From sequence record PZ445489.1: a DNA stretch of 64,000 nt; one strand, written 5' to 3'. The position numbers were made by a program, and so were the translations under genes. Shown here piece after piece: positions 1 through 64,000 of this stretch; positions within the stretch are counted from its first letter, which is position 1; each line of letters begins with the position of its first letter. The notes under the pieces were generated by a model, which was not told the origin of the DNA, did not search any database, and worked only from the letters and a program-made list of their open reading frames with translations. The DNA is from a phage.

Positions 1-1784
1 GTGATTGCTTTAGCTGCTTGACGCAGAGCTGGGAATAACTTTTTAACATCACGAGGTTCGCATTGGAGCTTAAATACCATGTGTGCGATGTTAGAGTGGA
101 AGTCAGGGTATTTATCAGGTTCATTTCTCATGTTGATAAATACCTGTTGCATATTTCTATCACCAGATAGAACAGCAGCATAATAAACTTCCGCAGTTGT
201 TAAGTCCCATGCGATTACACGGTATCCAGGTGGTGCAACCACACAACCCTTGATAATAGATTCATCACGAGGTAACTGTTGCAGGTTCAGTTTACCAGAA
301 GAACTCAGACGACCAGAAGTAGTCATGTGTTCGTGGAAGCCAGTACGAATGCAACCATCAGCATCAATGCTCAGAAGAATCTTCTCAACGTAAGTAGAGA
401 TCAGCTTAGTCAGCTTACGAATCTCTAGTAGAGTCTTAGCAATTGGATGCTGCGTAGACAATTCGTTCAGAGCTTCTGCATCTGTAGAGTCTGCTCCAGT
501 ATCCGTCAATTTACCTGTTGGGGTTAAGCCAACATAATCAAACAGAAGAACACGTAGCTGCTTAACAGAGTTTGGGTTAAACGCTTCGTTCTGATCTTTC
601 TCTAGCTGAACGACTTCTGGATAAGTATACAGCTTCTCACGAGCTTTATTCAGATTATGAGTTAACTGGTACTGAGCTTCTTTTAAACGATCAATAGAAA
701 TAGGTACACCACGATCCTCAACACGCTGGAGAAATACACAACCAGGCATTAGAACATCATAATACAGACTGCAAAGTTTTTCATTCTTCTCAATTTTTGG
801 TAAGAAGAAGTTGTGCAAACGTATGGTAGCATCTGTATCTTTTGCAGCGTAAGGCCACATAATATCAAACGGAATTAAATCATATGTGAAATCTTCTTTC
901 TTGATTTTATGTGCTTTGCAGTAATCATCCTTGAACTTATCTAGTTCAAAGTCATAGTCGCCCATATCGGTATACTTCATTGCTAGAGATTTCAAGCCAT
1001 GAGTACCACGACGCTCATCTAGAACATAATGCTGCAACATAGTATCATGGAGCCTGCGTTCTTTATGTGCTTTATCAAAAGTAAGTCCCAGATGGTACTT
1101 ATAAAAGTGCATATCAAACTTCAAGTTGTGAAAAACAATAGTGTGGTTTTCACTATCCAGAATTTTCTGGAGATAATATACTGCAACCTCTGTGAGACAA
1201 TCAGAATCGATATATACACCCTGGTACTCTTGGTGAGATATAGAAACACCAAGCAGATAACCATCTCGACAGTATAGTGCTGAGGTTTCAGAGTCAAATG
1301 CGACAGGTCCGATAACCATATTATACACCATCTTGATATATTCTTCCGCCTCGTCAGGGTCAGTAATAGGACGGTAATCACCAGCTTTTGCAATCTTCTC
1401 ACGACCATTGATAATATCGTGGATATTCTCTACTGTTGCATCGAAAACTGGTTTCATTTCAGGCTTAAAGTGTAACTGGGCTGGGCTGATACTCGCAATC
1501 CAGTTAGCATATCCATTATACTCTACACGTTTACCAGTATAATCACCAATGCCTTTCTTACCTGCGAAATACAGGAAAGGTTCAGCACCTACTAGTATAA
1601 CAAAATCATAATCATTCGGATCAAATGGGTTTTCTGGTGTTCCAATAGTAATGTGCTTTTTAAGCAAACGACCAGATAACTTCTCGTTACACATATGGAA
1701 TACATCAACTTCCTCGCCGTATAGCTGGAAATGTTTATCATACCGAGTGTTATTTAGAGCTTTATCAACTACTGCGATTTTCAA
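1..1784 (-). CDS. DNA polymerase, family A (N-terminal part with 3'-5' exonuclease domain; partial, continues beyond window start)
   Basis: Own translation of minus strand from TTG at 1784-1782 (RBS GAGGAG upstream): MKIAVVDKALNN...; contains exonuclease-like FHNLKFDMHFY and Pol I-type motif TSGRLSSSGKLNLQQLPR; ORF open to position 1. Start codon uncertain (no in-frame stop upstream). Confidence 0.8.
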   Translation of the reverse strand, partial: MKIAVVDKALNNTRYDKHFQLYGEEVDVFHMCNEKLSGRLLKKHITIGTPENPFDPNDYDFVILVGAEPFLYFAGKKGIGDYTGKRVEYNGYANWIASISPAQLHFKPEMKPVFDATVENIHDIINGREKIAKAGDYRPITDPDEAEEYIKMVYNMVIGPVAFDSETSALYCRDGYLLGVSISHQEYQGVYIDSDCLTEVAVYYLQKILDSENHTIVFHNLKFDMHFYKYHLGLTFDKAHKERRLHDTMLQHYVLDERRGTHGLKSLAMKYTDMGDYDFELDKFKDDYCKAHKIKKEDFTYDLIPFDIMWPYAAKDTDATIRLHNFFLPKIEKNEKLCSLYYDVLMPGCVFLQRVEDRGVPISIDRLKEAQYQLTHNLNKAREKLYTYPEVVQLEKDQNEAFNPNSVKQLRVLLFDYVGLTPTGKLTDTGADSTDAEALNELSTQHPIAKTLLEIRKLTKLISTYVEKILLSIDADGCIRTGFHEHMTTSGRLSSSGKLNLQQLPRDESIIKGCVVAPPGYRVIAWDLTTAEVYYAAVLSGDRNMQQVFINMRNEPDKYPDFHSNIAHMVFKLQCEPRDVKKLFPALRQAAKAI

Positions 1785-1877
1785 ATTTAATCTCCTCTTG
1801 GTAAGTAAGTATAACTTCAGTGTTTCTTCTCTAACTTACCAATATATTATATCAAAATATTGGGATAATAGCAAATA

Positions 1878-2207
1878 CTATTTATAAGTATGAAGTAATT
1901 TACGCATTTCATTACGCTGCTTTTCTAGTACCCGAAATTCTTCATCTATACGCAGAAAAGCACCTAACACTTTCATAGATTGCTCAGTATTTTCTACAAC
2001 AGCCCAATCATAAGTTAGATACACCTCTTGACCTGTATCTTTTACTTTAAAGAAAATATAAGATGCAGGTAATTTAGGATCACCAAATAAATGAAAATCC
2101 TTCCGTTTATTAAGGGACTCTAGTACTGTAAACAGCTCTAGTTTAATCTCTTCGTGTGTTATACTATCGTATACTGGAACATCTTCATAAATATATACAT
2201 ATTCCAT
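1878..2207 (-). CDS. hypothetical protein (109 aa)
   Basis: ORF between primase and polymerase genes, same strand, tight spacing. Confidence 0.5.
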   Translation of the reverse strand: MEYVYIYEDVPVYDSITHEEIKLELFTVLESLNKRKDFHLFGDPKLPASYIFFKVKDTGQEVYLTYDWAVVENTEQSMKVLGAFLRIDEEFRVLEKQRNEMRKLLHTYK

Positions 2208-2233
2208 AGTAGCTCCTCAGTTATTTAGGACTA

Positions 2234-3124
2234 TTATACCAAATCTTTAAGCGATTCAGCAACTAAAATTTCAATACGTTTTGCCAACATATCGATCTCT
2301 TCTTTATTTAAATCACCTGGATCTTTGCCTTCAGGCAGGAGGAAGTTAGCAACTACAGGTGTTAAACGCGTTTTTGTACGAATTAGCTTAGCCAATGCTT
2401 GTGCAGCTTTATTACCAGAAGCATCATTATCTAGTAAGATAACAACAACTTTTACCCCAGCAATAATATAAGGACTGAACTTATCTGCAATGTTATCCGA
2501 AGTAAACTGATGTGTACCAAAGCAGCAAGAAGCATAGTCTATACCATTATCCTCTAGGTTCAGCATATCAAAGATACCTTCAACTAGAATAAGAACTGGA
2601 GTATTATATCGTACAGGGAAAATTGGTGGTGAAACTTGTTTTGGTTTTACTAAGTATTTAGGAGGGGCAGAACTGTTTATAGAACGACCCAAAAATAGGA
2701 TATTGCGTCCAACAGCATCTGTGATTGGGAATACAATTCTGCCTTCCCAGTCTGCTTGGTGTTGGAAAGCAAAATATTTCTTCAAGGTCTTAGAACTTAT
2801 ACCTCGGAAATCACCTTCGAAAAGGTAAGCAGATTCAGGAATTGCAAGATTCGTAGATCCATTCCTAATCTCTGAAATCTTTTTACGTACCTGTGATAGT
2901 CTTGGGGACTGCCGGTACTGAGTCTCATTAAAATAATGGTAAATGCTCGGTATACCTTTACCGAAGCCACAACTCAAGCAGTGCATAATACCTGTTTCAG
3001 GATCAATACGCAAACTTGGGTGTTTATCGTCATGATCTGGATTGAGACAACAGATGAGGATGTCCCCACCTGTGTCTTTATATTCAATGCCTTTCAGATC
3101 AAGTAGTTCTGTTATTCTACTCAT
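2234..3124 (-). CDS. DNA primase (DnaG-like, CHC2 zinc finger + Toprim)
   Basis: CCLNPDHDDKHPSLRIDPETGIMHCLSCGFGKG zinc-binding motif; Toprim motifs VLILVEG and VVVILLDNDASG. Confidence 0.85.
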   Translation of the reverse strand: MSRITELLDLKGIEYKDTGGDILICCLNPDHDDKHPSLRIDPETGIMHCLSCGFGKGIPSIYHYFNETQYRQSPRLSQVRKKISEIRNGSTNLAIPESAYLFEGDFRGISSKTLKKYFAFQHQADWEGRIVFPITDAVGRNILFLGRSINSSAPPKYLVKPKQVSPPIFPVRYNTPVLILVEGIFDMLNLEDNGIDYASCCFGTHQFTSDNIADKFSPYIIAGVKVVVILLDNDASGNKAAQALAKLIRTKTRLTPVVANFLLPEGKDPGDLNKEEIDMLAKRIEILVAESLKDLV

Positions 3125-4593
3125 ATATCGCTGGCCTGTTCACCTGTTGAATTTTCAGTTTTATCTTTCTTAGCACGTTTAGGTTGAGCCGACTTATCCT
3201 TCTCAATAGGGATAACGAACTCAGCTTCCATTTGAGATATGTCTTCCATTGCTAGGTTAGTTGTATTATCCATTCGCAGAGTTTCCCAGTTCATCTTAGG
3301 CATAAACTTCACGCTATCAGAAGAACGAGTCTTAACGAAGTCAAACATAATAGCACCTTGACCATTATCAGCTTTTGCAGCATTAAGATTAGCAGCCATG
3401 TCTGCGGAGTCAAGAATCCCCTTTGACATACGTGTTCTACCATCTTGATCGATCTGGTAAGGAGCTACACCAGCCACGTTATGTTTCTGGCAGATAGATT
3501 TGAAAGATGAGCTAACAACCATCTGTTCTTTCCAGTCATACATATCAATGGTTTTAGAGTCTGGAAGTCGGGTTTGGTTAATATAGTCCAGTAAAGCTAC
3601 TGTAACTTTATCACCATATCTAGCAACTAATTTATTTAATTCTACGTCAACTGTTGTAATGGACAGTTCGGGGTCATAAACAATAATCATAGGAGTATGT
3701 AGTTCATATCCCTCTATTAGCTTACTCTCCATATCGTAGAAATCACTCATCTTAGCCATTGTGTACTGTTTAACGAAGCTATCGAAAAGCTCTTCACCAC
3801 CATTAAACATTCTAGCTCTAGTTCTGGCTAATCTCAACAGAGCTGCACCTTCTAGAGTATTATTACGCATTGCTAATGCTGATACACCAGCTAACATGGC
3901 TAGATTACGTCTAAATACTTCATGTTCTTTCATCTCAATTGAGAAGTATGGAGCAATATCCCCATTCAAATATTGCTGAACCTGTATGTTTGAACAGATA
4001 ATGGATTTACCAGTACCACGCCAACCACCAAGCAGTAACGTTTCTGTGCGAGCTAAACCAATTTGAGCGTCGAACTCATTACAAATACCAAGAGCGATTA
4101 AGTTCAGTTTGGTATCTTCTTCTCTCTGGAAAATACGCATGTTATCTGCGTTGAATACTTTTCCAGTATTCGTTACTTTCTCTTCTAATTTTAAGTGAAG
4201 GGAGGCAACTCGGTTGAGAATTTCTCCCTGATCCAGCATTGTTAAATCTTGAAGCACGTCTGTTTCTAGAAGCTTCAGGAATAAATCCTGTGTATATTCG
4301 GCCTCTAGGACTTCAAGTGCCTGTTCCATGCTCACTTCTGGAATTTGAGTGTTAGCTAAGACGACTAGAGCTTGAGAAAGGCGGGCGTTCCTATTAGCTT
4401 CAAGCATAAGTGCGTCAATGGACGGCATTGTGTTATATTTTTTATAATAATTCTGGACGGCTTGGTAAATTGAGGAGAAAGCGTCATTAAAATGATCTTT
4501 ATGCAGTTTTGAGAATGTTTCCAATGCTATTTGCTTCTGTTCGGAAGCTAGAAGCATCTTCAACACTACAGCTTGCACGTTAAACAAGGTCAT
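3121..4593 (-). CDS. DnaB-like replicative DNA helicase
   Basis: Walker A-like GWRGTGKS, RecA-like C-terminal half; start taken at ATG 4593-4591 preceded by AAGGAG (ORF track extends to 4644). Confidence 0.6.
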   Translation of the reverse strand: MTLFNVQAVVLKMLLASEQKQIALETFSKLHKDHFNDAFSSIYQAVQNYYKKYNTMPSIDALMLEANRNARLSQALVVLANTQIPEVSMEQALEVLEAEYTQDLFLKLLETDVLQDLTMLDQGEILNRVASLHLKLEEKVTNTGKVFNADNMRIFQREEDTKLNLIALGICNEFDAQIGLARTETLLLGGWRGTGKSIICSNIQVQQYLNGDIAPYFSIEMKEHEVFRRNLAMLAGVSALAMRNNTLEGAALLRLARTRARMFNGGEELFDSFVKQYTMAKMSDFYDMESKLIEGYELHTPMIIVYDPELSITTVDVELNKLVARYGDKVTVALLDYINQTRLPDSKTIDMYDWKEQMVVSSSFKSICQKHNVAGVAPYQIDQDGRTRMSKGILDSADMAANLNAAKADNGQGAIMFDFVKTRSSDSVKFMPKMNWETLRMDNTTNLAMEDISQMEAEFVIPIEKDKSAQPKRAKKDKTENSTGEQASDI

Positions 4594-4621
4594 TCTCCTT
4601 TGCACGCTTTCGTGCCTTCTA

Positions 4622-4658
4622 AATGCAAAAAGGGGAAGGAGCATAGCCCCCTCCCCTT
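4622..4658 (-). terminator. hairpin + T-run (minus strand) downstream of 4676..5443 gene
   Basis: AAGGGGA/TCCCCTT stem with T-rich tail on minus strand. Confidence 0.4.
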
Positions 4659-4675
4659 AGGTTTAATTTACCAGA

Positions 4676-5443
4676 TTATTCAGCAGCCGCAGCTTTTGCA
4701 TCCAGTTTAGCACGCTTAGCGGCACCATCATAGTCCTTAGCAACCAGACCACGACGAGACAGCATAGATTTAACACCACGCTCAGACTTACCAGTTTTCT
4801 CAGCGATCTCAGCAACAGTCATGTTAACCAGATCCAGACCTTCTAGCAGATCTTCACGAGTTTTAGCACTTGAAGTTTCCTGTACCGGCATAGCAGCGAT
4901 ACGACCTTCACGAAGCAGGCTCAGAGCTTTACCACGGATCTGCTTGATATTACGACCGAAGTGAGCAGCGATAGCTTCAATAGTAGCACCAGCAACAACC
5001 TGATTAACAAAATCAGTTTCTTCATCCGGAGTGAAGGAACGAACAGCAGCAGCTTTTTCAGTTGGCTTAACAGAAGCGGTCATTTCTAGACTCAGGATCT
5101 TACCCTGTACCTGTTTAGCACCGAACTGACCACCAGCTACAGCAGCAGCGATTTCAGCATAGGTATACTGACCAGCATGAGCGTTCAGGAAATCAACCAG
5201 TTCAGCTTCCTGCTCAGGAGTCCACGGAGATTTCTGCACTTCGTTAGCTTTTTGTACTTCAAAACCTTCTTTACGCAGTTTAGAGCCAACAGAGCGAGCA
5301 GTAACATCTTTGCCAGTTTCAGCAGCCAGTTCAGCAGCGATAGCCGCTACTTGTTCTTGAGAGATTACAGCAACACCCAGAGCAGTGGCTTTTGCTTTCA
5401 GAGACTCGGTTACACCTTCTACGTTCCAGTTCAGTTTAGACAT
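4676..5443 (-). CDS. hypothetical Ala-rich protein with internal tandem repeat (possible DNA-binding protein)
   Basis: Two similar segments TPEQEAELVDFLNAHAG... and TPDEETDFVNQVVAGA...; position in replication module. Confidence 0.5.
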   Translation of the reverse strand: MSKLNWNVEGVTESLKAKATALGVAVISQEQVAAIAAELAAETGKDVTARSVGSKLRKEGFEVQKANEVQKSPWTPEQEAELVDFLNAHAGQYTYAEIAAAVAGGQFGAKQVQGKILSLEMTASVKPTEKAAAVRSFTPDEETDFVNQVVAGATIEAIAAHFGRNIKQIRGKALSLLREGRIAAMPVQETSSAKTREDLLEGLDLVNMTVAEIAEKTGKSERGVKSMLSRRGLVAKDYDGAAKRAKLDAKAAAAE

Positions 5444-6209
5444 TATTATTTTTCTCCAATAGTTCTTTAATCGACAGGATTTCTATCCCATTCGTTTCGG
5501 CTTTCTTATAAGATGAGGAAGAACGCTTCGATTCATCCTCACAGATTAGGTATTTGACGTCTTTGGTAACGGATTTCTTAACCGTATATCCTAGACCTTC
5601 TAAATAGTTTGTTGCATCCGTTCTATTTGCAAAATCTTGCAAAGATCCGGTAATACATACCGCGATTCCATTTGGCTGGGCAACTAATTCATCTGCAATG
5701 ACGGTTTTAGCTTTAGCACCAGTTGAGAATTTCCACGGTAGTTCGATAACATCCTTGCCTTGTGGGGAACTTAGCCAGGCTTTGTAGTTTTCTCCAGCCT
5801 TGCCGTCAGCCTTCACATCGTGGAAGCTAGTGCAATTTTGGGATAATTTCTTTGCTGCAACCTCTCCGATTAGGGGGATTCCTAAAGAACCGAGAACTGA
5901 ACCAAAGTCAATGTCTCCGCGAACTTTAGTGTTTAATTCGCTAATTAATTTAGCGGCAACCTTGCTACCCACTGCTCTAACCAAATCTTCTTCGGTTAGG
6001 TAAAATAGTTCTGAAATCTTCGTCAGCTCCAGCTTCTCAATAGTTTTTGGGCCAAAGCCCTTTAACTTCATTTTTGTACAAAAGTTCTCAATTAGCTTAC
6101 TTGATTGCGCTGGACAGTTGGACTTATTCCTACAGAATAATTGCCCGTTGACAAGATCTAGCTTAGAACCACAAGAGGGACATTGTGTTGGAATTTCGAT
6201 TTTCATCAA
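5436..6209 (-). CDS. ligB: NAD-dependent DNA ligase, C-terminal subunit (Zn finger, HhH, BRCT)
   Basis: CPSCGSKL...C..NKSNCP zinc ribbon, HhH-like GFGPKTIEKL, C-terminal BRCT-like segment GIAVCITGSL; separate ORF from the adenylation domain. Confidence 0.8.
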   Translation of the reverse strand: MMKIEIPTQCPSCGSKLDLVNGQLFCRNKSNCPAQSSKLIENFCTKMKLKGFGPKTIEKLELTKISELFYLTEEDLVRAVGSKVAAKLISELNTKVRGDIDFGSVLGSLGIPLIGEVAAKKLSQNCTSFHDVKADGKAGENYKAWLSSPQGKDVIELPWKFSTGAKAKTVIADELVAQPNGIAVCITGSLQDFANRTDATNYLEGLGYTVKKSVTKDVKYLICEDESKRSSSSYKKAETNGIEILSIKELLEKNNNV

Positions 6210-6236
6210 ATTTCTTCCTTATCAATTTATATAAAT

Positions 6237-6265
6237 ATTATAGCAAGTATTTAAGCATTTAGCAA
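6237..6265 (-). promoter_or_regulatory. early-type sigma70 promoter (minus strand) between ligase subunit genes
   Basis: minus strand TTGCTA-17 nt-TATAAT followed by conserved ATTTATATAAATTGAT leader. Confidence 0.6.
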
Positions 6266-6408
6266 CTACAATTTTAACTAACTTTGCTTACCCTCGCCAT
6301 AACTTTCTATCCCTCAACTGAATGATAATAGTATATACCTAAGCGGCGAAAATGTCAATAACCACTTTATAATTCCGATATGGTAGATGGGTAGCAAAGG
6401 GTTATGTA

Positions 6409-7383
6409 TTAATCGTATACTCGCTCTACTATGCACGGGATTACACCACCAGCACGAATTACTCGAATCTGGCAACCGATCTCTAGATCGAGAGAGTTAA
6501 TATAATCAACGTTATTAAGAGTCGCTTTAACAATTGTAGCGTCATCAATAATTACCGGTTCGAAATAACCAACAGGAGTTACTTTACCAGAAGCCCCTAC
6601 CTGCCATTCAACTTTAGTAAGAGTTGTAATCTCGCCTTCTTCATCCTCTTTAATAGCGAATGCCCCACGAGGGAATTTATTAGTCCAGCCTTCTCGGAAG
6701 AATTTGTTGTTGTCATTAATACGAACAACTTTACCGTCCGTCGGAATCCATTTAAAGAAGGAACGCACATTAACAACTGTTAAGAAATCTTCATTCTCTA
6801 GCCAGAGCATATCTTTTAAATATGCTTCTGTAATACCTACAGACTCAGCAGAACATTGGATACCATAAGCAACGAAGATTAAACCACCTTCCCCGATACG
6901 TTGTACGAAATCATCACTATCTTTGAGGTTAATAGCACCAGAGGCAAAGTTACGTTTATTTTCTACTTCTTTTGTAATTAGAACTTCACCAGTGATTTGA
7001 GTAGGTACTTTTTGGGAAATCTTTTTAGGGATGTTCAGCAATCTTACGTTGCTTGTGACATCATTCCCTAGAATACCATTACCACGAGTTAGTGCTTGAA
7101 CAAATTCTCCATTAATATATAACAGAGAAATTGCACAACCATCTAACTTATCAGTTTCTACTTGACCTAATGGGTTAAATGGGGGTTTATCTCCACGATT
7201 ATAATAAACTTTCTGTAAAGAATACATACGATACAGATGTGGAATATCACCCTTAGGCCCGATCTCTTCTTCTAGTGGGAAGCGTTTTACCAGGCAATCA
7301 TACTCCTCATCAGAGATTAAAGACATACCTTGATAATATGCTTCTTGACAGCGTTTAATAAATTCTTTTACATTATTCATCAT
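6409..7383 (-). CDS. ligA: NAD-dependent DNA ligase, N-terminal adenylation subunit
   Basis: KxDG adenylation motif (ETDKLDGCAIS), ligase-like downstream motifs. Confidence 0.8.
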   Translation of the reverse strand: MMNNVKEFIKRCQEAYYQGMSLISDEEYDCLVKRFPLEEEIGPKGDIPHLYRMYSLQKVYYNRGDKPPFNPLGQVETDKLDGCAISLLYINGEFVQALTRGNGILGNDVTSNVRLLNIPKKISQKVPTQITGEVLITKEVENKRNFASGAINLKDSDDFVQRIGEGGLIFVAYGIQCSAESVGITEAYLKDMLWLENEDFLTVVNVRSFFKWIPTDGKVVRINDNNKFFREGWTNKFPRGAFAIKEDEEGEITTLTKVEWQVGASGKVTPVGYFEPVIIDDATIVKATLNNVDYINSLDLEIGCQIRVIRAGGVIPCIVERVYD

Positions 7384-7582
7384 CGGCGATTTCCATCTTG
7401 AGTTCTTTATTATATTGTGTAACCATATCCATCAAATCAGCAGATTCTTTCAGAAACGCATCTTTGTACACCTTTTGATTTACTGTGCCTATGCTATCTT
7501 GATAATTAATGCGTGCTGTGGAAAGTAGATTAAGTTTTGCTTGAATCTTGGGAAGTGTTACTTTCATAATTGATCCTCTCAT
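7373..7582 (-). CDS. hypothetical protein (69 aa)
   Basis: ORF directly downstream of a conserved promoter (7597-7625, minus). Confidence 0.45.
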   Translation of the reverse strand: MRGSIMKVTLPKIQAKLNLLSTARINYQDSIGTVNQKVYKDAFLKESADLMDMVTQYNKELKMEIADDE

Positions 7583-7596
7583 TAATTTATATAAAT

Positions 7597-7625
7597 ATTA
7601 TATAACAAAACTGAGTTGAAAGCAA
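7597..7625 (-). promoter_or_regulatory. early-type sigma70 promoter (minus strand)
   Basis: minus strand TTGCTT-17-TATAAT. Confidence 0.55.
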
Positions 7626-7652
7626 ATACATTTATAAAGAAAAAGCCAAGAA

Positions 7653-7961
7653 CTAGGCATTCTTGGCTTTGAGTTCTTCAGCTCGTTTCTGTACTTCATG
7701 TAAAACCTCAGATTCGCTAAGAATCTGTGTAAACGCATAGAAAAGCTGTGATGTTGTTTCCAGGGTGTAAGGAAAAGAGAAGCCAGATTTCGTTGGAAAC
7801 CATTCATCATTAATATCAAGAAGCCAGTAACGAATACCCATGTATAGATTCCCACGAAATTCAGATACTGTTAATCTTACTTGTTCCCCCTCCTTCTCCC
7901 AAAGTATGATGGACTGGTCATCAACGTGTCCTTCATAGTTTTGATTTACCTGTTCGCTCAT
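7653..7961 (-). CDS. hypothetical protein (102 aa)
   Basis: ORF in minus-strand gene series. Confidence 0.5.
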   Translation of the reverse strand: MSEQVNQNYEGHVDDQSIILWEKEGEQVRLTVSEFRGNLYMGIRYWLLDINDEWFPTKSGFSFPYTLETTSQLFYAFTQILSESEVLHEVQKRAEELKAKNA

Positions 7962-8011
7962 TTACATATCCCAAATACACAAAAAGCCCCATATAGGGGC
8001 TAATTGGTTTC

Positions 8012-8308
8012 TTATCGGCCTACTGGAGAAGCACGATCTAACTCTGATTGGAGGCTAGTCACACGACGGACTTTCTCGACAGGAATAAAACGGAAACTAT
8101 CATTAGTACGAGAGAAGACAAGAATTTCATCATCTTTCGCTTTACGAATACGTTCACGTTTAATACGCTCAGCCAGATATTTATCTTGGGCTGGATCAAA
8201 TTCCATCGTACCCTGAAGGTACGTGGTTCCTTTCTGACGAAGTTTCTCGTAATGAAGATAAAACTCACCAAATTTTTCGCACTGTGCAATAATTTCAGCT
8301 TTAGTCAT
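8012..8308 (-). CDS. hypothetical protein (98 aa)
   Basis: ORF in minus-strand gene series. Confidence 0.5.
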   Translation of the reverse strand: MTKAEIIAQCEKFGEFYLHYEKLRQKGTTYLQGTMEFDPAQDKYLAERIKRERIRKAKDDEILVFSRTNDSFRFIPVEKVRRVTSLQSELDRASPVGR

Positions 8309-8345
8309 AGCTATAGTTCCTTTTGTTGGTGGATTTATCTAAAAA

Positions 8346-8756
8346 TTACTTAGTGATAGCTCGGATTGCTTCTGCCAGATGAGCGGCCGCTTTACCAGTC
8401 AGTTTGTCGATAATTGCATCATCCAGAAAATCTGGTGCTAAGCCAGCATCAGAGAATGCTGCGCGAAGGTCGGCATGGGCTTGAGCTTTGGAGGTACGAG
8501 AACCACCGGAAGCTTTTTCTCCAGTAGATGCGCTAGATTTAGAAGTAGAACCAGCAGCTTTCTTAATATACAAACCTGCTTTAGTCAGCTTCATACGAAA
8601 ACCGTTCGGAGTTACACCATTTTCCTGGGCAATTTCGCTAACAATTTCCATGCTAACACCCGGACGTTCATCCTCTGGGAATTGCTCCATACGAGCAACG
8701 TATTCGGAAGACATTTTTTCGAACAGTTCATCAGTCCACTGAGTTGGAGTAGTCAT
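8346..8756 (-). CDS. hypothetical protein (136 aa)
   Basis: ORF with conserved promoter upstream (minus strand, ~8790-8830). Confidence 0.55.
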   Translation of the reverse strand: MTTPTQWTDELFEKMSSEYVARMEQFPEDERPGVSMEIVSEIAQENGVTPNGFRMKLTKAGLYIKKAAGSTSKSSASTGEKASGGSRTSKAQAHADLRAAFSDAGLAPDFLDDAIIDKLTGKAAAHLAEAIRAITK

Positions 8757-8862
8757 ATTTTATATTTCCTTAATTAAGAATTAAACAGAATAGTTCTTTC
8801 AAACTATGAGAATATTATATCAAGAATTGTAGGATTAAGCAACTGAAATTTTTCGGTAATTG

Positions 8863-9132
8863 CTACACATCTAGCTCAACAATCTCCCAATCATCTGCTA
8901 GAATTTCTTCTAAAGTTAACTCTACATCTTGCTTATGTGATCGTTTAAAATTTTCAAAAATACCTGTGGGCAATGGTGCAAAACTTTTGATAGTATCATT
9001 GTCAACATTAAACTCAAAAAGAAGCATAAAGTTTTTATCGTTTTTCCAGCAATCTCGCTGAAGATATTTTATGTCTCCAGCTTTAAGCAAATCTGTTAGC
9101 TTACTCACGACGTTTTCCTTTTTCTTTATCAA
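8863..9132 (-). CDS. hypothetical protein (89 aa)
   Basis: ORF in minus-strand gene series. Confidence 0.5.
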   Translation of the reverse strand: MIKKKENVVSKLTDLLKAGDIKYLQRDCWKNDKNFMLLFEFNVDNDTIKSFAPLPTGIFENFKRSHKQDVELTLEEILADDWEIVELDV

Positions 9133-9805
9133 GTTTCAGGGCAGCCTTAACAGCCTCATTAATCAACGTAATAATTTCTTCACGAGTCCACTTATACCCT
9201 AGAGATTTTACGTCAACCCCTAACTTTTCCAGATGTTTAACAGAAGCCAGCTCGTAATTCATATAATGAACGTTCTGTTGTTTGCTTTCTGATAGAAGCC
9301 ATACACGGTAACAACCAACAGGATTATCCATTGCTTTTTTGATTTCACCAATACACTGGTATCCAGGAACCCAAACAAGTTCTCCAACCTCAAATTCTTC
9401 TGCCACAGCATCGTCAGGAATAATTGGAGGATTCAATGGATCTACAATATCGTTCAAACGAAGTAGAGCACCATATCGTTCCAGAACAGATTTAACCATT
9501 GCTACAGAGCGGTAATTACGATCGGCAATTTCTTCAAAAGAATCACCAGATAGGTACTGTTCAATAACGTTGGCCAACTCAATACCTTCAATGAGTGTAC
9601 CACGTTTCTTTTTCTTCATTTCGGCAACTTGAATCTGGCGGTCTTGCCACTCTTCAATCATCCTTTCCATAGTCGGATTGGAAGATACGCCGAGCATTTC
9701 ACAAGCTGCTTTCTTGGTACCACCGTTCTCCAGATGCTCTATAACCTTTTTAAAGACTTCATCAGGGATTTCATGGATATGTTTCTTTCTGCGAGAACCA
9801 GCCAT
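9101..9805 (-). CDS. helix-turn-helix DNA-binding protein
   Basis: N-terminal HTH-like GGTKKAACEMLGVS; conserved promoter upstream on minus strand (~9815-9860). Confidence 0.5.
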   Translation of the reverse strand: MAGSRRKKHIHEIPDEVFKKVIEHLENGGTKKAACEMLGVSSNPTMERMIEEWQDRQIQVAEMKKKKRGTLIEGIELANVIEQYLSGDSFEEIADRNYRSVAMVKSVLERYGALLRLNDIVDPLNPPIIPDDAVAEEFEVGELVWVPGYQCIGEIKKAMDNPVGCYRVWLLSESKQQNVHYMNYELASVKHLEKLGVDVKSLGYKWTREEIITLINEAVKAALKLDKEKGKRRE

Positions 9806-9874
9806 ATTTAAACTCCTCTCTCAAATTTATGAATCTATTATACAGAAAAATTTTCCTGAAAGCAAATAAAATTT

Positions 9875-10117
9875 TTACGATTCCTTGAGCAGAGAAGAAA
9901 GTTCAGCATATACTTTATCTAACTCAAACCCTATGCGAAGGGATACGTTAGTCCTCCGTTGTTTAAGTAACCATTCGGATATGTTAGGGATGCCAGCTAA
10001 TCTGTGTGGTACCACCCTACATAGCTTTTCCGAAGTATCATAAACAGGAACTTTACGTTCTTTTACTGGAAACTTCCTTGTTTCCCATTTTTTATTCTTC
10101 ACTGTCATTTCTAGCAC
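9875..10117 (-). CDS. hypothetical protein (80 aa)
   Basis: ORF overlapping end of upstream 955-aa gene. Confidence 0.4.
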   Translation of the reverse strand: MLEMTVKNKKWETRKFPVKERKVPVYDTSEKLCRVVPHRLAGIPNISEWLLKQRRTNVSLRIGFELDKVYAELSSLLKES

Positions 10118-12959
10118 CTAGCTCTGACATTGCTTCATCATGCATATGTTTTTCCTCGTCAGTCATGAACTTATAAGGAATTGGCATACACTCGATTTTA
10201 CAATAGGTTCTGTACCAGTCTACAATATTTTCAGTGTTCATATCCTTACCAATACCCATCATACCAAGATACATTCTTGCATATTTTGGGTTAGCACTCT
10301 GACCTGTTTTAAGGAAGAAATCTTTCTTCTTACCTTTCAGAGCTTCTATGAATGGTTTGATAGTGACATTTGAACACTTCTTAATATCTTCCCAGAACAT
10401 CTCGTGCATTTTATGGAAGAATGCCGCTCGATCATTCGGTTTATCCTTGATATACTGTTCAACATGCTCAACTGTTACATCTTTAATAGACTCAAGATGA
10501 TAATAGCGAACAAGAAGTAGTTTAGCTTCATACGCATCCGCATGACGTGGAGCACAATAATCCGGAGTTGAATGTAGAATAGCTTTGATTCGCTCTTCTG
10601 TGTATTCTTTACCAGCACCTTCAATAGTTCCCCAGCTTTCGCTGAAAATATCAATAGTTGCACCCTGATCAAGCAAGTAATAACGTAAAGTACTAGTATA
10701 GTTCCTAGATTCCAGCTCTCTGCGACGTGCGTATAATTGCTGTGCTAACTCCGGCCAACCTTCATCAATATTATATTGCTCAGAACCTGCAGAGAACCCA
10801 CTAGTGGATTTATCAATAAAATAATAGATATTCTGAGCACCACGGTCGCGCCTGATTGCTTGGAAACGCATGTTTGGCGCTTGGTTACTAGTTCTAGTGA
10901 TAACGAATACGTTATCAAAATAGTTGAAGTCAACACCACTCGTTACGGATGGACTACATAATAAGCAATCAATTTGTTGATCAATTAGCTCATTAGTTGT
11001 GTAATCCAGAATACGTCTAATATCTACATCAGATGTAGAGTTTGAGTGGATTTCCTTAACTAACGCACCCGTATTACGACGCAATGCCATGCCCTTCTCA
11101 TTCAGTTCATCTGGACCACAGTCAGATACTAGGATAGATTTCTCACCCATCTCTAGAGAAGTCTGAAGTGCAACCCAAATACTGGACTCATCAGGGAACT
11201 CATAAGCATGAGCTTTTGACAGCATTTTACGGTGATGATTGTAAAATGCAACCGGTTTATCAAACTCAATCAAAGAACCATATGCTTCAATTGTTTCTGC
11301 ACTAATATCCCCATCAGATAATATAATGATTTTTGCAGTTGCAAGAATGTCCCGAAGAACCTGAATACATTCACGACGTTGTTTAACAACCGGGGCGAAT
11401 AATAGGTCATTCATTACAGCGTCACATTCATCGATAAAGATTGCATCAATTTGACCAATAAAACTCTTGAACTTATGCAAAGAGTGAATAGTTGTGGACA
11501 TACGGTCAATAGCACCACGCTTAAAATTAAGCATATCTACAGACTTATCATATTGTCCTGCACTAAATTTCTTAGCATTTGAAGATACCAGTGCTCGAGT
11601 ATTGGTAATTGCTAAGAAATTACCTTTAATAACTCCTGAATCCAGCCAACGCACAACCGCTGTAGTTTTACCTGTACCTAGACTTGCTTTTACAAAAGTC
11701 ATATAACCTTCTGGTGGCACGGTATTTAATTTCAAGAAGTTATCAGTTTCTAGAGAATTAGTTTCTAGCTTTTTAAGTGGAATACCTTTTAAAACATCTG
11801 GTATATCACGTTTAGAATTATTAACAAACGCTTTCAGAGCCTGTTTACGACCGTTGTTAAAATAATCTTGAATATTACGACTATTATCTTTAGTTGCAAT
11901 ATACTCAGATAAAGCTGGGCGGATCTCCTTCTCTAGCCAGCCAAAATCTACACCATCCTCTAGTGCTCGGTGATAGAGTTTAGGAATAATACGTAGATAT
12001 ACACCATCCTCAGCTTCTTCTAATTCGCTGATAGTTTCCTCTACTTTATCAGAGGCAGCTTTTTTACCTTTAATTTGGTCGAGTAAAGAATAGAACTCCT
12101 CCTTAAACTCACCTCTAGTTGTTTCATAGTCAACTAGATTATTAGGTAAATTTACTTTTGAGCCTTTAACAAATACCAGACGTGAAGTACCCTCCGCTTT
12201 AAACGGATCTACTATACCATCAGTAAATAAAGGATCTGCAAAGTAATGGAGCTGTACGGAAGAGTAATAAGCTAAGTCGGCAATATCAAAGCCATACTTT
12301 TGTCTACTACTTTCGTTGATAGATGTAAATAAGAACTTGATTTGACCCTGAGTTACTTTAACATTAGATTCTAGTATTAAGTGCATTCGGATACCTGGTT
12401 TTAGCCCAGCCGAAGATGACGCATGAGCGATAAACCCTGCATCAAGAGGAAACATATCCTCACTAATACTATTTAACATCCTAATAATATGTCGAGCCAT
12501 GCCAACAAGATCAAACTTGTTACAACCTCCTGTATCTACAATACCATCCACATCCATTGCGATTATATGACTTGGATTAGATACATTAAAGTTGCCCTTC
12601 TTACGTCGCACATTATTTTTAGGTGCAAGACATCGACCTCGTACCGCAACGATATGAGGGTCAGACGTTAAACGTCTCATAAGAGGAAGCATTTCTACTA
12701 GGGTTTGAGGATCAACTTCATCAATTACATCAAACTTGAAGGGCATTGAAGCTGGTTTACCTTCAGGATGCTTTGAGGAAAATCTTTTAGCAAAAAGATA
12801 ATCTTCTGCTTTAACTTCTCGCCAATTGCCTGTGGCTAAATCGCGATGAAATCCTGCATGACCTTGTAGGATTGAAAACACAACAATACTCCTGTATTGG
12901 AAATGAAATAAGTTTTCTTTAGGACTATTCAGAAAGAATAGAACAACTGTTACTGTCAA
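10092..12959 (-). CDS. putative replication origin-binding / helicase-like P-loop NTPase (955 aa)
   Basis: Walker A LGTGKTTAV and Walker B-like IFIDECD in central region; large size; position in replication module. Confidence 0.55.
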   Translation of the reverse strand: MTVTVVLFFLNSPKENLFHFQYRSIVVFSILQGHAGFHRDLATGNWREVKAEDYLFAKRFSSKHPEGKPASMPFKFDVIDEVDPQTLVEMLPLMRRLTSDPHIVAVRGRCLAPKNNVRRKKGNFNVSNPSHIIAMDVDGIVDTGGCNKFDLVGMARHIIRMLNSISEDMFPLDAGFIAHASSSAGLKPGIRMHLILESNVKVTQGQIKFLFTSINESSRQKYGFDIADLAYYSSVQLHYFADPLFTDGIVDPFKAEGTSRLVFVKGSKVNLPNNLVDYETTRGEFKEEFYSLLDQIKGKKAASDKVEETISELEEAEDGVYLRIIPKLYHRALEDGVDFGWLEKEIRPALSEYIATKDNSRNIQDYFNNGRKQALKAFVNNSKRDIPDVLKGIPLKKLETNSLETDNFLKLNTVPPEGYMTFVKASLGTGKTTAVVRWLDSGVIKGNFLAITNTRALVSSNAKKFSAGQYDKSVDMLNFKRGAIDRMSTTIHSLHKFKSFIGQIDAIFIDECDAVMNDLLFAPVVKQRRECIQVLRDILATAKIIILSDGDISAETIEAYGSLIEFDKPVAFYNHHRKMLSKAHAYEFPDESSIWVALQTSLEMGEKSILVSDCGPDELNEKGMALRRNTGALVKEIHSNSTSDVDIRRILDYTTNELIDQQIDCLLCSPSVTSGVDFNYFDNVFVITRTSNQAPNMRFQAIRRDRGAQNIYYFIDKSTSGFSAGSEQYNIDEGWPELAQQLYARRRELESRNYTSTLRYYLLDQGATIDIFSESWGTIEGAGKEYTEERIKAILHSTPDYCAPRHADAYEAKLLLVRYYHLESIKDVTVEHVEQYIKDKPNDRAAFFHKMHEMFWEDIKKCSNVTIKPFIEALKGKKKDFFLKTGQSANPKYARMYLGMMGIGKDMNTENIVDWYRTYCKIECMPIPYKFMTDEEKHMHDEAMSELGARNDSEE

Positions 12960-13380
12960 TTTCTCAACAAATTAATCGCAAATACTGAAGGGGGGTGGCA
13001 ACTTCCCCTTTCACGCTACACTGCCGCTTCACTATACCGCACAAATCCTTGAGGATGGCCGCTAAGCCAGATTTGCTCACCTAATGCTTCATGTACTAGC
13101 TCATACTAGATGTAGTATACCTTACGTCATCACTTCTCAGAGTTTTTCACTCTTCCCGTCTCACTTCACAACCACCTCACACTAGGTTGCTTCGAGGCCT
13201 TACCAGGGTTCCTACGGGATGTAGATCGCTAAGTATTCTATTAACTATTTGTTTAAAAACTAACACGTAACAGTTAAAACAACCCTTAATGGGGCAGCCT
13301 AACTGTTCCGTATCGCGGATTGTAAACAAGAAAAATTAGCAAAATCAATTTTTACTAATGTCTCTCAATTCAATATAAAT

Positions 13381-13409
13381 ATTATATCAAGATTTTGGGC
13401 ATCATGCAA
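13381..13409 (-). promoter_or_regulatory. early-type sigma70 promoter (minus strand) upstream of long 5' leader of the 955-aa gene
   Basis: minus strand TTGCAT-17-TATAAT + ATTTATATTGAATTGAGAG leader. Confidence 0.55.
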
Positions 13410-13485
13410 GTAAAATTTTCCGGATGGTGCTATCATTGGTCTTGAGTACGGATAAAACCGAGCCAAAATGACTCGGTTATGTGGA

Positions 13486-13683
13486 TTAGACACTTAAAAT
13501 ACTTCTAATCTCTTCTATATACTTATCTACTTTTTTAGCATCTACTTTATTTAGTTTTCCTATATCAAAACTAGGATCAGTAAACATTCTAGCTATCTCT
13601 ATCTCTAGAGACTTACTAATTTTCCCTGTAGTATTCCACTTAGAAATCTTACCTTTTATTTTCCAAAATTCCTTATTCATCAT
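13486..13683 (-). CDS. hypothetical protein (65 aa)
   Basis: ORF only. Confidence 0.4.
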   Translation of the reverse strand: MMNKEFWKIKGKISKWNTTGKISKSLEIEIARMFTDPSFDIGKLNKVDAKKVDKYIEEIRSILSV

Positions 13684-14065
13684 TTAATCCCGGAACATAT
13701 ATCCCAACACGGTTTAATTGTTCTTTAGCTTCTTTGAGAATATCTGGAGTGTACTCCCAAATATCATCTTCCACCTGTAAAAGATGGGGCGAACAACCAT
13801 CATCAGGCACACGACATATGGCAAAACCACGTGGATGGAACAAAGAGAAATTTAGTGCAACAATTAAACCCATAGCAGACAATTCATTCCAATCCAATTC
13901 CCATTCCCCAGCGTAGCCTGATAGGCAAACACCAATACAGGGATCGTCTATTTGCTGCTCCGGAAAAGTGAAGGAGACTTGTCTTACTCCCAACCAACGT
14001 TGTAGCAGCTTCTCCGCACGTTTCACCAAACTAGGGTCAATCTGACGCCAATATACTTGTTCCAT
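13673..14065 (-). CDS. hypothetical protein, paralog of adjacent 14075..14503 product
   Basis: Shared motifs with neighbour: PCIG, W.EL.EMGL..ALN..LF.P, G(Y/I).PGL. Confidence 0.55.
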   Translation of the reverse strand: MEQVYWRQIDPSLVKRAEKLLQRWLGVRQVSFTFPEQQIDDPCIGVCLSGYAGEWELDWNELSAMGLIVALNFSLFHPRGFAICRVPDDGCSPHLLQVEDDIWEYTPDILKEAKEQLNRVGIYVPGLNDE

Positions 14066-14074
14066 TCTGCCTCC

Positions 14075-14503
14075 TTAAGCAGTTAAACCTGGGATCATAT
14101 ACCCGAAACGTCGAAGTTTCTGAATCCCCTCATTTACTTCTTCCGGTGAGTAAGACCAACCATAACGTTCATTAACCTGAAAACCAGGAGATTCACTAGT
14201 TTTATAGTTAACAACGAGGCGATGCTTAGCAGGCATAAACAGCTTATAGTTTAACGCAAAAACTAAGCCCATTTCATCTAACTCTTTCCAGCCAACAATT
14301 TCTTCAAGACCATCTTCTACCTGCACAATTAAACCAATACAGGGGGCCTCATCAATATCATCTTTAAAAGCAAAGGAGATTTCATTATTCTCACACCATA
14401 TTTTCAGAGCATTAATAGCCTCATTGTACAGGTTGGCTGGAAGAGTATGCCAAAAATTAACCAATATTGGGTTAGCTTCTTTAGAGAATACATTATTGAA
14501 CAT
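14075..14503 (-). CDS. hypothetical protein, paralog of adjacent 13673..14065 product
   Basis: Tandem duplicate, see above. Confidence 0.55.
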   Translation of the reverse strand: MFNNVFSKEANPILVNFWHTLPANLYNEAINALKIWCENNEISFAFKDDIDEAPCIGLIVQVEDGLEEIVGWKELDEMGLVFALNYKLFMPAKHRLVVNYKTSESPGFQVNERYGWSYSPEEVNEGIQKLRRFGYMIPGLTA

Positions 14504-14505
14504 AT

Positions 14506-15012
14506 TTACACCTTAAATTGTTGTAAGGATTTACACATTTCAAGATCTGGGCTAAATTCTAGCATATAGCTAACAGCTTTTAAATCTTGAAGATTTATTC
14601 CAGTTCTACCATTGACTATAACTGTTGGATACTGATACATCATAGCACCAGCGTCATCCAGTACACACCAATGTTTGAGCTTATGCTTTTCAACGAAGCG
14701 AAGAACAGAATTACCCCTAGATAGCCCACCACCAGTAAAATCCGTTGTACCAAGAAAACGATCGATAAGACCTAATCCGGTCATAATCTGAACGTTCTCC
14801 ATCTCATTCCTGACAGAGAACCATGAGGATACTCCAACAATCATTATCGGAGAAGGACGAATAAAGTCCTGAAAAGCCTTGAGAAGCGGTTTGAAAACCC
14901 AGTCACTTCCAAAGAAAATCTTTTCATCATCAGGTGCATGATGGTGGGAGATGCTCGAATTGAGCACCCCATCAATGTCTAGAAAAATAATTGGAGTATT
15001 ACTTATTTCCAT
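14506..15012 (-). CDS. HAD-superfamily phosphatase-like protein
   Basis: N-terminal FLDIDGVL (HAD motif I DxDG), C-terminal VLDDAG. Confidence 0.55.
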   Translation of the reverse strand: MEISNTPIIFLDIDGVLNSSISHHHAPDDEKIFFGSDWVFKPLLKAFQDFIRPSPIMIVGVSSWFSVRNEMENVQIMTGLGLIDRFLGTTDFTGGGLSRGNSVLRFVEKHKLKHWCVLDDAGAMMYQYPTVIVNGRTGINLQDLKAVSYMLEFSPDLEMCKSLQQFKV

Positions 15013-15181
15013 TTTTGTTCCTTTCTAAGAACGTATCATACTCAACCGTATTCACATATATAACACCATAGTCATCGGATTTATAGTCCATTTCCCACAA
15101 CTCACAGCGATAGTACCAACTACCGTCCGCCCATACAAATATATCATCAGGGTGTGTATACACAGATTTAATTATGGACAT
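14999..15181 (-). CDS. hypothetical protein (60 aa)
   Basis: ORF only. Confidence 0.4.
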   Translation of the reverse strand: MSIIKSVYTHPDDIFVWADGSWYYRCELWEMDYKSDDYGVIYVNTVEYDTFLERNKNGNK

Positions 15182-15996
15182 ATTTGTTTCCCTGGCATAT
15201 AAGGTCTACCCTCTAGATGAGCTTCTACACGAGCAATAAAATCAGGGTCACTAAAAGCATCTACCGCACCTTTACTCCAGTAAGGAATACCACGATCTTC
15301 CAACTGGTACATCTCACTACGAGTCATACCTTGATAGCCCGGTTCTGCCGCTAGGGCACTATCGTAGTAGTTAACTACCATTAATTTGGCAGCAGTCAAA
15401 TTAAGAACAGGAAATAATTCCCAGTAGAAGTTAATTACTTGGTTAGAACAACCAACCACAATGATCATATCTTGACTGGTAATATCATCAAAAACATTGT
15501 ACATTTCTGTATATGCTGGAGCATGCTCACCAAAGAAGATTACATTAGGTTTAACCCATTTATAATCATCTGGGTCAATAGAGCTATACCCAACATCAAT
15601 AATTCGTTTATTACTACTATTGTAGCTGTCAGCTACAACAACCTCTTTTAAATATCCGTGAATGTGCAGAATGTCACTATGTGGAACGCCAGCACGTTCA
15701 ATAAGGTCATCAACATTGGTAGTCAAGTTTACTACTTGACCTGGATATTGTTTATACCATTCACCAATACGCAAATGTGCAAGATTGGGTTCAACAGTTT
15801 TTAGCTCTTCACGACGCTTGTTGTAAAACATATGGGTTTTATGATAAAAATTACCACGAAAGGCATGAATATTACATACTTCTTCTAGATTATAATCATC
15901 CCACAATGCTTTACCACTAGCAGTATCAGTACGAAAAGCTCGTACACCACTTTCAACACTCAAACCCGCACCGCTAATAATAATTAATCTACGCAT
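15172..15996 (-). CDS. Sir2/CobB-family NAD-dependent deacylase-like protein
   Basis: ISGAGLSVESGVRAFR (GAGIS..SGIPxFR), NxAHxxI, NVDDLIERAG...HIHGYL (catalytic His), PNVIFFGE, IIVVGCS motifs line up with CobB as recalled. Confidence 0.7.
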   Translation of the reverse strand: MRRLIIISGAGLSVESGVRAFRTDTASGKALWDDYNLEEVCNIHAFRGNFYHKTHMFYNKRREELKTVEPNLAHLRIGEWYKQYPGQVVNLTTNVDDLIERAGVPHSDILHIHGYLKEVVVADSYNSSNKRIIDVGYSSIDPDDYKWVKPNVIFFGEHAPAYTEMYNVFDDITSQDMIIVVGCSNQVINFYWELFPVLNLTAAKLMVVNYYDSALAAEPGYQGMTRSEMYQLEDRGIPYWSKGAVDAFSDPDFIARVEAHLEGRPYMPGKQICP

Positions 15997-16210
15997 TTTT
16001 CACCTGTTCTCTGAAGTTTTGCCCAATACTGTCTAATAGCTCAGCTAATTCTTTATTGCCTTTCTCCATTAAGGTGTTAGCAATAACTTCTAGCATAGTA
16101 GCGCAGGATTCAACCCCATCCTTATAGCCAGTTTCCCAGTGCTGCATTAATGCGTTTTCCAAAGCGGCGTTTAAACCCTTATCTGGTAGCATCGGCTTCG
16201 AGAATGCCAT
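15989..16210 (-). CDS. hypothetical protein (73 aa)
   Basis: ORF only. Confidence 0.45.
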   Translation of the reverse strand: MAFSKPMLPDKGLNAALENALMQHWETGYKDGVESCATMLEVIANTLMEKGNKELAELLDSIGQNFREQVKNA

Positions 16211-16382
16211 AAAGTTTCTCCTCTAGTTCCATAACACGATTTTCATAAGAGGCACGCAACTTTTCAATTGCCAGTGCACGCACTGTAACCTCATTAGAAT
16301 TAATAGCTAACTGGGCCAGATCTTCTGTTTCCATACGTCCGTTGTAAATTAAGCGATATTTAAGATGTTTTACGTTTTTCAT
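16179..16382 (-). CDS. hypothetical protein (67 aa)
   Basis: ORF only. Confidence 0.45.
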   Translation of the reverse strand: MKNVKHLKYRLIYNGRMETEDLAQLAINSNEVTVRALAIEKLRASYENRVMELEEKLYGILEADATR

Positions 16383-16391
16383 TCTTGTTCC

Positions 16392-16673
16392 TTAGTTCTG
16401 TACTGTAAATTCATTCTTATCACAGTGAGCATAATAATACCCATACATACGATAAATTTTCACAGCCTTAGTAGACCCCTTCGATTCTTCATAATCAATC
16501 CAGAGCCACTTGTCTTTACCTACATAATGTACCCGAAACTTCTTAGCTTTCTTATCATTCCATGTTGCAACAACACGACGATAATCAAATCCGCCCAACC
16601 AATCTAGAGCCTTACGTTCTTCACTAGGCTCTCCAAGATGGGAGACATCTACTTTAGGAAGCAATTCGCTCAT
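16392..16673 (-). CDS. hypothetical protein (93 aa)
   Basis: ORF with conserved promoter upstream (minus, ~16690-16735). Confidence 0.5.
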   Translation of the reverse strand: MSELLPKVDVSHLGEPSEERKALDWLGGFDYRRVVATWNDKKAKKFRVHYVGKDKWLWIDYEESKGSTKAVKIYRMYGYYYAHCDKNEFTVQN

Positions 16674-16737
16674 AGCTTTCTCCTCTCAAATTTATAAATC
16701 TATTATATATAAATTTTTGGCTGAAAGCAAATAAAAT

Positions 16738-16770
16738 AAAAGCCAGGTCGACTAGCAACCCGGCTGATTA
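16738..16770 (-). terminator. hairpin + T-rich tail downstream of nrdD (minus strand)
   Basis: AGCCAGG...CCCGGCT stem followed on minus strand by TTTTATTTTATTT. Confidence 0.45.
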
Positions 16771-16772
16771 GC

Positions 16773-18647
16773 TTACTTAGCTCGAATATCCTGATGCTTC
16801 ACTCTACCCATCACCTCGTGCTGTTTGCCAGGGTTAAATGGACGAGCACCCGGATTTCCAAGATACCCACAAACTCGACGAGTTACTTCAAGAGTTTCGG
16901 GGTCATGATTACCACAGATAGGACACTTAAACCCATCTTCGGATGCTATTGTTTCACCTAAGAATCCGCATTTACCGCAAGAATCCACTGGAGTATTAAT
17001 ACCGAAGTAATGAACTTTACTAGCAGCATAATTAATAACCCATTCCAGTGCATCTGGGAATCGTTTCATATCCGGTAGTTCTACATAGGAAATGCACCCA
17101 CCAGAAGCAATAGGCGTAAAGTTAGATTCATAATCAAATTTCACGTTAGGAGCAACTTTACGCTCTACATCAAGGTGGTGCGAGTTAGTGTAGTATCCTT
17201 TAGACAGAATATCTTCATGCTCTGGGAAATATTCACGGTCTAAACGGCAAAACCTATCACATAGGGACTCTGACGGTGTAGCATACAGGCTATAACCTAA
17301 CTTAGTCTCTTCCTTCTTCTGATCGACTCTATCTCGCATGTACTGCAATACACGCTGAACAAACTTGATGCAGGTCTCTGACATTGTGTCTACATCTTTG
17401 CCAAACATGAACTGTAGCATTTCATGGCAACCAATATACCCTAGAGATACAGAAGCACGGTTATAGAAATGATCGAATACATATTCATCAGGCTCCAAGC
17501 GTAACCCAAAGGCTCCTGACATATAGAGGATGGGTGCAGCTTTAGCTTGGATGTATTTTAAGCGATCAACTCTCCACTCCAATGCTTTTAACGCTGTATC
17601 CACACGTAGCTCAAGCAAATCAAAGAATAGATCAATATTTCCTTCAGCTTCGATAGCAATTCTAGGCAAGTTTACAGAAACAACACCTAAGTTATTACGG
17701 CCAGCAGTTTCACCATCTTCTGCAGCAGCTAGGAATGAACGGCAGCCCATAGAAACTTTATAGTCTCCAGTAACTTCTACAACCTTGTCATAGCTGATAT
17801 AATCTGGATACATACGTTCAGCAGTACATTTCATAGCTAACTTCTTGATGTCATAATTAACATCTCCTGGTTTCATATTTACGCCATCGCGAAGTACAAA
17901 TACCAGTTTCGGGAAGATAGCTGTACGTTTATTGATACCTAAACCATCCATGCGTACTTTCAGTATTGCTTTCTGTACTAGACGTGCTTCCCAGGAAGTT
18001 CCTAGACCAAAACCAAAGGTAATAAATGGACTCTGACCATTAGAGTTGAACATGGTATTGATTTCATATTCTAAACCCTGACAAGCGTCATAGACTTCTT
18101 TTTCAGTCATCTCCGTAGCCATTACTGATGCTTTGGCTTCATCCTTAGTCCAACGTTTTGCAAACGCATGATTTTTGTCATAGGATTTACGAACATAAGG
18201 GGCTAATACTTCATCAAGGCGATCTACAGAAGTACCACCGTACTGATGGGAGCTAACCTGAGTGATAATCTGAGCAGTAATAGCCGCCGCAGTAGTGATA
18301 GAGTTTGGAGTGCTAATTTCAGCATTACCAACCTTCATACCATTCTTCAACATATCTTCCAAAGCTACCAGACAACAGTTAGTCATGCCTAATGCAGCAT
18401 AATCAGCATCGTGGAAATGAATATCCCCAATCATATGAGCATTTCGAATCTGAATAGGCATTTCTTCTAGAATTAGATACTTACTCAATTCACCTGCAAG
18501 CATATCCCTTTGTGTAGGGAAACGTTCTGAGGGTTTATTGGCATTATTAAACAGCAGCTCTTCATCTGCTGACCCTTCGATAATCTCTTTGCAGTTTCTA
18601 ATTAACGCCTGCATTTCTTTATACTTTAGTTCTTCATTACGATTCAT
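16773..18647 (-). CDS. nrdD: anaerobic ribonucleoside-triphosphate reductase (class III RNR)
   Basis: C-terminal glycyl radical motif TRRVCGYLG and zinc ribbon CGKCGF...CPICG. Confidence 0.85.
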   Translation of the reverse strand: MNRNEELKYKEMQALIRNCKEIIEGSADEELLFNNANKPSERFPTQRDMLAGELSKYLILEEMPIQIRNAHMIGDIHFHDADYAALGMTNCCLVALEDMLKNGMKVGNAEISTPNSITTAAAITAQIITQVSSHQYGGTSVDRLDEVLAPYVRKSYDKNHAFAKRWTKDEAKASVMATEMTEKEVYDACQGLEYEINTMFNSNGQSPFITFGFGLGTSWEARLVQKAILKVRMDGLGINKRTAIFPKLVFVLRDGVNMKPGDVNYDIKKLAMKCTAERMYPDYISYDKVVEVTGDYKVSMGCRSFLAAAEDGETAGRNNLGVVSVNLPRIAIEAEGNIDLFFDLLELRVDTALKALEWRVDRLKYIQAKAAPILYMSGAFGLRLEPDEYVFDHFYNRASVSLGYIGCHEMLQFMFGKDVDTMSETCIKFVQRVLQYMRDRVDQKKEETKLGYSLYATPSESLCDRFCRLDREYFPEHEDILSKGYYTNSHHLDVERKVAPNVKFDYESNFTPIASGGCISYVELPDMKRFPDALEWVINYAASKVHYFGINTPVDSCGKCGFLGETIASEDGFKCPICGNHDPETLEVTRRVCGYLGNPGARPFNPGKQHEVMGRVKHQDIRAK

Positions 18648-18756
18648 TATACTCTCCTTCTCTAACTAAGACTACTATTATAACTCATTCGAGGGCGGAT
18701 GTCAACAATATTTTACTATAAAGTTCTGTAACATGATCTGAGTCAAAAAATTTTAT

Positions 18757-18785
18757 TTGCCAATCTCTATTAAAAATTGTATAAT
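18757..18785 (+). promoter_or_regulatory. sigma70-type promoter (first of two tandem promoters upstream of phoH)
   Basis: TTGCCA-17-TATAAT. Confidence 0.55.
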
Positions 18786-18897
18786 CACGCACTCGTGCAC
18801 GCGATATAAAATGATTATCTAGTATCACACATCTCACGTTAAAAGCAAGCAAATTTTTTATTTAAATGCAATATCATAGGCTTATTTAAAATTGTAG

Positions 18898-18926
18898 TTG
18901 CTTTTTACTGTATATATTGGTATAAT
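18898..18926 (+). promoter_or_regulatory. sigma70-type promoter (second of tandem pair)
   Basis: TTGCTT-17-TATAAT. Confidence 0.55.
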
Positions 18927-18999
18927 ATATTTGTAAGTTGATAAACAAGATCTTTTTGTTGATCCTCTGTTAGCGAAGTACACTATAGGAGTGTTATTT

Positions 19000-19752
19000 A
19001 TGGGAAAAGCACGTCAAAAAAGAGAGAACCGCAATGGTTCAAGAAAGCGTGGCAACAAATATGAGAATAACGTAATTCAGGCTGATTTTTCTAATGATTA
19101 CGCTAACCCAGTTGCTAAATCCCTAGTAGGTAAAAACCGCGAGCAAAAATCATATATCAATATGATCAAGAACAACACAGTGACTGTGGGTATCGGTGAG
19201 CCAGGTACTGGTAAAACCTTTATTCCGTCCGTTCTTGCAGCTCAGGAACTAGTAGACATTCACTCAGATATTGAGCAAGTGATTCTCGTACGTCCTAATG
19301 AACCTCTAGGTAAGTCTCTTGGTATGCTTCCTGGTGATCTAGCGGAAAAGCTAGAGCCTTGGTTGGAGCCAATAGCTGATGGTATGAAATGGGCCATCGG
19401 CGATCATGCATATAAAGGATATGTCGAACGTCAGAAAATTAAATTTTTGGCTATCGAACATGCTCGTGGCAGAACTTTCAACAACTCCTATGTAATTGTC
19501 GACGAAGCTCAGAATATTTCCGTTGAGGCAATGATTTGTCTCCTAACTCGTGTAGGGCAAGACTGCCGTTTAATTATCTGCGGAGATATAGCTCAGAAAG
19601 ACATTAAAGGTGACTCAGGTCTAGCACTCCTTCTGGAAGTCTATGAGAAATATGAAAATGCCCCATTCTCAATGATCGAATTGATTGATAACGTTCGTTC
19701 TGTTGAGTCTAAAGCATTCTATGACATTTTTAAAGACATGGGGAAGGTGTAA
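19000..19752 (+). CDS. phoH: PhoH-like ATPase
   Basis: Walker A GIGEPGTGKTF, Walker B VIVDEAQN; ATG 19000 with AGGAG RBS (track start 18991 is GTG). Confidence 0.8.
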   Translation: MGKARQKRENRNGSRKRGNKYENNVIQADFSNDYANPVAKSLVGKNREQKSYINMIKNNTVTVGIGEPGTGKTFIPSVLAAQELVDIHSDIEQVILVRPNEPLGKSLGMLPGDLAEKLEPWLEPIADGMKWAIGDHAYKGYVERQKIKFLAIEHARGRTFNNSYVIVDEAQNISVEAMICLLTRVGQDCRLIICGDIAQKDIKGDSGLALLLEVYEKYENAPFSMIELIDNVRSVESKAFYDIFKDMGKV

Positions 19753-19753
19753 T

Positions 19754-19975
19754 ATGGGAAACGTCGTTCATCTGAGCCGTAAAACTAAAATACATCGTAC
19801 TTCACTGAGTGCTGCTAATATGATTACACGTAAGGAAGGGGAAGAAAGTCCTAAGACAACCCTAGCGTGGAAAATTGTAACCTCAAACCCAAATAAACCA
19901 TTCAATTATAACGAGCTGAGCACCTCCATAGATATTCTATTAAAAGAAGTAGCTAGAGCTAAAGTAATTGAATAA
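19754..19975 (+). CDS. hypothetical protein (73 aa)
   Basis: ATG 19754 after GGGGAAGG RBS; track ORF 19685 overlaps phoH. Confidence 0.45.
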   Translation: MGNVVHLSRKTKIHRTSLSAANMITRKEGEESPKTTLAWKIVTSNPNKPFNYNELSTSIDILLKEVARAKVIE

Positions 19976-20116
19976 GCTAAAAAGCTAGACTGGTAATATA
20001 CAGGCCTGGGTATGAAAATACTCGGGCCTTTTCTATCAGAAAATTTTATTTGCCTAATGACCAATAATAATGTAGAATATTCCTTAAATCCTGATAACTA
20101 TAAAAAGGAAAGCCAA

Positions 20117-22447
20117 ATGAGCCATCGCATTGAAAAAGTAATTAAACGTGACGGTACTGTAGAAGACTTTGCTCCTGAAAAACTCAATGGTTGGGCAGAG
20201 TATGGTTGCAAAACAGTTGATGTAAGTTGGTCAGCCATTACTATGGCTGCTCAAAAAACTCTACCTAAAGGGGTTGTAGATTCCGACACTCTGATGGACG
20301 CATTAATTAAAGCTGCTGAAAGTCTTATCAAAGATAATCCAGCATACGATGTGCCAGCAAAGGAATTACGTCTTGCGCAAATGCGTAAACGCCTTTATGA
20401 TTCTTTCGAACCACCCTCTCTACGCTTCTTCCATGACCATATGGTTAGCGTAGGTGCATGGGAAGACATGAGTGCATGGATTACCGATGAGCAATTTGAA
20501 GCTCTGAATCAGGTTATAGACCACGATCGTGACCGTCTTTTTACTAGTGGTGGACTGAAGCAGTTCTTTGATAAGTATTCCCGTCGTAACATAGCCACTG
20601 GTGAAATTTACGAAACCCCGCAGTTTGCCTACATGGGTATGGCAATGGCGATGTTATCTCAACCTAACTGGACAATTCTAGATGCAATCGACCTCTACAA
20701 CGCAATGTCACTCCACAAAATCAACGTTCCTACGCCGCCACTGGTTGGTCTGCGCTCTAGTGACCGTGGATTTGCTAGTTGCTGCCTCGTGGATTCCACT
20801 GACACGTTGGATTCAATCGACACCGCCGAGCACATCGTCTTCAAAATGGTCGCAGCCAGAGCGGGAATCGGGTATCATCTTGAAAGCCGATCAATTGCTG
20901 ATCCGGTGCGAAATGGGGCATTCCCACATTCCGGAAAACTGCCATATTATCGACACATTGACCGCTCAGTAAAGGCCAATACTCAGCAAACTCGTGGTGG
21001 TTCTGCCACAGTGTCTTATCCATACTTCGACCCTGAAATCATTCAATTGATGCAGGTTAAGCAACAACGTGCTACAGATGAGAATAAAATCGATAAGATG
21101 GATTATTCTCTGAGCTTTAACAATCTTTTGTTAAAACGTTATCTTAAAAACGAGGATATTACGCTAATGTCATACTTCTATGCTCCAGAAGTTCATGAAG
21201 CGTTTTATAGTGATGACGAGGCTAAATTTGAAGAAATCTACGTGGCAGCGGAGAAACGTGTGGCATCTCTTACAAAGATCGACCACGAAGGAAAAACAGT
21301 TCCTGCAGCTCCTAAAGTCTCTGCAAAAGAAATCCTAGATACTTGGCTACGTATCCGAATGGAAACAGGACGTATGTATGCTCATCACATCGGGGAATCT
21401 AATCGTCACGGTAACTTCCTTGATCCAATCCGTATGACAAACCTTTGTGTTGAAATTACTCAGCCTACGCGCCCGTTCCATCATATCACAGAACTGTATA
21501 AGACAAAAGAGCAGCTTGATCAAATGAAGCCGGAGGATATTGGTGAAGTATCTCTGTGTAACTTAGGTGGTGTTGTACTGGGGCGCATGGAATCTCTGGC
21601 TGAGTGGGAAAAAACTTGCTACATCCTCCTGAAATTCGTTGATACAATTATTGAAATTCAGGATTATCCGTTCCCAACTATGGAATATACGGCTAAGAAA
21701 CGTCGTAATGTTGGTATTGGCCTAATGAACGCAGCAGGTGCAATGGCAGCAGAAGGTCTGGCTTATGAAGGTATTGAAGCCCGTAACTGGATTCACCGTG
21801 AGGCTGAAAAACTGTCCTACTTCCTGCATAAAGCCTCTGTACGCCTAGCTAAAGAACAGGGTGCATGTGAGTGGTTTGATCGTACTAAACCATCTAAAGG
21901 AATTCTGGTAATCGACACGTACAAGAAAACTGTTGATGAACTGGTATCCGTAGGTCTAGAAATGGATTGGGAGTCTCTGCGTGCAGATATTCTGAAATAC
22001 GGTATGCGTAACTCTGTTCTGACTGCTCAGATGCCAGGAGAAAGTTCTTCTGTTCTGTTAGGTGTTACTAATTCTATTGAACCGCCTCGTAAGATTGTAT
22101 CTATCAAGGGTAGTGCAGTGAATAAAGTAATTGCAATTGCTCCGGGTGCAACCGATTGGGAAACGTTAATGAGCTATAAACTGGCTTATGATGTAGATCG
22201 TATCGAGTGGATCAAATGGGTAGCAACTATGCAGAAATTCTTCAGTCAGTCTATCAGTACGAATATGTACTATGACTACACCAAGTTTGAGAATGAAATC
22301 ATTCCTGGTCCAGTAGTAGTTCGTGATTTCATGACTGCTGTTAAGTATGGGTGGAAGACTTTCTACTACGCAAACTTCAACACCGCTAATGGTGGTGGTG
22401 CAGGGGAAGAATCCGCAGGCTGCGCTTCTGGTGGTTGTACCATCTAA
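20117..22447 (+). CDS. nrdA: ribonucleotide reductase large subunit (class Ia)
   Basis: ATP-cone VIKRDGTVEDFAPEKL at N-terminus, active-site NLCVEI, C-terminal Cys pair; ATG 20117 with RBS AAAGGAAAG. Confidence 0.9.
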   Translation: MSHRIEKVIKRDGTVEDFAPEKLNGWAEYGCKTVDVSWSAITMAAQKTLPKGVVDSDTLMDALIKAAESLIKDNPAYDVPAKELRLAQMRKRLYDSFEPPSLRFFHDHMVSVGAWEDMSAWITDEQFEALNQVIDHDRDRLFTSGGLKQFFDKYSRRNIATGEIYETPQFAYMGMAMAMLSQPNWTILDAIDLYNAMSLHKINVPTPPLVGLRSSDRGFASCCLVDSTDTLDSIDTAEHIVFKMVAARAGIGYHLESRSIADPVRNGAFPHSGKLPYYRHIDRSVKANTQQTRGGSATVSYPYFDPEIIQLMQVKQQRATDENKIDKMDYSLSFNNLLLKRYLKNEDITLMSYFYAPEVHEAFYSDDEAKFEEIYVAAEKRVASLTKIDHEGKTVPAAPKVSAKEILDTWLRIRMETGRMYAHHIGESNRHGNFLDPIRMTNLCVEITQPTRPFHHITELYKTKEQLDQMKPEDIGEVSLCNLGGVVLGRMESLAEWEKTCYILLKFVDTIIEIQDYPFPTMEYTAKKRRNVGIGLMNAAGAMAAEGLAYEGIEARNWIHREAEKLSYFLHKASVRLAKEQGACEWFDRTKPSKGILVIDTYKKTVDELVSVGLEMDWESLRADILKYGMRNSVLTAQMPGESSSVLLGVTNSIEPPRKIVSIKGSAVNKVIAIAPGATDWETLMSYKLAYDVDRIEWIKWVATMQKFFSQSISTNMYYDYTKFENEIIPGPVVVRDFMTAVKYGWKTFYYANFNTANGGGAGEESAGCASGGCTI

Positions 22448-22506
22448 TATTAACAAGGGGACATACGTCCCCTTTATTAGACCTTCTATGGCTGTAATTT
22501 TAAATT

Positions 22507-22989
22507 ATGGAAGAAAAATACAAAGAAATAGTGGGGTTATTTGATTATAATCCAGAAACAGGGATATTTACCCATAAAGCTAGAGAAGATAAATCCTTCA
22601 ATACTAGATTTGCTGGCAAAGAAGCTGGTTCTCTAGAAAAATGCTCTGGATATATTGTAATGCAAGTAAAAGGCACTAAGTATTACGCGCATATCCTAGC
22701 ATTCCTTATCGTTAATGGGTATATTCCAAAGGAAGTAGATCACGATAATAGAATACGGCACGATAACCGAGCTATTAATTTAAAGGCCTCTGACAGACAC
22801 AGTAATGGTAAAAATGTCGGGGCGCACAAAGATAATAAATTAGGTATTAAAAATATTCACCAAAAAGCGAGTGGATCTTACCAGGTACAGATAGCCCGTA
22901 AAGGTGTAAAATATACTAAAACATTCAAAGAACTTGAGGATGCTATAGAGTGGCGCGATATGAAACTATTGGAGCTTGATAGTTTATAA
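22507..22989 (+). CDS. HNH homing endonuclease
   Basis: VDHDNRIRHDNRAINL HNH motif; sits between nrdA and nrdB. Confidence 0.65.
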   Translation: MEEKYKEIVGLFDYNPETGIFTHKAREDKSFNTRFAGKEAGSLEKCSGYIVMQVKGTKYYAHILAFLIVNGYIPKEVDHDNRIRHDNRAINLKASDRHSNGKNVGAHKDNKLGIKNIHQKASGSYQVQIARKGVKYTKTFKELEDAIEWRDMKLLELDSL

Positions 22990-22995
22990 TTTTAC

Positions 22996-23024
22996 TTGCT
23001 AATCGCTACCAGATTTGCTATAAT
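22996..23024 (+). promoter_or_regulatory. early-type promoter upstream of nrdB
   Basis: TTGCTA-17-TATAAT. Confidence 0.55.
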
Positions 23025-23055
23025 ATTCCTGAAATAGTGAGAAAGAGGAAAATCA

Positions 23056-24201
23056 ATGACTACTTTACTAAACCTGAATTGGGATCATACTAATGCTGAC
23101 CTTTTCCTGGGAGATTCTCTCGGTATCGCAGATTATGTACGTGTAGCACATCCAGAACTAGAACGTCTGGCACTTCTGCAACGCTCTCAATTTTGGACTG
23201 AAACTGAGATCAGTCTGGAAGCAGATAAGAAACAATGGCCTAACCTCCCACGGGAAATTCAGGAAATTACACTCCTGAACTTAGCATGGCAGACTCAAAC
23301 AGACTCCTTTATCAGTCGTGCTCCTGAAGCAGCTATTATGCCACTTGTAAGTCGTCCAGAATTGGAAGGTATGCTCAAACAGTGGAGCTATTTTGAAGAC
23401 CTGCATAGTCGTGCTTATAGCAATATTATTCGTAATGTGCTGACTGACCCAGCAGAATTTATTGATTCTGTAACCAAAAACCAAGAAGCATTCGCACGCA
23501 TCGCTGATTCTGTTGAACTATTCGATGAACTGTACCTGTTAGGTCAGTATTTCATTGCAGTACGCGATCATCGTGGCGACAATACATACCCAGAAACTGA
23601 GTTCCCTGAAGTTAAACGTGAAACTCAGGCTAAACTATTAGACGCTTACTTTGCGATCTACGGTCTGGAAGCAATGCAGTTTTACGCATCCTTTGCATGT
23701 ACCTTTGCATTAGCAGAGAATGATATTCTGCAAGGTATTGCTAAAAATCTGCAATTAATCGCTAAAGATGAAGCTCTGCATACTCAGATGTCCAAAGCAA
23801 TCATCCAGATTATGTTTCAGCAATTTGACAAAGATCTGGTAGATGAAGCAGTGGCTAAAGCACCAGCACAGCTCCTGAAAACTCTGAAAACTGAAATTGA
23901 ATGGGGTCATTTCATTTTCAAAGGTCGTAGTCTGATTGGCTTGAACGCAGAACTTCTAGAAGAATATCTGTACTTTGTGGGGCGTAATGCATTTATGCAC
24001 ATTGGTGTAGAATGGCCTAGTCACTTACCAGTAATCACCAAAAACCCTATTCCGTGGATCATGAACTGGTTGGATACTACTTCTCTACAGCCTGCTCCAC
24101 AAGAAATTCAGATTGGTGCAGCTTACCGTGTAGGTCAGGTAACTGAGACATCTACTGATACTCTGAAAGATCTGGGTAATGAATTTGGAGATTTCTTATG
24201 A
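23056..24201 (+). CDS. nrdB: ribonucleotide reductase small subunit
   Basis: Size, adjacency to nrdA, ferritin-like helical pattern with E..H pairs. Confidence 0.8.
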   Translation: MTTLLNLNWDHTNADLFLGDSLGIADYVRVAHPELERLALLQRSQFWTETEISLEADKKQWPNLPREIQEITLLNLAWQTQTDSFISRAPEAAIMPLVSRPELEGMLKQWSYFEDLHSRAYSNIIRNVLTDPAEFIDSVTKNQEAFARIADSVELFDELYLLGQYFIAVRDHRGDNTYPETEFPEVKRETQAKLLDAYFAIYGLEAMQFYASFACTFALAENDILQGIAKNLQLIAKDEALHTQMSKAIIQIMFQQFDKDLVDEAVAKAPAQLLKTLKTEIEWGHFIFKGRSLIGLNAELLEEYLYFVGRNAFMHIGVEWPSHLPVITKNPIPWIMNWLDTTSLQPAPQEIQIGAAYRVGQVTETSTDTLKDLGNEFGDFL

Positions 24202-24731
24202 TTACAGCAATGTATGCAGTTGGGCCGAATGGGGAGTTCGGCCTCCGCGGTAAACTTCCATGGGGTTCCTTCAAAGAAGAACTAGATGCTTTCTATTCTC
24301 AACTGGACGTGTTGAATCCAGATAACATCATCATTGGTGCGGGTACTTATTTAGCTCTTCCATACGCCGTTAGAGAACGTATGATTGGAGCTTCTGACCT
24401 ATTTATTCGTGCTGATCGTCCACTGCCAGACGATATTACACATGATATTTACACTCCAATTTCTAAGATTGGGGATGCTTTACCTACATTTCTGAAAGAT
24501 CAGCAGACAGTAGTTCTAGGTGGGGCTAACCTTCTTCTAGAAATGTATATTCATGGACATATTGAAAGTGCTTTTGTATCCACAATCTTTAGTGATCAAA
24601 AACTAGAGGCAGATGTACATCTGGATAATACGATTCTAGATTACAACTACGAATCTACTCGTTTAGTTTACGCAACTGGCGCAAACAGTGATAACAGCCT
24701 GCGATTTGTACAGGAATTGGTTACTTATTAA
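24198..24731 (+). CDS. frd: dihydrofolate reductase
   Basis: N-terminal AVGPNGEFG..GKLPW resembles DHFR motif; located upstream of thyA. Confidence 0.6.
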   Translation: MITAMYAVGPNGEFGLRGKLPWGSFKEELDAFYSQLDVLNPDNIIIGAGTYLALPYAVRERMIGASDLFIRADRPLPDDITHDIYTPISKIGDALPTFLKDQQTVVLGGANLLLEMYIHGHIESAFVSTIFSDQKLEADVHLDNTILDYNYESTRLVYATGANSDNSLRFVQELVTY

Positions 24732-25570
24732 TGCAACAATACTTAAAAATTTTGACAGATGTAACTTTACTAGGTGAACCCCGTAATGACCGTACAGGAA
24801 CGGGCACAGTTTCAATTTTTGATTCCTATGCTAAGTTCGACCTACGTGAGGGATTCCCGGCTGTAACTACTAAACGCCTGGCCTGGAAATCAGTAGTAGG
24901 AGAACTCTTATGGTTCTTGTCTGGTTCCACAAATCTCCATGATCTACGTGTATTCACATTTGGTCGTGACGAAGGACAGTGGACCATCTGGACTCCAAAT
25001 TATGAAGACCAAGCTATAAGTATGGGGTATGATAAGGGTAATCTAGGACCAGTATATGGTAAACAGTGGCGCAACTTTGGTGGGCGAGATCAGATTCTAG
25101 AACTTATTGAAGGACTCAAGAATAATCCTCATGGCCGCAGACATCTAGTTTCTGCATGGAACGTAGCTGAACTTGATAAAATGGCATTACCACCCTGTCA
25201 CTACGGCTTCCAGTGCTATGTAAGCAACGATGGATACCTAGATCTTAAATGGACACAACGTTCTGTAGACTGTTTTCTAGGCCTACCTTTCAATATTGCT
25301 AGTTATGCTTTATTAACACATATCCTGGCAAAACTGACCGGGTTAAAACCTCGCTACCTTATCTTTAGTGGCGGTGATACTCATATCTATAATGACCATA
25401 TGGAACAGGTAGAAGAACAGGTAAAACGTAAACCTCGTTCTTTACCAACTCTAGTAATGCCAGAATTTGTAGATCTCTACGATTTACTGGAGAATAATAC
25501 TGCAGCTTGGTCATTCCATTTAGAGGGGTACGATCCTCACCCAGCTCTTAAAGCTAAGATGTCTTCTTAA
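24731..25570 (+). CDS. thyA: thymidylate synthase
   Basis: Active site PCHYGFQCYV, DRTGTGT, folate-binding region. Confidence 0.85.
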   Translation: MQQYLKILTDVTLLGEPRNDRTGTGTVSIFDSYAKFDLREGFPAVTTKRLAWKSVVGELLWFLSGSTNLHDLRVFTFGRDEGQWTIWTPNYEDQAISMGYDKGNLGPVYGKQWRNFGGRDQILELIEGLKNNPHGRRHLVSAWNVAELDKMALPPCHYGFQCYVSNDGYLDLKWTQRSVDCFLGLPFNIASYALLTHILAKLTGLKPRYLIFSGGDTHIYNDHMEQVEEQVKRKPRSLPTLVMPEFVDLYDLLENNTAAWSFHLEGYDPHPALKAKMSS

Positions 25571-25611
25571 CTCAAATAGCCCTTTCGGGGGCTATTATAT
25601 TTAAATTTCAT

Positions 25612-25640
25612 TTGCTTATTTAGTGAAATTTAAATATAAT
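25612..25640 (+). promoter_or_regulatory. early-type promoter
   Basis: AAATTTCATTTGCTT..17..TATAAT + ATATTTTATAAATTGGAGG. Confidence 0.55.
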
Positions 25641-25665
25641 ATATTTTATAAATTGGAGGTATACA

Positions 25666-25947
25666 ATGATTTCAGCCAAAGAAGCCCAAGAACTTGCAGG
25701 ATTAACAGAAGTACCCGCATTTCTAAAGTTTATAGAAGAAAAGATTGTAGAAGCTGCTAAGTCTGGAAATACAGAAGTAATTATTCGAGATAATCCTTAC
25801 GCTAGGTGGCTATATAATCCTAGAGAAATGCCAGGAGCAGCTAAATCGGTACTAAAAACCTTATCGGATAAGGGGTATCATCTCTCACAATACTACCGAG
25901 AAGCCGCCTTTGTAGACATGGGTCTTAAAATTAGTTGGGAGGTATAA
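25666..25947 (+). CDS. hypothetical protein (93 aa)
   Basis: ORF with promoter and RBS. Confidence 0.5.
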   Translation: MISAKEAQELAGLTEVPAFLKFIEEKIVEAAKSGNTEVIIRDNPYARWLYNPREMPGAAKSVLKTLSDKGYHLSQYYREAAFVDMGLKISWEV

Positions 25948-26423
25948 TGTCGGTTTTCCACATTTATACAGATGGTGCTTGTAAGTCTAACCCAGGTCCA
26001 GGTGCCTGGGGTTTTATTGTCTATGATGATAACGACGATCGTTTAGGTTCTAAATCTGGTTATAATCCTAAAACTACAAATAATGAGATGGAACTCACAG
26101 CTATCGTAGAAGCCCTACGTTGGTCTGTTAAAAAAGATAATAGACCAATTGCTATCTATACTGACTCTGCTTATTGCAAAAATGGTATGGAAAGTTGGAT
26201 GTTTTCTTGGCAAAGGAAAGGCTGGAAGAAAGCAGATGGTGAAGTTCCTCTTAATCTAGAACTTTGGCAGGAAGCATTTAAATTAACACAGCAGTATATC
26301 AACTTTCATAATACTAATCCTACCTTTATTAAGGTTAAAGGACATTCTGGTATTAGTGGTAATGAAGCTGTAGATGCATTGTGTAACACAGTTATTACTG
26401 AGCAAGAACTTGCCGAGATGTGA
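25935..26423 (+). CDS. rnh: ribonuclease H
   Basis: IYTDGACKSNPGPGAWGF classic RNase HI N-terminal motif. Confidence 0.8.
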   Translation: MGGIMSVFHIYTDGACKSNPGPGAWGFIVYDDNDDRLGSKSGYNPKTTNNEMELTAIVEALRWSVKKDNRPIAIYTDSAYCKNGMESWMFSWQRKGWKKADGEVPLNLELWQEAFKLTQQYINFHNTNPTFIKVKGHSGISGNEAVDALCNTVITEQELAEM

Positions 26424-26499
26424 TAAATAAATTAAAAATCTTCTTGCTTAAAGCCCTCTAATTTAGTATAATATTCGTATTGAAAGTGAGGAGGGCTTT

Positions 26500-26778
26500 A
26501 TGCGAATTTATAACTCAAATTCATTAGGATTTAAACCGTTGAGAAAACGTGCACAATCACCTCGTCAAATAAGAAAGGCTAATATTGGTGAGCCAGAGAC
26601 ACGTCTTCCGCCTCCTCCAGAACAACGTTTAGTTTATCTGGACGAAGAGTTAGCTGAACGCGAAAGAAAAGCTCAAGAAGAGATTGAGCGTAAGAAAATG
26701 TGTACTGCTCCAGCGTATAATAAAGGAGCGTATCAATATGTTTCCGACGCAGAACAAGCTAAGATGGTTGGTAGATAA
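26500..26778 (+). CDS. hypothetical protein (92 aa)
   Basis: ORF with RBS. Confidence 0.5.
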   Translation: MRIYNSNSLGFKPLRKRAQSPRQIRKANIGEPETRLPPPPEQRLVYLDEELAERERKAQEEIERKKMCTAPAYNKGAYQYVSDAEQAKMVGR

Positions 26779-26794
26779 TTTTTAAAAAATTCAT

Positions 26795-26823
26795 TTGCTA
26801 AACGCTTCAAATTCTTGTATAAT
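26795..26823 (+). promoter_or_regulatory. early-type promoter
   Basis: TTGCTA-17-TATAAT. Confidence 0.55.
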
Positions 26824-26861
26824 ATACTTCATAAATTGATAAACAAAAAGGAAAACAAATA

Positions 26862-27377
26862 ATGGCTAAGCAGAAAAACGCAAAAACTCAAGCAGCTACT
26901 ACAGTTAAAACTTTCCCGCAGACTGAGGCTAACCGCAAAGCTCGTCTGGAACGCCACCTGCGCAAGCACCCTACTGATGCTCAAGCTGCACAGGCACTGA
27001 ATCGTCCGGCTCCGATTCGTCAAAAGCCGAAGGCTAAGAACGCTACTCGTTCTGTAGCCCGCCTTGTGACCTATGTACAAGGTTATGGTCACAAATCTGT
27101 TCCAGTAACACTGAGTTTCAATGCTGGTGCAGAATTGTTCCCTCGTAATGGCATGGCCATGAAAGATTACGAGAAAGCAGTTAACCAGAAACGCAAACCA
27201 ACGGCAGATGTACTGCGTGATGCTCGTGGACAGTTTGGTTCTGTTAAGCCAAATATCTTCGGTGTAGAGTATAGCAAAGATAACGTTCGTGCTCTGTGTT
27301 ACGGTGTAGGCATTAAGTTCACGGGTGATTCTGCTCGTAAATCTGCTAAACCAGCTCGCAAGCGTAAAGCGAAGTAA
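26862..27377 (+). CDS. hypothetical basic protein (171 aa)
   Basis: ORF with promoter, Lys/Arg-rich. Confidence 0.5.
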   Translation: MAKQKNAKTQAATTVKTFPQTEANRKARLERHLRKHPTDAQAAQALNRPAPIRQKPKAKNATRSVARLVTYVQGYGHKSVPVTLSFNAGAELFPRNGMAMKDYEKAVNQKRKPTADVLRDARGQFGSVKPNIFGVEYSKDNVRALCYGVGIKFTGDSARKSAKPARKRKAK

Positions 27378-27384
27378 TAGATAA

Positions 27385-27404
27385 GTAGGGGCGAAAGCCC
27401 CTAC
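27385..27404 (+). terminator. GNRA-loop hairpin GTAGGGGC-GAAA-GCCCCTAC (terminator or processing site)
   Basis: 8-bp GC stem with GAAA tetraloop immediately after stop codon. Confidence 0.45.
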
Positions 27405-27441
27405 AATCTACTAATTCTCTAACTAATCAAGGATATTTTTT

Positions 27442-27657
27442 ATGTTCTCTAAGAAACCACGTTCTGTTACTGAAATCGTTGCTTCCTTTACCACTATCAC
27501 TGATGAGCTTCAAGCTCGTATTGAGGCTGATCAAAAAATCGCAGCTGATATTCAGAAACAGCAGGAAGAACTCGCTTTAAAGTTGGCTGAAACTAACAAG
27601 AGTGAAAAGTCTGCCCAAACTATTATGGAAAATATCCTTAAACTGCTGGGCAAGTGA
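27442..27657 (+). CDS. hypothetical protein (71 aa)
   Basis: ORF. Confidence 0.45.
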   Translation: MFSKKPRSVTEIVASFTTITDELQARIEADQKIAADIQKQQEELALKLAETNKSEKSAQTIMENILKLLGK

Positions 27658-27665
27658 TTTAAATC

Positions 27666-27684
27666 AGGGGGCGAAAGCCCCTCT
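27666..27684 (+). terminator. GNRA-loop hairpin GGGGGC-GAAA-GCCCCT (near-copy of 27385 hairpin)
   Basis: Same stem-loop sequence class as at 27385. Confidence 0.45.
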
Positions 27685-27698
27685 TATTTGGAGAAACT

Positions 27699-27935
27699 AT
27701 GCGTAATTTTGTAGCAAAGAATGATTTTAACCGTGCTAGCACCCATAAGTCCACTAGAGATTATACACGACTTTCTAGTCATGAGGTAATGGATACCTGT
27801 TATGAAGAGCTGGAAGGTAGCTGGAATGAATGGCCTGACTTTTCTATGGAAGAGAACTGGGATGTCAGTGAGGATATGCTTCCTGGTTTTAAAGACCCCA
27901 AGAAGTGGGAGTCTATTAAAGAGACAGCTCTTTAA
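27699..27935 (+). CDS. hypothetical protein (78 aa)
   Basis: ORF. Confidence 0.45.
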   Translation: MRNFVAKNDFNRASTHKSTRDYTRLSSHEVMDTCYEELEGSWNEWPDFSMEENWDVSEDMLPGFKDPKKWESIKETAL

Positions 27936-27963
27936 TAGTTTTCTACACAATAAAGGATAAGTT

Positions 27964-28665
27964 ATGAAAGTAAAACCATTTGGTATGCTAGATATTGAAT
28001 CTCTAGGAACTCCGGGAGATTGTGGTACTACTCATATTGTAATGCCTTCTTTCGCTTTTGTGGCTATGCATGGGATTGATAAAGACCCTGATCTAGTGTT
28101 TGTTACTTTAGATGTACAAGATCAGCTTAATTCTGGAGCTAAAGTTACGGCATCTACTCTAGCATTCTGGATGGATCAAGCTAAACATAGCCCGTCTGCT
28201 ATCCACATTATGGAAGCTATGAAGGAACGTAATCCAAAACTGATTGCCTTCCAAAATGGTAAACATCATTGCACTAATAAACTCGGCTCTAACTATGCTG
28301 CCTTCTCTATGGCTAAAAACATTATGGAATTGGCTCTAGGCGACAATGCTTTGTACTATGGCAATGGCCCAGAGTTTGATATGACTATCTACTCTGCAAA
28401 TACGTTCCATGCTGGAACCAATGAAGAGGTAGTTCCGTGGAAATTCTGGAATTTGGGCAATGTTCGATCTCTTCGTAATCTCTGGATGCAAGCTGGATAC
28501 AGTTATAAGGCTCTAGAGACCGAAGGTATTAGCTGGGCAATAGCTAAAATGGAGAAGATGGACACTATTCGTTATGGGATCTATCCGGTTAAGCATGATC
28601 CTGCATTTGATGCCTTAGTTGAAAGCTATTGTGTTGCAGCTATGATCGAAAAAATGAAAATTTGA
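27964..28665 (+). CDS. putative DEDD-type 3'-5' exonuclease
   Basis: N-terminal FGMLDIESLG (exo motif I D.E), C-terminal H..AFDA (motif III-like). Confidence 0.45.
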   Translation: MKVKPFGMLDIESLGTPGDCGTTHIVMPSFAFVAMHGIDKDPDLVFVTLDVQDQLNSGAKVTASTLAFWMDQAKHSPSAIHIMEAMKERNPKLIAFQNGKHHCTNKLGSNYAAFSMAKNIMELALGDNALYYGNGPEFDMTIYSANTFHAGTNEEVVPWKFWNLGNVRSLRNLWMQAGYSYKALETEGISWAIAKMEKMDTIRYGIYPVKHDPAFDALVESYCVAAMIEKMKI

Positions 28666-28666
28666 T

Positions 28667-28695
28667 TTGCTTCCGGCCCCAAAATTCTGTATAAT
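28667..28695 (+). promoter_or_regulatory. early-type promoter
   Basis: TTGCTT-17-TATAAT. Confidence 0.55.
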
Positions 28696-28735
28696 ATATT
28701 CATAAATTTGAGAAAACAATAAAAGGAAAACAAAT

Positions 28736-28918
28736 ATGCCAGTATCTAAAAATGTTCGTAAAAATGGTAAGAAAGCTACTCGTAATCTGGGTATCCGTCG
28801 TATGGCTGAACGTCAATCAGGTATCCAGAAAATCTTTGATCTGCTAAATCGTGCTAATCCTAAAATTGATAACAGTAACGATACTGTTCTGCGCACTCTG
28901 CTGGCAATTGGTCTGTAA
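28736..28918 (+). CDS. hypothetical protein (60 aa)
   Basis: ORF with promoter + RBS. Confidence 0.45.
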   Translation: MPVSKNVRKNGKKATRNLGIRRMAERQSGIQKIFDLLNRANPKIDNSNDTVLRTLLAIGL

Positions 28919-28971
28919 TAGACCAAATTTAAACAAATTCAAATCTCAAACTTCATATAAGGAAGCAAATA

Positions 28972-29610
28972 ATGACTACTCGTATCTCTAAAACTCGCGC
29001 TCTGGCAACTATCAAATCTCTGGAAGCTAAAATCCGTAAAGCTACTGAACAACAGCTTCTGATCGCTGTTGGTGAAGGTAAGGATAAAAATAAGGTTGTA
29101 GTTGGCGCTGCAATCGAAGTAGACGATCTATCTGCTCGTATTAAGGCAGATTTCCAGTCTCTGCTGGATATGATGTCCCAGCGTGATCGTATCAAAGCTG
29201 CTCTGATTAAGAGCAATGCGGAAACAATCGTTGAGATTGGCTCTCGTAAGATGACTGTTGCGGAAGCAATTGAAGCTAAGCGTTCTATGGAACTTAAAGC
29301 TCAACTGCTGGCTAACATGCGTAAGCAGTTCCATGCTGCTACGGTTAAGTTTAACACGCAGAAAGTACAGTTTGATGCTAAATATGAGCGTTTGCAGGAT
29401 AGCATGGCTACCCGCGATAAGAAAACTTCCGAAGATGAAGTTAAAATGCAGCTCAACCTGCTGGAACTCAAGAATACTCCATTCTTGATTGATCCGCTGG
29501 AACTGGAGAAGCTGATTAAGCAGCATGACGAGGAATATCAGGACTTTGCAACAAATGTTGACTTTGTTCTGTCCGAGTCTAACGCCTCTACCTTCATTGA
29601 AGTAGAGTAA
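28972..29610 (+). CDS. hypothetical protein (212 aa)
   Basis: ORF with RBS AAGGAAG. Confidence 0.5.
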   Translation: MTTRISKTRALATIKSLEAKIRKATEQQLLIAVGEGKDKNKVVVGAAIEVDDLSARIKADFQSLLDMMSQRDRIKAALIKSNAETIVEIGSRKMTVAEAIEAKRSMELKAQLLANMRKQFHAATVKFNTQKVQFDAKYERLQDSMATRDKKTSEDEVKMQLNLLELKNTPFLIDPLELEKLIKQHDEEYQDFATNVDFVLSESNASTFIEVE

Positions 29611-29993
29611 TAATTTAAAAGCTAGTAAATCGGTAGACGAAAGCCCAAGCATCTTACCTCGCAGCAGCGGTTGAAATACGAGGTTAAATAAGACCGCTGA
29701 CCATACTATAAGGTATAATCTATTGGAGATTATGTTTATTACATCAGACATTTAATCTGACACGTAAAAACAAAGCGTCGTTGATATTACCGACACAACT
29801 TCAAAGATCAACATTTAAGTATGAAAGCTGAAAAGTTTAAAGAACTCAAACTTCTAAACTTCTAAAGCTAAAAGATGCAAAGTATTCGTTGATGATTCAA
29901 ACCCTAGATCAAAGGTACATGGCTCATAAGATATGGCCTGTGGCGCCTCTAGGCTGTTTATCGGTTTACTAGTTTCACAATTTAAAAATGTAT

Positions 29994-30022
29994 TTGCTAA
30001 TTTACTAAATTATATGTATAAT
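29994..30022 (+). promoter_or_regulatory. early-type promoter
   Basis: TTGCTA-17-TATAAT. Confidence 0.55.
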
Positions 30023-30052
30023 ATATTTTTAAATTGATGAAACGAGGCTATT

Positions 30053-30370
30053 ATGACTTTTCATATTTTGATTGATGATGTGCGTAATCTTCACGGAATG
30101 GACATTATCATTCGAACCCCAGAAGCCGCTGTCGAGTTTCTGAATAAAACTGATACCACAGGCCACTTCGTTTATATGGATAATGACTTGGCTGTAGATG
30201 GTATGGAAGGTTATCAAATTCTTCGTTTACTCTTAGAATTTGGGCAGAGACCAAAGAAAGTGGTACTAGTAACCTCGAACCCAGTAGCTAAGCAACATAT
30301 GCGTAATGATTTGCTTGACTTAGGGTACAAAGAAAACCCCAATCGTGTTGAATATGATTGGCAGGAGTAA
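30053..30370 (+). CDS. small protein with CheY-like receiver (REC) domain features
   Basis: ILIDD acidic pair, FVYMDNDL..DGMEGYQIL (phospho-acceptor-like Asp), KVVLVTSNP (conserved Thr/Ser), downstream Lys. Confidence 0.45.
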   Translation: MTFHILIDDVRNLHGMDIIIRTPEAAVEFLNKTDTTGHFVYMDNDLAVDGMEGYQILRLLLEFGQRPKKVVLVTSNPVAKQHMRNDLLDLGYKENPNRVEYDWQE

Positions 30371-30375
30371 AAAGA

Positions 30376-30825
30376 ATGAAGGCAGCTTTGCTTTTAGTAG
30401 CTGCCCTTACCTTCAGCTTTAGTAGTCAGGCATCGCACGATGCAAAAGAAATAGATTGCATTGCTAAAAATATCTATTTCGAAAGTCGTGGTGAGGGCAT
30501 AAAGGGAATGACGGCGATTGCACACGTTACTAAAAACCGTGTAAACTCCGGTAAATTCCCAGATTCCTACTGTAAAGTAGTATATCAGTCTAACCAGTTC
30601 TCTTGGGTATCTAAGAGACCAAAAGTTGATAAAACTGATGAGGCTTGGCAAACCGCTAAGAATTTAGCTAGAGTGATATACTACGTTGATTTACCACAAG
30701 ATCCTACACATGGAGCACTATACTTCCATAGTGGTAAAGATAAACCTTACTGGACAAAGAAGTTTAAGAAAACAACTAAGATTAAGGGACATACGTTTTA
30801 TAAACCTGTTGTCACTAAAACTTAA
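30376..30825 (+). CDS. secreted SleB/CwlJ-family cell wall hydrolase-like protein
   Basis: Signal peptide MKAALLLVAALTFSFSSQA; NIYFESRGE...AIAHVTKNR characteristic of SleB-type hydrolase domain. Confidence 0.6.
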   Translation: MKAALLLVAALTFSFSSQASHDAKEIDCIAKNIYFESRGEGIKGMTAIAHVTKNRVNSGKFPDSYCKVVYQSNQFSWVSKRPKVDKTDEAWQTAKNLARVIYYVDLPQDPTHGALYFHSGKDKPYWTKKFKKTTKIKGHTFYKPVVTKT

Positions 30826-30833
30826 AAATTTAC

Positions 30834-30862
30834 TTGCTTAAATACTTAAATTTCCGTATAAT
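30834..30862 (+). promoter_or_regulatory. early-type promoter
   Basis: TTGCTT-17-TATAAT. Confidence 0.55.
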
Positions 30863-30893
30863 ACTTCCATAAATTAATGAGAGGAAGCGAAAT

Positions 30894-31064
30894 ATGAAAT
30901 CAGTTGTAATTATTGGTGTTAACACTCGCGGTATTCGTACTACGAAAATTGTTAAAACTTCTAACGTTGCTGAGATCACTACGAACCCTAAAAAGTTTGA
31001 TTTCGCCAAAGTCTCAGCAGTTATGACAGAACAATCTTTTAACCAAGCGTTAGGAATGAAATAA
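30894..31064 (+). CDS. small hypothetical protein (56 aa, not in ORF track)
   Basis: ATG with GAGAGGAAG RBS directly after promoter. Confidence 0.35.
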   Translation: MKSVVIIGVNTRGIRTTKIVKTSNVAEITTNPKKFDFAKVSAVMTEQSFNQALGMK

Positions 31065-31507
31065 TGGAAGAGAATATTTTAGATGTTTTGCGTAGAGCTT
31101 TGCAGGATTCTAAGTTTAATGGTTCTGATAAAGAAGTCGCTAAAAGCTATCAGACCATAATCGGGGATCTTCAGCGTATTAATAAAGATTTCATCACTTC
31201 TGAACAATTTGTGTCTTATCTCAAAGCTCAACTAAAAAGCATTAACCAGATGAAAGCTAAACTTCATGGTCAAGATCTTGATAGTTATAGCTTGCAGTCC
31301 GCTCAGTATGAGTACATTCTAAATAAGTGGTTGCAGGAGTATCTGCCCCCTCAGTTATCTGATACTGAGATTCGTAAATACTTTGCAGAATTAGTTAAGC
31401 TAAACCCTGGAATTACAAAAGGTATGCTGATGAAAGCGATTAAGGAAGAATTTCCTGGGCGTTATGATGGTGGTACTGCTGCTCAGATTGCTGGTGAATT
31501 TAATTAA
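31064..31507 (+). CDS. GatB/YqeY-domain-like protein
   Basis: C-terminal ...GMLMKAIKEEFPGRYDGGTAAQIAGE resembles YqeY domain. Confidence 0.45.
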   Translation: MEENILDVLRRALQDSKFNGSDKEVAKSYQTIIGDLQRINKDFITSEQFVSYLKAQLKSINQMKAKLHGQDLDSYSLQSAQYEYILNKWLQEYLPPQLSDTEIRKYFAELVKLNPGITKGMLMKAIKEEFPGRYDGGTAAQIAGEFN

Positions 31508-31515
31508 AAATTTAT

Positions 31516-31544
31516 TTGCTAAATGCTTATAAATTCTGTATAAT
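31516..31544 (+). promoter_or_regulatory. early-type promoter driving ORF-free region
   Basis: TTGCTA-17-TATAAT. Confidence 0.55.
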
Positions 31545-32356
31545 ATATTCATAAATTAGAGAACAGCGAGCCGATTACGCTGAACTTGTCTTAATGTAAG
31601 ATGCGTCGAGCACTAAGATTCGTTGAATAGAGTCGGTAGGTTAGTTGTAAAACTAGTACACAGGGGGCGGCAATCCCGGTTAGTGGCTAGAACGTGTAAA
31701 ATGAGGCGTCTGAAACCTCTCCCCTAAACTCTTCTCTAATTTATAAATAGTGGGGTGTGGAAATCACTTATGTAGTAACACTGCCGTCCTAGTATAATTG
31801 GTATTATCAAGCCGTAACTGGTGGAAGATATAGATTCGAATCCTACGGTCGGTAAGAACTGGATAACTGATGCTTTTAACGTAAAAGCTTCCGAGGTTAG
31901 TTGCGCACTGCCTAAACCACGCGGTAGTTGGTTCCAGGCTAACCAACCAGTCTGCTGAATAGTTTTATTACGATTTAACTATGTCCAGGCTAAAGAAGAA
32001 CTTTAGAAGGTATTCTAGGATAGTGAAGTTTTTTCTCCATATCGGAGTAGTTTTTCAAGCTATCCACAAAGTGGGAAATGCTGACATGAGAGATGTCACT
32101 AATGGTGCACAATAGCACAGGTAATTCGCGATAACTCCTGTTGAGTAGCAGCAAAAGGCGGGAAGTCATGACCCCAAGCCTAACCGAGTCCTCAATATAC
32201 CGCAGGACATAACCACTAAGTCACCCTGACTTAAACTGGAAAATAATAGACGTTACTGTATTTTGTCTTGAAATACTTAATGAGTGAGACTTATGACTCT
32301 CCCGGTATCGTCTGTATTTTTAAGAGTTTTTACGAGAGTTCTTAAAAATATTTAAA

Positions 32357-32431
32357 CGGGGTGTAGTCTAAGGGAGAGGCAGGAGTCTTCTAAATTCCTT
32401 TATGCAGGTTCGAATCCTGTCACCTCGGCCA
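32357..32431 (+). tRNA. tRNA-Arg (anticodon UCU)
   Basis: Acceptor CGGGGTG/CACCTCG, anticodon stem GGAGU/AUUCC loop CUUCUAA, T-arm GCAGG-TTCGAAT-CCTGT, encoded CCA. Confidence 0.7.
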
Positions 32432-32465
32432 ATTTTATTAACTGTAACTAAAACAAAGGAAATAT

Positions 32466-33413
32466 ATGTTTAATACTAAAAATATGAAAGAACTGACTTC
32501 TGAGCAGAAAGTAATTCGTACTATTAAACGTTGGGGTATTGGTGCTGTAGTTGGTTTAGCAGGCTTGATTCTAGCCTTTAATTCATATACTATTGTTTCT
32601 GATGGTACGGTTAAAACCCAAACATTTCTGGGTAAAGTAGATCCTAACCCAGTATTACCAGGTTTCCATCTTGTAAACCCATTTGCATCTTTCGACACTT
32701 TTAGTACAAAAGATATTGCTGTAAAATTAGATAAACTTCAGGTTCCTAGCCAGGATAAGTTTAAATCCACTGTTGACCTGACTGTTATGTTGCAGTTTGA
32801 TGGTTCTAAGGCACCAATTAACCGTATTAACGCAGGTACTCAGGATCAAGCGTTAGACAAATATGTAACTGAAAAATTACTGTCTACTATTCGTGAGTTT
32901 GGTAAGTCTGTACCTAAAGCACAAGATTTGTTTGATGCTAAAATTCAGGCTCAATTGCAAACTGCAATTCAACAGGAAGTTGAAGAGTATGCACGCCCAT
33001 ATGGTTACACAGTTAAGCAGGTATTCCTTCAGGATATTACTTTGCCACCGGTAATCATGGAACAGGTACAGAATACCAAAGTTCGTGAAGAACAGGTTAA
33101 TGCTGCTAAAGCTGAATTAGCTCGTGTTGAACAGGAAGCACAGCAAAAAGTTAAACAAGCAGAAGCAGATCGTGAAGCTCGCAACAACCAAGCTATCGCT
33201 AATGAACGTGACGCAGATGCTAAACTGTACGCAGCTAAGAAAGAAGCTGAAGCTAACGCCGCACTGCAACGTACCATTACTCCTGAGATGATTCGTTGGA
33301 AACAACTGGAAGTCGAAATGATTCGTGCTCAGAAATATCAAGGTGGTGTACCACAGACTGTGGTAGGTACTGGCTACGATGGTCAAATGATCATGGATAT
33401 GCGTAATAAATAA
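32466..33413 (+). CDS. SPFH/band-7 (prohibitin/HflK-like) membrane protein
   Basis: N-terminal TM segment, SPFH-like core, C-terminal Ala/Glu/Gln-rich coiled coil. Confidence 0.6.
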   Translation: MFNTKNMKELTSEQKVIRTIKRWGIGAVVGLAGLILAFNSYTIVSDGTVKTQTFLGKVDPNPVLPGFHLVNPFASFDTFSTKDIAVKLDKLQVPSQDKFKSTVDLTVMLQFDGSKAPINRINAGTQDQALDKYVTEKLLSTIREFGKSVPKAQDLFDAKIQAQLQTAIQQEVEEYARPYGYTVKQVFLQDITLPPVIMEQVQNTKVREEQVNAAKAELARVEQEAQQKVKQAEADREARNNQAIANERDADAKLYAAKKEAEANAALQRTITPEMIRWKQLEVEMIRAQKYQGGVPQTVVGTGYDGQMIMDMRNK

Positions 33414-33437
33414 TATCCGCATGTAACATCTGAAGTA

Positions 33438-33476
33438 AGCCCTGCGTTCCCTGGAGAGCGCAGGGCTTTTCTTTTA
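33438..33476 (+). terminator. rho-independent terminator
   Basis: AGCCCTGCG...CGCAGGGCT hairpin + TTTTCTTTT. Confidence 0.6.
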
Positions 33477-33486
33477 TCTTAAATAC

Positions 33487-33526
33487 AGAAAAGCCCCTAA
33501 GTCTTTCGACTAGGGGCTTTATTGTT
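33487..33526. terminator. bidirectional rho-independent terminator
   Basis: AAAAGCCCCTAAGTCTTTCGACTAGGGGCTTTATTGTTT: GC stem flanked by A-run and T-run. Confidence 0.6.
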
Positions 33527-33737
33527 TGGTTCTTCAGAACCACACTCTCGGTGTACAGCAACCACCCATACGGGAGGCCAATCTTGACTGAAAATCTACT
33601 CTAGGGGGCAGGATAAGAGTAGGCTTAAAGGCAAAGGGATTGAACGCCGGTATTTGTGTAAACATTGCTGGAGAGCAACAACGTGCTACAGGCATTGGGC
33701 AGCACGAAACAGGTTTTCTGCAACACATAATTTCTCC

Positions 33738-34154
33738 TTAGGAGTTATTACCACCATTTTGAGCTTTTGCAACTTGGCTTTGGCAGAAGCTATTAAACTT
33801 ACCCATAAGTGATACAAGCTGCTTCCCATCCTCTGTCTTTGCGAAGTCTTCGAAAAGGGCTAGTACTGCCTGTCCTTCCGCAGAAACCTGCGGTTGTTGG
33901 GTTTGCTGCTGAACTTGCTGCTGCGGCATCTGTTGTTGCATTTGTTGAGGCATTTGCGACTGCCCGCTCATTTGCTGCATCATTTGCATAGGACTCACAC
34001 TTCCAGGGTTTTGCTGGAGTTGTTGTTGCATCTGTTGCGCTTCTGCTAAACGCTGTTGCAATTGTTGTAAGTAGGGGTTATCCAGACCCGGAATGGGCTG
34101 CTGGGAGCCCATACTTTGATTAAGTCCGTTATTTACAAAACCATATTTACTCAT
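33738..34154 (-). CDS. glutamine-rich low-complexity protein (138 aa)
   Basis: ORF; long Q/M/P runs. Confidence 0.5.
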   Translation of the reverse strand: MSKYGFVNNGLNQSMGSQQPIPGLDNPYLQQLQQRLAEAQQMQQQLQQNPGSVSPMQMMQQMSGQSQMPQQMQQQMPQQQVQQQTQQPQVSAEGQAVLALFEDFAKTEDGKQLVSLMGKFNSFCQSQVAKAQNGGNNS

Positions 34155-34175
34155 AATGGGCTCCTCCCCTTAATA

Positions 34176-35158
34176 TTAAGCCGGCAGTTTAGCCTGCAGA
34201 CCAGCCAGAGTCTGAGTGATAGCACCAAGACTTACAGCGATTTGATTAATTACCTGACCGTTAGCACCGTTACCCGCAGCGATTGCTTCACGTAGGCGAC
34301 ATGCATCTAACTCATCCTGAATACGAGCAGTAGTTACACCAGCGATAGCAGTCTGAAGTTCACAGCAACATTCAGCGATCTGACGTTCCAGAGAGTTCTG
34401 GTTAGCACACATCTGAGCCTGAACAGCGGCAAACTGGTTATTAGTTTGTAAAGTCTGCTGGAAAGCGATCTGTGCAGAATCAAACTTATCTTGTGCACGA
34501 GCTATCTGATTAGCTGCGAAAGATTGATCAATCTGGCGAGAAAGATCGAACTGACCCTGAATAACGTTGCGAGTTTCCTGACAGATCTGATTAGACAGAT
34601 TAGCACCTGTACCATAGATCGTAGTTAGTACAGACTGAGTATCACGGCTCTGGTTTTGGGATGTCTGGCTAAACCCATTGTTAACTGCGCTTAAAACAGC
34701 TCCAGTACCCTGGTTAGCTTCTGTACGAGTAGTGTTAATAGCTGCTAGAATACTAGCGGTATCTTGGTTCTGAAGTACTGCATCAACTGCGGTACCATCA
34801 CCAACTACACCACGTCCACCGAATCCACCGAAACCACCGAATCCGCCTGTTAATAGAGCACCGATTAGGATAGCTCCGAATAGTCCCATACCTTCACCAC
34901 CGAAAGCACCTGCGTTTGCTGGGTAACCACCCAGTAGGCCAGGGAAGCCACTAGTAAATACGTTTACTGGTTCTTGCATTTTATGTTTTCCATATTTATG
35001 ACAATGTTCATCGTCATCTTCTTCATCATCGTGTTCACGATGTTTTTCTTCGTAGGCTCTGACCTTCTCCCACTTTTTCTTATCTGATTCCTCGTGACGG
35101 TGCAGTTCTGCTGCAACGCTAGCGACGGTCTCAGGACTCTTAGCTACTTCTTCTGTCA
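34176..35158 (-). CDS. glycine-zipper membrane protein with His/acidic N-terminus and Q/N/A-rich C-terminal region
   Basis: AGGAGGTG RBS then ATG at 35158-35156; GLFGAILIGALLTGGFGGFGGFGG segment. Confidence 0.5.
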
Positions 35159-35365
35159 TTTTTGACACCTCCTAGTATATAGAAAATGTGTGTCTCTTTG
35201 ATCACTCATCCATAACATATACTTTACACTACCCCAGCGAAAATGTCAAGGGGTCTTTAAAAATTGCCCCTGAATTTTTAGTGGGGTCACAAATTTTGGT
35301 CCTCACCACTTATCTGCTATCCTTAAGTGCCCTATGATTTTCCTCTAAAAAGTTAAAAAATTTGA

Positions 35366-35394
35366 TTGCTTGAATGCTAAATTCTCTGTATAAT
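35366..35394 (+). promoter_or_regulatory. early-type promoter
   Basis: AAAAATTTGATTGCTT-17-TATAAT + ATATCTATAAATTTGAAAGAGG. Confidence 0.55.
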
Positions 35395-35424
35395 ATATCT
35401 ATAAATTTGAAAGAGGAACCAAAT

Positions 35425-35943
35425 ATGAATGTTGATGAGCTAACACAGCACCTCTTATCTAGAGGATTTGATACAGATAAATATCATTGCTGGTTAAGTC
35501 CGGAAGGATGGCTAACAGTCCCGTTGTATGACTTCTCTGGGATGTTGAGGGGCTATCAAACTTATAATCCTTCTGCTCCAAAAGGTCATGGTAAGTGCCC
35601 CTTTGAAGCTAAATACTTTACTTATTCTACTACCCAGTGTGTATGGGGACTAGAAACTCTCAATGGAGATGAAAAAGTAGTATTGATTGCTGAATCTGTA
35701 TTTAAGGCAGTTGCGTTACATAATGCTGGTTATCCAGCCCTAGCAATGTTGGGTTCTTCTCCAGGAAAAGCGTTATTAAAGCAACTGAAATTACTACCTT
35801 TTAAATTGGTAGCTGTCGGAGATAATGATCCTGCGGGTGAAAAATTTGCTAGAAAATTAAACGGCTTTGTTTCTCCCGTAGATGTGGATGAGATGTCTAC
35901 CGAAAACTTGAAAAATTTTCTTGCTATGAAGCTAAATTTCTAA
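35425..35943 (+). CDS. standalone Toprim-domain protein
   Basis: VVLIAESVFKAV (Toprim Glu) and LVAVGDNDPAGEKFA (DxD) motifs; ATG 35425 with GAAAGAGGAA RBS. Confidence 0.55.
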   Translation: MNVDELTQHLLSRGFDTDKYHCWLSPEGWLTVPLYDFSGMLRGYQTYNPSAPKGHGKCPFEAKYFTYSTTQCVWGLETLNGDEKVVLIAESVFKAVALHNAGYPALAMLGSSPGKALLKQLKLLPFKLVAVGDNDPAGEKFARKLNGFVSPVDVDEMSTENLKNFLAMKLNF

Positions 35944-35964
35944 TATAATATATCTTATAAATTC

Positions 35965-36053
35965 GGAAGAATAGCATAACGGTATTGCAGCAGATTGCTA
36001 ATCTGTCGGTTTGAAATATAGCCTTGTGGGTTCGATTCCCGCTTCTTCCGCCA
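35965..36053 (+). tRNA. tRNA-Ser (GCU), type II
   Basis: Acceptor GGAAGAA/TTCTTCC, anticodon loop TTGCTAA, long variable arm, T-arm GTGGG-TTCGATT-CCCGC, CCA. Confidence 0.75.
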
Positions 36054-36059
36054 AATTCT

Positions 36060-36137
36060 GGTTCTCAAGCTCATATGGTATGAGCACCCGGCTCATAACC
36101 GGAAGGTACGTAGGTTCGAATCCTCGGGGAGCCACCA
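36060..36137 (+). tRNA. tRNA-like, anticodon CAU (Met/Ile2), imperfect T stem
   Basis: Acceptor GGTTCTC/GGGAGCC (2 GU), D stem GCTC/GAGC, anticodon loop CTCATAA, T loop TTCGAAT with 2 mismatches in stem. Confidence 0.45.
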
Positions 36138-36156
36138 AATTAAATAGAGGTCACAA

Positions 36157-36345
36157 ATGGATCTATATATAGTTTATGTTGTGTTTATCCAAGATAGAGA
36201 ATACCCGGATGAATATAAAAAAGGATATAGGTTAGCCAGAGCTACCTCTGAAGCCCAAGCTATGGATAAAGTGGCAGATTATATGATTACGGTAGAAAAC
36301 ATACACTATATCGACTACCTTGAAGCCTCAAAAGTAATTGACTAA
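36157..36345 (+). CDS. hypothetical protein (62 aa)
   Basis: ORF. Confidence 0.4.
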   Translation: MDLYIVYVVFIQDREYPDEYKKGYRLARATSEAQAMDKVADYMITVENIHYIDYLEASKVID

Positions 36346-36354
36346 GGAGACTAT

Positions 36355-36540
36355 ATGTCTAAGTTTCAAGAACTCAAGCAAGAGCTAGAAGAATGTGCCT
36401 GCCCTGAGTGTAGAGGAATTGGTGAAAGTTCTGATGCAGAAGCAGGAGATACTTTTTGCAATATCTGGGTTTGCCCAAATTGCAATGGTACAGGTATTAA
36501 TCCTAACTGTGGTATTTCCCTAGATATTGAACGAGGATAA
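36355..36540 (+). CDS. small zinc-ribbon protein (61 aa)
   Basis: CACPEC...CPNCNG. Confidence 0.45.
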   Translation: MSKFQELKQELEECACPECRGIGESSDAEAGDTFCNIWVCPNCNGTGINPNCGISLDIERG

Positions 36541-36641
36541 TACCTGTAAAACTAAAAGATTATTATATTGGTTGGTTTGTGGGACTAGTAGTAGGATTTT
36601 CACTAGGCTATAATATGTATCAACTAATAAACTGATTACAC

Positions 36642-36718
36642 GGGGGTGTAATCGAATTGGCATAGGTACTGGACTTAAAATTCAGGTTTTGTGGGTTCGA
36701 ATCCCACCACCCCTACCA
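36642..36718 (+). tRNA. tRNA-like, anticodon UAA (Leu-type anticodon on short-variable-arm scaffold), atypical D arm
   Basis: Acceptor GGGGGTG/CACCCCT, anticodon stem CTGGA/TTCAG loop CTTAAAA, T-arm GTGGG-TTCGAAT-CCCAC, disc A, CCA. Confidence 0.5.
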
Positions 36719-36893
36719 AACTAAGGAAATAAGATGTATAGACATCCACCTCCGCCAACACGTCGTTCTAGAGAAGTTATCCTCATGGAATTGACTAAAA
36801 ACTTCAAGGCAACTCTTGAAGATAGAGATCTAGGTACAGATGAAGACGTTGATTTCATTTGTAAACTATTAAAAATGAAGCTGGAGAAACATC

Positions 36894-37100
36894 ATGGCTA
36901 ACCGTGAAATTACTATGCAACGAATCATGACTAAAGGCATGATAGCCGAGGCAGGTATTGAACAAGAAGTAAAAGGCTATTACGAACAGATTAAGACTAT
37001 TATAGACTCTGCTAAAAACACCGGAGAAAAAGAACACGGTGCAGCAATTATGGCTATAACTCTTATTAGCCTAGACTTAGCTGAAGAATCTGGAGTTTAG
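36894..37100 (+). CDS. hypothetical protein (68 aa)
   Basis: ORF. Confidence 0.4.
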   Translation: MANREITMQRIMTKGMIAEAGIEQEVKGYYEQIKTIIDSAKNTGEKEHGAAIMAITLISLDLAEESGV

Positions 37101-37130
37101 CTCCTCCAAACAGAATTTTTAAAAATGTAC

Positions 37131-37160
37131 TTGCCTTTTGCTTTAAATTTCTGATATAAT
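37131..37160 (+). promoter_or_regulatory. early-type promoter
   Basis: TTGCCT-18-TATAAT. Confidence 0.5.
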
Positions 37161-37190
37161 AGTTGTATAAATTGATGAAGGAGTTAACGA

Positions 37191-37466
37191 ATGCAAAATC
37201 GTGTTGTAGCAACTGGTATTGAAAGTGCAATCTGCAAATCCTGGGAAGACTGGGAAGGTGAGATTGAGTGGCTCTATCTCTATAACGTAGATCTTCTACC
37301 GGAGGTTAAAGCTAAATGTATTGAAGCTGGCATGGCTCCAGATGCAAAAGCTGATATTGATATTTCAATGTCTGAACTTAAAGGTCGTGTAATTACTGTT
37401 AGTGATGAGGGCGAAGAAGTTTTCGAACTTCCGTTCTCCTTAACTGTCACTCCTAAGTTCGACTAA
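37191..37466 (+). CDS. hypothetical protein (91 aa)
   Basis: ORF with promoter and GAAGGAG RBS. Confidence 0.45.
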   Translation: MQNRVVATGIESAICKSWEDWEGEIEWLYLYNVDLLPEVKAKCIEAGMAPDAKADIDISMSELKGRVITVSDEGEEVFELPFSLTVTPKFD

Positions 37467-37503
37467 CTAATACAGCACTGAGCAAGTTCTTTAAAATTTG
37501 ACT

Positions 37504-37531
37504 TGCTCAGTGCCTTAAAACTTGGTATAAT
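37504..37531 (+). promoter_or_regulatory. early-type promoter driving tRNA sub-cluster
   Basis: TTGCTC-16-TATAAT. Confidence 0.5.
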
Positions 37532-37596
37532 ATTTACCTAATTTGGAAACATATTTAAAAGTGTTTAAATGAGAATTTTTGAATACTTCTAAATAT

Positions 37597-37687
37597 GTTG
37601 GATTAGTATCGTAGAGGTAGCGAAGCAGACTGTAAATCTGCCGACTCGGAAGGGTCTCGGGTGGTTCGACTCCATCATCCAACACCA
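37597..37687 (+). tRNA. tRNA-Tyr (GUA), type II
   Basis: Acceptor GTTGGAT/ATCCAAC, anticodon stem GCAGA/TCTGC loop CTGTAAA, long variable arm, T-arm GGTGG-TTCGACT-CCATC, CCA. Confidence 0.75.
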
Positions 37688-37694
37688 AATTTAA

Positions 37695-37771
37695 GTCCTG
37701 TTAGACAAACTGGTAAAGTCACTACCCTTTCAAGGTAGGATTTGCGGGTTCGATCCCCGCACAGGACGCCA
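37695..37771 (+). tRNA. tRNA-Glu (UUC)
   Basis: Acceptor GTCCTGT/ACAGGAC, anticodon stem CTACC/GGTAG loop CTTTCAA, T-arm GCGGG-TTCGATC-CCCGC, CCA. Confidence 0.75.
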
Positions 37772-37779
37772 ATTTCTGC

Positions 37780-37856
37780 ATTCCTAGAGTGTTACTGGAC
37801 AGCATGTCGGTCTCCAAAACCGTACGGTCTAGGTTCGAGTCCTAGTAGGTTTGCCA
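37780..37856 (+). tRNA. tRNA-like, anticodon CCA (Trp), acceptor stem with mismatches
   Basis: Anticodon loop CTCCAAA, T-arm CTAGG-TTCGAGT-CCTAG, 3' GCCA; acceptor pairing imperfect. Confidence 0.5.
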
Positions 37857-37862
37857 AAATTT

Positions 37863-37937
37863 GCACCTTTAGCTGAGATGGATTAGCGCTTGCCTGAAGA
37901 GCTTGAGAGGTTCGTTCGATACGAACAGGGTGCACCA
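37863..37937 (+). tRNA. tRNA-like, anticodon uncertain (possibly GAA, Phe)
   Basis: Acceptor GCACCTT/AGGGTGC, T-arm GTTCG-TTCGATA-CGAAC, CCA; anticodon stem poorly paired. Confidence 0.45.
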
Positions 37938-37954
37938 AATTGAAGGAGCTGCTG

Positions 37955-38227
37955 ATGCATCCTGAAAACTTCTTTATTTACTGCGCTGATAAGTCGCTAA
38001 AACGTAGAATTAACAAAGTCTACCATTATCGTGCTAGTCAACAGCCTTATGTATATGCTTTTGACGGTGATCACATTCCATTAGAACAATTATCTTGTGA
38101 TTACATGATATTAAAGAACTTTGACGAGACGAAGATCTCAAGCGTTCACAATCGGCAGAATCCATTAACGTGGAAATATAAGAAGAAAAAGAAAGGCATC
38201 AAATTCTTAAAAAATATAGTTGCTTAG
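37955..38227 (+). CDS. hypothetical protein (90 aa)
   Basis: ATG 37955 after AAGGAG. Confidence 0.45.
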   Translation: MHPENFFIYCADKSLKRRINKVYHYRASQQPYVYAFDGDHIPLEQLSCDYMILKNFDETKISSVHNRQNPLTWKYKKKKKGIKFLKNIVA

Positions 38228-38248
38228 TTTCCAAAAGTTCTGTATAAT
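38220..38248 (+). promoter_or_regulatory. early-type promoter
   Basis: TTGCTT-17-TATAAT. Confidence 0.55.
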
Positions 38249-38296
38249 AATTACATAAATTGAACTGGAGAAGCAACATGACAGAACAAGATAAAC

Positions 38297-38372
38297 CGAC
38301 CGTTGGCTGAATGGCTTAGGCGAAGGATTGCAAATCCTTTTTATGTGAGTTCAAATCTCATGCGGTCGTCCA
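38297..38372 (+). tRNA. tRNA-Cys (GCA)
   Basis: Acceptor CGACCGT/GCGGTCG, anticodon stem AAGGA/TCCTT loop TTGCAAA, T-arm GTGAG-TTCAAAT-CTCAT, CCA. Confidence 0.7.
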
Positions 38373-38379
38373 AATTTTA

Positions 38380-38462
38380 GGGTCGTTAGCCAAGCGGTTT
38401 GGCGGTGGACTGTTAATCCATGTCGAAAGACAACGTAGGTTCGAATCCTACACGGCCCGCCA
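38380..38462 (+). tRNA. tRNA-Asn (GUU) with extended variable region
   Basis: Acceptor GGGTCGT/ACGGCCC, anticodon loop CTGTTAA, T-arm GTAGG-TTCGAAT-CCTAC, CCA. Confidence 0.6.
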
Positions 38463-38564
38463 AATTCTGTGTAGAGTTAAGTAAACCGGTAGCCAACCAG
38501 CTATCATTGCTGACATCGAATTCAGCCACAGATACCATTTTCATTAATAACTGAGGAAACAAGC

Positions 38565-38750
38565 ATGTCCAAGAATGTAATTGCGCAGCTAGAAGTTCAT
38601 CGTGATAGCACTATCAACAATATTGAAGTTGAAAAGAAATACATCGAAGAACTTAAACATGATATACTAGTGAGTCTCAACCGTCTTAATGTACGAAAAG
38701 AGTTTCTTAAAGAACTTAATGCAGCTATTGAAAAACTCAAAGCTGAGTAA
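38565..38750 (+). CDS. hypothetical protein (61 aa)
   Basis: ORF with GAGGAAACAAGC RBS. Confidence 0.4.
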   Translation: MSKNVIAQLEVHRDSTINNIEVEKKYIEELKHDILVSLNRLNVRKEFLKELNAAIEKLKAE

Positions 38751-38759
38751 ATGAATTAT

Positions 38760-38836
38760 GCGACCGGGGCTGGCTTGGTAATGGTACTCCCCTGTCACGG
38801 GAGAGAATGTGGGTTCAAATCCCATCGGTCGCGCCA
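38760..38836 (+). tRNA. tRNA-Asp (GUC)
   Basis: Acceptor GCGACCG/CGGTCGC, anticodon stem CTCCC/GGGAG loop CTGTCAC, T-arm GTGGG-TTCAAAT-CCCAT, CCA. Confidence 0.8.
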
Positions 38837-38862
38837 AATTAATTTAGTATGAGAAATATGCT

Positions 38863-39210
38863 ATGATTAATGCTAAAGAAGAATTGTTACTTGCCCTAAA
38901 GAATACTAATTCTGAAGTTAAGTGTATTAAGATAGAATTCGGTTATTATGGAGACAAAGAAGTTTGGGTATTACCCGTAGGTTATACAGAAAAAGATATT
39001 GAAGATTTTCTAAATAATCTAGACTTTAAATATGATTCTGGTTTCGGTGGACAATTGCTTTATGGTAACGTATGGTTTACTGATGGAACTTGGTTAGAAC
39101 GTGGTGAATATGATGGTTCTGAATGGTGGGAATATAAGACTACACCAGCAATTCCAGAGGAATGCCGAACAATTAATGGTGAAGTAGATCGTACTTTACT
39201 ATTAAATTAA
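38863..39210 (+). CDS. hypothetical protein (115 aa)
   Basis: ORF. Confidence 0.5.
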   Translation: MINAKEELLLALKNTNSEVKCIKIEFGYYGDKEVWVLPVGYTEKDIEDFLNNLDFKYDSGFGGQLLYGNVWFTDGTWLERGEYDGSEWWEYKTTPAIPEECRTINGEVDRTLLLN

Positions 39211-39450
39211 CAAAATCTCAGTGCAGAACACGGAGCTAGCAATTCGGAAGTGCTGACTCATGATAAGCTGCCTATGTACTTGCGAAGCGGTCGTGTCCAA
39301 GACTCGGACTCTTGCACTGAAAACAATCAAACATTCTAGCGTGGTTGATGGGGAAACCAGCTTGGCTAGGGCAGAAGCTCGTTCGATTCGAGTGAAAGAA
39401 TGGTTCTCGTAAGTCCGCACAAGTGATAGCAGGTTCGAGTCCTGTCTAGA

Positions 39451-39642
39451 ATGACATATTCTGGAGGTTTTGTGAATTACAAAGAATTAGATCTTTTAGC
39501 AAATAAATTCACAGAGCTATCTGATAACGTTGTATCAAAGGACTCCAACATAGATAATTTTATTACTGAATATCGTGATGGTATAATCTCTAAACAAGAG
39601 TTGTTAGATAAAACGTATAAATATTTAAAGGGGTTCAGCTAA
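39451..39642 (+). CDS. hypothetical protein (63 aa)
   Basis: ORF. Confidence 0.4.
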   Translation: MTYSGGFVNYKELDLLANKFTELSDNVVSKDSNIDNFITEYRDGIISKQELLDKTYKYLKGFS

Positions 39643-39953
39643 ACGGTTAAGCACTGTCCTACTTCGGACAGAGGGAGTAACACGTAGTCTCCCAAACTCC
39701 CCCAAATTTAGATTTCTGCTTCCTAGAGAACGGACTTCTGAATAAACAAGGCGATGAAGTTTCCGGCCGGTTCTAGTCGCTAAAGTCCCTCTAACGGGGC
39801 GTAAGTAAATGAAAGTTTACTTATTATGTAGGTTCCGATAGATCGGCGGGTCTATTCTGGCATTTAAGAGAGGTCTCGCAAACTTCTTTGTCAGCCGTGG
39901 GGTTGGTAGCCTCCAGGTGGCCTACACAATAAGTAAATTTATTAAAAATTCAT

Positions 39954-39982
39954 TTGCTATTCTGCTATATTATCTGTATAAT
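39954..39982 (+). promoter_or_regulatory. early-type promoter
   Basis: TTGCTA-17-TATAAT. Confidence 0.55.
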
Positions 39983-40014
39983 ATATTTTATAAAGTGAAG
40001 AGAAGGAAAGCAAA

Positions 40015-40173
40015 ATGAAACACAAGATAGCTCAAGTTTTTATGACATTATGGTGTATGCCAATAGCTATAACAGCATTTAATCTAGATACTTTTACTAT
40101 AGAAGAAAAATGTATCGGATTAGTTAGCGGCTTTAGTATGCTGGGCTTATCTTTGTTGTGGTTGAAGAAATAA
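40015..40173 (+). CDS. small hydrophobic protein (52 aa, not in ORF track)
   Basis: ATG after GAGAAGGAAAG RBS and promoter; two hydrophobic segments. Confidence 0.35.
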   Translation: MKHKIAQVFMTLWCMPIAITAFNLDTFTIEEKCIGLVSGFSMLGLSLLWLKK

Positions 40174-40177
40174 TATT

Positions 40178-40255
40178 CTCCGTGTAGCTCAGTTTGGCCA
40201 GAGCGTTTCGTTTGGGGCGATAGGGTCGGGGGTTCAAATCCTCCCACGGAGACCA
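40178..40255 (+). tRNA. tRNA-Pro (UGG)
   Basis: Acceptor CTCCGTG/CACGGAG, D stem GCTC/GAGC, anticodon loop TTTGGGG, T-arm GGGGG-TTCAAAT-CCTCC, CCA. Confidence 0.7.
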
Positions 40256-40261
40256 AACAAT

Positions 40262-40339
40262 TGCGGGTTAGATCTCTGGTAGAGATCGCTAGTCTCATAA
40301 GCTAGAAAGAGGTAGGTTCGATTCCTGCACCCGCTTCCA
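40262..40339 (+). tRNA. tRNA with anticodon CAU (Met/fMet/Ile2)
   Basis: Anticodon stem CTAGT/GCTAG loop CTCATAA, T-arm GTAGG-TTCGATT-CCTGC, CCA. Confidence 0.6.
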
Positions 40340-40359
40340 CTTTAATAGAGGATTTCGAA

Positions 40360-40527
40360 ATGAAAGTATTTCGATTAGTAGTAAGTGACAAACGTTTAGG
40401 TAATAATACCTCAAGATCCTTACTTGCACATTATGGTAAAAATTGGGATGAAGTAATGGCAGAGTTTAATACTAATCACCCTTACTTGAAAGTTCACTCT
40501 ATTAAAGAGGTATATAATGGTTACTAA
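40360..40527 (+). CDS. small hypothetical protein (55 aa, not in ORF track)
   Basis: ATG 40360 between tRNAs. Confidence 0.3.
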   Translation: MKVFRLVVSDKRLGNNTSRSLLAHYGKNWDEVMAEFNTNHPYLKVHSIKEVYNGY

Positions 40528-40528
40528 T

Positions 40529-40606
40529 AGATCGCTAGCTCAACTGGATAAGAGTAGCGGACCTTTAATCCGTCAGTTCTGGGTTCGAATCCCAGGCGAT
40601 CTACCA
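40529..40606 (+). tRNA. tRNA-Lys (UUU), C at position 33
   Basis: Acceptor AGATCGC/GCGATCT, anticodon stem GCGGA/TCCGT loop CCTTTAA, T-arm CTGGG-TTCGAAT-CCCAG, CCA. Confidence 0.6.
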
Positions 40607-40610
40607 AATT

Positions 40611-40684
40611 GCTCGGTTAGTTTAATGGGAGAACCCCGTCTTTACACGGCGGTTGTGATAGTTCGATTCTATCACCGAGTACCA
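40611..40684 (+). tRNA. tRNA-like with non-canonical anticodon loop (identity unclear)
   Basis: Acceptor GCTCGGT/ACCGAGT, T-arm GATAG-TTCGATT-CTATC, CCA; anticodon region CCGT-CTTTAC-ACGG (6-nt loop). Confidence 0.45.
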
Positions 40685-40703
40685 ATTAACTCAAAATAAG
40701 GAA

Positions 40704-41072
40704 TTGCAAATGCAATTATCAAACAAGATTCAAGGTTATTTCGGTCATGTGACAATGGAGTTCGCATTGCAGCATGGCTGGGATATGGAAAAAGATCTAT
40801 CGGAATTTTATGAGTCTCATAAAGAGATTGATCTTAGTTCTGTCTATTTGGGATTATCTACTGGTCAAGAACTTACAGAATATGATGTATTCAAGGCAAG
40901 TCAAGGTGAGATAACACCTAGTTTTGCCGAGTTCTGGCTAGGAATTACCTTGAAGGATAATGCACCAGATGAAGGTGTGGTTATGCAAAGTATGCACTCT
41001 GGAAGCTCTGATTACCTTTACGTTCGTGATGTAAAGGAACTACAGGAAATCGCTAAAAATGTACTTGCTTAA
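40704..41072 (+). CDS. hypothetical protein (122 aa)
   Basis: ORF with RBS AAGGAATTG. Confidence 0.5.
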   Translation: MQMQLSNKIQGYFGHVTMEFALQHGWDMEKDLSEFYESHKEIDLSSVYLGLSTGQELTEYDVFKASQGEITPSFAEFWLGITLKDNAPDEGVVMQSMHSGSSDYLYVRDVKELQEIAKNVLA

Positions 41073-41093
41073 TGCTTAATTTCTTGTTATAAT
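41065..41093 (+). promoter_or_regulatory. early-type promoter
   Basis: TTGCTT-17-TATAAT. Confidence 0.55.
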
Positions 41094-41432
41094 ATTTATA
41101 TAAATTGATGCGAAAATAGCTGCCTAGATACCAGGTGTATGACGTCTACACTAGCAGAGCTACCGAAAAAGAGATCCTCAGGATAAACGTCGTAGCAAAA
41201 TTAGTCTGGTATCCATCAATTTAGTTCACTAAGGTATTAGCTCGACCTAGGACTGGCTGCCAAAAAGCACGATCCCTACAATTCGGGAGAAGTTCTAGAT
41301 TAGTCCACTAGATTCAGCGGCAACTGAATAGTGTATCGGGTTTGCGAGATGACGCAGTTCCTTCCGCTCGAAGCGAAGGTGCTGTAGTTACGCCGAGCTA
41401 ATAGCCTTAGTAAACTTACAGGGGTTAACGCA

Positions 41433-41819
41433 GTGTGTACAAAAACATGTAGAGCCTGTGGGAATGAATATCCGTTAACAACCGAATATTTTTATTCGAA
41501 TGGATTTACTCCTAATGGCACAAAGAAGTGGAAGCCAACATGTAAAGCATGTGAAAAAGCTGAACGAGTAGCTGGACATGAAGAATTAATTAAAGAAGTA
41601 TTTCCTGTATTAGAATGTAGTATTTGTGGATATAATAGGTGTAAACAAGCCCTAGATTTCCACCGTACTAATCCAGAAGAAAAGGAATACTCCATTGCAA
41701 GGTTTAGAACTTCTCGTAGAAACAGAGAAGTAGTAATAGCAGAACTTAAAAAGTGCGTACTATTATGCTCTAACTGCCATAGAGAAGTACATGCTGGATT
41801 AATAAATTTGGGCGAATAG
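41433..41819 (+). CDS. HNH endonuclease
   Basis: C-terminal CVLLCSNCHREVHAG HNH motif plus CxxC pairs; GTG start per ORF track; 3' end overlaps tRNA-Ala. Confidence 0.65.
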   Translation: MCTKTCRACGNEYPLTTEYFYSNGFTPNGTKKWKPTCKACEKAERVAGHEELIKEVFPVLECSICGYNRCKQALDFHRTNPEEKEYSIARFRTSRRNREVVIAELKKCVLLCSNCHREVHAGLINLGE

Positions 41820-41884
41820 TGTCAGCGGGAGCACACCAGACTTGCAATCTGGTAGGGAGGGTTCGAGTCCCTCTTTGTCCACCA
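41810..41884 (+). tRNA. tRNA-Ala (UGC)
   Basis: Acceptor GGGCGAA/TTTGTCC (2 GU), D stem GTGT/ACAC, anticodon stem CCAGA/TCTGG loop CTTGCAA, T-arm GAGGG-TTCGAGT-CCCTC, CCA. Confidence 0.65.
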
Positions 41885-41889
41885 AATAC

Positions 41890-41966
41890 GCGTGATTGAT
41901 GGAATTGGCATACATACCGTCCTTAGAAGTCGGGTTTTGAGGGTTCGAATCCCTTGTCACGCACCA
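41890..41966 (+). tRNA. tRNA-like, anticodon UAG (Leu-type) on short-variable-arm scaffold; paralog of 36642 element
   Basis: Acceptor GCGTGAT/GTCACGC, loop CTTAGAA, T-arm GAGGG-TTCGAAT-CCCTT, CCA; shares GAATTGGCATA D-region with 36642 tRNA. Confidence 0.5.
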
Positions 41967-42078
41967 AATTTGATGGTCAGAGTAAATTAAACCTACTATC
42001 TCGGTTGAGCTGTTTTAATGGGTTCGAATCCCAGCGAGGCGTAACTGCCTGGTGTGATAGAGGCATCATCTTATTATT

Positions 42079-42169
42079 GGAAGAGCAAATCGAATTGGCG
42101 ACGAAAACCGCTTGGAAAGTGGCTGACTGGTAAAACGGCTTGAGAGTTCAAATCTCTCCTCTTCCGCCA
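42079..42169 (+). tRNA. type II tRNA, probably Ser (GGA)
   Basis: Acceptor GGAAGAG/CTCTTCC, T-arm GAGAG-TTCAAAT-CTCTC, CCA, 91 nt; anticodon loop assignment TTGGAAA tentative. Confidence 0.55.
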
Positions 42170-42175
42170 AATAAT

Positions 42176-42265
42176 AGAAGATAGGACGTAGTGGTACGTA
42201 ACTGGTCTTGAAAACCAGCCCGCTGTAGCGATACGGTGATGGTTCGACTCCATTATCTTCTGCCA
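42176..42265 (+). tRNA. tRNA-Ser (UGA), type II
   Basis: Acceptor AGAAGAT/ATCTTCT, anticodon stem CTGGT/ACCAG loop CTTGAAA, long variable arm, T-arm GATGG-TTCGACT-CCATT, CCA. Confidence 0.75.
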
Positions 42266-42285
42266 ATTAGCTATAAGGAAACCTT

Positions 42286-42459
42286 ATGAGCAAAACAGTT
42301 ACTGTAACAATGAAGGATGGCAAAAAATTTAAAGCATGTCTTCATGAAACAGATAAGGGATGGATGGCTTACTTGCCACACCTAGATTCCACCGGGTATG
42401 GAATGACCCAACGTGAAGCTATTGTTGATGCTTTAAATGAGGCTTCTGCTGGTTTATAA
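42286..42459 (+). CDS. small hypothetical protein (57 aa, not in ORF track)
   Basis: ATG after AAGGAAACC RBS. Confidence 0.35.
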   Translation: MSKTVTVTMKDGKKFKACLHETDKGWMAYLPHLDSTGYGMTQREAIVDALNEASAGL

Positions 42460-42828
42460 AAAATTCTTGAAGTATGCCGGAATCGGTAGACGGGGCTGCC
42501 TAAAAGGTTTATAGGGAACATCCACTCCCTGCAACATACCTCATAAAGCGGCTGAGATAAATGGTCTATCTCGTGAAGGTTCAAGTCCTTCTGCTTCTTG
42601 ATACATCTATGGCTCAAAGTGTAACGGTGCTATTTGATGCTCTTGGTAAGACTTCCCCGACATGCGTTCGGGAGTAAGCTGCTAAGACTAGAGTAGAAGA
42701 GTTTCTGAGAGCCGCCACAATTGAAAATTCGTACTCGTCTTGAGCTGCGTGCAATAGGAGATAACTTGATTAGTATTCTAGAACATGCTAATTGAGGAAG
42801 GTTTCGCTAACCCTGCGAGTTTTCAATT

Positions 42829-42905
42829 GTGGCTATATCATAATTGGTTAATGATCCTGATTGTGAATCAGGCCTATGTGGATTCGAATTCCACTAGCCA
42901 CCCCA
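42829..42905 (+). tRNA. tRNA-His (GUG)
   Basis: Acceptor GTGGCTA/TAGCCAC, anticodon stem CCTGA/TCAGG loop TTGTGAA, T-arm GTGGA-TTCGAAT-TCCAC, CCA. Confidence 0.75.
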
Positions 42906-42930
42906 AATTAACTTAAATAGGAAATAAAAT

Positions 42931-43137
42931 ATGGCTGATTTCTGCAAACAATGCTCCATTGATATGTGGGGCAGAGATACTGGTGATCTTTCTGGTTTGA
43001 TTACAGAAGCTGAGGTCAAAGAAGGTTATGGTGTAGTTGTGGTTTGCGAAGGGTGCGGAGTTATTCGAGTAGATCATGAAGGCAAACGTTTAGAAGATCC
43101 AAAAAGTATTAAGAAGAAGGTTAGCCAAGTCGGTTAA
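42931..43137 (+). CDS. hypothetical Cys-rich protein (68 aa); 3' end overlaps tRNA-Gln
   Basis: CKQC...CEGCG; RBS AGGAAATAAAAT. Confidence 0.4.
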   Translation: MADFCKQCSIDMWGRDTGDLSGLITEAEVKEGYGVVVVCEGCGVIRVDHEGKRLEDPKSIKKKVSQVG

Positions 43138-43190
43138 GGCTGGGGTCTCTGAAACCCCGATCAGTGGTTCGAACCCACTACCTTCTGCCA
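43115..43190 (+). tRNA. tRNA-Gln (CUG)
   Basis: Acceptor AGAAGGT/ACCTTCT, anticodon stem GGGGT/ACCCC loop CTCTGAA, T-arm AGTGG-TTCGAAC-CCACT, CCA. Confidence 0.7.
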
Positions 43191-43196
43191 AACAGT

Positions 43197-43274
43197 TGGG
43201 GATTAGCTTAGCCTGGTCTAAAGCTTCGGCCTTTGAAGTCGAGATCATTGGTTCAAATCCAATATCCCCTGCCA
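43197..43274 (+). tRNA. tRNA-Gln (UUG)
   Basis: D stem GCTT/AAGC, anticodon stem TCGGC/GTCGA loop CTTTGAA, T-arm ATTGG-TTCAAAT-CCAAT, CCA. Confidence 0.65.
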
Positions 43275-43282
43275 AACAATAA

Positions 43283-43357
43283 GCGGTTAAGCACACGGGT
43301 TGTGTCGCAGGCCTTCCAAGCCTCGCTGAGTAGGGTTCGATTCCCTCTAGCCGCTCC
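43283..43357 (+). tRNA. tRNA-Gly (UCC)
   Basis: Acceptor GCGGTTA/TAGCCGC, anticodon loop CTTCCAA, T-arm TAGGG-TTCGATT-CCCTC, CCA. Confidence 0.6.
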
Positions 43358-43374
43358 AACTTTAAGGGAACATT

Positions 43375-43596
43375 ATGCACGTTTTTGAGTTTCGTAATAA
43401 AAGTACTGATAAACGAGTTATTGTTATTGGGGAAACATACCGAGCATACGAACAAACTGACGGTTCTGTTATCCTGAATGATGAGAAAGGAGGTTTTAGC
43501 TTTTATCCCAAAGAAACTTACGAAGAATTTCGTACAAAGTTTCTTCTACCAGACTGGCTAGAAGTAGCGCAGCAACGAGAACCCGAAGATGGCTGA
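43375..43596 (+). CDS. hypothetical protein (73 aa)
   Basis: ORF. Confidence 0.45.
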   Translation: MHVFEFRNKSTDKRVIVIGETYRAYEQTDGSVILNDEKGGFSFYPKETYEEFRTKFLLPDWLEVAQQREPEDG

Positions 43597-43753
43597 CAAC
43601 CTAAAAGTCAAGATCGATAAACAAAAGAAACGTGTAGAAGTAGAGATTGGTGAAGAACGTGTAGCCTTCACCTTTGAATTTCTACAACAAATGGCAATGA
43701 CAGTTATGACTGATAAGTCTCCTGTTATTGAAAAAGAAATCCCGTTGAAATAA
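43589..43753 (+). CDS. small hypothetical protein (54 aa, not in ORF track)
   Basis: ATG overlapping upstream stop. Confidence 0.3.
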   Translation: MADNLKVKIDKQKKRVEVEIGEERVAFTFEFLQQMAMTVMTDKSPVIEKEIPLK

Positions 43754-43763
43754 CGGGATCATC

Positions 43764-43838
43764 GCTCCTAAAGCATTGCTGGCGATGCAGTTGCCTTGTA
43801 AGCATCTGAACCGGGTTCGATTCCTGGTGGGAGCACCA
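43764..43838 (+). tRNA. tRNA-Thr (UGU)
   Basis: Acceptor GCTCCTA/TGGGAGC, D stem GCAT/ATGC, anticodon loop CTTGTAA, T-arm CCGGG-TTCGATT-CCTGG, CCA. Confidence 0.65.
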
Positions 43839-43863
43839 AATTTAAAAATTCATTTGCCTTCTC

Positions 43864-43892
43864 TCTTATTTCTTGTTATAATATCTATATAA
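43864..43892 (+). promoter_or_regulatory. early-type promoter
   Basis: TTGCCT-17-TATAAT. Confidence 0.55.
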
Positions 43893-43912
43893 ATTAATGA
43901 GAGGGAAACCAA

Positions 43913-44203
43913 ATGAAACGTTATCTTTCTGTAGTATTCCAAACTGGTGGTCAAAGATATACCTATGAATTTCCATCTTCTTGGAAAATCAAAGAAGGTG
44001 ATCAAGTAGTAGTGTTAACACCGCGTGAAGGATATAAAGTAGTAACGGTTAAACAAGTATTCCCAAAAGATCATGAACCAGCTAAAGGCATTCGCTATAA
44101 GATGATTCATGGTGTGGTTCGTCAAGTACCACGAACTGAGGTAGAAGTAGATAAGACTGGAGAAGCTAAATTCCATTATACTTCTTACTTAGACAGTGTA
44201 TGA
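43913..44203 (+). CDS. hypothetical protein (96 aa)
   Basis: ORF with GAGAGGGAAACC RBS. Confidence 0.5.
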   Translation: MKRYLSVVFQTGGQRYTYEFPSSWKIKEGDQVVVLTPREGYKVVTVKQVFPKDHEPAKGIRYKMIHGVVRQVPRTEVEVDKTGEAKFHYTSYLDSV

Positions 44204-44218
44204 TGTAAATATTCTAAT

Positions 44219-44295
44219 ACTTCGGTAGCTTAGCGATCTAAAGCACTCGGCTGATAACCGAGAGATCGGGGGTTTAAATCCCTCCCGGAGTACCA
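44219..44295 (+). tRNA. tRNA-Ile (GAU) with variant T loop TTTAAAT
   Basis: Acceptor ACTTCGG/CCGGAGT, anticodon stem CTCGG/CCGAG loop CTGATAA, T-arm GGGGG-TTTAAAT-CCCTC, CCA. Confidence 0.65.
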
Positions 44296-44391
44296 AATCT
44301 AGGAATTAAGACTATGCGTCCAGGAAAGTTTAAAAAAGCTAATTGGTCTAAAGAGTATAAAGAATACTTACTTAGTCTAGTAAAACATAAC

Positions 44392-44467
44392 AGTTAGTTG
44401 GCAGAGTGGTTATGCACCTCCTTCATACGGAGCGACTACAGTGGTTCAAATCCACTACTAACTACCA
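44392..44467 (+). tRNA. tRNA with anticodon CAU (Met/fMet/Ile2), third CAU species
   Basis: Acceptor AGTTAGT/ACTAACT, anticodon loop TTCATAC, T-arm AGTGG-TTCAAAT-CCACT, CCA. Confidence 0.65.
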
Positions 44468-44504
44468 TTAAAAGAGCTAGAGATAGCTAAATATAGGAGC
44501 AATT

Positions 44505-44699
44505 ATGTTAACAGTTAAAATAATGTCCACTGATGGTGGTGAGCAGATTCATGTTGGTAAAAGCGTAGGGTTTAATCCCAGAAATAAAAGCATAGCTATT
44601 TCTGGAATAGATCAAGCAATCTTCTTAAAAGAAGATGAAGTAGCATACGTTATGAACCAAACTGGTAAGACAGTTTCTGTATATCGTGGTAAACTATAG
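44505..44699 (+). CDS. hypothetical protein (64 aa)
   Basis: ORF with RBS AGGAG. Confidence 0.4.
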   Translation: MLTVKIMSTDGGEQIHVGKSVGFNPRNKSIAISGIDQAIFLKEDEVAYVMNQTGKTVSVYRGKL

Positions 44700-44741
44700 A
44701 CAATAAAGAGCTGAGCCAAATTCTAACATCAGGGAGATCTA

Positions 44742-45110
44742 ATGAAAGCATATCAAAATCTTAAGTCTGGCGTAATTAACCTTGTTCATGAAAATCAGAT
44801 TATTCAGCTATACTCCGACAATGGTGAACTTAAACAGAAAGTTCTAGTTGAAGATCTAGAAGGTATCACACCACAATTCGATCCCGAAGCCTTCCGTGAA
44901 GTTAAGGTGGAAGTCGCCCCTCAAATCGAAGGTGGTCAGCACCTAAATGTCAATGTGTTAAGCCGTGATCAGCTTTTGGATGCGCAGAAACATCCTGAAA
45001 AATATCCTCAGTTGACCATCCGTGTCTCTGGCTACGCTGTTCGATTTAATGCACTGACTCGTGAACAACAGAACGACGTTATTAGTCGTACATTTACTCA
45101 GGCGATGTAA
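44742..45110 (+). CDS. grcA: autonomous glycyl radical cofactor (GrcA/YfiD-like)
   Basis: C-terminal ...[45 protein letters not shown] matches the PFL/GrcA glycyl radical domain (RVSGY) as recalled. Confidence 0.75.
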
Positions 45111-45191
45111 TGGGGTTTGGATACGATTTCTCCCAGCTACGCAAGGTAGTCGAGCAAACTCCGTTTATCTCCCAAGTTTTAGGAGAAATGT

Positions 45192-45506
45192 GTGGATCGA
45201 GCATTAAGACGCCATCACCGGCAACGTGTGAAGAACAACCGCAAGAAGTATTGGACAGTCTTCCCACATGAAGAAAGCCCTAAGCGGTTAGGTATTATCA
45301 CTACTACTCCTTGCATCTGTTCTTGTTGGATGTGCGGGAACCCTCGCAAATATTATAAGAATAGTAAAGCAGGCATGAAAATTTCGGAGATTAGGAAAAT
45401 GGAAGCAATGATTATGGGCATCTCAAATGATGAATTTGATGGCTTTGTAGGATTCGGAGAAGGAATTAGCTCAGGCTGTTTCGAAGATGAACGCCCCGAT
45501 CTGTAA
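45192..45506 (+). CDS. hypothetical Cys-containing protein (104 aa)
   Basis: ORF. Confidence 0.4.
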   Translation: MDRALRRHHRQRVKNNRKKYWTVFPHEESPKRLGIITTTPCICSCWMCGNPRKYYKNSKAGMKISEIRKMEAMIMGISNDEFDGFVGFGEGISSGCFEDERPDL

Positions 45507-45515
45507 TTAATAACA

Positions 45516-45551
45516 AACCCCAGCTATTGAATAAGTAGTCTGGGGTTTTTC
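45516..45551 (+). terminator. rho-independent terminator
   Basis: AACCCCAG...CTGGGGTTTTT. Confidence 0.6.
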
Positions 45552-45627
45552 TGTATAAAGGTACATAATATATGTATAACAAAATTCATCCACATTAGGT
45601 TAATTTAAAAGACTTAATGGAGGTAAT

Positions 45628-45975
45628 ATGAGCCGTACTTATCGTAAACAATCTGGTGATCAGTGGTGGAAGTCTAAAGAACAATTCTCTCAAGAATATT
45701 CTTTCATCAAAGAAAATGGCTACTGGATTCGTGTTATTTATGCTAAATCCTGGGATGATGTAGAACAGGAAATGAAGGAAGCAACCATTCGTAATGAGAA
45801 AAAGGATGGTTATAACTGGAATTCTATTAGTAAGAATGTTAAGTGGCATTCTAATAAAATGGTTCGTCAAGGGAATCGTCAAGAACTCCACCGCGTGATG
45901 AAAGATCCAGAAAATTATGATTATAATCGCGATCATGACATGCGTAAGCGTGGATTATGGTGGTGCTATGACTAA
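45628..45975 (+). CDS. hypothetical protein (115 aa)
   Basis: ORF with GGAGGT RBS. Confidence 0.5.
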   Translation: MSRTYRKQSGDQWWKSKEQFSQEYSFIKENGYWIRVIYAKSWDDVEQEMKEATIRNEKKDGYNWNSISKNVKWHSNKMVRQGNRQELHRVMKDPENYDYNRDHDMRKRGLWWCYD

Positions 45976-45992
45976 ATTCTGAAATAATTCAT

Positions 45993-46021
45993 TTGCTAAA
46001 CCTCTCTTTTCTTGCTATAAT
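45993..46021 (+). promoter_or_regulatory. early-type promoter
   Basis: TTGCTA-17-TATAAT. Confidence 0.55.
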
Positions 46022-46051
46022 ATATTTATAAATTGATGAGAGAGGTTTGAA

Positions 46052-46333
46052 ATGAAAACTCGTCTAGACTGTGCTGTTCATGTTCTTGAACATGATGTTG
46101 TGGGAACCTGTATGTCTTATCACGAAGCAGGTCGTTTAATTAAAGAACGTGTGGCAGATGTGTGCGGATTGAAGATTACTGCTGAGGAAGCTGATGATCT
46201 TTTAGGTCAAGCACTAGAGAAAACCGAAATGTTTCTCTGCGATTCTTGTTCTTGGTGGTGTGAAGCTCACGAACGTTCTTTCAACGATTATGATGTATGT
46301 CGTGATTGTAGTGGGGAGGATGAAGATGAATAA
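46052..46333 (+). CDS. hypothetical Cys-rich protein (93 aa)
   Basis: CDSCSWWC...CRDCSG. Confidence 0.45.
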   Translation: MKTRLDCAVHVLEHDVVGTCMSYHEAGRLIKERVADVCGLKITAEEADDLLGQALEKTEMFLCDSCSWWCEAHERSFNDYDVCRDCSGEDEDE

Positions 46334-46625
46334 GTTTATTATTGCACTGATGATCTCCACAGTTAGTTTCGGTTCTCTGGCATCTATCAAAGTTTCTATG
46401 AAAAATGGTAATGTTAAAGTCCAACAGAACGGCATTATTACCGAGTATGGTAAAGTTCGTGATGTTAAGGAACGTAATGGTAAAGTAGAAATATATACTA
46501 ATAAAAACTTCTCTACTCCAGCCGTTACTATTAGCAAACGCGGTGAAATAACCACTCAACGTACTAATAGCTCCAGTTCTTTTACTTGTCGTTATGATTG
46601 CGACTTTGAAGGTGAAGATGAATAA
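46324..46625 (+). CDS. hypothetical secreted protein (signal peptide)
   Basis: ATG 46324 MNKFIIALMISTVSFGSLAS; track ORF 46260 overlaps upstream gene. Confidence 0.45.
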
Positions 46626-47037
46626 TTTAGACCCTAGAATTAAATTTGCAATTACAGAAATCCAAGATCAAATTGATGAGGATTTCACTGTTTGGTCAAG
46701 ATCTGGTAATGGAGAATATTGCCAGCTTTATAGCATGAAAATGGGTATCTCAATTGATCTTAATATCAACTCTGAAGGTAGAGTGGAAGCCCAACCCATG
46801 TTCAGTGTTCCAGGCTTCTCTGGATTTGTTGCAGGTATAAAATTGTGTCTACCAAATAACCATCTTCATCGAGTTATTTGTCAGCTAGAGACTATTAAGC
46901 ATTTCTTGCCAGAAGGTAACATTAATGACTACTACCATGAAGTTGTAGCAGCTCATATGATGAAAGAATGCAAACGTAGGAGAGAAGAACGTGAAAAAGC
47001 TAAACATCAACAGCACGGTGCAGATTCCAGCAACTAA
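46618..47037 (+). CDS. hypothetical protein
   Basis: ATG 46618 (track ORF 46594..47037). Confidence 0.45.
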   Translation: MNNLDPRIKFAITEIQDQIDEDFTVWSRSGNGEYCQLYSMKMGISIDLNINSEGRVEAQPMFSVPGFSGFVAGIKLCLPNNHLHRVICQLETIKHFLPEGNINDYYHEVVAAHMMKECKRRREEREKAKHQQHGADSSN

Positions 47038-47287
47038 GGATGTTTTAACATTCCTACGTAGTGAGAATACCCAGTTTTGGCATGACTATATTCAGGAAAA
47101 TAAAAATAATCCAGATGTAGTTGCCTTTGCCAAAAAACGTATCGAAGAATATAAAGATCCAGAGATTAAAGATGGGATGATCACTATGCAGCTGTGGGTA
47201 GCTATGAATACGTTTGGACCTGCTATGAGTCTAGGGGTTATTCCACTGTTTACTAATATTCTAATTAATGAAAAGGATCTGAAATGA
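46991..47287 (+). CDS. hypothetical protein (98 aa)
   Basis: ORF; start uncertain. Confidence 0.4.
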   Translation: MKKLNINSTVQIPATKDVLTFLRSENTQFWHDYIQENKNNPDVVAFAKKRIEEYKDPEIKDGMITMQLWVAMNTFGPAMSLGVIPLFTNILINEKDLK

Positions 47288-47568
47288 TTATCTCTCCATT
47301 TGCTCTTTGGTTCGTCATTGGATCTATAGTAGCTATTTACAGCTTGGTTGATGATCTGTATATTTCTAAGAATAAAGATGTAATATTATACGTTATACAT
47401 AAAACTCGACCGTTAGATCTGCCTCCTCTTGATGATAAAACATTACTCAGATGTGCTAGATCTATGATATTTATTGTGGATATTCTTCTAGGCCCAACAT
47501 CTGTGTTTTTCTTTTATAGAAAGACTCGTAATATGAAAAAATTTAAAGCTGAAATGCAGAATACCTAA
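47284..47568 (+). CDS. hypothetical membrane protein (94 aa)
   Basis: ORF; hydrophobic segments. Confidence 0.4.
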   Translation: MIISPFALWFVIGSIVAIYSLVDDLYISKNKDVILYVIHKTRPLDLPPLDDKTLLRCARSMIFIVDILLGPTSVFFFYRKTRNMKKFKAEMQNT

Positions 47569-47678
47569 AGAACTCGCGTAGGACCGAGTTGCGTCACCTG
47601 CAACTGTTACGGATAAGGGAGTCGTGCCCCTTAGTGCGGTAAGTGGTGAGTTGGTCGCTGACCTTAACTGGAGATTAT

Positions 47679-48023
47679 ATGACTATAATACTAATTCTTG
47701 TTACCACTTGGTTTTTAATTGGCGCTGGGTATGCAGTAGCTATACTTAGACACTTAGATGAATATTCTGCTGAATGGTTCATTAAACACCTTCGTATAGA
47801 CAACAAGGAGCACGAGTTTGAAAACGAAAAACAAAGAAAAGCAGTTGAAGAAATGACAGGCGAAGAATGCTTGTTCTATATGCGTGCAATAGGATTCTTA
47901 GGGTTATTTAGTGCTGGCCCACTAGGTTTTACCATAGCTCCTTATAAAGAAACAGTAGACGATATTAAGTTATGGAGAAATGCAGGGGTACTACGCAAAG
48001 CTAGAGAAACTAATATTACATAA
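47679..48023 (+). CDS. hypothetical membrane protein
   Basis: ATG 47679 MTIILILVTTWFLIGAG (track start 47643). Confidence 0.45.
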   Translation: MTIILILVTTWFLIGAGYAVAILRHLDEYSAEWFIKHLRIDNKEHEFENEKQRKAVEEMTGEECLFYMRAIGFLGLFSAGPLGFTIAPYKETVDDIKLWRNAGVLRKARETNIT

Positions 48024-48065
48024 GATTGACACTAAGTCAACTTACTAGCAAAAGCAAATAATGAC

Positions 48066-48104
48066 AAAGCCCAGCACGCACTTTTGCGACTGGGCTATTT
48101 TTAT
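48066..48104 (+). terminator. rho-independent terminator
   Basis: AGCCCAG...CTGGGCT hairpin + ATTTTTA. Confidence 0.55.
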
Positions 48105-48117
48105 AATAAAATTTTAG

Positions 48118-48146
48118 TTGCTTAGATGCCCAAACTTTTGTATAAT
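48118..48146 (+). promoter_or_regulatory. early-type promoter
   Basis: TTGCTT-17-TATAAT. Confidence 0.55.
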
Positions 48147-48177
48147 ATGTTTATAGATTGAGGCAAGAGGATTAAAT

Positions 48178-48876
48178 ATGAGGATTATTTCTAAGTTCGC
48201 CGATGTGTATGATTTGCAGAACAGTTTGTTCGACCCCGATCGTGTTTGGGAGCGTAAAACTGAAGAGCTACTGGTTAAGGTAACTGATGATGCAGAAAAG
48301 AACATTGTGCATACTCGCCAAGTATTTCGGGATGGTTCACTATCTTTCCGTGGCGACTTCGAATACTTTGTAAACCCACTGTTTGTTGCAGGTGAAGTTT
48401 ACTGGTTACACGAGCTGTACTGCTGGCATCCAGCATTTAGCTTCAAAACGTTTAATCTCGACACTATGTTTGATAAAATGGAAGAGATGGGATTACATGC
48501 TCGCTCTTACTTAATGGATAAGAGTCGTGGAGATGTTCGTGAAACAATGCGTGATCTGCTCGCTGAAGCAAAACCTAAAGCAGAACGTATCTTATCCGAA
48601 CTGCGTGTACCAATTGCATATGTGAAAGGTATTAAAAAGAACGATAACGATGATGTTCGTAACTTCGTAATTCAGACTAACATTCGTTTCCATCAGTCCG
48701 GTATTCCGTGGCAGGAAATTGAAAGTAACTTATACCGTTTACACCAAGTTCTCGAACAGTATATCTTCGGTGTACTAGGAACTGGTGAGCCTGATATGAT
48801 TAAAGTATCAGATAAAGACAGGTTAGCAGCGCATGGATTTGATACAAAAACTTCTTTCAGGAATATGGCACGGTAA
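48178..48876 (+). CDS. hypothetical protein (232 aa)
   Basis: ORF with promoter + RBS. Confidence 0.5.
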   Translation: MRIISKFADVYDLQNSLFDPDRVWERKTEELLVKVTDDAEKNIVHTRQVFRDGSLSFRGDFEYFVNPLFVAGEVYWLHELYCWHPAFSFKTFNLDTMFDKMEEMGLHARSYLMDKSRGDVRETMRDLLAEAKPKAERILSELRVPIAYVKGIKKNDNDDVRNFVIQTNIRFHQSGIPWQEIESNLYRLHQVLEQYIFGVLGTGEPDMIKVSDKDRLAAHGFDTKTSFRNMAR

Positions 48877-49282
48877 GTGGTGTATCCTGGGAGCAGGTCT
48901 AGCGATAGGCATCGGGTTCGGTGCTTATCACTTAGTAGATAAAGTGGAGACTTTAGCGGGTGATCTTGCGGTAGCTACTAAAAAGATCTCTTCTCTAGAA
49001 ACTTCCTTGAATAATGTAAAAGTTGAGAGTGAACGTCGTGAGACACGCATGAATCAATATTTTACACTGAATAATGTATCTCAAGCAGATCTAGACAAAA
49101 AGATTAAGCAGCTAGATAAAGCTCTTAGTCGCCAAGATGTTATCGCTGCAAAGCCTGGATTGGTAACATTAATTGCTAAAAAGCAGAATAAAGAGTTCGA
49201 GGAAAGATTAGCGTGTTTAACTGGAAACTTGGAGTACTGCTCGCAGCCACAATCACAATCACAGGCTGTGCAGAAGAAATAA
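48833..49282 (+). CDS. hypothetical membrane-anchored coiled-coil protein
   Basis: ORF; N-terminal hydrophobic segment. Confidence 0.45.
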   Translation: MDLIQKLLSGIWHGKWCILGAGLAIGIGFGAYHLVDKVETLAGDLAVATKKISSLETSLNNVKVESERRETRMNQYFTLNNVSQADLDKKIKQLDKALSRQDVIAAKPGLVTLIAKKQNKEFEERLACLTGNLEYCSQPQSQSQAVQKK

Positions 49283-49566
49283 AACCAGAGCCATCTCATG
49301 AGTTAAAGCAAGCTCATGTAGACTGGCCTAAAGGACTTCAACCTTGTAGCTTTGACTTTAAGTTTGAAAAGAAATTAGCTACAAATGGAGAAGATGGCGT
49401 AGTAGTTGTTGTACCGTATAAAGATTGGAATGCAAAAGCAAAATGTGAGGAAGCAGTTTACTCTTACATTTCACGACTGACTGGTATGGTTTGCTTCTAT
49501 CGCCAAGATTTACAAGAAAAACGTTGCTTAGTTTACTATCCACCAATTAACAATAGGAAAGATTAA
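49213..49566 (+). CDS. putative lipoprotein
   Basis: N-terminal LLAATITITGC lipobox-like signal; GTG start per track. Confidence 0.45.
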   Translation: MFNWKLGVLLAATITITGCAEEIKPEPSHELKQAHVDWPKGLQPCSFDFKFEKKLATNGEDGVVVVVPYKDWNAKAKCEEAVYSYISRLTGMVCFYRQDLQEKRCLVYYPPINNRKD

Positions 49567-50318
49567 TGTCAGTATTAGTCGGTTTACATGGTGAAGCTGG
49601 TTCGGGAAAAGATACCGTTGCAAAATTAATTATCGATTGGTGTAATGACACGTATCCAACGTGTTTATCCCGTCGTTATAGTTTTGCTAAGCCCGTTTAT
49701 GAACTTGCATCCGTAATCCTCGGTGTAACTCCAGAGTTTTTAGGAGAGCGCAGGGGAAAAGAGATTGACCAATGGTTTACGGTCACACAATCTCAATTGG
49801 AGCGAGCCAGAGATGTGTGGTTTAAGTACGGTATCGATAAGTTTGAAGACTTCTCGTACGTTTGGCCTATTTTTGAGGAAAAATATCTTAATCCTCAACA
49901 ACTTATCTCAGAGAATAAAGAAGACGGACTTTATAGTTTATTTAGTTCTCCGAGAAAAATGTTACAGCTCATAGGGACAGAGCTAGGAAGGCAGCTGGTG
50001 CATGAACGCATTTGGCTCATAATTCTGGAGCAATCCATCGCTAAAGACGACCCAGACGTCGCCGTAATAACAGATGTTAGATTCCCCAATGAAGGAGAGT
50101 TACTCAGAGAAACAAACCATTTAGATATGGATTCTTTGATAGTAAATGTAGTACCCGCTGAGCAGAAGTTCACTATTAAATCAGATCATCCATCTGAAAG
50201 TGGTATTCCTGCAAAATATATTACTCACGAATTAGTTAATAAATTCGATGGTATCAATAACCTTAAACTAGAAGTTTATAACTTCTGTGACTTAGAGCTA
50301 GAACCACTAGTTGGATAA
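49566..50318 (+). CDS. dnk: P-loop nucleotide kinase, probably deoxynucleoside monophosphate kinase
   Basis: N-terminal LVGLHGEAGSGKDT P-loop typical of phage dNMP kinases. Confidence 0.55.
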   Translation: MSVLVGLHGEAGSGKDTVAKLIIDWCNDTYPTCLSRRYSFAKPVYELASVILGVTPEFLGERRGKEIDQWFTVTQSQLERARDVWFKYGIDKFEDFSYVWPIFEEKYLNPQQLISENKEDGLYSLFSSPRKMLQLIGTELGRQLVHERIWLIILEQSIAKDDPDVAVITDVRFPNEGELLRETNHLDMDSLIVNVVPAEQKFTIKSDHPSESGIPAKYITHELVNKFDGINNLKLEVYNFCDLELEPLVG

Positions 50319-50330
50319 TCAAGGATCGCT

Positions 50331-50930
50331 ATGACTAATAAAAAAGAAGAAAAGACTAACCTGTTTCACTCCATTCGCCAATCTAATGAGTATACCTTTT
50401 TCTTTGATGAAGAATTAGGCCCGCCGGATGAATACCGTGATTTATCAATGGTACTTATGCAAGCAAATGAGGACGACGAAATTAATCTGATGATTAATGG
50501 CCCGGGTGGTTATGTTGATACTGCTGCACAGTTATCTAACTTAATTGCTAATTGCCGTGGAACAGTTATAGGGCATCTGATTGGTCCTAGTGCTTCTGCT
50601 TACTGCACAATTTTCCTATCTTGCCATGGATGGGTAGTACATCCACATGCTACGCTAATGGGACACACGTTCTCTGGCGGGTTCTGTGAGAAAGGTCAAG
50701 AAATCAAGAAAGCCTATGAATCTTACAACAAGTTTGTAGAAGATATGATGCTAGATGTCTACTATCCGTTCTTCTCAATAGATGAAATCGACGAGATGGT
50801 AAAAGACAACAAAAATATCTATCTAGATAGCAAGGAAATCCGTAAGCGTATTGAAATCTTGGCAAAATATCGATCTGAGCAATATAATAAAGCCCAGTTA
50901 CCTCAATCAGAGGAGCATAACGAAGAGTAA
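50331..50930 (+). CDS. ClpP-like serine peptidase (S14 family)
   Basis: LMINGPGGYV (ClpP INSPGG-like), GPSASAY (Ser nucleophile region), downstream His. Confidence 0.55.
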   Translation: MTNKKEEKTNLFHSIRQSNEYTFFFDEELGPPDEYRDLSMVLMQANEDDEINLMINGPGGYVDTAAQLSNLIANCRGTVIGHLIGPSASAYCTIFLSCHGWVVHPHATLMGHTFSGGFCEKGQEIKKAYESYNKFVEDMMLDVYYPFFSIDEIDEMVKDNKNIYLDSKEIRKRIEILAKYRSEQYNKAQLPQSEEHNEE

Positions 50931-50940
50931 GTAATTTTAA

Positions 50941-50971
50941 GCCAGGGTTTAACGACCCTGGCTTTTCTTTT
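50941..50971 (+). terminator. rho-independent terminator
   Basis: GCCAGGGTTTAACGACCCTGGC + TTTTCTTTT. Confidence 0.6.
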
Positions 50972-51086
50972 ATCTAAAATTCTTCTTGACAACGACAAAA
51001 TTTTATGCTCCAGAAGTGATCTTTAAAAACACATTGTAATTTTCCTCCAAAATTAGTATAATGGTATTGGTTAGAGGAGGTTACAA

Positions 51087-51743
51087 TTGGAAAAGTTCTT
51101 ACAATTATTAACGGTACTGCTCCAAGAAGCGAAAGATCCAGCATCGCTTCTTAAACGTCTGCTAACTATCTTAGTTGCTGTCATTATTTTCTTATTTGTT
51201 AGTAATACTAGCGAGGTGATGTCATTCTTAAAGACTTTCTCCACGTCTGCGGTTCTACAGGATGTTCAAACTCAAAGGATAGATAACTTTCCTAATGTAG
51301 CTAGAGAAAAGAGCATGGTACTCTTTTCTCAAACGGGTGCGGATGCTGTTTTTGTCGTCAAGTATAAACCCGATGCCATTAATGATTATTCTAACATTAT
51401 TGCATGGGAAAGCAATGCGCAATTAGATAGGGCTGACTTGGCCGATAAAGCGGTAAATAAAACGTCTGAGCTATATAGACGTCACTTGGAAGGCTTTAAC
51501 TACGCATCGGATTTAAGTGTAAAAGTAAATAAATACATGGGGTTAAATATACCTGCGTTTAAGAACGTTACTTTTAATTACATATACACTTGTCCGTATT
51601 TCAATCTAAACAATATCTATGCTGGATATATTGGTATTGCTTGGAAAGATAACCCTGTAGATGCAGCCGATTCTGAGAAATTTAAGGAATATTTAACAAA
51701 GCTCTGTTCACCACAACAGAGATCTTTAGGTAGATCAATATGA
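51087..51743 (+). CDS. putative holin / membrane protein immediately upstream of endolysin
   Basis: TTG start 8 nt after GAGGAGG RBS; N-terminal TM segment; position before endolysin. Confidence 0.45.
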   Translation: MEKFLQLLTVLLQEAKDPASLLKRLLTILVAVIIFLFVSNTSEVMSFLKTFSTSAVLQDVQTQRIDNFPNVAREKSMVLFSQTGADAVFVVKYKPDAINDYSNIIAWESNAQLDRADLADKAVNKTSELYRRHLEGFNYASDLSVKVNKYMGLNIPAFKNVTFNYIYTCPYFNLNNIYAGYIGIAWKDNPVDAADSEKFKEYLTKLCSPQQRSLGRSI

Positions 51744-52153
51744 GTTTTAAATTTGGTAAAAATAGCGAAAAACAATTAGCTACCGTCAAGCCAGAGCTAC
51801 AAAAAGTAGCTCGTAGAGCTTTAGAATTATCTCCATATGATTTTACGATCGTACAGGGTATTCGTACAGTAGCACAAAGTGCCCAGAATATTGCTAATGG
51901 TACTTCATTTTTAAAAGATCCTAGTAAAAGTAAGCATATTACTGGGGATGCTCTTGATTTTGCTCCATACATTAATGGCAAAATTGATTGGAATGATTTA
52001 GAAGCATTTTGGGCAGTTAAGAAGGCTTTTGAACAAGCTGGTAAAGAGCTAGGCATTAAACTTCGTTTTGGTGCTGATTGGAATGCTTCGGGAGACTATC
52101 ACGATGAAATAAAACGTGGTACCTATGATGGCGGTCATGTCGAACTAGTTTAA
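51740..52153 (+). CDS. lys: endolysin, L-alanyl-D-glutamate peptidase (M15 family)
   Basis: H..GDALDF...DWNASGD..H..GGHVEL zinc-peptidase motifs; 137 aa. Confidence 0.7.
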   Translation: MSFKFGKNSEKQLATVKPELQKVARRALELSPYDFTIVQGIRTVAQSAQNIANGTSFLKDPSKSKHITGDALDFAPYINGKIDWNDLEAFWAVKKAFEQAGKELGIKLRFGADWNASGDYHDEIKRGTYDGGHVELV

Positions 52154-52163
52154 TTAATAACTT

Positions 52164-52188
52164 AGGCGGGAGTATTCCCGCCTTTTTA
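52164..52188 (+). terminator. rho-independent terminator
   Basis: GGCGGGAGTATTCCCGCC + TTTTT. Confidence 0.6.
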
Positions 52189-52231
52189 GGCAAAGGGGGC
52201 TTTAATAATTTTTTGAAGATAGGAGAAAGCC

Positions 52232-52648
52232 ATGTTTGCAGAACTATTCACTATGATGCTGCTAGGTATCTGGAAAATAAGTCTAGTAGTATTCGTTTTA
52301 ATGATAGTCTTTACTATCATTGCATTAACTACCCGAAATAGCTTATTAATAAAGGTTATTCACGGACTAGAGTATATAATTATGGGTTCATTCGGCGTTT
52401 GTAAATGCAATTGCCATAGAGATACGAAATATTGTTGGTTATGGATGGAACTAGAGAATCCTATATCCATAGCTTTGGCTGTTTCATTCGGCATGATTCT
52501 TATGGCCCTTACTCTAGCATTAATACCTTTGATGTTAGCTGGGGGAGTTACAGCGTATTTCACCCTTTTCTCCCCGATACTTATGTACTCAATTTACCCA
52601 ATAACTATGTATCTAGTTAGGAAAAGATTTATACATGCAGTAGATTAA
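52232..52648 (+). CDS. hypothetical integral membrane protein (138 aa)
   Basis: Multiple hydrophobic segments. Confidence 0.45.
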   Translation: MFAELFTMMLLGIWKISLVVFVLMIVFTIIALTTRNSLLIKVIHGLEYIIMGSFGVCKCNCHRDTKYCWLWMELENPISIALAVSFGMILMALTLALIPLMLAGGVTAYFTLFSPILMYSIYPITMYLVRKRFIHAVD

Positions 52649-52661
52649 GATAAAAAAGTAG

Positions 52662-52690
52662 TTGACTTTTAGCCCTAGTTATTATATAAT
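52662..52690 (+). promoter_or_regulatory. sigma70-type promoter
   Basis: TTGACT-17-TATAAT. Confidence 0.55.
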
Positions 52691-52723
52691 ATATACATAA
52701 ATTAGTTAAGAGAGGTATATAAT

Positions 52724-53155
52724 ATGTCTGATCGTTTCTACACTCAAATGGCGGAACATTTTCGTATACCACATTACGAGCTAAACATTGCACTCCGCGA
52801 TCATGACTCTCCTGAGTACAAAAAGCTCGAAAAGAAAGCGGAAAAATCTATTGATACAAAGGTAGGTGCATCTATGTCTAAGGGCAAAAAGTTAACTCGT
52901 CTTGATCTTAATAAAATTTTAACTGAACTTTTGGGTACTGATATTGAGGGTGCTAAATTACCGCTTCTTGTACTAGAGACTATGATTAAAAAGGTCAAAA
53001 ATAAAGAATATAAGAAGGTAGAAGTCCCAGAAGGCAGATTAAAGGCTCCTTATCAGGAAGCATTAACCGAGTGTTTGGGTGTAAATCTTGATCTGAGCAC
53101 CGCAACCGTAAAAACTATGAAAAACTTCTTAGAGGCCATTAATAACTATGAGTAA
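52724..53155 (+). CDS. hypothetical protein (143 aa)
   Basis: ORF with promoter + RBS. Confidence 0.5.
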   Translation: MSDRFYTQMAEHFRIPHYELNIALRDHDSPEYKKLEKKAEKSIDTKVGASMSKGKKLTRLDLNKILTELLGTDIEGAKLPLLVLETMIKKVKNKEYKKVEVPEGRLKAPYQEALTECLGVNLDLSTATVKTMKNFLEAINNYE

Positions 53156-53438
53156 ATTAGTATATCTATTGAAAGGTTCTACTTGCAATCCTTGCAAAAT
53201 GTTTGAGCCAGTATTTGATAAAGTAGTCAATGACTATAATTTGGAAGTCCATAAAGAGACTGATAATACAGAATTAATGCAGAAATTTGGTGTACGCCAA
53301 GTTCCTGTAGTAGTTCTAGCGGATCGCTTACCTAATGGTCGAGTAGAAGCTAATCATATTTTGATTGGACGCCAGCTTCGTAAAGAAACTATGCACGAAG
53401 CTATTAAAAATTTCCTGGATGATAATCCAGAGGATTAA
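53148..53438 (+). CDS. thioredoxin/glutaredoxin-like protein
   Basis: CNPC redox motif near N-terminus, VPVVV beta strand. Confidence 0.5.
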   Translation: MSKLVYLLKGSTCNPCKMFEPVFDKVVNDYNLEVHKETDNTELMQKFGVRQVPVVVLADRLPNGRVEANHILIGRQLRKETMHEAIKNFLDDNPED

Positions 53439-53442
53439 TAAA

Positions 53443-53477
53443 CCAAGCCTGATCTTAGCGGATCAGGCTTTTATTTT
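53443..53477 (+). terminator. rho-independent terminator
   Basis: AAGCCTGATC...GATCAGGCTT + TTATTTT. Confidence 0.6.
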
Positions 53478-53479
53478 AC

Positions 53480-53508
53480 TTGCTTTTTGCTAAAAATTTT
53501 GGTATAAT
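53480..53508 (+). promoter_or_regulatory. early-type promoter
   Basis: TTGCTT-17-TATAAT. Confidence 0.55.
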
Positions 53509-53565
53509 AATTATATAAATTGATAAGAAGGCTATCTACACACTACAAGAAATAGGGGTATTCCA

Positions 53566-53943
53566 ATGAACTATGCATATCTAATTATTAATAATAACGT
53601 AGTTTGTGGTACTCGCGCTGTTGAGATGGGTATTACAGAAGAAAAGTATAAGTCACTTCCAGAAAAGGAACAACAATATTATGTTGAAGAAGCTGCTTGG
53701 GAGTATGCTGAGGTTTATCCCGAAGAACGTGAAGATTGTCTTACTCTTGTTGTGTCTCTGGGTTTGGTTGGCTGTGATACCGAAGTTGATACAGACCTAG
53801 AGACTTTAGAGGAGTGGGAAGAGTTAGATATTTCAGCTAAAAACTCCTTAATCCGTGAAGCCTTTTGGGAAGCTGTAGATTGCCACGTAGTATTTGAACC
53901 TAATGATGAAGAGGCTGAAAAACATACTAACCATTGGGGATAA
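53566..53943 (+). CDS. hypothetical acidic protein (125 aa)
   Basis: ORF. Confidence 0.45.
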   Translation: MNYAYLIINNNVVCGTRAVEMGITEEKYKSLPEKEQQYYVEEAAWEYAEVYPEEREDCLTLVVSLGLVGCDTEVDTDLETLEEWEELDISAKNSLIREAFWEAVDCHVVFEPNDEEAEKHTNHWG

Positions 53944-53947
53944 TTAA

Positions 53948-54193
53948 ATGTTAGCAGAACAAGCAAAACGTTTAGCTAGAATAAATAGAGCTGCACTCCT
54001 TAAGAGCCGAAAGAAGCCGTATAGATACGTTAAAAGACGGATTCTAGCTTCTGTAGAGGCTGGGGGTTCTTTTATACAATTTAATCGTGATGAAATTAGT
54101 TATGAAGCTATAAAAGCCCTCTATAAAGATGGTTATACTCTAAAACTATCAAATAATTATGGTACAACTATTTTAAATGTTATTTGGGAATAA
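53948..54193 (+). CDS. hypothetical protein (81 aa)
   Basis: ORF. Confidence 0.45.
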   Translation: MLAEQAKRLARINRAALLKSRKKPYRYVKRRILASVEAGGSFIQFNRDEISYEAIKALYKDGYTLKLSNNYGTTILNVIWE

Positions 54194-55059
54194 TTATGAA
54201 AAAAGAATTTAATGTGCATAAAACACTAGTAGTACCTGATGACGTTAATTTATTCTTTGTTGGTGATATTCATGGATGCAACGATTTACTAGAAGATGCA
54301 CTACAATTAGCTGGCTATAACGGCAAGAAAGACTGCGTTGTATGCGTGGGGGATTTAATTGATCGAGGCACGCAGAACCTACAAGTTTTAGCCAAATTCC
54401 TGTATAATCCACGCTTTATCAGTGTCCGTGGTAATCATGACCAATTTATGATTGTGGGAGATTGGGCTAACTGGATGTATAACGGTGGTATGTGGGCCAT
54501 GAATGAACTAGATGCAGATACCATTAAAAATATTGCTGAAGACATGGCTGAAAAAATGCCAGTATTTCTGACTGTATTGCATCGTGGTAAAAAGTATGGT
54601 GTTGTTCATGGTGGTGTACCTTTTACGTACAAAGAATGCGGTAACGAAGTAGAAACCCCAGTATGGGATAGTCTTATTGCACAAGTAGAAGCAGCTAAGG
54701 AAGACCCCCATGACCATCCTGGATACCATGTTGAGCCATACTTATGGGATCGAGATGTAATCCAAGAAATAGGTTTTCACTTAGCTAAAAATGGTGAAGA
54801 ACACTCATATTTCCAGCGTTATGCAGGGTTTAAAGAGAAATACATGGTAGAAGTACCTCCAGTTAAAGGTGTAGATTTCGTGTTTCACGGACATACTGGA
54901 GTTCCTTACCCACTTCTTTATAAGAACCGTGTTTATCTTGATACTGGCGGTGTTTTCAACGGGCAGTTGACGGTTGCGCAGGTTAACGATGAAACTGGCA
55001 AAATCACCACATTTACCACAGACAAAAATGATAGCTGCGGTGTACAGAGGATCCTTTAA
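54184..55059 (+). CDS. Ser/Thr protein phosphatase (PPP-family metallophosphoesterase)
   Basis: GDIHGC, GDLIDRG, RGNHD motifs. Confidence 0.8.
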   Translation: MGIIMKKEFNVHKTLVVPDDVNLFFVGDIHGCNDLLEDALQLAGYNGKKDCVVCVGDLIDRGTQNLQVLAKFLYNPRFISVRGNHDQFMIVGDWANWMYNGGMWAMNELDADTIKNIAEDMAEKMPVFLTVLHRGKKYGVVHGGVPFTYKECGNEVETPVWDSLIAQVEAAKEDPHDHPGYHVEPYLWDRDVIQEIGFHLAKNGEEHSYFQRYAGFKEKYMVEVPPVKGVDFVFHGHTGVPYPLLYKNRVYLDTGGVFNGQLTVAQVNDETGKITTFTTDKNDSCGVQRIL

Positions 55060-55358
55060 TGAATGATAGAATGAAAGAAGTACAAGAAGAATTACGAGCA
55101 ATGCGTATTGATGCCCTTCGTTGGAGGGCATTAGTTAATGCTTTCGTCAAAGGAGACACCGGAGTAATATATTCTGGAATAGCAGTCAATTTTTGTTTTA
55201 ATTCTCCTGCTGAAATAGAGATAGAAACAAGGCTTACTACCTACCTTAATGAGGTAGATCTTAAGGAAGGAGAGACTCCCGAGGAGTTTAAAACCAAAGT
55301 GTTAACCTCTTGGGTTGATAGTTTAATACAGAATAAGGAAAAGAGTAATGAAAGTTAA
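55059..55358 (+). CDS. hypothetical protein (99 aa)
   Basis: ORF. Confidence 0.45.
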   Translation: MNDRMKEVQEELRAMRIDALRWRALVNAFVKGDTGVIYSGIAVNFCFNSPAEIEIETRLTTYLNEVDLKEGETPEEFKTKVLTSWVDSLIQNKEKSNES

Positions 55359-55938
55359 ATTCTGGTCAGACTTGCATCTAGACCACCCTGGAGCGTTACG
55401 TTTCCGTCCGTGGTTTAAGAACATGAAAGAGCACGATGAGTATATTCTAGATACTTTGTCTAAGCATATTGGTAAACGAACAAAACTTATTTTGCTAGGA
55501 GATATTGCAGTAGGTCGTGAAGGTCTAACCAAATTAAAGTCGGTTATCCACAATGTCCCTAATCAACTTATTATGGGTAATCATGATGCGGAACGTCAAG
55601 GACTGAGCATCAGGGATTTAGCGGAAGTTTATGACGATATCCAGGCTCTAGGTAAACAGACTGGAGGCGGCAAAAAGTTTTGGCTATCTCACTGCCCTTT
55701 GCACCCTAATGAACTTCGTGGCAAACTAAATATTCACGGACATGTACATACTACTTCTCTACGTGATCCACGTTATATTAATGTCTCATTTGAAATGAGT
55801 AAAACTCCAATCCCACTGGAGGATATTGTATCTGGTAAGTTTACTAGCTATGATAGAGTAGTTAATTGTACTACCGGCGAAGTATTACAAATAGGGGAAG
55901 ATGTAGCTGCCGTATTGCGTGGAGATATAAATGTCTAA
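55348..55938 (+). CDS. calcineurin-like metallophosphoesterase
   Basis: SDLHLD, LGDIAVG, MGNHDAE motifs. Confidence 0.65.
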   Translation: MKVKFWSDLHLDHPGALRFRPWFKNMKEHDEYILDTLSKHIGKRTKLILLGDIAVGREGLTKLKSVIHNVPNQLIMGNHDAERQGLSIRDLAEVYDDIQALGKQTGGGKKFWLSHCPLHPNELRGKLNIHGHVHTTSLRDPRYINVSFEMSKTPIPLEDIVSGKFTSYDRVVNCTTGEVLQIGEDVAAVLRGDINV

Positions 55939-56046
55939 GTATATAGCTGAGGCTATTATTAAACGAATCATACAAACAGTAGCAATACTTATAATCATTT
56001 GTATTGCTATTGGCACAGGATTAGGCATTTTAACTAAAAGTTTTAT

Positions 56047-56075
56047 TTGCTAAAATGCTTAAGTTTCTGTATAAT
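56047..56075 (+). promoter_or_regulatory. early-type promoter
   Basis: TTGCTA-17-TATAAT. Confidence 0.55.
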
Positions 56076-56105
56076 TACTTTATAAATTGATGAGAAGGAA
56101 TCAAA

Positions 56106-56537
56106 ATGAACAAAGTTGATAAAGCTCTAGTTTTCGCAGCAGCAGATAAGTTTGAACAAGTTAAGGCAACTTTCCGAACCCTGTTTCAGTCTTACGTTCA
56201 GGATAAGTCTAATCCTATTTCTGAACGCTTGATGGTTTGGGAGTGTCATGCTTGCAATGCCCTATTAATTGCGGATTATCGTAGCGATATAGATAAAGAT
56301 CTTTGTGAAATCCTTATCCCCGAGGAAGCAGAACGTTATCAGCTAATCTCTTTCCAAGATTTGGCGGAGCACATCATCCCCGATGATCTTTGGGATAAAT
56401 ACTATGGTGATCCTGAAGATGAAGGAATGACTCCAGAAGCATGCATTGAGCTGATCTGCAAAGATCATCCTGAAATTACAGAGAAATTTGAAAAAGTTTT
56501 TGCTTCTGAGTTCTCCGGCGTTGTTAATGATTGGTAA
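56106..56537 (+). CDS. hypothetical protein (143 aa)
   Basis: ORF with promoter + RBS. Confidence 0.5.
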   Translation: MNKVDKALVFAAADKFEQVKATFRTLFQSYVQDKSNPISERLMVWECHACNALLIADYRSDIDKDLCEILIPEEAERYQLISFQDLAEHIIPDDLWDKYYGDPEDEGMTPEACIELICKDHPEITEKFEKVFASEFSGVVNDW

Positions 56538-56554
56538 GTAATTAAAAAATTCAG

Positions 56555-56583
56555 TTGCTTTAAGCCTTAAAATTCTGTATAAT
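56555..56583 (+). promoter_or_regulatory. early-type promoter
   Basis: TTGCTT-17-TATAAT. Confidence 0.55.
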
Positions 56584-56615
56584 AAGTTCATAAATTAATG
56601 AGAGAGGAAATTCTA

Positions 56616-56867
56616 ATGGAAAACATGACTAAAAATGAAATGGCTAACGTTCTGGCAATTCTCCTCGACATGCAGGGTTTTGAGGGTCAGCTCATGAAGA
56701 TGTCTATTCCGGCAATGAAAAAGATGTATGATTCTCTGAATAAGAATGCTATGGCATTCAACCTTGCAAAACAGGAAGCACGTTTTGCTAAAGAGCATCA
56801 AGCGACTGCCGAACGTCGTGCAGCATCTTTTGAGCGTGAAGTTAAGCAACTGAAAGGTAAGAAATAA
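56616..56867 (+). CDS. hypothetical protein (83 aa)
   Basis: ATG 56616 after GAGAGAGGAAA. Confidence 0.45.
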   Translation: MENMTKNEMANVLAILLDMQGFEGQLMKMSIPAMKKMYDSLNKNAMAFNLAKQEARFAKEHQATAERRAASFEREVKQLKGKK

Positions 56868-57031
56868 TGGAAAGAGTATCAATTTCAATACTGTCATTCC
56901 TTATAGGAATACTAATATATAATATGGTTTCTCTTAACATACGCTTAACTGAAGTAGACAAGTCTCTTCATGAGCTAAACGTAGAGATTTGCAAAGTAAC
57001 GCCAAATAACGAAAAATGTAGGGGCATTTAA
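56867..57031 (+). CDS. small hydrophobic protein (54 aa, not in ORF track)
   Basis: ATG overlapping upstream stop; hydrophobic N-terminus. Confidence 0.3.
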   Translation: MERVSISILSFLIGILIYNMVSLNIRLTEVDKSLHELNVEICKVTPNNEKCRGI

Positions 57032-57312
57032 TGTTAACTGAAATTCTCATTGGATTGCTAGTGCTTATGACACTAGTAGCGATTGGCGGGATTATTGGTA
57101 TTGTAAGCATGCGAAAAAATATAGAGAGTATGCTTACTACTAATAGTGGACTTCACTGCCGCTTAATAGAACAAGAACAAGATATTGAACTAGCACAGAG
57201 ACGCTCAGATATTCTAAAAGAAAAACTAAATAATATTGAAGCAATAGCTGGGAATACAAAATTACCTAATAAAGTAATGCGTGCACAGATAATTACGGAG
57301 ATTAAAAAATGA
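57031..57312 (+). CDS. hypothetical membrane protein (93 aa)
   Basis: ORF. Confidence 0.45.
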   Translation: MLTEILIGLLVLMTLVAIGGIIGIVSMRKNIESMLTTNSGLHCRLIEQEQDIELAQRRSDILKEKLNNIEAIAGNTKLPNKVMRAQIITEIKK

Positions 57313-57554
57313 TGATGTTTATTCTAGCGTTTTATCTAATTGTGGTTGGTGTACTGGTTACCAAGTACCACACATGGACGCCAAAGAATGTTGTTAAGGT
57401 AGCTTTATTTGTTATTCCAGTCCCACTTATTATATTTTCTATGTTACTGGTGATGTTAATCGGTAGAGTGACGAAGACCGATATTAAGCGCATTGCTGAC
57501 GAATTGCAACAGTCCTGTGATATGGTTGAGGATATTCTTAAAGATGAAGCTTAA
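57309..57554 (+). CDS. hypothetical membrane protein (81 aa)
   Basis: ORF. Confidence 0.45.
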   Translation: MMMFILAFYLIVVGVLVTKYHTWTPKNVVKVALFVIPVPLIIFSMLLVMLIGRVTKTDIKRIADELQQSCDMVEDILKDEA

Positions 57555-57870
57555 TTTTAATGAATTAAATACCTTACATGAGATATTACAGTTTGTGAAT
57601 AATAATATTAGTATTCCAGATGATACACTAGAAGTCCTCATGGTAATCGAGAAAAAGGTAGGAATTGAGATTGAGGACTTCTGGAAACCGCTTTCTGTAT
57701 TAACACCTCTTAATATGAAAGTGATAGTTAAAAATATCGATACTGGTGAAGAATGTAAGATGATTCGTAAAGAGCTAGCTGATAGCTATTCACCAAAGTC
57801 TGTAGTAATGTATCATGATGACACACCTAAGGTTCTACAGACAGCTAATTACGTATGGCGTCTCCCATGA
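57544..57870 (+). CDS. hypothetical protein
   Basis: ATG 57544 (track start 57493). Confidence 0.45.
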   Translation: MKLNFNELNTLHEILQFVNNNISIPDDTLEVLMVIEKKVGIEIEDFWKPLSVLTPLNMKVIVKNIDTGEECKMIRKELADSYSPKSVVMYHDDTPKVLQTANYVWRLP

Positions 57871-57969
57871 TTGATTTAGTACCAATTACTGCGGGGCTAA
57901 TAGCACTATTAGTGCTCGCAGTTTTCATTATTGTGGAGCAGGCCAAAGTAATAAGGAGACTTAAAAACA

Positions 57970-58170
57970 ATGATAAAACGTCTTGTTTATCGGGCACCAA
58001 AGATTGTAACTGAGTATTTTGTATTACTGCCCCAGATTGTATTTCTAACAGCATTATTTAATATACTTTTTCGACATCTAGGAATAACGGAAAATATCTT
58101 CTACACTTCTGAACTACTTCCTTTTATGTATGAAGGCATCATCGTGGCAATTAACGGAGTTCGTAAATGA
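57970..58170 (+). CDS. hypothetical protein (66 aa)
   Basis: ORF; an alternative 50-aa ORF from 57867 in another frame also possible. Confidence 0.35.
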   Translation: MIKRLVYRAPKIVTEYFVLLPQIVFLTALFNILFRHLGITENIFYTSELLPFMYEGIIVAINGVRK

Positions 58171-58628
58171 CAGCACTACAACAACTACAGAATTACTGGT
58201 TTGATAACCAATTTAACGATCTTTTCATCCAGTTGTTTGTCGAAACGAACGGACGCTTCAACTACCGATTCTTTAATAAGTTTCACGAAACAAAATTCTC
58301 GCATACAGAAATTAATGCAGCGATCCAAGACCTAACTGGTTCTAAAGTAGTTCAATATCGTGAAGTAGACTTTACACCAGATTGTTTTGGGTTTGAATTG
58401 TTTAAGAAAGCATATAAATTTGGTAAGTTTGAGGATGCTCGTCAATGGGTTCATGATTTCTGGTACAACACTGATATTGTTCCTAGTCGTGTACTGATTC
58501 TTAGCTGGATTGCTAAACAACATCCGCCTAAAGCTCAATCATCCTTCTTACCGACTGACACAGGAAACCTCTACCATGACAGAAAAGAAAAATCCATTAT
58601 TGGAGCAGATGAAGGAGTGGGAGAGTAA
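58167..58628 (+). CDS. hypothetical protein (153 aa)
   Basis: ORF. Confidence 0.45.
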   Translation: MTALQQLQNYWFDNQFNDLFIQLFVETNGRFNYRFFNKFHETKFSHTEINAAIQDLTGSKVVQYREVDFTPDCFGFELFKKAYKFGKFEDARQWVHDFWYNTDIVPSRVLILSWIAKQHPPKAQSSFLPTDTGNLYHDRKEKSIIGADEGVGE

Positions 58629-58947
58629 TATTGAATCTGGTCTAATAGATGGTGAAGATATTGTTAACTCCATGCTAGAAGTAACAGTAGATAATATTAA
58701 TCCTATTCTGGCTGGAGAAACCTCAGATCTTATAGGACTCTCTAGCACATTTGATTCTTTGGCTAAATTAGCCTTAGACGATGAAGAGATAACCAAAGAA
58801 GATCTCGCTACAGCTATGAATATGGCTATTAACGCTTACATTGGTAAACGTACCGATGAACTCGGTAAACAGATCAATAAGCGTGATACTACGCTAGGTC
58901 TTATGGAAACGGCCACTATGTTAAGAAGTGGTAAACAACTTCATTAA
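58576..58947 (+). CDS. hypothetical protein
   Basis: ATG 58576 (track start 58510). Confidence 0.4.
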   Translation: MTEKKNPLLEQMKEWESNIESGLIDGEDIVNSMLEVTVDNINPILAGETSDLIGLSSTFDSLAKLALDDEEITKEDLATAMNMAINAYIGKRTDELGKQINKRDTTLGLMETATMLRSGKQLH

Positions 58948-58954
58948 TTTTAAG

Positions 58955-58986
58955 GGGCCAGGACTTAGTTGTTCTGGCCTTTTGTG
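58955..58986 (+). terminator. rho-independent terminator
   Basis: GGCCAGGACTTAGTTGTTCTGGCC + TTTT. Confidence 0.6.
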
Positions 58987-59002
58987 CTTCAAGGAACTTC
59001 AA

Positions 59003-59206
59003 ATGCAAGTATATGTCCTTACTAGAGATATAAATGAGTATAATCAGGATGGTGAGTATTTTGTAAAAGTATTCGCTGAAAAGCCAAGTAAACAACAATT
59101 ATTAGATGCTGGAGTACCGGAAGACCAAGCTAAGTGTTTACTGCAGGATAAAGAGTTTACTGGGGATGCTTACGAATGTTTCTACCTTAACTGTGAGACT
59201 ATTTAA
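59003..59206 (+). CDS. hypothetical protein (67 aa)
   Basis: ATG 59003. Confidence 0.4.
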   Translation: MQVYVLTRDINEYNQDGEYFVKVFAEKPSKQQLLDAGVPEDQAKCLLQDKEFTGDAYECFYLNCETI

Positions 59207-59207
59207 T

Positions 59208-59654
59208 ATGAGAGAGAAAGTAAATGAATTATTAATCGAGGAAGCTAACAACTTTCCAATAAATAGGTTCATTAAATCGGATGGATCTATTAATAGAACT
59301 AAGATTAAGCAGCTACACCCCGACTTTCAACAAGAAGCACTAAACCTTATATTTATCAAGAAAGCCGTTGCAGCTCACGGGGCTTTCTTCGGATATGAGC
59401 GTGTAAATTATAAAACAATGCAGCAGCAAGTCGAGATTTATTGTCCAGATCATGATGGTTATTACTGGCAGACTGCTAGATCTCATTTAGAAGGGCATGG
59501 TTGTCGACTGTGTGCACACAAGGTTGTGCAGCGCGTCACGGATTATGGAACTTATACCGTACCAGCATGTTACCATAAATTTGTGATTGACGATAATCAT
59601 ATAGTTTGGTATAATAAGTTTTCAAAGCTAAGAATGGAGATAAATAGTGAGTAG
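59208..59654 (+). CDS. hypothetical Cys/His-containing protein
   Basis: ATG 59208; CPDHDG...HGCRLCAHK. Confidence 0.45.
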   Translation: MREKVNELLIEEANNFPINRFIKSDGSINRTKIKQLHPDFQQEALNLIFIKKAVAAHGAFFGYERVNYKTMQQQVEIYCPDHDGYYWQTARSHLEGHGCRLCAHKVVQRVTDYGTYTVPACYHKFVIDDNHIVWYNKFSKLRMEINSE

Positions 59655-59937
59655 CTATATTGTATGGTCAAACCCACTAGCAGCACTTAGTAACAAACTA
59701 TTTAAAACAACGTGGGGATATAATGAGATAGACTTAGGTAGTCGCCCAATACCAAACAAACACCCCTTAGTTCCAGAGCTGTATAGGGTAGTAATAAATG
59801 GCGCAGAGTATTTGGTTGATAAATTTGACAGAAAACGTTTACTAGAGGGTATCTACGATAATTCTACATCAATAAATGAATTAGTAGAACATGCTCAAAT
59901 ATATGATAAAAGCTGGATGTTAATATGGAGATCATAG
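59647..59937 (+). CDS. hypothetical protein (96 aa)
   Basis: ORF, GTG start. Confidence 0.4.
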   Translation: MSSYIVWSNPLAALSNKLFKTTWGYNEIDLGSRPIPNKHPLVPELYRVVINGAEYLVDKFDRKRLLEGIYDNSTSINELVEHAQIYDKSWMLIWRS

Positions 59938-60158
59938 TAATTATTTTAGCAGTTATGTTATTTATTGTAACATTTGTATCATTTGCTATTATGCGCAGAG
60001 CTAGAGAACTAGCGGAAGATATAACAAAATTACGTGGTGAGTTAGCTGCTCTTAAATTACAGCGTGAGGCTTTAAAGTTGTTTGTGGTTCAGGGTAGCGT
60101 AGAACATACAACAGAAGACTTCATCACGTATCTCAAACGTTACATGGGAATTAAATAA
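59925..60158 (+). CDS. hypothetical membrane protein (77 aa)
   Basis: ORF. Confidence 0.4.
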   Translation: MEIIVIILAVMLFIVTFVSFAIMRRARELAEDITKLRGELAALKLQREALKLFVVQGSVEHTTEDFITYLKRYMGIK

Positions 60159-60343
60159 TGGAAACTCTTTTTCTTTTAATGCTCGTAGGTTCCCTGCTAG
60201 TTATACTAGCACTTCTACTAATCTGTAATATTCTTAATAATAAGAATTTAGAGTTAAAGTGTGAGAACCAAATCCTTAACCGTGAACTTAAACAATATAA
60301 CCTAGCAGCTCATAAGCTGTTAGACAAACTGGAGAATAAATAA
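60158..60343 (+). CDS. hypothetical membrane protein (61 aa)
   Basis: ORF. Confidence 0.4.
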   Translation: METLFLLMLVGSLLVILALLLICNILNNKNLELKCENQILNRELKQYNLAAHKLLDKLENK

Positions 60344-60963
60344 TGACTTTATATGCACAACAATCTATTCAAGTAGTACCAGAGCATGAACTGAATACAT
60401 GGGATTATAGCTTTAAAGATTTAACTGCTACTGTACAATTCAAATCTATGAAGCTAACCTTTGCACACACTAGTATTAAAGCATGTAAAGATCTTGAAGG
60501 TAAGCTCGAAGATGCTCGCAAGATTTTTGGTACGGCTCGCATCCCGGCGGATAACCTGATTAATGCACTGATCGATGCAGGGTACAAACTTGTGAAGACT
60601 GAGGTGAACCGCCCCAGTACTCCAGTGACTATTAGAGATCCGTGGCAGTCAGGGACAATCTCAATGCTGAATAACTCCGATAAAAGATTAATGTCGGATA
60701 TGCACAATGTTCCTTGTGGGGGTGTGGTAAGTAGTACGAAGTCATATAAGTTTGGGGAAGATTACGGCCCTTCTGTACAGTTGAAACATACCCAAGAAGC
60801 TTTTGAATCTGATATGCGAAGCGTAGCACCTGTGGATGCTGGAGTTTCTAGGAGTTCTGTTTGTACTATTCATTTTAATAATCCTAGTAAACATGGAAGT
60901 CTAGAAGATGCAATTATGGAAGCACTGGGAGCTGTTATTAATGAAGATAAGAGGGGTAATTAA
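60343..60963 (+). CDS. hypothetical protein (206 aa)
   Basis: ORF. Confidence 0.5.
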   Translation: MTLYAQQSIQVVPEHELNTWDYSFKDLTATVQFKSMKLTFAHTSIKACKDLEGKLEDARKIFGTARIPADNLINALIDAGYKLVKTEVNRPSTPVTIRDPWQSGTISMLNNSDKRLMSDMHNVPCGGVVSSTKSYKFGEDYGPSVQLKHTQEAFESDMRSVAPVDAGVSRSSVCTIHFNNPSKHGSLEDAIMEALGAVINEDKRGN

Positions 60964-61694
60964 TGAAAGATTTGGCAGTAAAATTTAAGAATATTCTAGC
61001 CCTCGCTAAGGGGGCTGATCATCGCTGTTTCTCTGATCTAACTGCTCAAGAGAAACATGCAGTAATGTTTGTTTGTGAGATGTTCCCAGCTAGGTGGGAA
61101 GGTGGTAAGATTAAGTATGATAACAAAGCTGCAAAAGCTGACCTTGCTTACTCTTATGTTGATATGAATAAACTTCTCAAGTCTTTAGATCCAACTGCTA
61201 AAGGTCACATGGGAAACTATATTCATGTTATTATTGATGAACCTCTCCCAGCGTATAGAGAAACATCCGCTAGAGAAGCGTTAGAAGCGTATCCTGAGCA
61301 ACTTCTTATCCCACCTAAGAAATGTAAGTTCGATCATCTTCCAGCATTAGCTTTTGAAACTAGCATTACGTTTGAAGATATTTATAGAACGATTGGAGCT
61401 GTAGTAGCACGGATTGCAGTGGCACATCATCGTGATATAGAACTAACTACAGCGGAAGATTACATTCTATATGCTATCCACGATGAAAAGGACTCCTTCA
61501 AACGTTTAATGGATGCGCTAGGATTAGGTAGTCTCACTGCACTTGTGCTTAACCAGGCTCCTAGAACTAAGCGTTATGCAAAAGGATCTATTACTCTTGA
61601 AGAAACAGGATCTACATCTTCATTCCTTGCTACGTATATTTATCTAGCATCTAAAGGAATCTATCTAAAGGCTAGAAAGAATGTCACTATATAA
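60963..61694 (+). CDS. hypothetical protein (243 aa)
   Basis: ORF. Confidence 0.5.
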   Translation: MKDLAVKFKNILALAKGADHRCFSDLTAQEKHAVMFVCEMFPARWEGGKIKYDNKAAKADLAYSYVDMNKLLKSLDPTAKGHMGNYIHVIIDEPLPAYRETSAREALEAYPEQLLIPPKKCKFDHLPALAFETSITFEDIYRTIGAVVARIAVAHHRDIELTTAEDYILYAIHDEKDSFKRLMDALGLGSLTALVLNQAPRTKRYAKGSITLEETGSTSSFLATYIYLASKGIYLKARKNVTI

Positions 61695-62037
61695 AGTATA
61701 TATTCTTGCAAATAGGGATCTGACGAAGATCCCTAAGAGAACAAAGATCGGTATTAGTATGAATCCACATAATAGGATTCAAACACTAAACTTAGATAAG
61801 ATAGTTTATCGTGGTTTTGACGATTTATACGTGTATGGGATCTATGAAACCCATAATCCTAGAGATCTAGAAGCCGCTGCACATATCTACTTTAAGAAAT
61901 ACCGCTGTAATTTAAAGGGATTCGAAGGATGCACAGAGTTCTTTGATATTCACCCACAACTTGCAGAACGATTCCTATTAAATACAGGAGCCAAGAAGAT
62001 TTACGACCCCAATATCAATCTCGAAGGAGATGTATAA
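61681..62037 (+). CDS. hypothetical protein (118 aa)
   Basis: ORF. Confidence 0.5.
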   Translation: MSLYKVYILANRDLTKIPKRTKIGISMNPHNRIQTLNLDKIVYRGFDDLYVYGIYETHNPRDLEAAAHIYFKKYRCNLKGFEGCTEFFDIHPQLAERFLLNTGAKKIYDPNINLEGDV

Positions 62038-62054
62038 ACGTTAACAAAATCTTC

Positions 62055-62084
62055 TTGACAACTCATTGCGGAACATGTTATAAT
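62055..62084 (+). promoter_or_regulatory. strong sigma70-type promoter reading into ORF-free repeat region
   Basis: TTGACA-18-TATAAT. Confidence 0.55.
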
Positions 62085-62359
62085 AATCTCATAGATTAAA
62101 AACAACTCTTGTTTTGAACTCTAGGGGCGATGATTATTACACTTAGTATTACGTCTATACGTTGCGACAGCACGAGTATAGATCTAATTACTAAGTCTTC
62201 CGTAATACTCACGCGCCCCACGAGGAATCTCACATGAAATGGGGGTATATTTACTTTTAAATAACTAAAAATATTTAAAGGCAATATCTGTGTTCAAGAT
62301 GATACACCTGTTGCCGCTCATCTGCTAGGATGGCACAACACTTTCTAGTAGACTCCTAA

Positions 62360-62563
62360 GTTTCTAGGAATAGTTGAGCACTAACTCTAGAGTTTACATT
62401 AAACTTTAAATCTGTTTCTCTAGCCAACTCAGGCGGTTTTCATTGTTCCTAGAAACTCTAGCAATAGGCGGTTATAGGGAGGGCGGTTATTTCTAGAAGA
62501 CATTTTTTGAAAACACATTTCCAGAAATTACTGTCGGATTTGCACACTGCATTTCTAGAAATT
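62360..62563. repeat. cluster of palindromic (A)TTTCTAGAAA-like sites (~5 copies)
   Basis: TTTCTAGGAA 62361, TTCCTAGAAA ~62446, TTTCTAGAA 62489, ATTTCCAGAAAT ~62517, ATTTCTAGAAAT ~62551. Confidence 0.6.
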
Positions 62564-63133
62564 TATGGTCGGATTTGCACAAACGCCTAAGTTTTTAGGG
62601 ACACATAATCTCCTGAAAATAGCAGCATTATTTCGGGCCGAAGGCCCATGATTGCCTGAGTTTTTAGAGCCACAGAAATTTTCACTTGTCAAGCTATTTT
62701 GCCCCGTTTAGCTAATAAAATTTTACTTTTTCTGCACCTATCTCAAATTAACCCAAATTATCTCACATCTTCCCCAAAATCCCCGCAAATCAGGTGCTCC
62801 GCACCAAACATGCGCCCCATCCTTCTAGCCTCCCAAATTTCTCTCACTCTCTCATCTTCTCCTCAAACCCACACAATCACACACCCTCCAATCGAAGTCA
62901 CAAAAATCTTGTCGGATTCGCACAAATAAACCCATGTCGGATTTGCACATATTCTAGCTAATTCCACAGGATTGATGCGCAGCATCGGATTGCTGGAGTT
63001 TTTGGGAAAATTCATTGTCGGATTTGCACACTATAAAAATTTTTCGGGTCGGATTTGCACACTACCAAAAATTGTCGGATTCGCACATACATGCCCGCAC
63101 GTAACACCCGTGGAGCAATGTCGGATTTGCACA
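62533..63133 (+). repeat. 8 direct copies of 14-bp motif GTCGGATT(T/C)GCACA
   Basis: Copies start at 62533, 62568, 62911, 62936, 63017, 63048, 63074, 63120, all in same orientation, variable spacing. Confidence 0.8.
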
Positions 63134-63138
63134 AAAGC

Positions 63139-63156
63139 GCAGGGCAATTGCCCTGC
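63139..63156. repeat. 18-bp perfect palindrome GCAGGGCAATTGCCCTGC
   Basis: Self-complementary. Confidence 0.75.
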
Positions 63157-63164
63157 TAGCCTGA

Positions 63165-63300
63165 ATGCGAATGATAATAAGAATCATTATCATTTAAAAA
63201 GCGAAATGAGAACTATTCAAAAAGTGAAATGATTCTCATTTAGGAAAGGAAATGATTATCGGTTAGAAAGTGAAATGCGAATGAGAATAATTCTCATTTA
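63165..63300. repeat. series of inverted repeats built on GAAATGA / TCATTTC and AATGAGAAT / ATTCTCATT half-sites
   Basis: ATGATAATAAGAATCATTATCAT, GAAATGATTCTCATTT, AATGAGAATAATTCTCATT. Confidence 0.65.
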
Positions 63301-63331
63301 AGAATGGAAGTGAGAAACACTGTTATTTAAG

Positions 63332-63340
63332 TTATCCACA
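63332..63340 (+). promoter_or_regulatory. DnaA box (TTATCCACA)
   Basis: Exact 9-mer match to consensus. Confidence 0.5.
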
Positions 63341-63404
63341 GACTTATTAACAGCACGATTTGACTTGACAGAATCCTAGCCATTTTGAGGCGTTATTAAC
63401 AGAC

Positions 63405-63413
63405 TTATCCACA
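63405..63413 (+). promoter_or_regulatory. DnaA box (TTATCCACA)
   Basis: Exact 9-mer match; flanked by repeated GACTTAT / TTATTAACAG motifs. Confidence 0.5.
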
Positions 63414-63421
63414 GCTTATCC

Positions 63422-63441
63422 TACTGTATAAATATACAGTA
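63422..63441. promoter_or_regulatory. LexA-box-like palindrome TACTGTATAAATATACAGTA
   Basis: CTG-N10-CAG with AT-rich spacer, 9-bp arms perfectly self-complementary. Confidence 0.55.
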
Positions 63442-63644
63442 TTCCTACGTAGTGAATAATTCTAATATACCGCTAAAACGTCCTAGATCGCATTCTAACG
63501 CGTTTAATTTTGGTGGGGATACTAAAACAAGGGCAAAATTGGAGGAGGCTTAAAAATTAGTTAGCCCGCTAACGATCACACAAGTCGACACGTAACACCC
63601 TAATCATTAGCAGGCTAACCATCGCGGGCGCGCTCAAATGAGAA

Positions 63645-63669
63645 TGATTCTCATTTGAGAATTGGGGGC
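63645..63669. repeat. 25-bp near-perfect palindrome TCAAATGAGAATGATTCTCATTTGA
   Basis: Same half-site family as 63165-63300 repeats. Confidence 0.65.
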
Positions 63670-63697
63670 ACTCCCTGGTAGTTGCGCCCCGTTATTA

Positions 63698-63892
63698 TTA
63701 ATCCGGTAATTGATGCGTGATCTTCTCCTCTTCCCCATAGGAATCGACCAAATGCTGATAATAACCATCGGCATCATAAATAACGCTATCATATTCCCCC
63801 CGCTCGACCGCTTGCCGGTTTTCCGGCGTATCGGGCACGTAAAAAACATCAACCATTGTACTGATTTTGGTTACAACAATTTTATTGCTCAT
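63698..63892 (-). CDS. hypothetical protein (64 aa)
   Basis: ORF only; beyond the repeat region, opposite strand. Confidence 0.3.
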   Translation of the reverse strand: MSNKIVVTKISTMVDVFYVPDTPENRQAVERGEYDSVIYDADGYYQHLVDSYGEEEKITHQLPD

Positions 63893-64000
63893 TGCGCCAC
63901 CTTTCGAAACGCTGTTTCAATACTATCCGCAGTGGATTGAATATACGCGCCTTTCATTACTAGGCGCTCGGTGCATACCTTGCGGAAAATATTAATAAAA

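What the first reader, a model, noticed from the sequence alone, without database searches (positions are those of the whole stretch)
39211..39950. Two further ORF-free structured stretches inside the tRNA cluster
39211-39450 contains two T-arm-like hairpins (GCTCG-TTCGATT-CGAGT and GCAGG-TTCGAGT-CCTGT) and a potential long-range acceptor-like pairing ATTCTAG...CTAGAAT spanning ~115 nt with no CCA, suggesting an interrupted or degenerate tRNA. 39643-39950 has stem-loops (CTGTCC...GGACAG) but no tRNA. A third such gap at 42460-42828 has a T-arm-like GAAGG-TTCAAGT-CCTTC without an acceptor partner. The only ORFs here are spurious minus-strand ones.
Basis: seen in the sequence. Interest (0 to 1): 0.5.

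Follow-up and report, generated by a model that had tools for sequence, protein, structure and literature searches.

The report
Phage T5 tRNA-like stable RNA genes
The "empty" structured stretches in this T5-like phage's tRNA cluster are the genes of the small stable RNAs already annotated in phage T5 (RNA2, RNAIV, RNA1, RNAI, RNAIII), whose function is still unknown, plus one unannotated tRNA-like RNA with an alanine-type acceptor end.

Summary
The window is a T5-like phage tRNA region. The T5 RefSeq, BF23 and phage 5 records annotate these stretches as misc_RNA genes. 39332-39456 is RNA2 ("tRNA-like stable RNA with unknown functions"). 39826-39928 is RNAIV. 42466-42827 holds RNA1, RNAI and RNAIII.

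New here:
- RNA2 is not a decaying tRNA. It is a covariation-supported cloverleaf (acceptor, D-arm, T-arm) whose anticodon loop is replaced by a conserved ~55-nt domain carrying a second T-loop hairpin.
- The family extends across Demerecviridae and into T4-like Acinetobacter phages. Some members end in NCCA.
- No match was found in one representative genome for each of 185,579 bacterial and archaeal species, or in Rfam.
- The CTGTCC...GGACAG hairpin lies inside an unannotated 75-nt cloverleaf (39630-39704) that ends in CCA. Its G3·U70 pair is invariant while neighbouring pairs covary, which resembles alanine acceptor identity.

Function remains unknown. The best guess is non-decoding tRNA mimics, excised by the tRNA-processing machinery. 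Novelty of the finding as given is low. The structural and family results are modestly interesting.

The parts
39217..39321 (+). Unannotated conserved structured stretch upstream of RNA2. A long-range closing stem CUCAGUGCAG/CUUGCACUGA encloses three hairpins, including GUCC-AAGACUC-GGAC next to the 3' strand. It may be a precursor leader or a further small RNA.
   Evidence: 97-99% identical in 30 related loci, and also present directly after a CCA-ended tRNA-like RNA in Epseptimavirus CRW-SP6. Fold z = -1.1 only. There is too little variation for covariation: 0 double changes. Not annotated in T5, BF23 or phage 5.
39332..39456 (+). RNA2 gene (tRNA-like stable RNA). Acceptor 39333-39339/39446-39452. 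D-arm 39342-39359. Anticodon-position stem 39360-39364/39420-39424. Inner helix 39369-39372/39413-39416. T-loop hairpin 1 39377-39393. Invariant strand 39394-39412 (UGAAAGAAUGGUUCUCGUAA). T-arm 39429-39445. Discriminator G 39453. Tail ACA 39454-39456.
   Evidence: Maps base for base onto rna2 of phage 5 (L001 5541-5665) and T5 (L049 4426-4550). Consensus structure and covariation. Covariance model score 148 bits.
39472..39642 (+). Small ORF (56 aa, GTG start, GGAGG Shine-Dalgarno at 39463-39467), equal to ORF trn 2.10.1 of phage 5. Part of an insertion module that is absent from T5 itself.
   Evidence: Annotated in AJ604531. 100% identical in phage 5 and OSYSP, and found in only 4 loci. No Pfam family.
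39630..39704 (+). Unannotated tRNA-like cloverleaf. Acceptor GGGGUUC/AAACUCC with G3·U70 (39632·39698). D-arm GCU-AAACGGUUA-AGC. Anticodon-position hairpin CUGUCC-UACUUC-GGACAG (39654-39671). T-position arm GGGAG-UAACACGUAGU-CUCCC (39673-39693). Discriminator C 39701. CCA 39702-39704. It overlaps the last 13 nt of the ORF.
   Evidence: The minimum-free-energy fold is a cloverleaf, z = -2.5. Homologues exist in NBSal003, phage 5, CRW-SP6, My1, Sugarland and IME260. Acceptor pairs 4:69, 5:68 and 6:67 covary while G3·U70 and CCA are invariant and A73 is kept in every homologue (C73 in this window). Model R2 scores 81-99 bits against 24 bits for real tRNAs. 99 phage records match, none annotated.
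39705..39825 (+). Unannotated spacer or possible RNA. It follows tRNA-Gly(GCC) in BF23 and Epseptimavirus, and follows the 39630-39704 tRNA-like RNA here. It ends in the hairpin AAGUAAA-UGAAAG-UUUACUU.
   Evidence: 85-99% identical in 8 loci. Fold z = -2.4. Only 1 double-change pair. Unannotated in BF23.
39826..39928 (+). RNAIV gene (stable RNA of unknown function). Terminal stem UGUAGG/CCUACA closes three hairpins.
   Evidence: Maps onto rnaIV of phage 5, T5 and BF23. 94-100% identical in Tequintavirus and 87-90% in Epseptimavirus. 4 double-change pairs in the consensus fold. Fold z = -2.0.
39954..39982 (+). Promoter P13a (-35 TTGCTA, 17-nt spacer, -10 TATAAT). It starts the next transcription unit, so 39929-39950 is promoter-upstream DNA and not RNA.
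   Evidence: Best sigma-70 match in the scan, 10 of 12. Coincides with "promoter P13a" annotated in phage 5, T5 and BF23.
42466..42610 (+). RNA1 gene (tRNA-like stable RNA). A class-II-tRNA-like scaffold with a tRNA-Leu-type D-loop GGAAUCGGUAGAC, a variable-arm hairpin and the T-arm GAAGG-UUCAAGU-CCUUC, with an enlarged anticodon-position domain.
   Evidence: Maps onto rna1 of phage 5 and T5. 9 double-change pairs in the consensus fold of 20 sequences.
42611..42717 (+). RNAI gene (stable RNA). Terminal stem GGCUC/GAGCC followed by GCCA.
42722..42827 (+). RNAIII gene (stable RNA). Terminal stem UGAAAAUUCG/CGAGUUUUCA, directly followed by tRNA-His.

Best explanation
The stretches are genes for small stable non-coding RNAs of the T5 phage family. 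They lie on the same strand as the tRNAs and between the same promoters.

- 39332-39456 encodes RNA2.
- 39826-39928 encodes RNAIV.
- 42466-42827 encodes RNA1, RNAI and RNAIII.
- 39630-39704 encodes a further, unannotated tRNA-like RNA.

Shown:
- They map onto the annotated misc_RNA genes.
- RNA2 folds as a tRNA cloverleaf in which the anticodon loop is replaced by a conserved ~55-nt domain. That domain holds a short helix, a second T-loop hairpin and an invariant 20-nt strand.
- The 39630-39704 RNA is a cloverleaf with a conserved G3·U70 pair and a CCA end (A73 in all homologues, C73 here), and with a freely varying anticodon-position arm.

Inferred:
- All are made as parts of the polycistronic tRNA precursors.
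- They are cut out by the host tRNA-processing enzymes (RNase P at the 5' side of the terminal stem, RNase E and exonucleases at the 3' side), because each carries an acceptor-like terminal stem, most with a T-arm beside it. That is also why they accumulate as stable RNAs.
- They cannot decode, having no 7-nt anticodon loop. The most likely role is that of tRNA mimics.
- RNA2 would use the tRNA body as a scaffold and stability module. It would present its conserved domain, or a second elbow-like T-loop/GG surface, to some tRNA-recognising host or phage factor.
- The 39630-39704 RNA would offer an alanine-type acceptor end to AlaRS, EF-Tu or tmRNA partners.
- A role in countering host tRNA-directed defences fits the known biology of this dispensable "tRNA-rich region", but it is not demonstrated.
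For: - Identity: alignment to phage 5 is 98-99% identical, and the annotated rna2, rnaIV, rna1, rnaI and rnaIII features fall exactly on the gaps. The same features are in T5 RefSeq NC_005859, with RNA2 labelled "tRNA-like stable RNA with unknown functions", and in BF23.
- RNA2 structure: RNAalifold independently finds the acceptor, D, anticodon-position, inner and T helices. On 19 distinct sequences 94.5% of cells pair. 23 of 30 pairs show double changes. No shuffle of 500 reaches the observed values. Slid controls give 31-43%.
- tRNA likeness: model R1 hits true tRNAs over its full length at 14-31 bits, while family members score 59-150 bits.
- Selection on RNA2: homologues occur in Tequintavirus, Epseptimavirus, Klebsiella, Pantoea, Pectobacterium and Serratia Demerecviridae, and in Acinetobacter Straboviridae (133, ZZ1, Acj9, AB1I1M-1). 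The insert strand CNCGUAA-UCCGCA is nearly invariant.
- 3' ends: Klebsiella and Pantoea versions end in N+CCA.
- The 39630-39704 RNA.
- Terminal stems of all T5 stable RNAs.
- Transcription unit: no promoter-like site better than 9 of 12 between tRNA-Asp and RNAIV. P13a lies just downstream.
- Context: deleting the ~8-kb tRNA-rich region of T5-like phages leaves them viable but lowers infectivity on retron-carrying hosts (PMC11555353). A T5 tRNA neutralises PARIS (PMC11464382, title).
Against: - No expression or end-mapping data were available here. "Stable RNA" rests on the depositors' annotation.
- RNA2 alone does not fold better than shuffles (z = -0.85), so the support comes from comparison, not energy.
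- This window's RNA2 ends in ACA, not CCA. Its acceptor sequence and discriminator are not conserved across the family, which argues against aminoacylation of RNA2.
- This window's copy of the 39630-39704 RNA has C73 and a C7xA66 mismatch, where its relatives have A73 and a full stem. It may be a weakened copy.
- No conserved protein neighbour was found, and no antisense target in the window. No partner is known.
- The region is dispensable in the laboratory, so any function is conditional.
Confidence: 0.8

Rival explanations
1. The RNAs act only in cis. They would be tRNA-shaped "punctuation" that recruits RNase P and RNase E to cut the polycistronic transcript. That would release or stabilise the neighbouring small-ORF mRNAs and tRNAs. 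The excised pieces would be by-products without a function of their own.
For: - Every element has an acceptor-like terminal stem.
- RNA2 ends 6 nt before the Shine-Dalgarno of ORF trn 2.10.1.
- The elements behave as shuffled modules joined at CCA-AAU-type junctions.
Against: - A processing signal needs only the acceptor/T-arm minihelix. In RNA2 the most conserved part is the 55-nt insert, kept from T5-like phages to Acinetobacter T4-like phages in different gene neighbourhoods.
- In T5 itself RNA2 is followed by RNAIV, not by an ORF.
Confidence: 0.25
2. They are decaying tRNA pseudogenes and recombination scars left by homing-endonuclease traffic in the tRNA cluster, with no function.
For: - Neither tRNA finder calls them.
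- The cluster is mosaic and carries HNH endonuclease genes.
- There are three different layouts between RNA2 and RNAIV.
- This window's 39630-39704 copy has two weakening changes.
Against: - Strong purifying selection and compensatory changes in all helices of RNA2 across two phage families.
- 96.8-100% identity of RNA2 in Tequintavirus, while the end of the adjacent CDS diverges between this window and phage 5.
- G3·U70 is kept as a wobble pair while its neighbours covary.
- The depositors annotate stable transcripts.
Confidence: 0.04
3. RNA2 is an intron-containing tRNA precursor. The ~55-nt insert would be removed to give a decoding tRNA.
For: - The insert sits exactly where the anticodon loop should be.
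- The internal loop left around it is 4+3 = 7 nt (GCUA...GCA).
Against: - The 7 nt (GCUAGCA) lack U33 and vary.
- The insert is too short for a group I intron and has no bulge-helix-bulge motif.
- No Rfam intron or ribozyme match at E<=10.
- The depositors annotate the stable species at 125 nt, the unspliced length.
- The insert, not the would-be anticodon, is what is conserved.
Confidence: 0.03
4. One or both tRNA-like RNAs are aminoacylated and enter the ribosome or a rescue pathway, like a miniature tmRNA tRNA-like domain. They could for example compete with tmRNA-SmpB or deliver alanine.
For: - The 39630-39704 family keeps G1-C72, G2-C71, G3·U70 and CCA, with A73 in all homologues (C73 in this window). 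From established knowledge, that is the alanine identity set shared by tRNA-Ala and tmRNA.
- Some RNA2 homologues end in NCCA.
- In phage ZZ1 the RNA2 homologue sits next to an RF-1-domain protein.
Against: - ARAGORN finds no tmRNA.
- There is no conserved reading frame in RNA2, because indels break the frame between lineages.
- The RF-1 neighbour is found only in ZZ1.
- RNA2 acceptor stems and discriminators vary freely.
- This window's copy of the 39630-39704 RNA has C73.
Confidence: 0.08

Closest known systems
Bacteriophage T5 / BF23 / phage 5 RNA2 (gene rna2, misc_RNA T5s06 in NC_005859)
   Same: Same gene. Same position (after the T5.067 homologue and a 121-nt conserved stretch, before RNAIV and promoter P13a), same 125-nt extent, 96.8-98.4% identity.
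   Different: Nothing essential. In this window, as in phage 5, NBSal003, OSYSP and Elw, an ORF plus two extra non-coding modules are inserted between RNA2 and RNAIV. In T5 they are 18 nt apart.
T5 RNAIV, RNA1, RNAI, RNAIII (genes rnaIV, rna1, rnaI, rnaIII)
   Same: Same genes at 39826-39928 and 42466-42827. 85-100% identical to the T5, BF23 and phage 5 copies.
   Different: None found. Their function is unknown in the source records as well.
Phage T4 species 1 and species 2 RNAs (rnaC, rnaD)
   Same: Small stable RNAs of unknown function encoded inside a phage tRNA cluster. They have a T-arm-like hairpin and a terminal stem, next to a homing-endonuclease gene.
   Different: No sequence similarity was seen by eye. 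The RNA2 model finds only the true tRNAs in the T4 region. The RNA2 relatives in T4-like phages are in Acinetobacter phages, not in T4.
Canonical tRNA (Rfam RF00005)
   Same: 7-bp acceptor stem, a 2-nt linker, a 4-bp D-stem with a GG-containing loop, a stem at the anticodon position, a 4-nt variable region, and a 5-bp T-stem with a UUCGAGU loop. Models R1 and R2 cross-hit real tRNAs.
   Different: No 7-nt anticodon loop. RNA2 has ~55 nt there. The 39630-39704 RNA has a 6-nt loop there and an 11-nt loop in the T position. Neither is detected by ARAGORN or RF00005 even at E<=10. RNA2 here ends in ACA.
tmRNA tRNA-like domain and alanine-accepting minihelices
   Same: For 39630-39704: a G3·U70 wobble in a GGG.../...UCC acceptor stem and CCA (A73 in the homologues, C73 here), with no decoding function. 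The comparison with alanine identity rests on established knowledge of AlaRS recognition.
   Different: No mRNA-like tag frame and no pseudoknots. It is 75 nt against more than 250 nt. It has a D-stem. ARAGORN's tmRNA search is negative. Charging is untested.
Bacterial Y-RNA-like YrlA, mascRNA, and plant mitochondrial t-elements (tRNA-like modules used for processing or protein binding)
   Same: Non-decoding RNAs that borrow the tRNA acceptor/T-arm fold and are handled by tRNA-processing enzymes. This is a resemblance from general knowledge and was not tested.
   Different: No Rfam match to any such family. The conserved insert of RNA2 has no counterpart in them.

Membership tests
T5-family RNA2 (rna2 misc_RNA) | Sequence colinear with the annotated rna2 of T5, BF23 and phage 5 | tested here: met
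   Window 39332-39456 aligns to L001 5541-5665 with 2 differences, and to T5 L049 4426-4550 at 96.8%.
T5-family RNA2 (rna2 misc_RNA) | Same genomic position: downstream of the ORF trn 2.10 / T5.067 homologue, upstream of RNAIV and promoter P13a, on the tRNA strand | tested here: met
T5-family RNA2 (rna2 misc_RNA) | Accumulates as a stable ~125-nt RNA in infected cells | not testable with these tools
   Rests on the depositors' annotation, "tRNA-like stable RNA". No expression data are available here.
T5-family RNAIV / RNA1 / RNAI / RNAIII | Sequence colinear with the annotated features | tested here: met
   Coordinates 39826-39928, 42466-42610, 42611-42717 and 42722-42827.
Canonical tRNA | Cloverleaf with acceptor, D, anticodon and T arms supported by covariation | tested here: met
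   RNA2. The 39630-39704 RNA.
Canonical tRNA | 7-nt anticodon loop with U33 and a readable anticodon | tested here: not met
   RNA2 has ~55 nt between the strands of the anticodon-position stem. The 39630-39704 RNA has a 6-nt loop UACUUC, and its homologues have arms of 21-30 nt.
Canonical tRNA | Recognised by tRNA gene finders or Rfam RF00005 | tested here: not met
   No ARAGORN call, no RF00005 hit at gathering score, and none at E<=10 in 39150-40020.
Canonical tRNA | 3' NCCA end (encoded in the T5 tRNA genes) | tested here: inconclusive
   RNA2 here ends G+ACA, while Klebsiella and Pantoea homologues end U/A+CCA. 39630-39704 ends C+CCA. Post-transcriptional CCA addition is untestable here.
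tmRNA | tRNA-like domain with G3·U70 plus a tag reading frame and pseudoknots; found by ARAGORN | tested here: not met
   ARAGORN finds no tmRNA. RNA2 lacks G3·U70, and its only UAA-terminated frame is broken by indels between lineages. 39630-39704 has G3·U70 but is only 75 nt, with no frame.
Alanine-accepting tRNA-like RNA (39630-39704 family) | G3·U70 in the acceptor stem, A73, CCA | tested here: inconclusive
   G3·U70 and CCA are present in all 6 sequences (4 lineages) while 4:69, 5:68 and 6:67 covary. A73 is present in 5 of 6, and C73 in this window. Actual charging by AlaRS could not be tested.
tRNA pseudogene | Neutral decay: helices not maintained, no conservation beyond close relatives | tested here: not met
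   Compensatory changes occur in 23 of 30 RNA2 pairs across two phage families. The insert is nearly invariant.
T4 species 1 / species 2 RNA (rnaC / rnaD) | Sequence or structure homology to T4 rnaC or rnaD | tested here: not met
   Model R1 finds only tRNAs in the T4 region L005. No shared motif by inspection.

The most novel reading that the evidence does not exclude
The evidence does not exclude that T5-like phages, and through horizontal transfer T4-like Acinetobacter phages, carry two dedicated families of non-decoding tRNA mimics that act in trans.

1. RNA2 would be a tRNA scaffold whose anticodon end is rebuilt into a second T-loop/GG "elbow", perhaps locked to the D-loop by a GGGGA/UUCUC tertiary helix. 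It would serve as a decoy or adaptor for a tRNA-elbow-binding factor, such as RNase P, a modification enzyme, or a tRNA-cleaving defence nuclease.
2. The unannotated 75-nt RNA would have an alanine-identity acceptor end and be charged by AlaRS without ever decoding. It would titrate or hijack AlaRS, EF-Tu or SmpB, or donate alanine.

Either would give a function to RNAs left unexplained since the 1980s.
Probability: 0.15. Interest if true: 0.7.

Novelty: already known. Interest (0 to 1): 0.35.

Why it matters
As reported, the finding rediscovers genes that have sat in the T5 reference annotation for two decades, so it does not change the picture. What could matter is that these RNAs have no known function, and they lie in a region now known to carry anti-defence tRNAs.

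This work supplies several things:
- a covariation-supported architecture for RNA2;
- evidence that RNA2 is under selection in two phage families and was not found in cellular genomes;
- an additional, unannotated CCA-ended tRNA-like family with an alanine-type acceptor stem.

These give concrete, cheap experiments: deletions tested on defence panels, AlaRS charging assays and pull-downs. They also give a ready seed alignment for a new RNA family entry.

Tried and rejected
- **Rfam.** Scans at gathering score over the whole window, and at E<=10 over 39150-40020, found nothing on the + strand. The only hits were a chance antisense HPnc0260 match driven by the T-arm, and SNORD45 inside the ORF.
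- **T4 rnaC/rnaD homology.** No similarity by inspection. Model R1 hits only tRNAs in T4.
- **tmRNA-like tag frame in RNA2** (AAA GAA UGG UUC UCG UAA). Rejected because Klebsiella (-1 nt) and Pectobacterium (+5 nt) indels break the frame.
- **CUCGUAA as an anticodon-loop mimic** (C32 U33 CGU A37 A38). Rejected because the would-be U33 is A or G in Acinetobacter phages, and the flanks pair with helix 4 instead.
- **A helix between AGAA and UUCU around T-hairpin 1.** The registers differ between lineages, so it is not supported (inspection).
- **D-loop GGGGA / UUCUC pseudoknot.** It is compatible in 18 of 19 sequences, with G·U, U-A, U·G and A-U at the variable position. However, the 5' strand was chosen by hand and Acj9 breaks it (A x A). 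It is kept only as tentative.
- **Conserved protein partner.** The RF-1-domain gene is next to the RNA only in ZZ1. Other neighbours have no Pfam hit or are GIY-YIG-like (T5orf172/MUG113).
- **Antisense target of the invariant strand within the window.** The only + strand match needs 3 mismatches in 16.
- **Cellular origin.** The RNA2 motif is absent from one representative genome for each of 185,579 bacterial and archaeal species. The T-position motif of the second family gave one match in a MAG with no tRNA-like context, taken as chance.
- **Paralogy to a particular window tRNA.** No convincing closest tRNA for either RNA.
- **Relaxed viral-contig pattern scans.** They returned the same 29 loci.
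- **Literature.** The held library has no paper on the T5 stable RNAs themselves.
Full report
**What the window is.** ARAGORN finds 23 tRNA genes and Rfam 24, all on the + strand between 32.3 and 44.5 kb. Megablast of 38800-40300 hits 440 phage records, all T5-like. The best are Escherichia phage vB_EcoD-Elw at 99.2% and OSYSP at 97.5%. The window is therefore the tRNA region of a Tequintavirus.

**Checking the observation.**
- Hairpin GCTCG-TTCGATT-CGAGT lies at 39377-39393.
- Hairpin GCAGG-TTCGAGT-CCTGT lies at 39429-39445.
- ATTCTAG (39333-39339) pairs with CTAGAAT (39446-39452), followed by G and ACA.
- CTGTCC-TACTTC-GGACAG lies at 39654-39671.
- GAAGG-TTCAAGT-CCTTC lies at 42575-42591.

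No tRNA is called in the gaps, and Rfam gives nothing meaningful at E<=10 over 39150-40020.

**What the stretches are.** One megablast hit, AJ604531 ("Bacteriophage 5 tRNA gene region"), carries detailed curated-looking annotation.

| Feature | Depositors' note | Window coordinates |
|---|---|---|
| rna2 | tRNA-like RNA with unknown functions | 39332-39456 |
| rnaIV | stable RNA with unknown functions | 39826-39928 |
| rna1 | tRNA-like RNA with unknown functions | 42466-42610 |
| rnaI | stable RNA with unknown functions | 42611-42717 |
| rnaIII | stable RNA with unknown functions | 42722-42827 |

The last three tile the third gap up to tRNA-His. The same features are in the T5 RefSeq record NC_005859, where rna2 is "tRNA-like stable RNA with unknown functions", and in BF23 AJ604530. 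The -35/-10 pair at 39954-39982 is the annotated promoter P13a and the best sigma-70 match in the region. So 39929-39950 is promoter-upstream DNA. The finding as given rediscovers known genes of unknown function.

**RNA2 in detail.** BLAST and motif scans recovered homologues well beyond Tequintavirus.
- Epseptimavirus: Sepoy and CRW-SP6.
- Klebsiella Sugarland-like phages.
- Pantoea phage AAS21.
- Pectobacterium phage My1.
- Serratia phage Kamaji.
- An uncultivated 109-kb viral contig.
- T4-like Acinetobacter phages 133, ZZ1, Acj9 and AB1I1M-1. There the element also sits in or beside the tRNA cluster in three of the four (133, Acj9, AB1I1M-1); in ZZ1 it follows a protein-coding gene about 500 nt downstream of a lone tRNA-Trp.

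RNAalifold on 13 sequences predicts five helices on its own:
- a 7-bp acceptor stem;
- a D-stem, 5 bp as predicted (4 bp in the tested structure);
- a 5-bp stem at the anticodon position;
- a 4-bp inner helix;
- a 5-bp T-stem.

Adding the first T-loop hairpin gives 30 pairs. A covariance model was built from this structure (R1) and used to realign 19 distinct members. On that alignment:
- 94.5% of cells form standard pairs, against 74.9% in column shuffles;
- 23 of 30 pairs show changes on both sides;
- no shuffle of 500 reaches the observed values;
- sliding the 3' partners by 1-3 columns drops pairing to 31-43%.

The alignment was fitted to the model. However, the MAFFT-only alignment gave the same picture: 93.8% paired, 18 double-change pairs.

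The architecture is a tRNA cloverleaf. It has an acceptor stem, a 2-nt linker, a D-arm with a GGGG loop, a 4-nt variable region and a true T-arm. The 7-nt anticodon loop is replaced by about 55 nt:
- an internal loop, GCUA/GCA;
- helix GGGC/GUCC, whose closing pair switches between C-G and U-A;
- a second hairpin with a canonical T-loop, UUCGAUU;
- a nearly invariant strand, UGAAAGAAUGGUUCNCGUAA.

Model R1 scores family members at 59-150 bits. It scores genuine tRNAs over its full length at 14-31 bits, with nothing in between. That confirms both the tRNA likeness and the distinctness of the family.

The 3' ends differ between lineages:
- G+ACA in this window and other Tequintavirus;
- U+CCA in Klebsiella phages;
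- A+CCA in Pantoea;
- A/U-rich ends without CCA in the Acinetobacter phages.

Acceptor sequence and discriminator are not conserved, so a fixed amino-acid identity for RNA2 is unlikely. The RNA2 motif is absent from one representative genome for each of 185,579 bacterial and archaeal species. RNA2 is therefore a selected, phage-specific, non-decoding tRNA-shaped RNA. It is not a decaying tRNA.

A tertiary helix between the D-loop GGGGA and UUCUC of the invariant strand is compatible with 18 of 19 sequences. It shows G·U, U-A, U·G and A-U at the one variable position. I picked the 5' strand by hand and Acj9 breaks it, so I treat it as tentative.

**The stretch 39643-39825.** In T5 itself RNA2 and RNAIV are only 18 nt apart. 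There are three layouts between them.
- T5 type: an 18-nt spacer.
- BF23 and Epseptimavirus type: tRNA-Gly(GCC) plus a ~120-147-nt unannotated spacer.
- The type in this window, shared with phage 5, NBSal003, OSYSP and Elw: a 56-aa ORF (39472-39642) with a good Shine-Dalgarno, then 39630-39704, then the same spacer at 39705-39825.

The element at 39630-39704 thus occupies the slot that tRNA-Gly holds elsewhere. It is joined at the same ...CCA-AAUUUAG junction.

This element folds by minimum free energy into a cloverleaf, z = -2.5. Its parts are:
- acceptor GGGGUUC/AAACUCC;
- D-arm GCU-AAACGGUUA-AGC;
- a T-position arm GGGAG-UAACACGUAGU-CUCCC with an 11-nt loop;
- then C and CCA.

Homologues in NBSal003, phage 5, CRW-SP6, My1, Sugarland and IME260 keep the D-arm, the odd T-position arm, CCA and A73. 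Their anticodon-position arm ranges from 18 to 30 nt with unrelated sequence. In the acceptor stem, pairs 4:69 (G-C/A-U), 5:68 (U-A/C-G) and 6:67 (U-A/C-G) change in a compensatory way. G1-C72, G2-C71 and the G3·U70 wobble are invariant.

From established knowledge, G3·U70 with A73 is the alanine identity set used by AlaRS on tRNA-Ala, tmRNA and minihelices. Whether these RNAs are charged cannot be tested here. This window's copy has C73 and a C7xA66 mismatch. A model of the family (R2) scores members at 81-99 bits and real tRNAs at 24 bits. It finds no copy in T5 or BF23.

BLAST finds the family in 99 phage records, 73 of them Klebsiella phages, and none is annotated. The one match in bacterial genome contigs lacks any tRNA-like context and is taken as chance.

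**The remaining pieces.**
- RNAIV has a terminal stem closing three hairpins, with 4 double-change pairs among 28 sequences.
- RNA1 has 9 double-change pairs. It looks like a class-II tRNA, with a tRNA-Leu-type D-loop, a variable-arm hairpin and a T-arm, and with an enlarged anticodon-position domain. It shares the design principle of RNA2.
- RNAI ends in GAGCC-G-CCA.
- RNAIII has a 10-bp terminal stem.
- The 121 nt upstream of RNA2 (39211-39331) are 97-99% conserved and can form a closing stem with three hairpins. There is too little variation to test this.
- The same is largely true of 39705-39825.

**How it probably works.** Shown: identity with annotated stable-RNA genes, structures under selection, and tRNA-like scaffolds that cannot decode.

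Inferred from the anatomy and from general knowledge of tRNA maturation: the RNAs are transcribed within the polycistronic tRNA precursors. No good promoter lies between tRNA-Asp and RNAIV, and P13a follows. They are released by RNase P and 3' processing, because each ends in an acceptor-like stem. They are stable for the same reason.

The strong conservation of the RNA2 insert across different gene neighbourhoods argues for a trans-acting role of that domain, presented on a tRNA body. The most economical idea is mimicry of tRNA towards a tRNA-recognising factor.

The region is dispensable in the laboratory but helps T5-like phages against retron defences through a tRNA and an ORF (PMC11555353). 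A T5 tRNA also neutralises PARIS (PMC11464382). Those facts make an anti-defence or host-takeover role plausible, but nothing here shows it.

I found no conserved protein neighbour. An RF-1-domain gene adjoins the RNA only in ZZ1. I found no antisense target in the window either.

**Rivals.**
- A purely cis-acting punctuation role remains possible, and I rate it second.
- Pseudogene decay is contradicted by the covariation.
- A spliced tRNA precursor is contradicted by the 125-nt annotated species and by the loop sequence.
- A tmRNA-like role for RNA2 is contradicted by the frame-breaking indels. It stays open, at low probability, for the alanine-type RNA.

**Verdict.** The objects are already known and annotated, so the novelty of the finding itself is low. 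By-products with some value are the RNA2 structure and its cross-family distribution, the three module layouts, and the unannotated CCA-ended tRNA-like family with a conserved G3·U70.

Noticed in passing
window 36060-36134: Rfam calls a tRNA here at 40.3 bits that ARAGORN misses. It corresponds to the annotated tRNA-Ile2 (anticodon CAU) of T5 and phage 5.
   Followed up: partly
window 38465-38537: This is the homologue of T5 RNA3 ("putative tRNA-like RNA", 73 nt, ends ...CACAGAUACCA), directly after tRNA-Asn. It is identical to the T5 and phage 5 copies. A mechanical ORF (38420-38554) overlaps it and is probably spurious.
   Followed up: partly
window 39456-39826 compared with L049 4550-4569, L057 574-802 and L002 732-940: There are three alternative module layouts between RNA2 and RNAIV in T5-like phages: an 18-nt spacer; tRNA-Gly(GCC) plus a spacer; or an ORF plus a CCA-ended tRNA-like RNA plus the spacer. 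The modules are joined at ...CCA-AAU junctions, which suggests cassette exchange by recombination at tRNA 3' ends.
   Followed up: partly
L050 (Acinetobacter phage ZZ1) 603-712 and 728-958: The RNA2 homologue of ZZ1 is followed 16 nt later by a 76-aa protein with an RF-1 (peptidyl-tRNA hydrolase / release-factor) domain (Pfam E = 3e-10). The equally long ORFs next to the RNA in Acj9 and phage 133 have no such hit, so the link is not conserved.
   Followed up: partly
L031 (Klebsiella phage K7_rec10) 829-1338: The gene just downstream of the Klebsiella RNA2 homologue has a T5orf172/MUG113 (GIY-YIG-like) domain. This is another putative homing endonuclease embedded in a phage tRNA cluster.
   Followed up: no
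window 41433-41819: A 128-aa ORF rich in Cys pairs that ends ...CSNCHREVH, which looks like an HNH endonuclease. Its 3' end overlaps the start of tRNA-Ala (41810), as the heg genes do in T5. It was not checked against Pfam.
   Followed up: no
window 39678-39688 with 39641-39649: In the 39630-39704 RNA, the D-loop CGGUU is complementary to the 11-nt T-position loop AAC(A)CG if one A is bulged. That could be an elbow-like kissing contact. Sugarland's A-to-G change would give a U·G pair, but My1's U-to-G change is uncompensated, so this is unresolved.
   Followed up: partly
window 39424-39567, minus strand: There is a weak Rfam match to the Helicobacter antisense RNA HPnc0260 (28.6 bits against a gathering score of 59, E = 1.2). 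It is driven by the reverse complement of the RNA2 T-arm and is taken as chance.
   Followed up: yes

What the first reader, a model, noticed from the sequence alone, without database searches (positions are those of the whole stretch)
41100..41884. HNH endonuclease gene preceded by a 330-nt ORF-free leader and overlapping the 5' end of tRNA-Ala
A conserved promoter at 41065-41093 is followed by ~330 nt with no ORF, then a GTG-initiated HNH endonuclease whose stop codon lies inside the acceptor stem of tRNA-Ala(UGC) (starts 41810). The arrangement resembles a mobile intron-like or freestanding homing-endonuclease insertion next to a tRNA, and the leader could be a structured RNA.
Basis: partly seen in the sequence, partly recalled or inferred. 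Interest (0 to 1): 0.5.

Follow-up and report, generated by a model that had tools for sequence, protein, structure and literature searches.

The report
Homing endonuclease beside phage RNA 2H
In this T5-like phage, a small selfish HNH nuclease gene has been inserted between a known but unexplained stable RNA (T5 "RNA 2H") and tRNA-Ala, so the supposed "leader" is really an independent, conserved, pseudoknotted RNA gene; the layout is a familiar one for T5 phages.

Summary
The window is a Tequintavirus, 99.8% identical to phage Elw. It has a T5 P13b-type promoter (41065-41093), then ~330 nt without a credible ORF. A GTG-initiated 128-aa HNH ORF follows (41433-41819) and overlaps tRNA-Ala (41810-41884) by 10 nt. 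One correction: the stop is tRNA nt 8-10, just past the acceptor-stem strand.

The "leader" is not an HNH leader or an intron. Its 3' two-thirds (41235-41406) is 97% identical to the annotated T5/BF23 "RNA 2H, stable RNA with unknown functions". That RNA occurs in ~430 T5-like phages, and about 97% of them lack this HNH gene. It matches no Rfam family at E<=10. It has a strongly covarying structure including a pseudoknot: 34 of 57 pairs show compensatory changes. I found it also in Pantoea phage AAS21 and Pectobacterium phage DU_PP_V.

The 5' third (41111-41221) is an unannotated 111-nt expansion of a 5' hairpin, present in 85 phages.

The HNH gene is a ~385-nt freestanding homing-endonuclease cassette inserted in the 9-10-nt RNA2H|tRNA-Ala spacer. 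It borrows its last codons and stop from the spacer and tRNA, as related HNH genes do elsewhere. This copy carries a private H78R change at the predicted catalytic histidine.

Overall this is ordinary in kind. The moderately interesting part is the orphan RNA.

The parts
41065..41093 (+). Sigma-70 early promoter, homolog of T5 P13b (-35 TTGCTT 41065-70; extended -10 TGtTATAAT 41085-93). The inferred transcription start is near 41100.
   Evidence: 41055-41110 is 94.6% identical to the annotated T5 promoter P13b. The same promoter precedes RNA2H in Pantoea phage AAS21. The generic scanner misses it.
41102..41222 (+). 5' hairpin domain, long variant. The closing stem AAAUUGAUG/CAUCAAUUU (41102-10 / 41214-22) encloses a 111-nt three-way module (41111-41221). 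In T5 the same stem base carries only a 6-nt loop.
   Evidence: Alignment of long and short forms. The module occurs in 85 phage records, once each and always at this locus, at 95-100% identity, and is unannotated everywhere. One fully coupled compensatory pair (C41131-G41209 <-> U-A), two wobble-compatible changes, no stem-breaking change, and 1-nt indels that exclude coding. MFE z = -2.3.
41223..41416 (+). RNA 2H precursor domain. A 21-bp terminal stem P1 (41223-41244 with 41394-41416) encloses a multi-hairpin, pseudoknotted core.
   Evidence: RNAalifold. Pair counts: 99.5% of cells paired and 12 double-change pairs, rising to 34 of 57 pairs once distant homologs are added. MFE z = -4.4. Covariance model R1 scores 241 bits.
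41235..41406 (+). Homolog of the mature 172-nt T5 'RNA 2H' (stable RNA of unknown function).
   Evidence: 97.1% identical over all 172 nt of T5 rna2H. Annotated as misc_RNA rna2H in T5 AY692264, BF23 AJ604530 and phage 5 AJ604531. No Rfam family at E<=10.
41250..41306 (+). Pseudoknot: GGACU (41250-54) pairs with AGUCC (41302-06), which lies in the loop of hairpin UCUAG/CUAGA (41294-98 / 41308-12). Next comes hairpin UUCAG-CGGCAA-CUGAA (41313-28).
   Evidence: The pseudoknot was not in the covariance model, yet it is 100% paired and becomes GAACC/GGUUC in AAS21 and DU_PP_V, so 2 of 5 pairs are compensatory. The hairpin is compensated as UCUGA/UCAGA in two Epseptimavirus genomes, where the RNAalifold alternative breaks.
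41419..41804 (+). Inserted cassette of about 385 nt (RBS AGGGG 41420-24 plus the first ~123 codons of the HNH ORF). It occupies the spacer that reads (T)AAAGAATTT in empty sites.
   Evidence: Junction comparison with empty sites in T5, TrudiRoth, L016 and L031.
41433..41819 (+). HNH (His-Me finger) homing-endonuclease gene, 128 aa, GTG start. The last five codons (N L G E stop) are supplied by the pre-existing spacer and tRNA-Ala nt 1-10.
   Evidence: PHROG 2255 at 4.6e-31. Homolog alignment with CxxC...HH...CxxCH motifs. McrA HNH hit. AF2 pLDDT 87.7 and HNH-type Foldseek top hits. The 75%-identical homolog sits at the same site in AAS21.
41664..41666 (+). Codon 78, CGT (Arg), where every homolog has His. 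This is the second His of the HH doublet, the predicted general base.
   Evidence: 25 of 25 aligned homologs have His here. The near-identical phages Elw and NBSal005 encode His. The role of the catalytic His in His-Me fingers is described in PMC5714182.
41810..41884 (+). tRNA-Ala(UGC). Its nucleotides U8-A9-G10 form the HNH stop codon.
   Evidence: ARAGORN and Rfam tRNA at 54.9 bits.

Best explanation
The region is one segment of the T5-type tRNA / stable-RNA operon.

Transcription starts at a P13b-type early promoter and reads through four elements in turn. (i) A 5'-terminal hairpin domain, here in a long 111-nt variant. (ii) RNA 2H, a conserved, pseudoknotted stable RNA enclosed by a 21-bp stem. 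(iii) An HNH gene. (iv) tRNA-Ala, tRNA-Leu and further tRNAs.

The 330-nt 'leader' is therefore an independent RNA gene plus its 5' hairpin. It is not a UTR or an intron.

The HNH gene is a freestanding homing-endonuclease cassette of about 385 nt. It has landed in the 9-10-nt spacer between RNA 2H and tRNA-Ala. It brings its own RBS, and it ends by reading through the spacer into the tRNA, using the tRNA's U8-A9-G10 as its stop codon.

Inferred steps, not shown here. RNA 2H is cut out of the precursor within its terminal stem. The T5-annotated ends leave a 2-nt 3' overhang, the geometry left by RNase III. That cut would leave the HNH message with a short unstructured 5' end. RNase P cleavage at tRNA-Ala position 1 would remove the last three codons and the stop, keeping endonuclease expression low; this has been proposed for T4 segB and the T5 F-Tfl enzymes. 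In phages lacking the cassette, the enzyme would cut near the RNA2H|tRNA-Ala junction, and repair would copy the gene in.

In this particular genome the predicted general-base histidine is replaced by arginine (H78R), so the copy is probably catalytically dead or impaired.

The function of RNA 2H itself is unknown. Its invariant loops and covarying stems across two Demerecviridae subfamilies argue that it acts as a folded RNA, most plausibly by binding a protein, rather than serving only as a processing spacer.
For: Identity of the leader. 41235-41406 is 97% identical to T5 rna2H. The order P13b -> rna2H -> tRNA-Ala -> tRNA-Leu is annotated in T5, BF23 and phage 5. 427 phage records carry it. 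Only about 14 records carry an HNH homolog at 60% or more protein identity.

Independence of the modules. The upstream ORF, the 5' module and the HNH gene are each present or absent independently, while the RNA2H core is constant.

Structure. 99.5% of cells are paired against 27-42% in slid controls. 12 pairs have double changes, rising to 34 of 57 with AAS21 and DU_PP_V, which 0/500 shuffles reach. The pseudoknot covaries although it was not in the model. MFE z = -4.4.

Distribution. The covariance model finds RNA2H in Pantoea phage AAS21 (93 bits) and Pectobacterium phage DU_PP_V (86 bits), each directly upstream of a tRNA or of HNH+tRNA.

Insertion. The empty and filled junctions are clean. 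Two HNH alleles that share 69% identity occupy the identical site with an identical 393-nt gap. The AAS21 homolog (75% identity) is at the same site with the same UAG-in-tRNA stop.

The stop-in-tRNA design also occurs in KIL3b (Pseudomonas) and in other T5-group HNH genes such as F-TflIII/hegB.

The processing model for tRNA-overlapping homing endonucleases is described in PMC2330249.

HNH genes are the main source of mosaicism among T5-like genomes: PMC10644984.

H78R.
Against: No expression or processing data were available for this phage. The transcription start, the RNase III and RNase P steps, and the non-stop consequence are all inferred.

The mature RNA 2H ends come from GenBank annotations whose experimental basis I could not read.

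Those same ends also fit a tRNA-acceptor-like 10-bp stem with a 3' G-CC tail, so RNase P plus 3' trimming is an alternative to RNase III.

Pfam and NCBIfam do not recognise the HNH domain, and Foldseek E-values are weak (best 0.024).

Endonuclease activity, target site and homing have not been shown for this protein family.

Many of the compensatory changes come from a few whole-hairpin swaps and two distant genomes, so the number of independent events is smaller than the cell counts suggest. The alignment used was fitted to the model for the nested helices.

The H78R change could be a sequencing error.
Confidence: 0.8

Rival explanations
1. The 330-nt stretch plus the HNH gene is a mobile group I or group II intron, or an intron remnant, with the HNH as its intron-encoded endonuclease.
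For: HNH endonucleases are common intron passengers. The upstream RNA is highly structured. Profile hits of the HNH motif include group II intron maturase endonuclease domains.
Against: No Rfam intron family or any other family matches at E<=10. No host gene is interrupted, and tRNA-Ala is intact and contiguous. The structured RNA is present without the HNH in about 97% of relatives, and the HNH cassette boundary lies outside the RNA. The RNA is annotated as a discrete stable RNA.
Confidence: 0.02
2. The 330 nt is a cis-acting 5' UTR (riboswitch, thermometer or translational operator) that controls HNH expression.
For: It lies directly upstream of the HNH RBS on the same transcript. One MFE prediction pairs module nucleotides with the RBS region.
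Against: The same RNA precedes a tRNA directly in most phages. The presence of the long 5' module and of the HNH are uncorrelated: NBSal005 and SA001 have the HNH with the short hairpin, and TrudiRoth has the long module without the HNH. The RBS pairing is absent from the centroid structure, and the local fold of 41407-41460 is no better than shuffles, z = -0.4.
Confidence: 0.04
3. RNA 2H is only a processing spacer. Its terminal stem is an RNase III site that separates upstream RNA from the tRNAs, the excised piece merely persists, and it has no function of its own.
For: The annotated ends give RNase III-like geometry within P1. The lower half of P1, outside the mature RNA, is the most sequence-conserved helix. 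The T5 tRNA region tolerates large deletions in the laboratory (PMC12483538).
Against: Internal loops (GGCUGCCAAAAAGCAC, CGGCAA, UAGUGUA) and a pseudoknot are conserved or covary across two subfamilies, while stems drift. A mere RNase III site would not need this.
Confidence: 0.25
4. The HNH protein is not a selfish homing enzyme. It is a domesticated phage nuclease, for example a nickase or a packaging or anti-host factor, that happens to be encoded here.
For: T5-type genomes carry site-specific nicks, and HNH nickases are known. The protein is small, with an N-terminal zinc-ribbon-like module.
Against: It is present in only about 3% of phages that share the locus. It is inserted at one exact site with clean empty alleles. 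Divergent alleles occupy the same site. The window's copy carries a substitution of the near-invariant His while the phage is otherwise 99.8% identical to a relative. All of this is typical of an invading and decaying selfish gene.
Confidence: 0.08

Closest known systems
T5 / BF23 / phage 5 'RNA 2H' (gene rna2H; GenBank AY692264, AJ604530, AJ604531: 'stable RNA with unknown functions')
   Same: 97% identical over the full 172 nt. Same promoter (P13b), same downstream neighbour (tRNA-Ala, then tRNA-Leu), same strand and operon.
   Different: In the window the 5' hairpin preceding it is expanded by a 111-nt module, as in phage 5, where that module is unannotated. An HNH gene separates it from tRNA-Ala. 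The consensus structure, the pseudoknot and the homologs in AAS21 and DU_PP_V come from this analysis, not from the annotations. No function is known for any member, and there is no Rfam family.
T5-group freestanding HNH homing endonucleases in the tRNA region (F-TflI, F-TflII, F-TflIII/hegB, F-TflIV; Akulenko et al. 2004, cited in PMC2330249 and PMC10644984)
   Same: An HNH gene with its own RBS inserted between stable-RNA genes of the tRNA cluster. The 3' end of the ORF runs into the next tRNA: hegB into tRNA-Pro, T5p062 into tRNA-Ser, T5p059 into tRNA-Gln. Presence is polymorphic among relatives.
   Different: No detectable sequence similarity to T5p059 or T5p062. The protein is smaller (128 aa against ~190 aa), has a different N-terminal module and belongs to PHROG 2255. 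Its activity and target are untested. This copy has H78R.
T4 SegB (GIY-YIG homing endonuclease in the T4 tRNA cluster; PMC2330249)
   Same: A freestanding homing endonuclease inside a phage tRNA gene cluster. Maturation of the downstream tRNA cuts the message at the end of the ORF. This was proposed to limit expression, and the same idea was extended to the T5 F-Tfl enzymes.
   Different: A different nuclease superfamily (GIY-YIG, not HNH), a different phage family, and a different neighbouring tRNA.
T4 stable RNAs (species 1 and 2, rnaC/rnaD) and the large tRNA-associated phage RNAs ROOL and GOLLD (recalled from my own knowledge as a lead, not tested beyond Rfam)
   Same: Non-coding, structured, abundant RNAs encoded next to phage tRNA genes and co-transcribed with them, with function unknown or only recently approached.
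   Different: No sequence or structure match. Rfam holds ROOL and GOLLD, and nothing matched at E<=10. RNA 2H is much smaller (172-194 nt) and is restricted, as far as I could search, to Demerecviridae.

Membership tests
HNH / His-Me finger nuclease superfamily | Sequence membership in an HNH family profile | tested here: met
   PHROG 2255 'HNH endonuclease' at 4.6e-31, plus four more HNH PHROGs. A profile of homologs hits the McrA HNH motif at E=1.5e-4. Pfam-A and NCBIfam give no hit.
HNH / His-Me finger nuclease superfamily | Beta-beta-alpha-metal fold with two CxxC zinc pairs | tested here: met
   AF2 model with pLDDT 87.7: strand 74-78, strand 108-112, helix 113-120. C62/C65 and C112/C115 are invariant. 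The Foldseek top hits are Hpy99I, Cap5 HNH and Gme HNH, but they are weak (E 0.02-0.8).
HNH / His-Me finger nuclease superfamily | Catalytic histidine (general base) at the end of strand beta-1 | tested here: not met
   The window encodes Arg78 (CGT 41664-66) where 25 of 25 homologs, including the 99%-identical Elw and NBSal005 alleles, have His. Assigning the second His of the doublet as the general base rests on established knowledge (colicin E9 H103, Cas9 H840) and on PMC5714182. The family is HNH, but this copy is probably inactive.
Freestanding homing endonuclease gene | Presence/absence polymorphism at one precise site between conserved flanks, with its own translation signals and no intron or intein | tested here: met
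   The empty sites in T5, TrudiRoth, L016 and L031 compare cleanly with the filled sites in the window, NBSal005 and SA001. The RBS AGGGG is 8 nt before GTG. There is no intron signature.
Freestanding homing endonuclease gene | Site-specific cleavage of the empty allele and preferential inheritance in mixed infection | not testable with these tools
   This needs enzyme assays and co-infection crosses.
T5 RNA 2H stable RNA | Sequence homology over the full annotated RNA, with conserved synteny (P13b promoter upstream, tRNA-Ala downstream) | tested here: met
   97.1% identity over 172/172 nt, and the promoter is 94.6% identical. Synteny is shown. The HNH insertion is the only interruption.
T5 RNA 2H stable RNA | Accumulates as a discrete stable RNA in infected cells | not testable with these tools
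   Only the depositors' annotation exists ('stable RNA with unknown functions'). No paper describing it is in the searchable library.
Group I / group II self-splicing intron | Match to intron covariance models, and interruption of a host gene with restorable exons | tested here: not met
   No Rfam hit at E<=10 on 41090-41440 or at E<=1 on 30000-47000. The flanking genes are intact.
Any curated RNA family (Rfam 15), including ROOL, GOLLD, 6S, Y RNA, tmRNA and RNase P | Covariance-model match | tested here: not met
   Zero matches at E<=10.
RNase III-processed precursor | Mature ends lie opposite each other in a long duplex and leave a 2-nt 3' overhang | tested here: inconclusive
   The T5-annotated ends map to U41235 and C41406 within the 21-bp P1 stem and leave a 3' CC overhang. 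The experimental basis of those ends is unknown, and the same ends also fit a 10-bp stem with a G-CC acceptor-like tail.

The most novel reading that the evidence does not exclude
RNA 2H, together with the variable helix that always abuts its terminal stem, may be a distinct functional class of phage structured RNA. It is pseudoknotted, conserved across at least two Demerecviridae subfamilies, absent from Rfam, and always embedded in tRNA operons. On this reading it acts in trans as a folded RNA, for example as a decoy or binding partner for a host tRNA-directed defence nuclease, a tRNA-processing or modification enzyme, or another RNA-binding protein. It would not be just a processing by-product. 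The near-invariant 111-nt 5' module found in 85 phages would then be an accessory domain that spreads horizontally.
Probability: 0.4. Interest if true: 0.6.

Novelty: new member of a known kind. Interest (0 to 1): 0.4.

Why it matters
For the HNH gene the result is mostly housekeeping. It adds one more tRNA-adjacent homing endonuclease to a group already known to drive mosaicism in T5-like phages. It also gives a tidy example of a cassette that carries no stop codon of its own and relies on the near-universal U8-A9-G10 of a tRNA, and of a copy that appears to be decaying (H78R).

The more useful outcome concerns the 'leader'. It ties an unannotated stretch in hundreds of T5-like genomes, several of which carry spurious CDS calls on it, to the T5 stable RNA 2H. 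It supplies a covariation-supported secondary structure with a pseudoknot, a covariance model and two distant homologs.

The functions of the T5 stable RNAs (RNA I, III, IV, 1, 2, 2H) are listed as 'unknown' in the depositors' annotations, and I found no paper on them in the searchable library. A defined structure with invariant loops makes targeted mutagenesis and partner pull-downs straightforward. This comes at a time when phage tRNA clusters are being recognised as counter-defence loci.

Tried and rejected
- Rfam, twice: E<=1 on 17 kb and E<=10 on the 351-nt stretch. Only tRNAs matched. That rejects intron, riboswitch, 6S, Y RNA, tmRNA, RNase P, ROOL and GOLLD.
- Pfam and NCBIfam on the HNH protein: no hits. 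The HNH assignment had to rest on PHROGs, homolog motifs, a PDB profile hit and the predicted fold.
- The generic promoter scan did not report the promoter. I accepted it on homology to annotated P13b and by reading the hexamers.
- The RNAalifold central helices (CUAGGACU/AGUUCUAG and CACUA/UAGUG) were rejected. They break in two genomes where the alternative hairpin UCUAG/CUAGA plus the pseudoknot stays fully paired.
- L025 from the IMG/VR core-motif scan is a chance match inside a coding region.
- About 80 of the 92 hits to the 16-nt motif were chance.
- The metagenome scan returned only close T5-type copies.
- No RNA2H lies within +/-6 kb of the upstream-ORF homolog in Vibrio phage valsw3.
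- Literature searches for RNA 2H and T5 non-coding RNAs found no paper on it. Searches failed on term length.
- The 29-aa ORF inside the 5' module was rejected as coding because of frame-breaking indels.
- No paralog of the HNH exists elsewhere in the window, and it has no similarity to T5p059 or T5p062.
- A functional link between the long 5' module and the HNH was rejected because their occurrence is uncorrelated.
Full report
**What the window is.** The region is 99.8% identical over 1,211 nt to Escherichia phage vB_EcoD-Elw, a Tequintavirus in the Demerecviridae. It lies inside the phage's large tRNA cluster. ARAGORN tRNAs, and a relaxed run adds three more.

**Checking the observation.**
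- The promoter reads -35 TTGCTT (41065-70), a 17-nt spacer, and an extended -10 TGtTATAAT (41085-93). A generic consensus scan misses it because the -35 matches only 3/6. However, 41055-41110 is 94.6% identical to the annotated T5 promoter P13b.
- Between 41095 and 41430 the only ORF of 20 aa or more is a 29-aa GTG ORF. Frame-breaking 1-nt indels in 3 of 10 relatives rule it out as coding.
- The ORF at 41433-41819 (GTG start, 128 aa, RBS AGGGG 8 nt upstream) is not recognised by Pfam or NCBIfam.
- It does match PHROG 2255 'HNH endonuclease' at 4.6e-31. It shares the CxxC...HH...CxxCH motifs of 25 aligned homologs. As a profile it hits the McrA HNH motif.
- It gives a confident AlphaFold model (pLDDT 87.7) whose best, though weak, structural matches are beta-beta-alpha-Me nucleases.
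- tRNA-Ala(UGC) is at 41810-41884. The overlap is 10 nt, and the stop TAG is tRNA nucleotides 8-10. So it lies just after the acceptor-stem strand rather than inside it.

**The 'leader' is a known stable-RNA gene plus a 5' hairpin domain.**
- A sensitive BLAST of 41094-41432 finds 427 phage records, all T5-like.
- In T5 (AY692264) and BF23 (AJ604530) the matching segment is annotated 'rna2H: RNA 2H, stable RNA with unknown functions'. It lies between promoter P13b and tRNA-Ala. The same holds in Salmonella phage 5 (AJ604531).
- T5's 172-nt rna2H maps to window 41235-41406 at 97.1% identity.
- All six T5 'stable' or 'tRNA-like' RNAs have counterparts in the window.
- I found no paper on RNA 2H in the searchable library. 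The GenBank annotations are the only prior record I could reach.

**Mosaic structure.** Mapping the window onto relatives shows three independently variable pieces around a constant RNA2H core.
- The upstream ORF at 40704-41072 (PHROG 7572).
- A 111-nt segment at 41111-41221.
- The HNH gene.

TrudiRoth has the complete 330-nt 'leader' joined directly to tRNA-Ala. T5 and BF23 have neither the 111-nt segment nor the HNH. NBSal005 and SA001 have the HNH but not the 111-nt segment. So the leader does not belong to the HNH gene.

**RNA 2H is a structured RNA.**
- The precursor domain 41223-41416 folds far better than shuffled controls (z = -4.4).
- On 27 distinct T5-group sequences, RNAalifold predicts a 21-bp terminal stem P1 and several hairpins.
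- Two of its central helices break in two Epseptimavirus genomes. There an alternative hairpin (UCUAG/CUAGA to UCUGA/UCAGA) is perfectly compensated.
- With that hairpin plus a pseudoknot between GGACU (41250-54) and AGUCC in its loop (41302-06), 99.5% of cells pair, against 27-42% in slid controls. Twelve pairs carry double changes, which 0/500 shuffles reach.
- I built a covariance model of the core and searched distant Demerecviridae loci, found through homologs of the upstream ORF.
- The model finds full-length homologs in Pantoea phage AAS21 (93 bits) and Pectobacterium phage DU_PP_V (86 bits, subfamily Mccorquodalevirinae). Each is directly upstream of a tRNA or of HNH+tRNA. There is none in the Vibrio phage locus.
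- Adding these two, 34 of 57 pairs show compensatory double changes (0/500 shuffles; 4-10 in slid controls).
- The pseudoknot was not part of the model. It becomes GAACC/GGUUC and stays 100% paired.
- Caveats: several compensations come from whole-hairpin swaps, so there are fewer independent events than cells counted. The nested helices were aligned to the model.
- The conserved single-stranded elements are GGCUGCCAAAAAGCAC, the CGGCAA loop and UAGUGUA.
- No Rfam family matches at E<=10.
- Motif scans of IMG/VR and of the metagenome collection, filtered with the model, returned only Demerecviridae.

**Processing (inference).**
- The T5-annotated ends fall opposite each other within P1 and leave a 2-nt 3' CC overhang. 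That is the geometry left by RNase III.
- The lower half of P1 lies outside the mature RNA. It is the most sequence-conserved helix (AGUUYAYUAAGG/CCUUARUAAAYU), while the upper half covaries freely. This fits a processing signal.
- The same ends also fit a 10-bp stem with a G-CC tail resembling a tRNA acceptor end. I cannot exclude RNase P plus 3' trimming.

**The 5' domain.**
- In T5 the transcript begins with a short hairpin (GAUGAGG-AGAAAU-CCUCAUC) that abuts P1.
- In the window, a 111-nt three-way module replaces the tip of that hairpin. The stem base is retained and extended to 9 bp.
- The module occurs in 85 phage records, always at this locus, at 95-100% identity. It is annotated nowhere.
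- Variation is sparse: one fully coupled C-G to U-A pair, two wobble-compatible changes, and no disruptive change in a stem.
- AAS21 has a different, ~165-nt domain closed by a stem flush against P1. DU_PP_V has a short GC hairpin there.
- So a helix of variable size stacked on P1 seems to be part of the design.
- It is unexplained why the module is so much more conserved than its flanks.

**The HNH cassette.**
- Empty sites read ...GUAAACU (U)AAAGAAUUU | GGGCGAAUAG (the tRNA).
- The window reads ...GUAAACU UA [CAGGGG ... ~385 nt ... UUAAUA] AAUUU | GGGCGAAUAG.
- The cassette thus brings an RBS and about 123 codons. The last five codons (N L G E stop) come from the resident spacer and tRNA nt 1-10.
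- A second allele, 69% identical (SA001, NR01), occupies exactly the same site with the same 393-nt spacing.
- The AAS21 gene is 75% identical. It is also between RNA2H and tRNA-Ala and ends in the tRNA's UAG.
- A 31%-identical homolog in Pseudomonas phage KIL3b ends in U8-A9-G10 of tRNA-Thr.
- Other T5-group HNH genes (T5p062, T5p059, F-TflIII/hegB, bas26_0098) also run into tRNAs.
- Only about 14 phage records carry a homolog at 60% or more identity, against 427 that carry RNA2H.
- The same spacer holds unrelated inserts in phA11, bombadil and STG2.
- This is the signature of a freestanding homing endonuclease, a class already documented for the T5 tRNA region (F-TflI-IV; PMC2330249; PMC10644984).
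- PMC2330249 also describes the idea that maturation of the overlapping tRNA cuts off the end of the message and limits expression. Here RNase P cleavage before G41810 would remove the last three codons and the stop (inference).

**A decaying copy?**
- All 25 aligned homologs have the His-His doublet, including the Elw and NBSal005 alleles, which differ from the window's protein at this residue only.
- The window has His-Arg: H78R, CGT at 41664-66.
- The histidine at the end of strand beta-1 is the general base of His-Me finger nucleases (PMC5714182).
- By analogy with colicin E9 H103 and Cas9 H840 (my own knowledge), it is the second residue of the doublet.
- The copy in this genome is therefore probably inactive. 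A sequencing error cannot be excluded.

**Verdict.**
- The finding is real, but in kind it is ordinary for T5-like phages. It is a homing-endonuclease cassette in the tRNA cluster, next to an already annotated stable RNA.
- The intron idea is rejected.
- The part with residual interest is RNA 2H itself. It is an orphan, pseudoknotted, well-conserved phage RNA without an Rfam family or a known function, and it comes with a variable 5' helix domain.
- T5's tRNA region is dispensable in the laboratory (PMC12483538). Any function is likely conditional, for instance in particular hosts or against particular defences.

Noticed in passing
window 41664-41666: Private H78R substitution (CAY to CGT) in the otherwise invariant His-His doublet of the HNH motif. 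The nearly identical phages Elw and NBSal005 encode His. This suggests an inactivated homing endonuclease or a sequencing error.
   Followed up: partly
window 36060-36137, 42079-42169, 43283-43358: Default ARAGORN missed three tRNA genes. They appear with a relaxed threshold and partly in Rfam: tRNA-Met(cat), tRNA-Ser(gga) (100% identical to BF23 tRNA-Ser2), and tRNA-Gly(tcc). The cluster therefore has at least 26 tRNAs.
   Followed up: partly
window 39332-39456, 39826-39928, 42466-42610, 42611-42717, 42722-42827: These are homologs of the other five T5 'stable' or 'tRNA-like' RNAs of unknown function (rna2, rnaIV, rna1, rnaI, rnaIII), at 85-99% identity. None matches an Rfam family above threshold. 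rna1 gives only a weak 25-bit tRNA hit.
   Followed up: no
L005 1226-1456; L007 1263-1580; L024 6517-6661: The 9-10-nt spacer between RNA2H and tRNA-Ala is an insertion hot spot. phA11 has a 238-nt insert and bombadil a 105-aa ORF. STG2 has another ORF flanked by a partial duplicate of the RNA2H 3' end.
   Followed up: no
L038 6930-7251 (Pantoea phage AAS21); also PS3-1, PMBT27, PMBT29 and vB_SenS-3: Several GenBank records annotate short 'hypothetical protein' CDSs on top of RNA2H or its 5' domain. Given the covariation-supported RNA, these calls are probably spurious.
   Followed up: partly
window 41111-41221 and 85 phage records: The 111-nt 5' module is 95-100% identical across phages whose flanking ORF and RNA2H variable hairpins are only ~75-90% identical. 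Either the sequence is under very strong constraint or the module has spread horizontally in recent times.
   Followed up: partly
window 42931-43137 and tRNA-Gln 43115-43190: A second ORF (68 aa) ends 23 nt inside a tRNA. This mirrors the T5p059/tRNA-Gln overlap in T5, although here the ORF is short and is not an HNH gene.
   Followed up: no
window, more than 10 sites (e.g. 6210-6275, 37112-37183, 43838-43901, 46008-46040): Sequences similar to the T5 P13a/P13b promoters recur many times. This is consistent with a family of near-identical early promoters, which could also serve as recombination repeats in the deletion-prone tRNA region.
   Followed up: no
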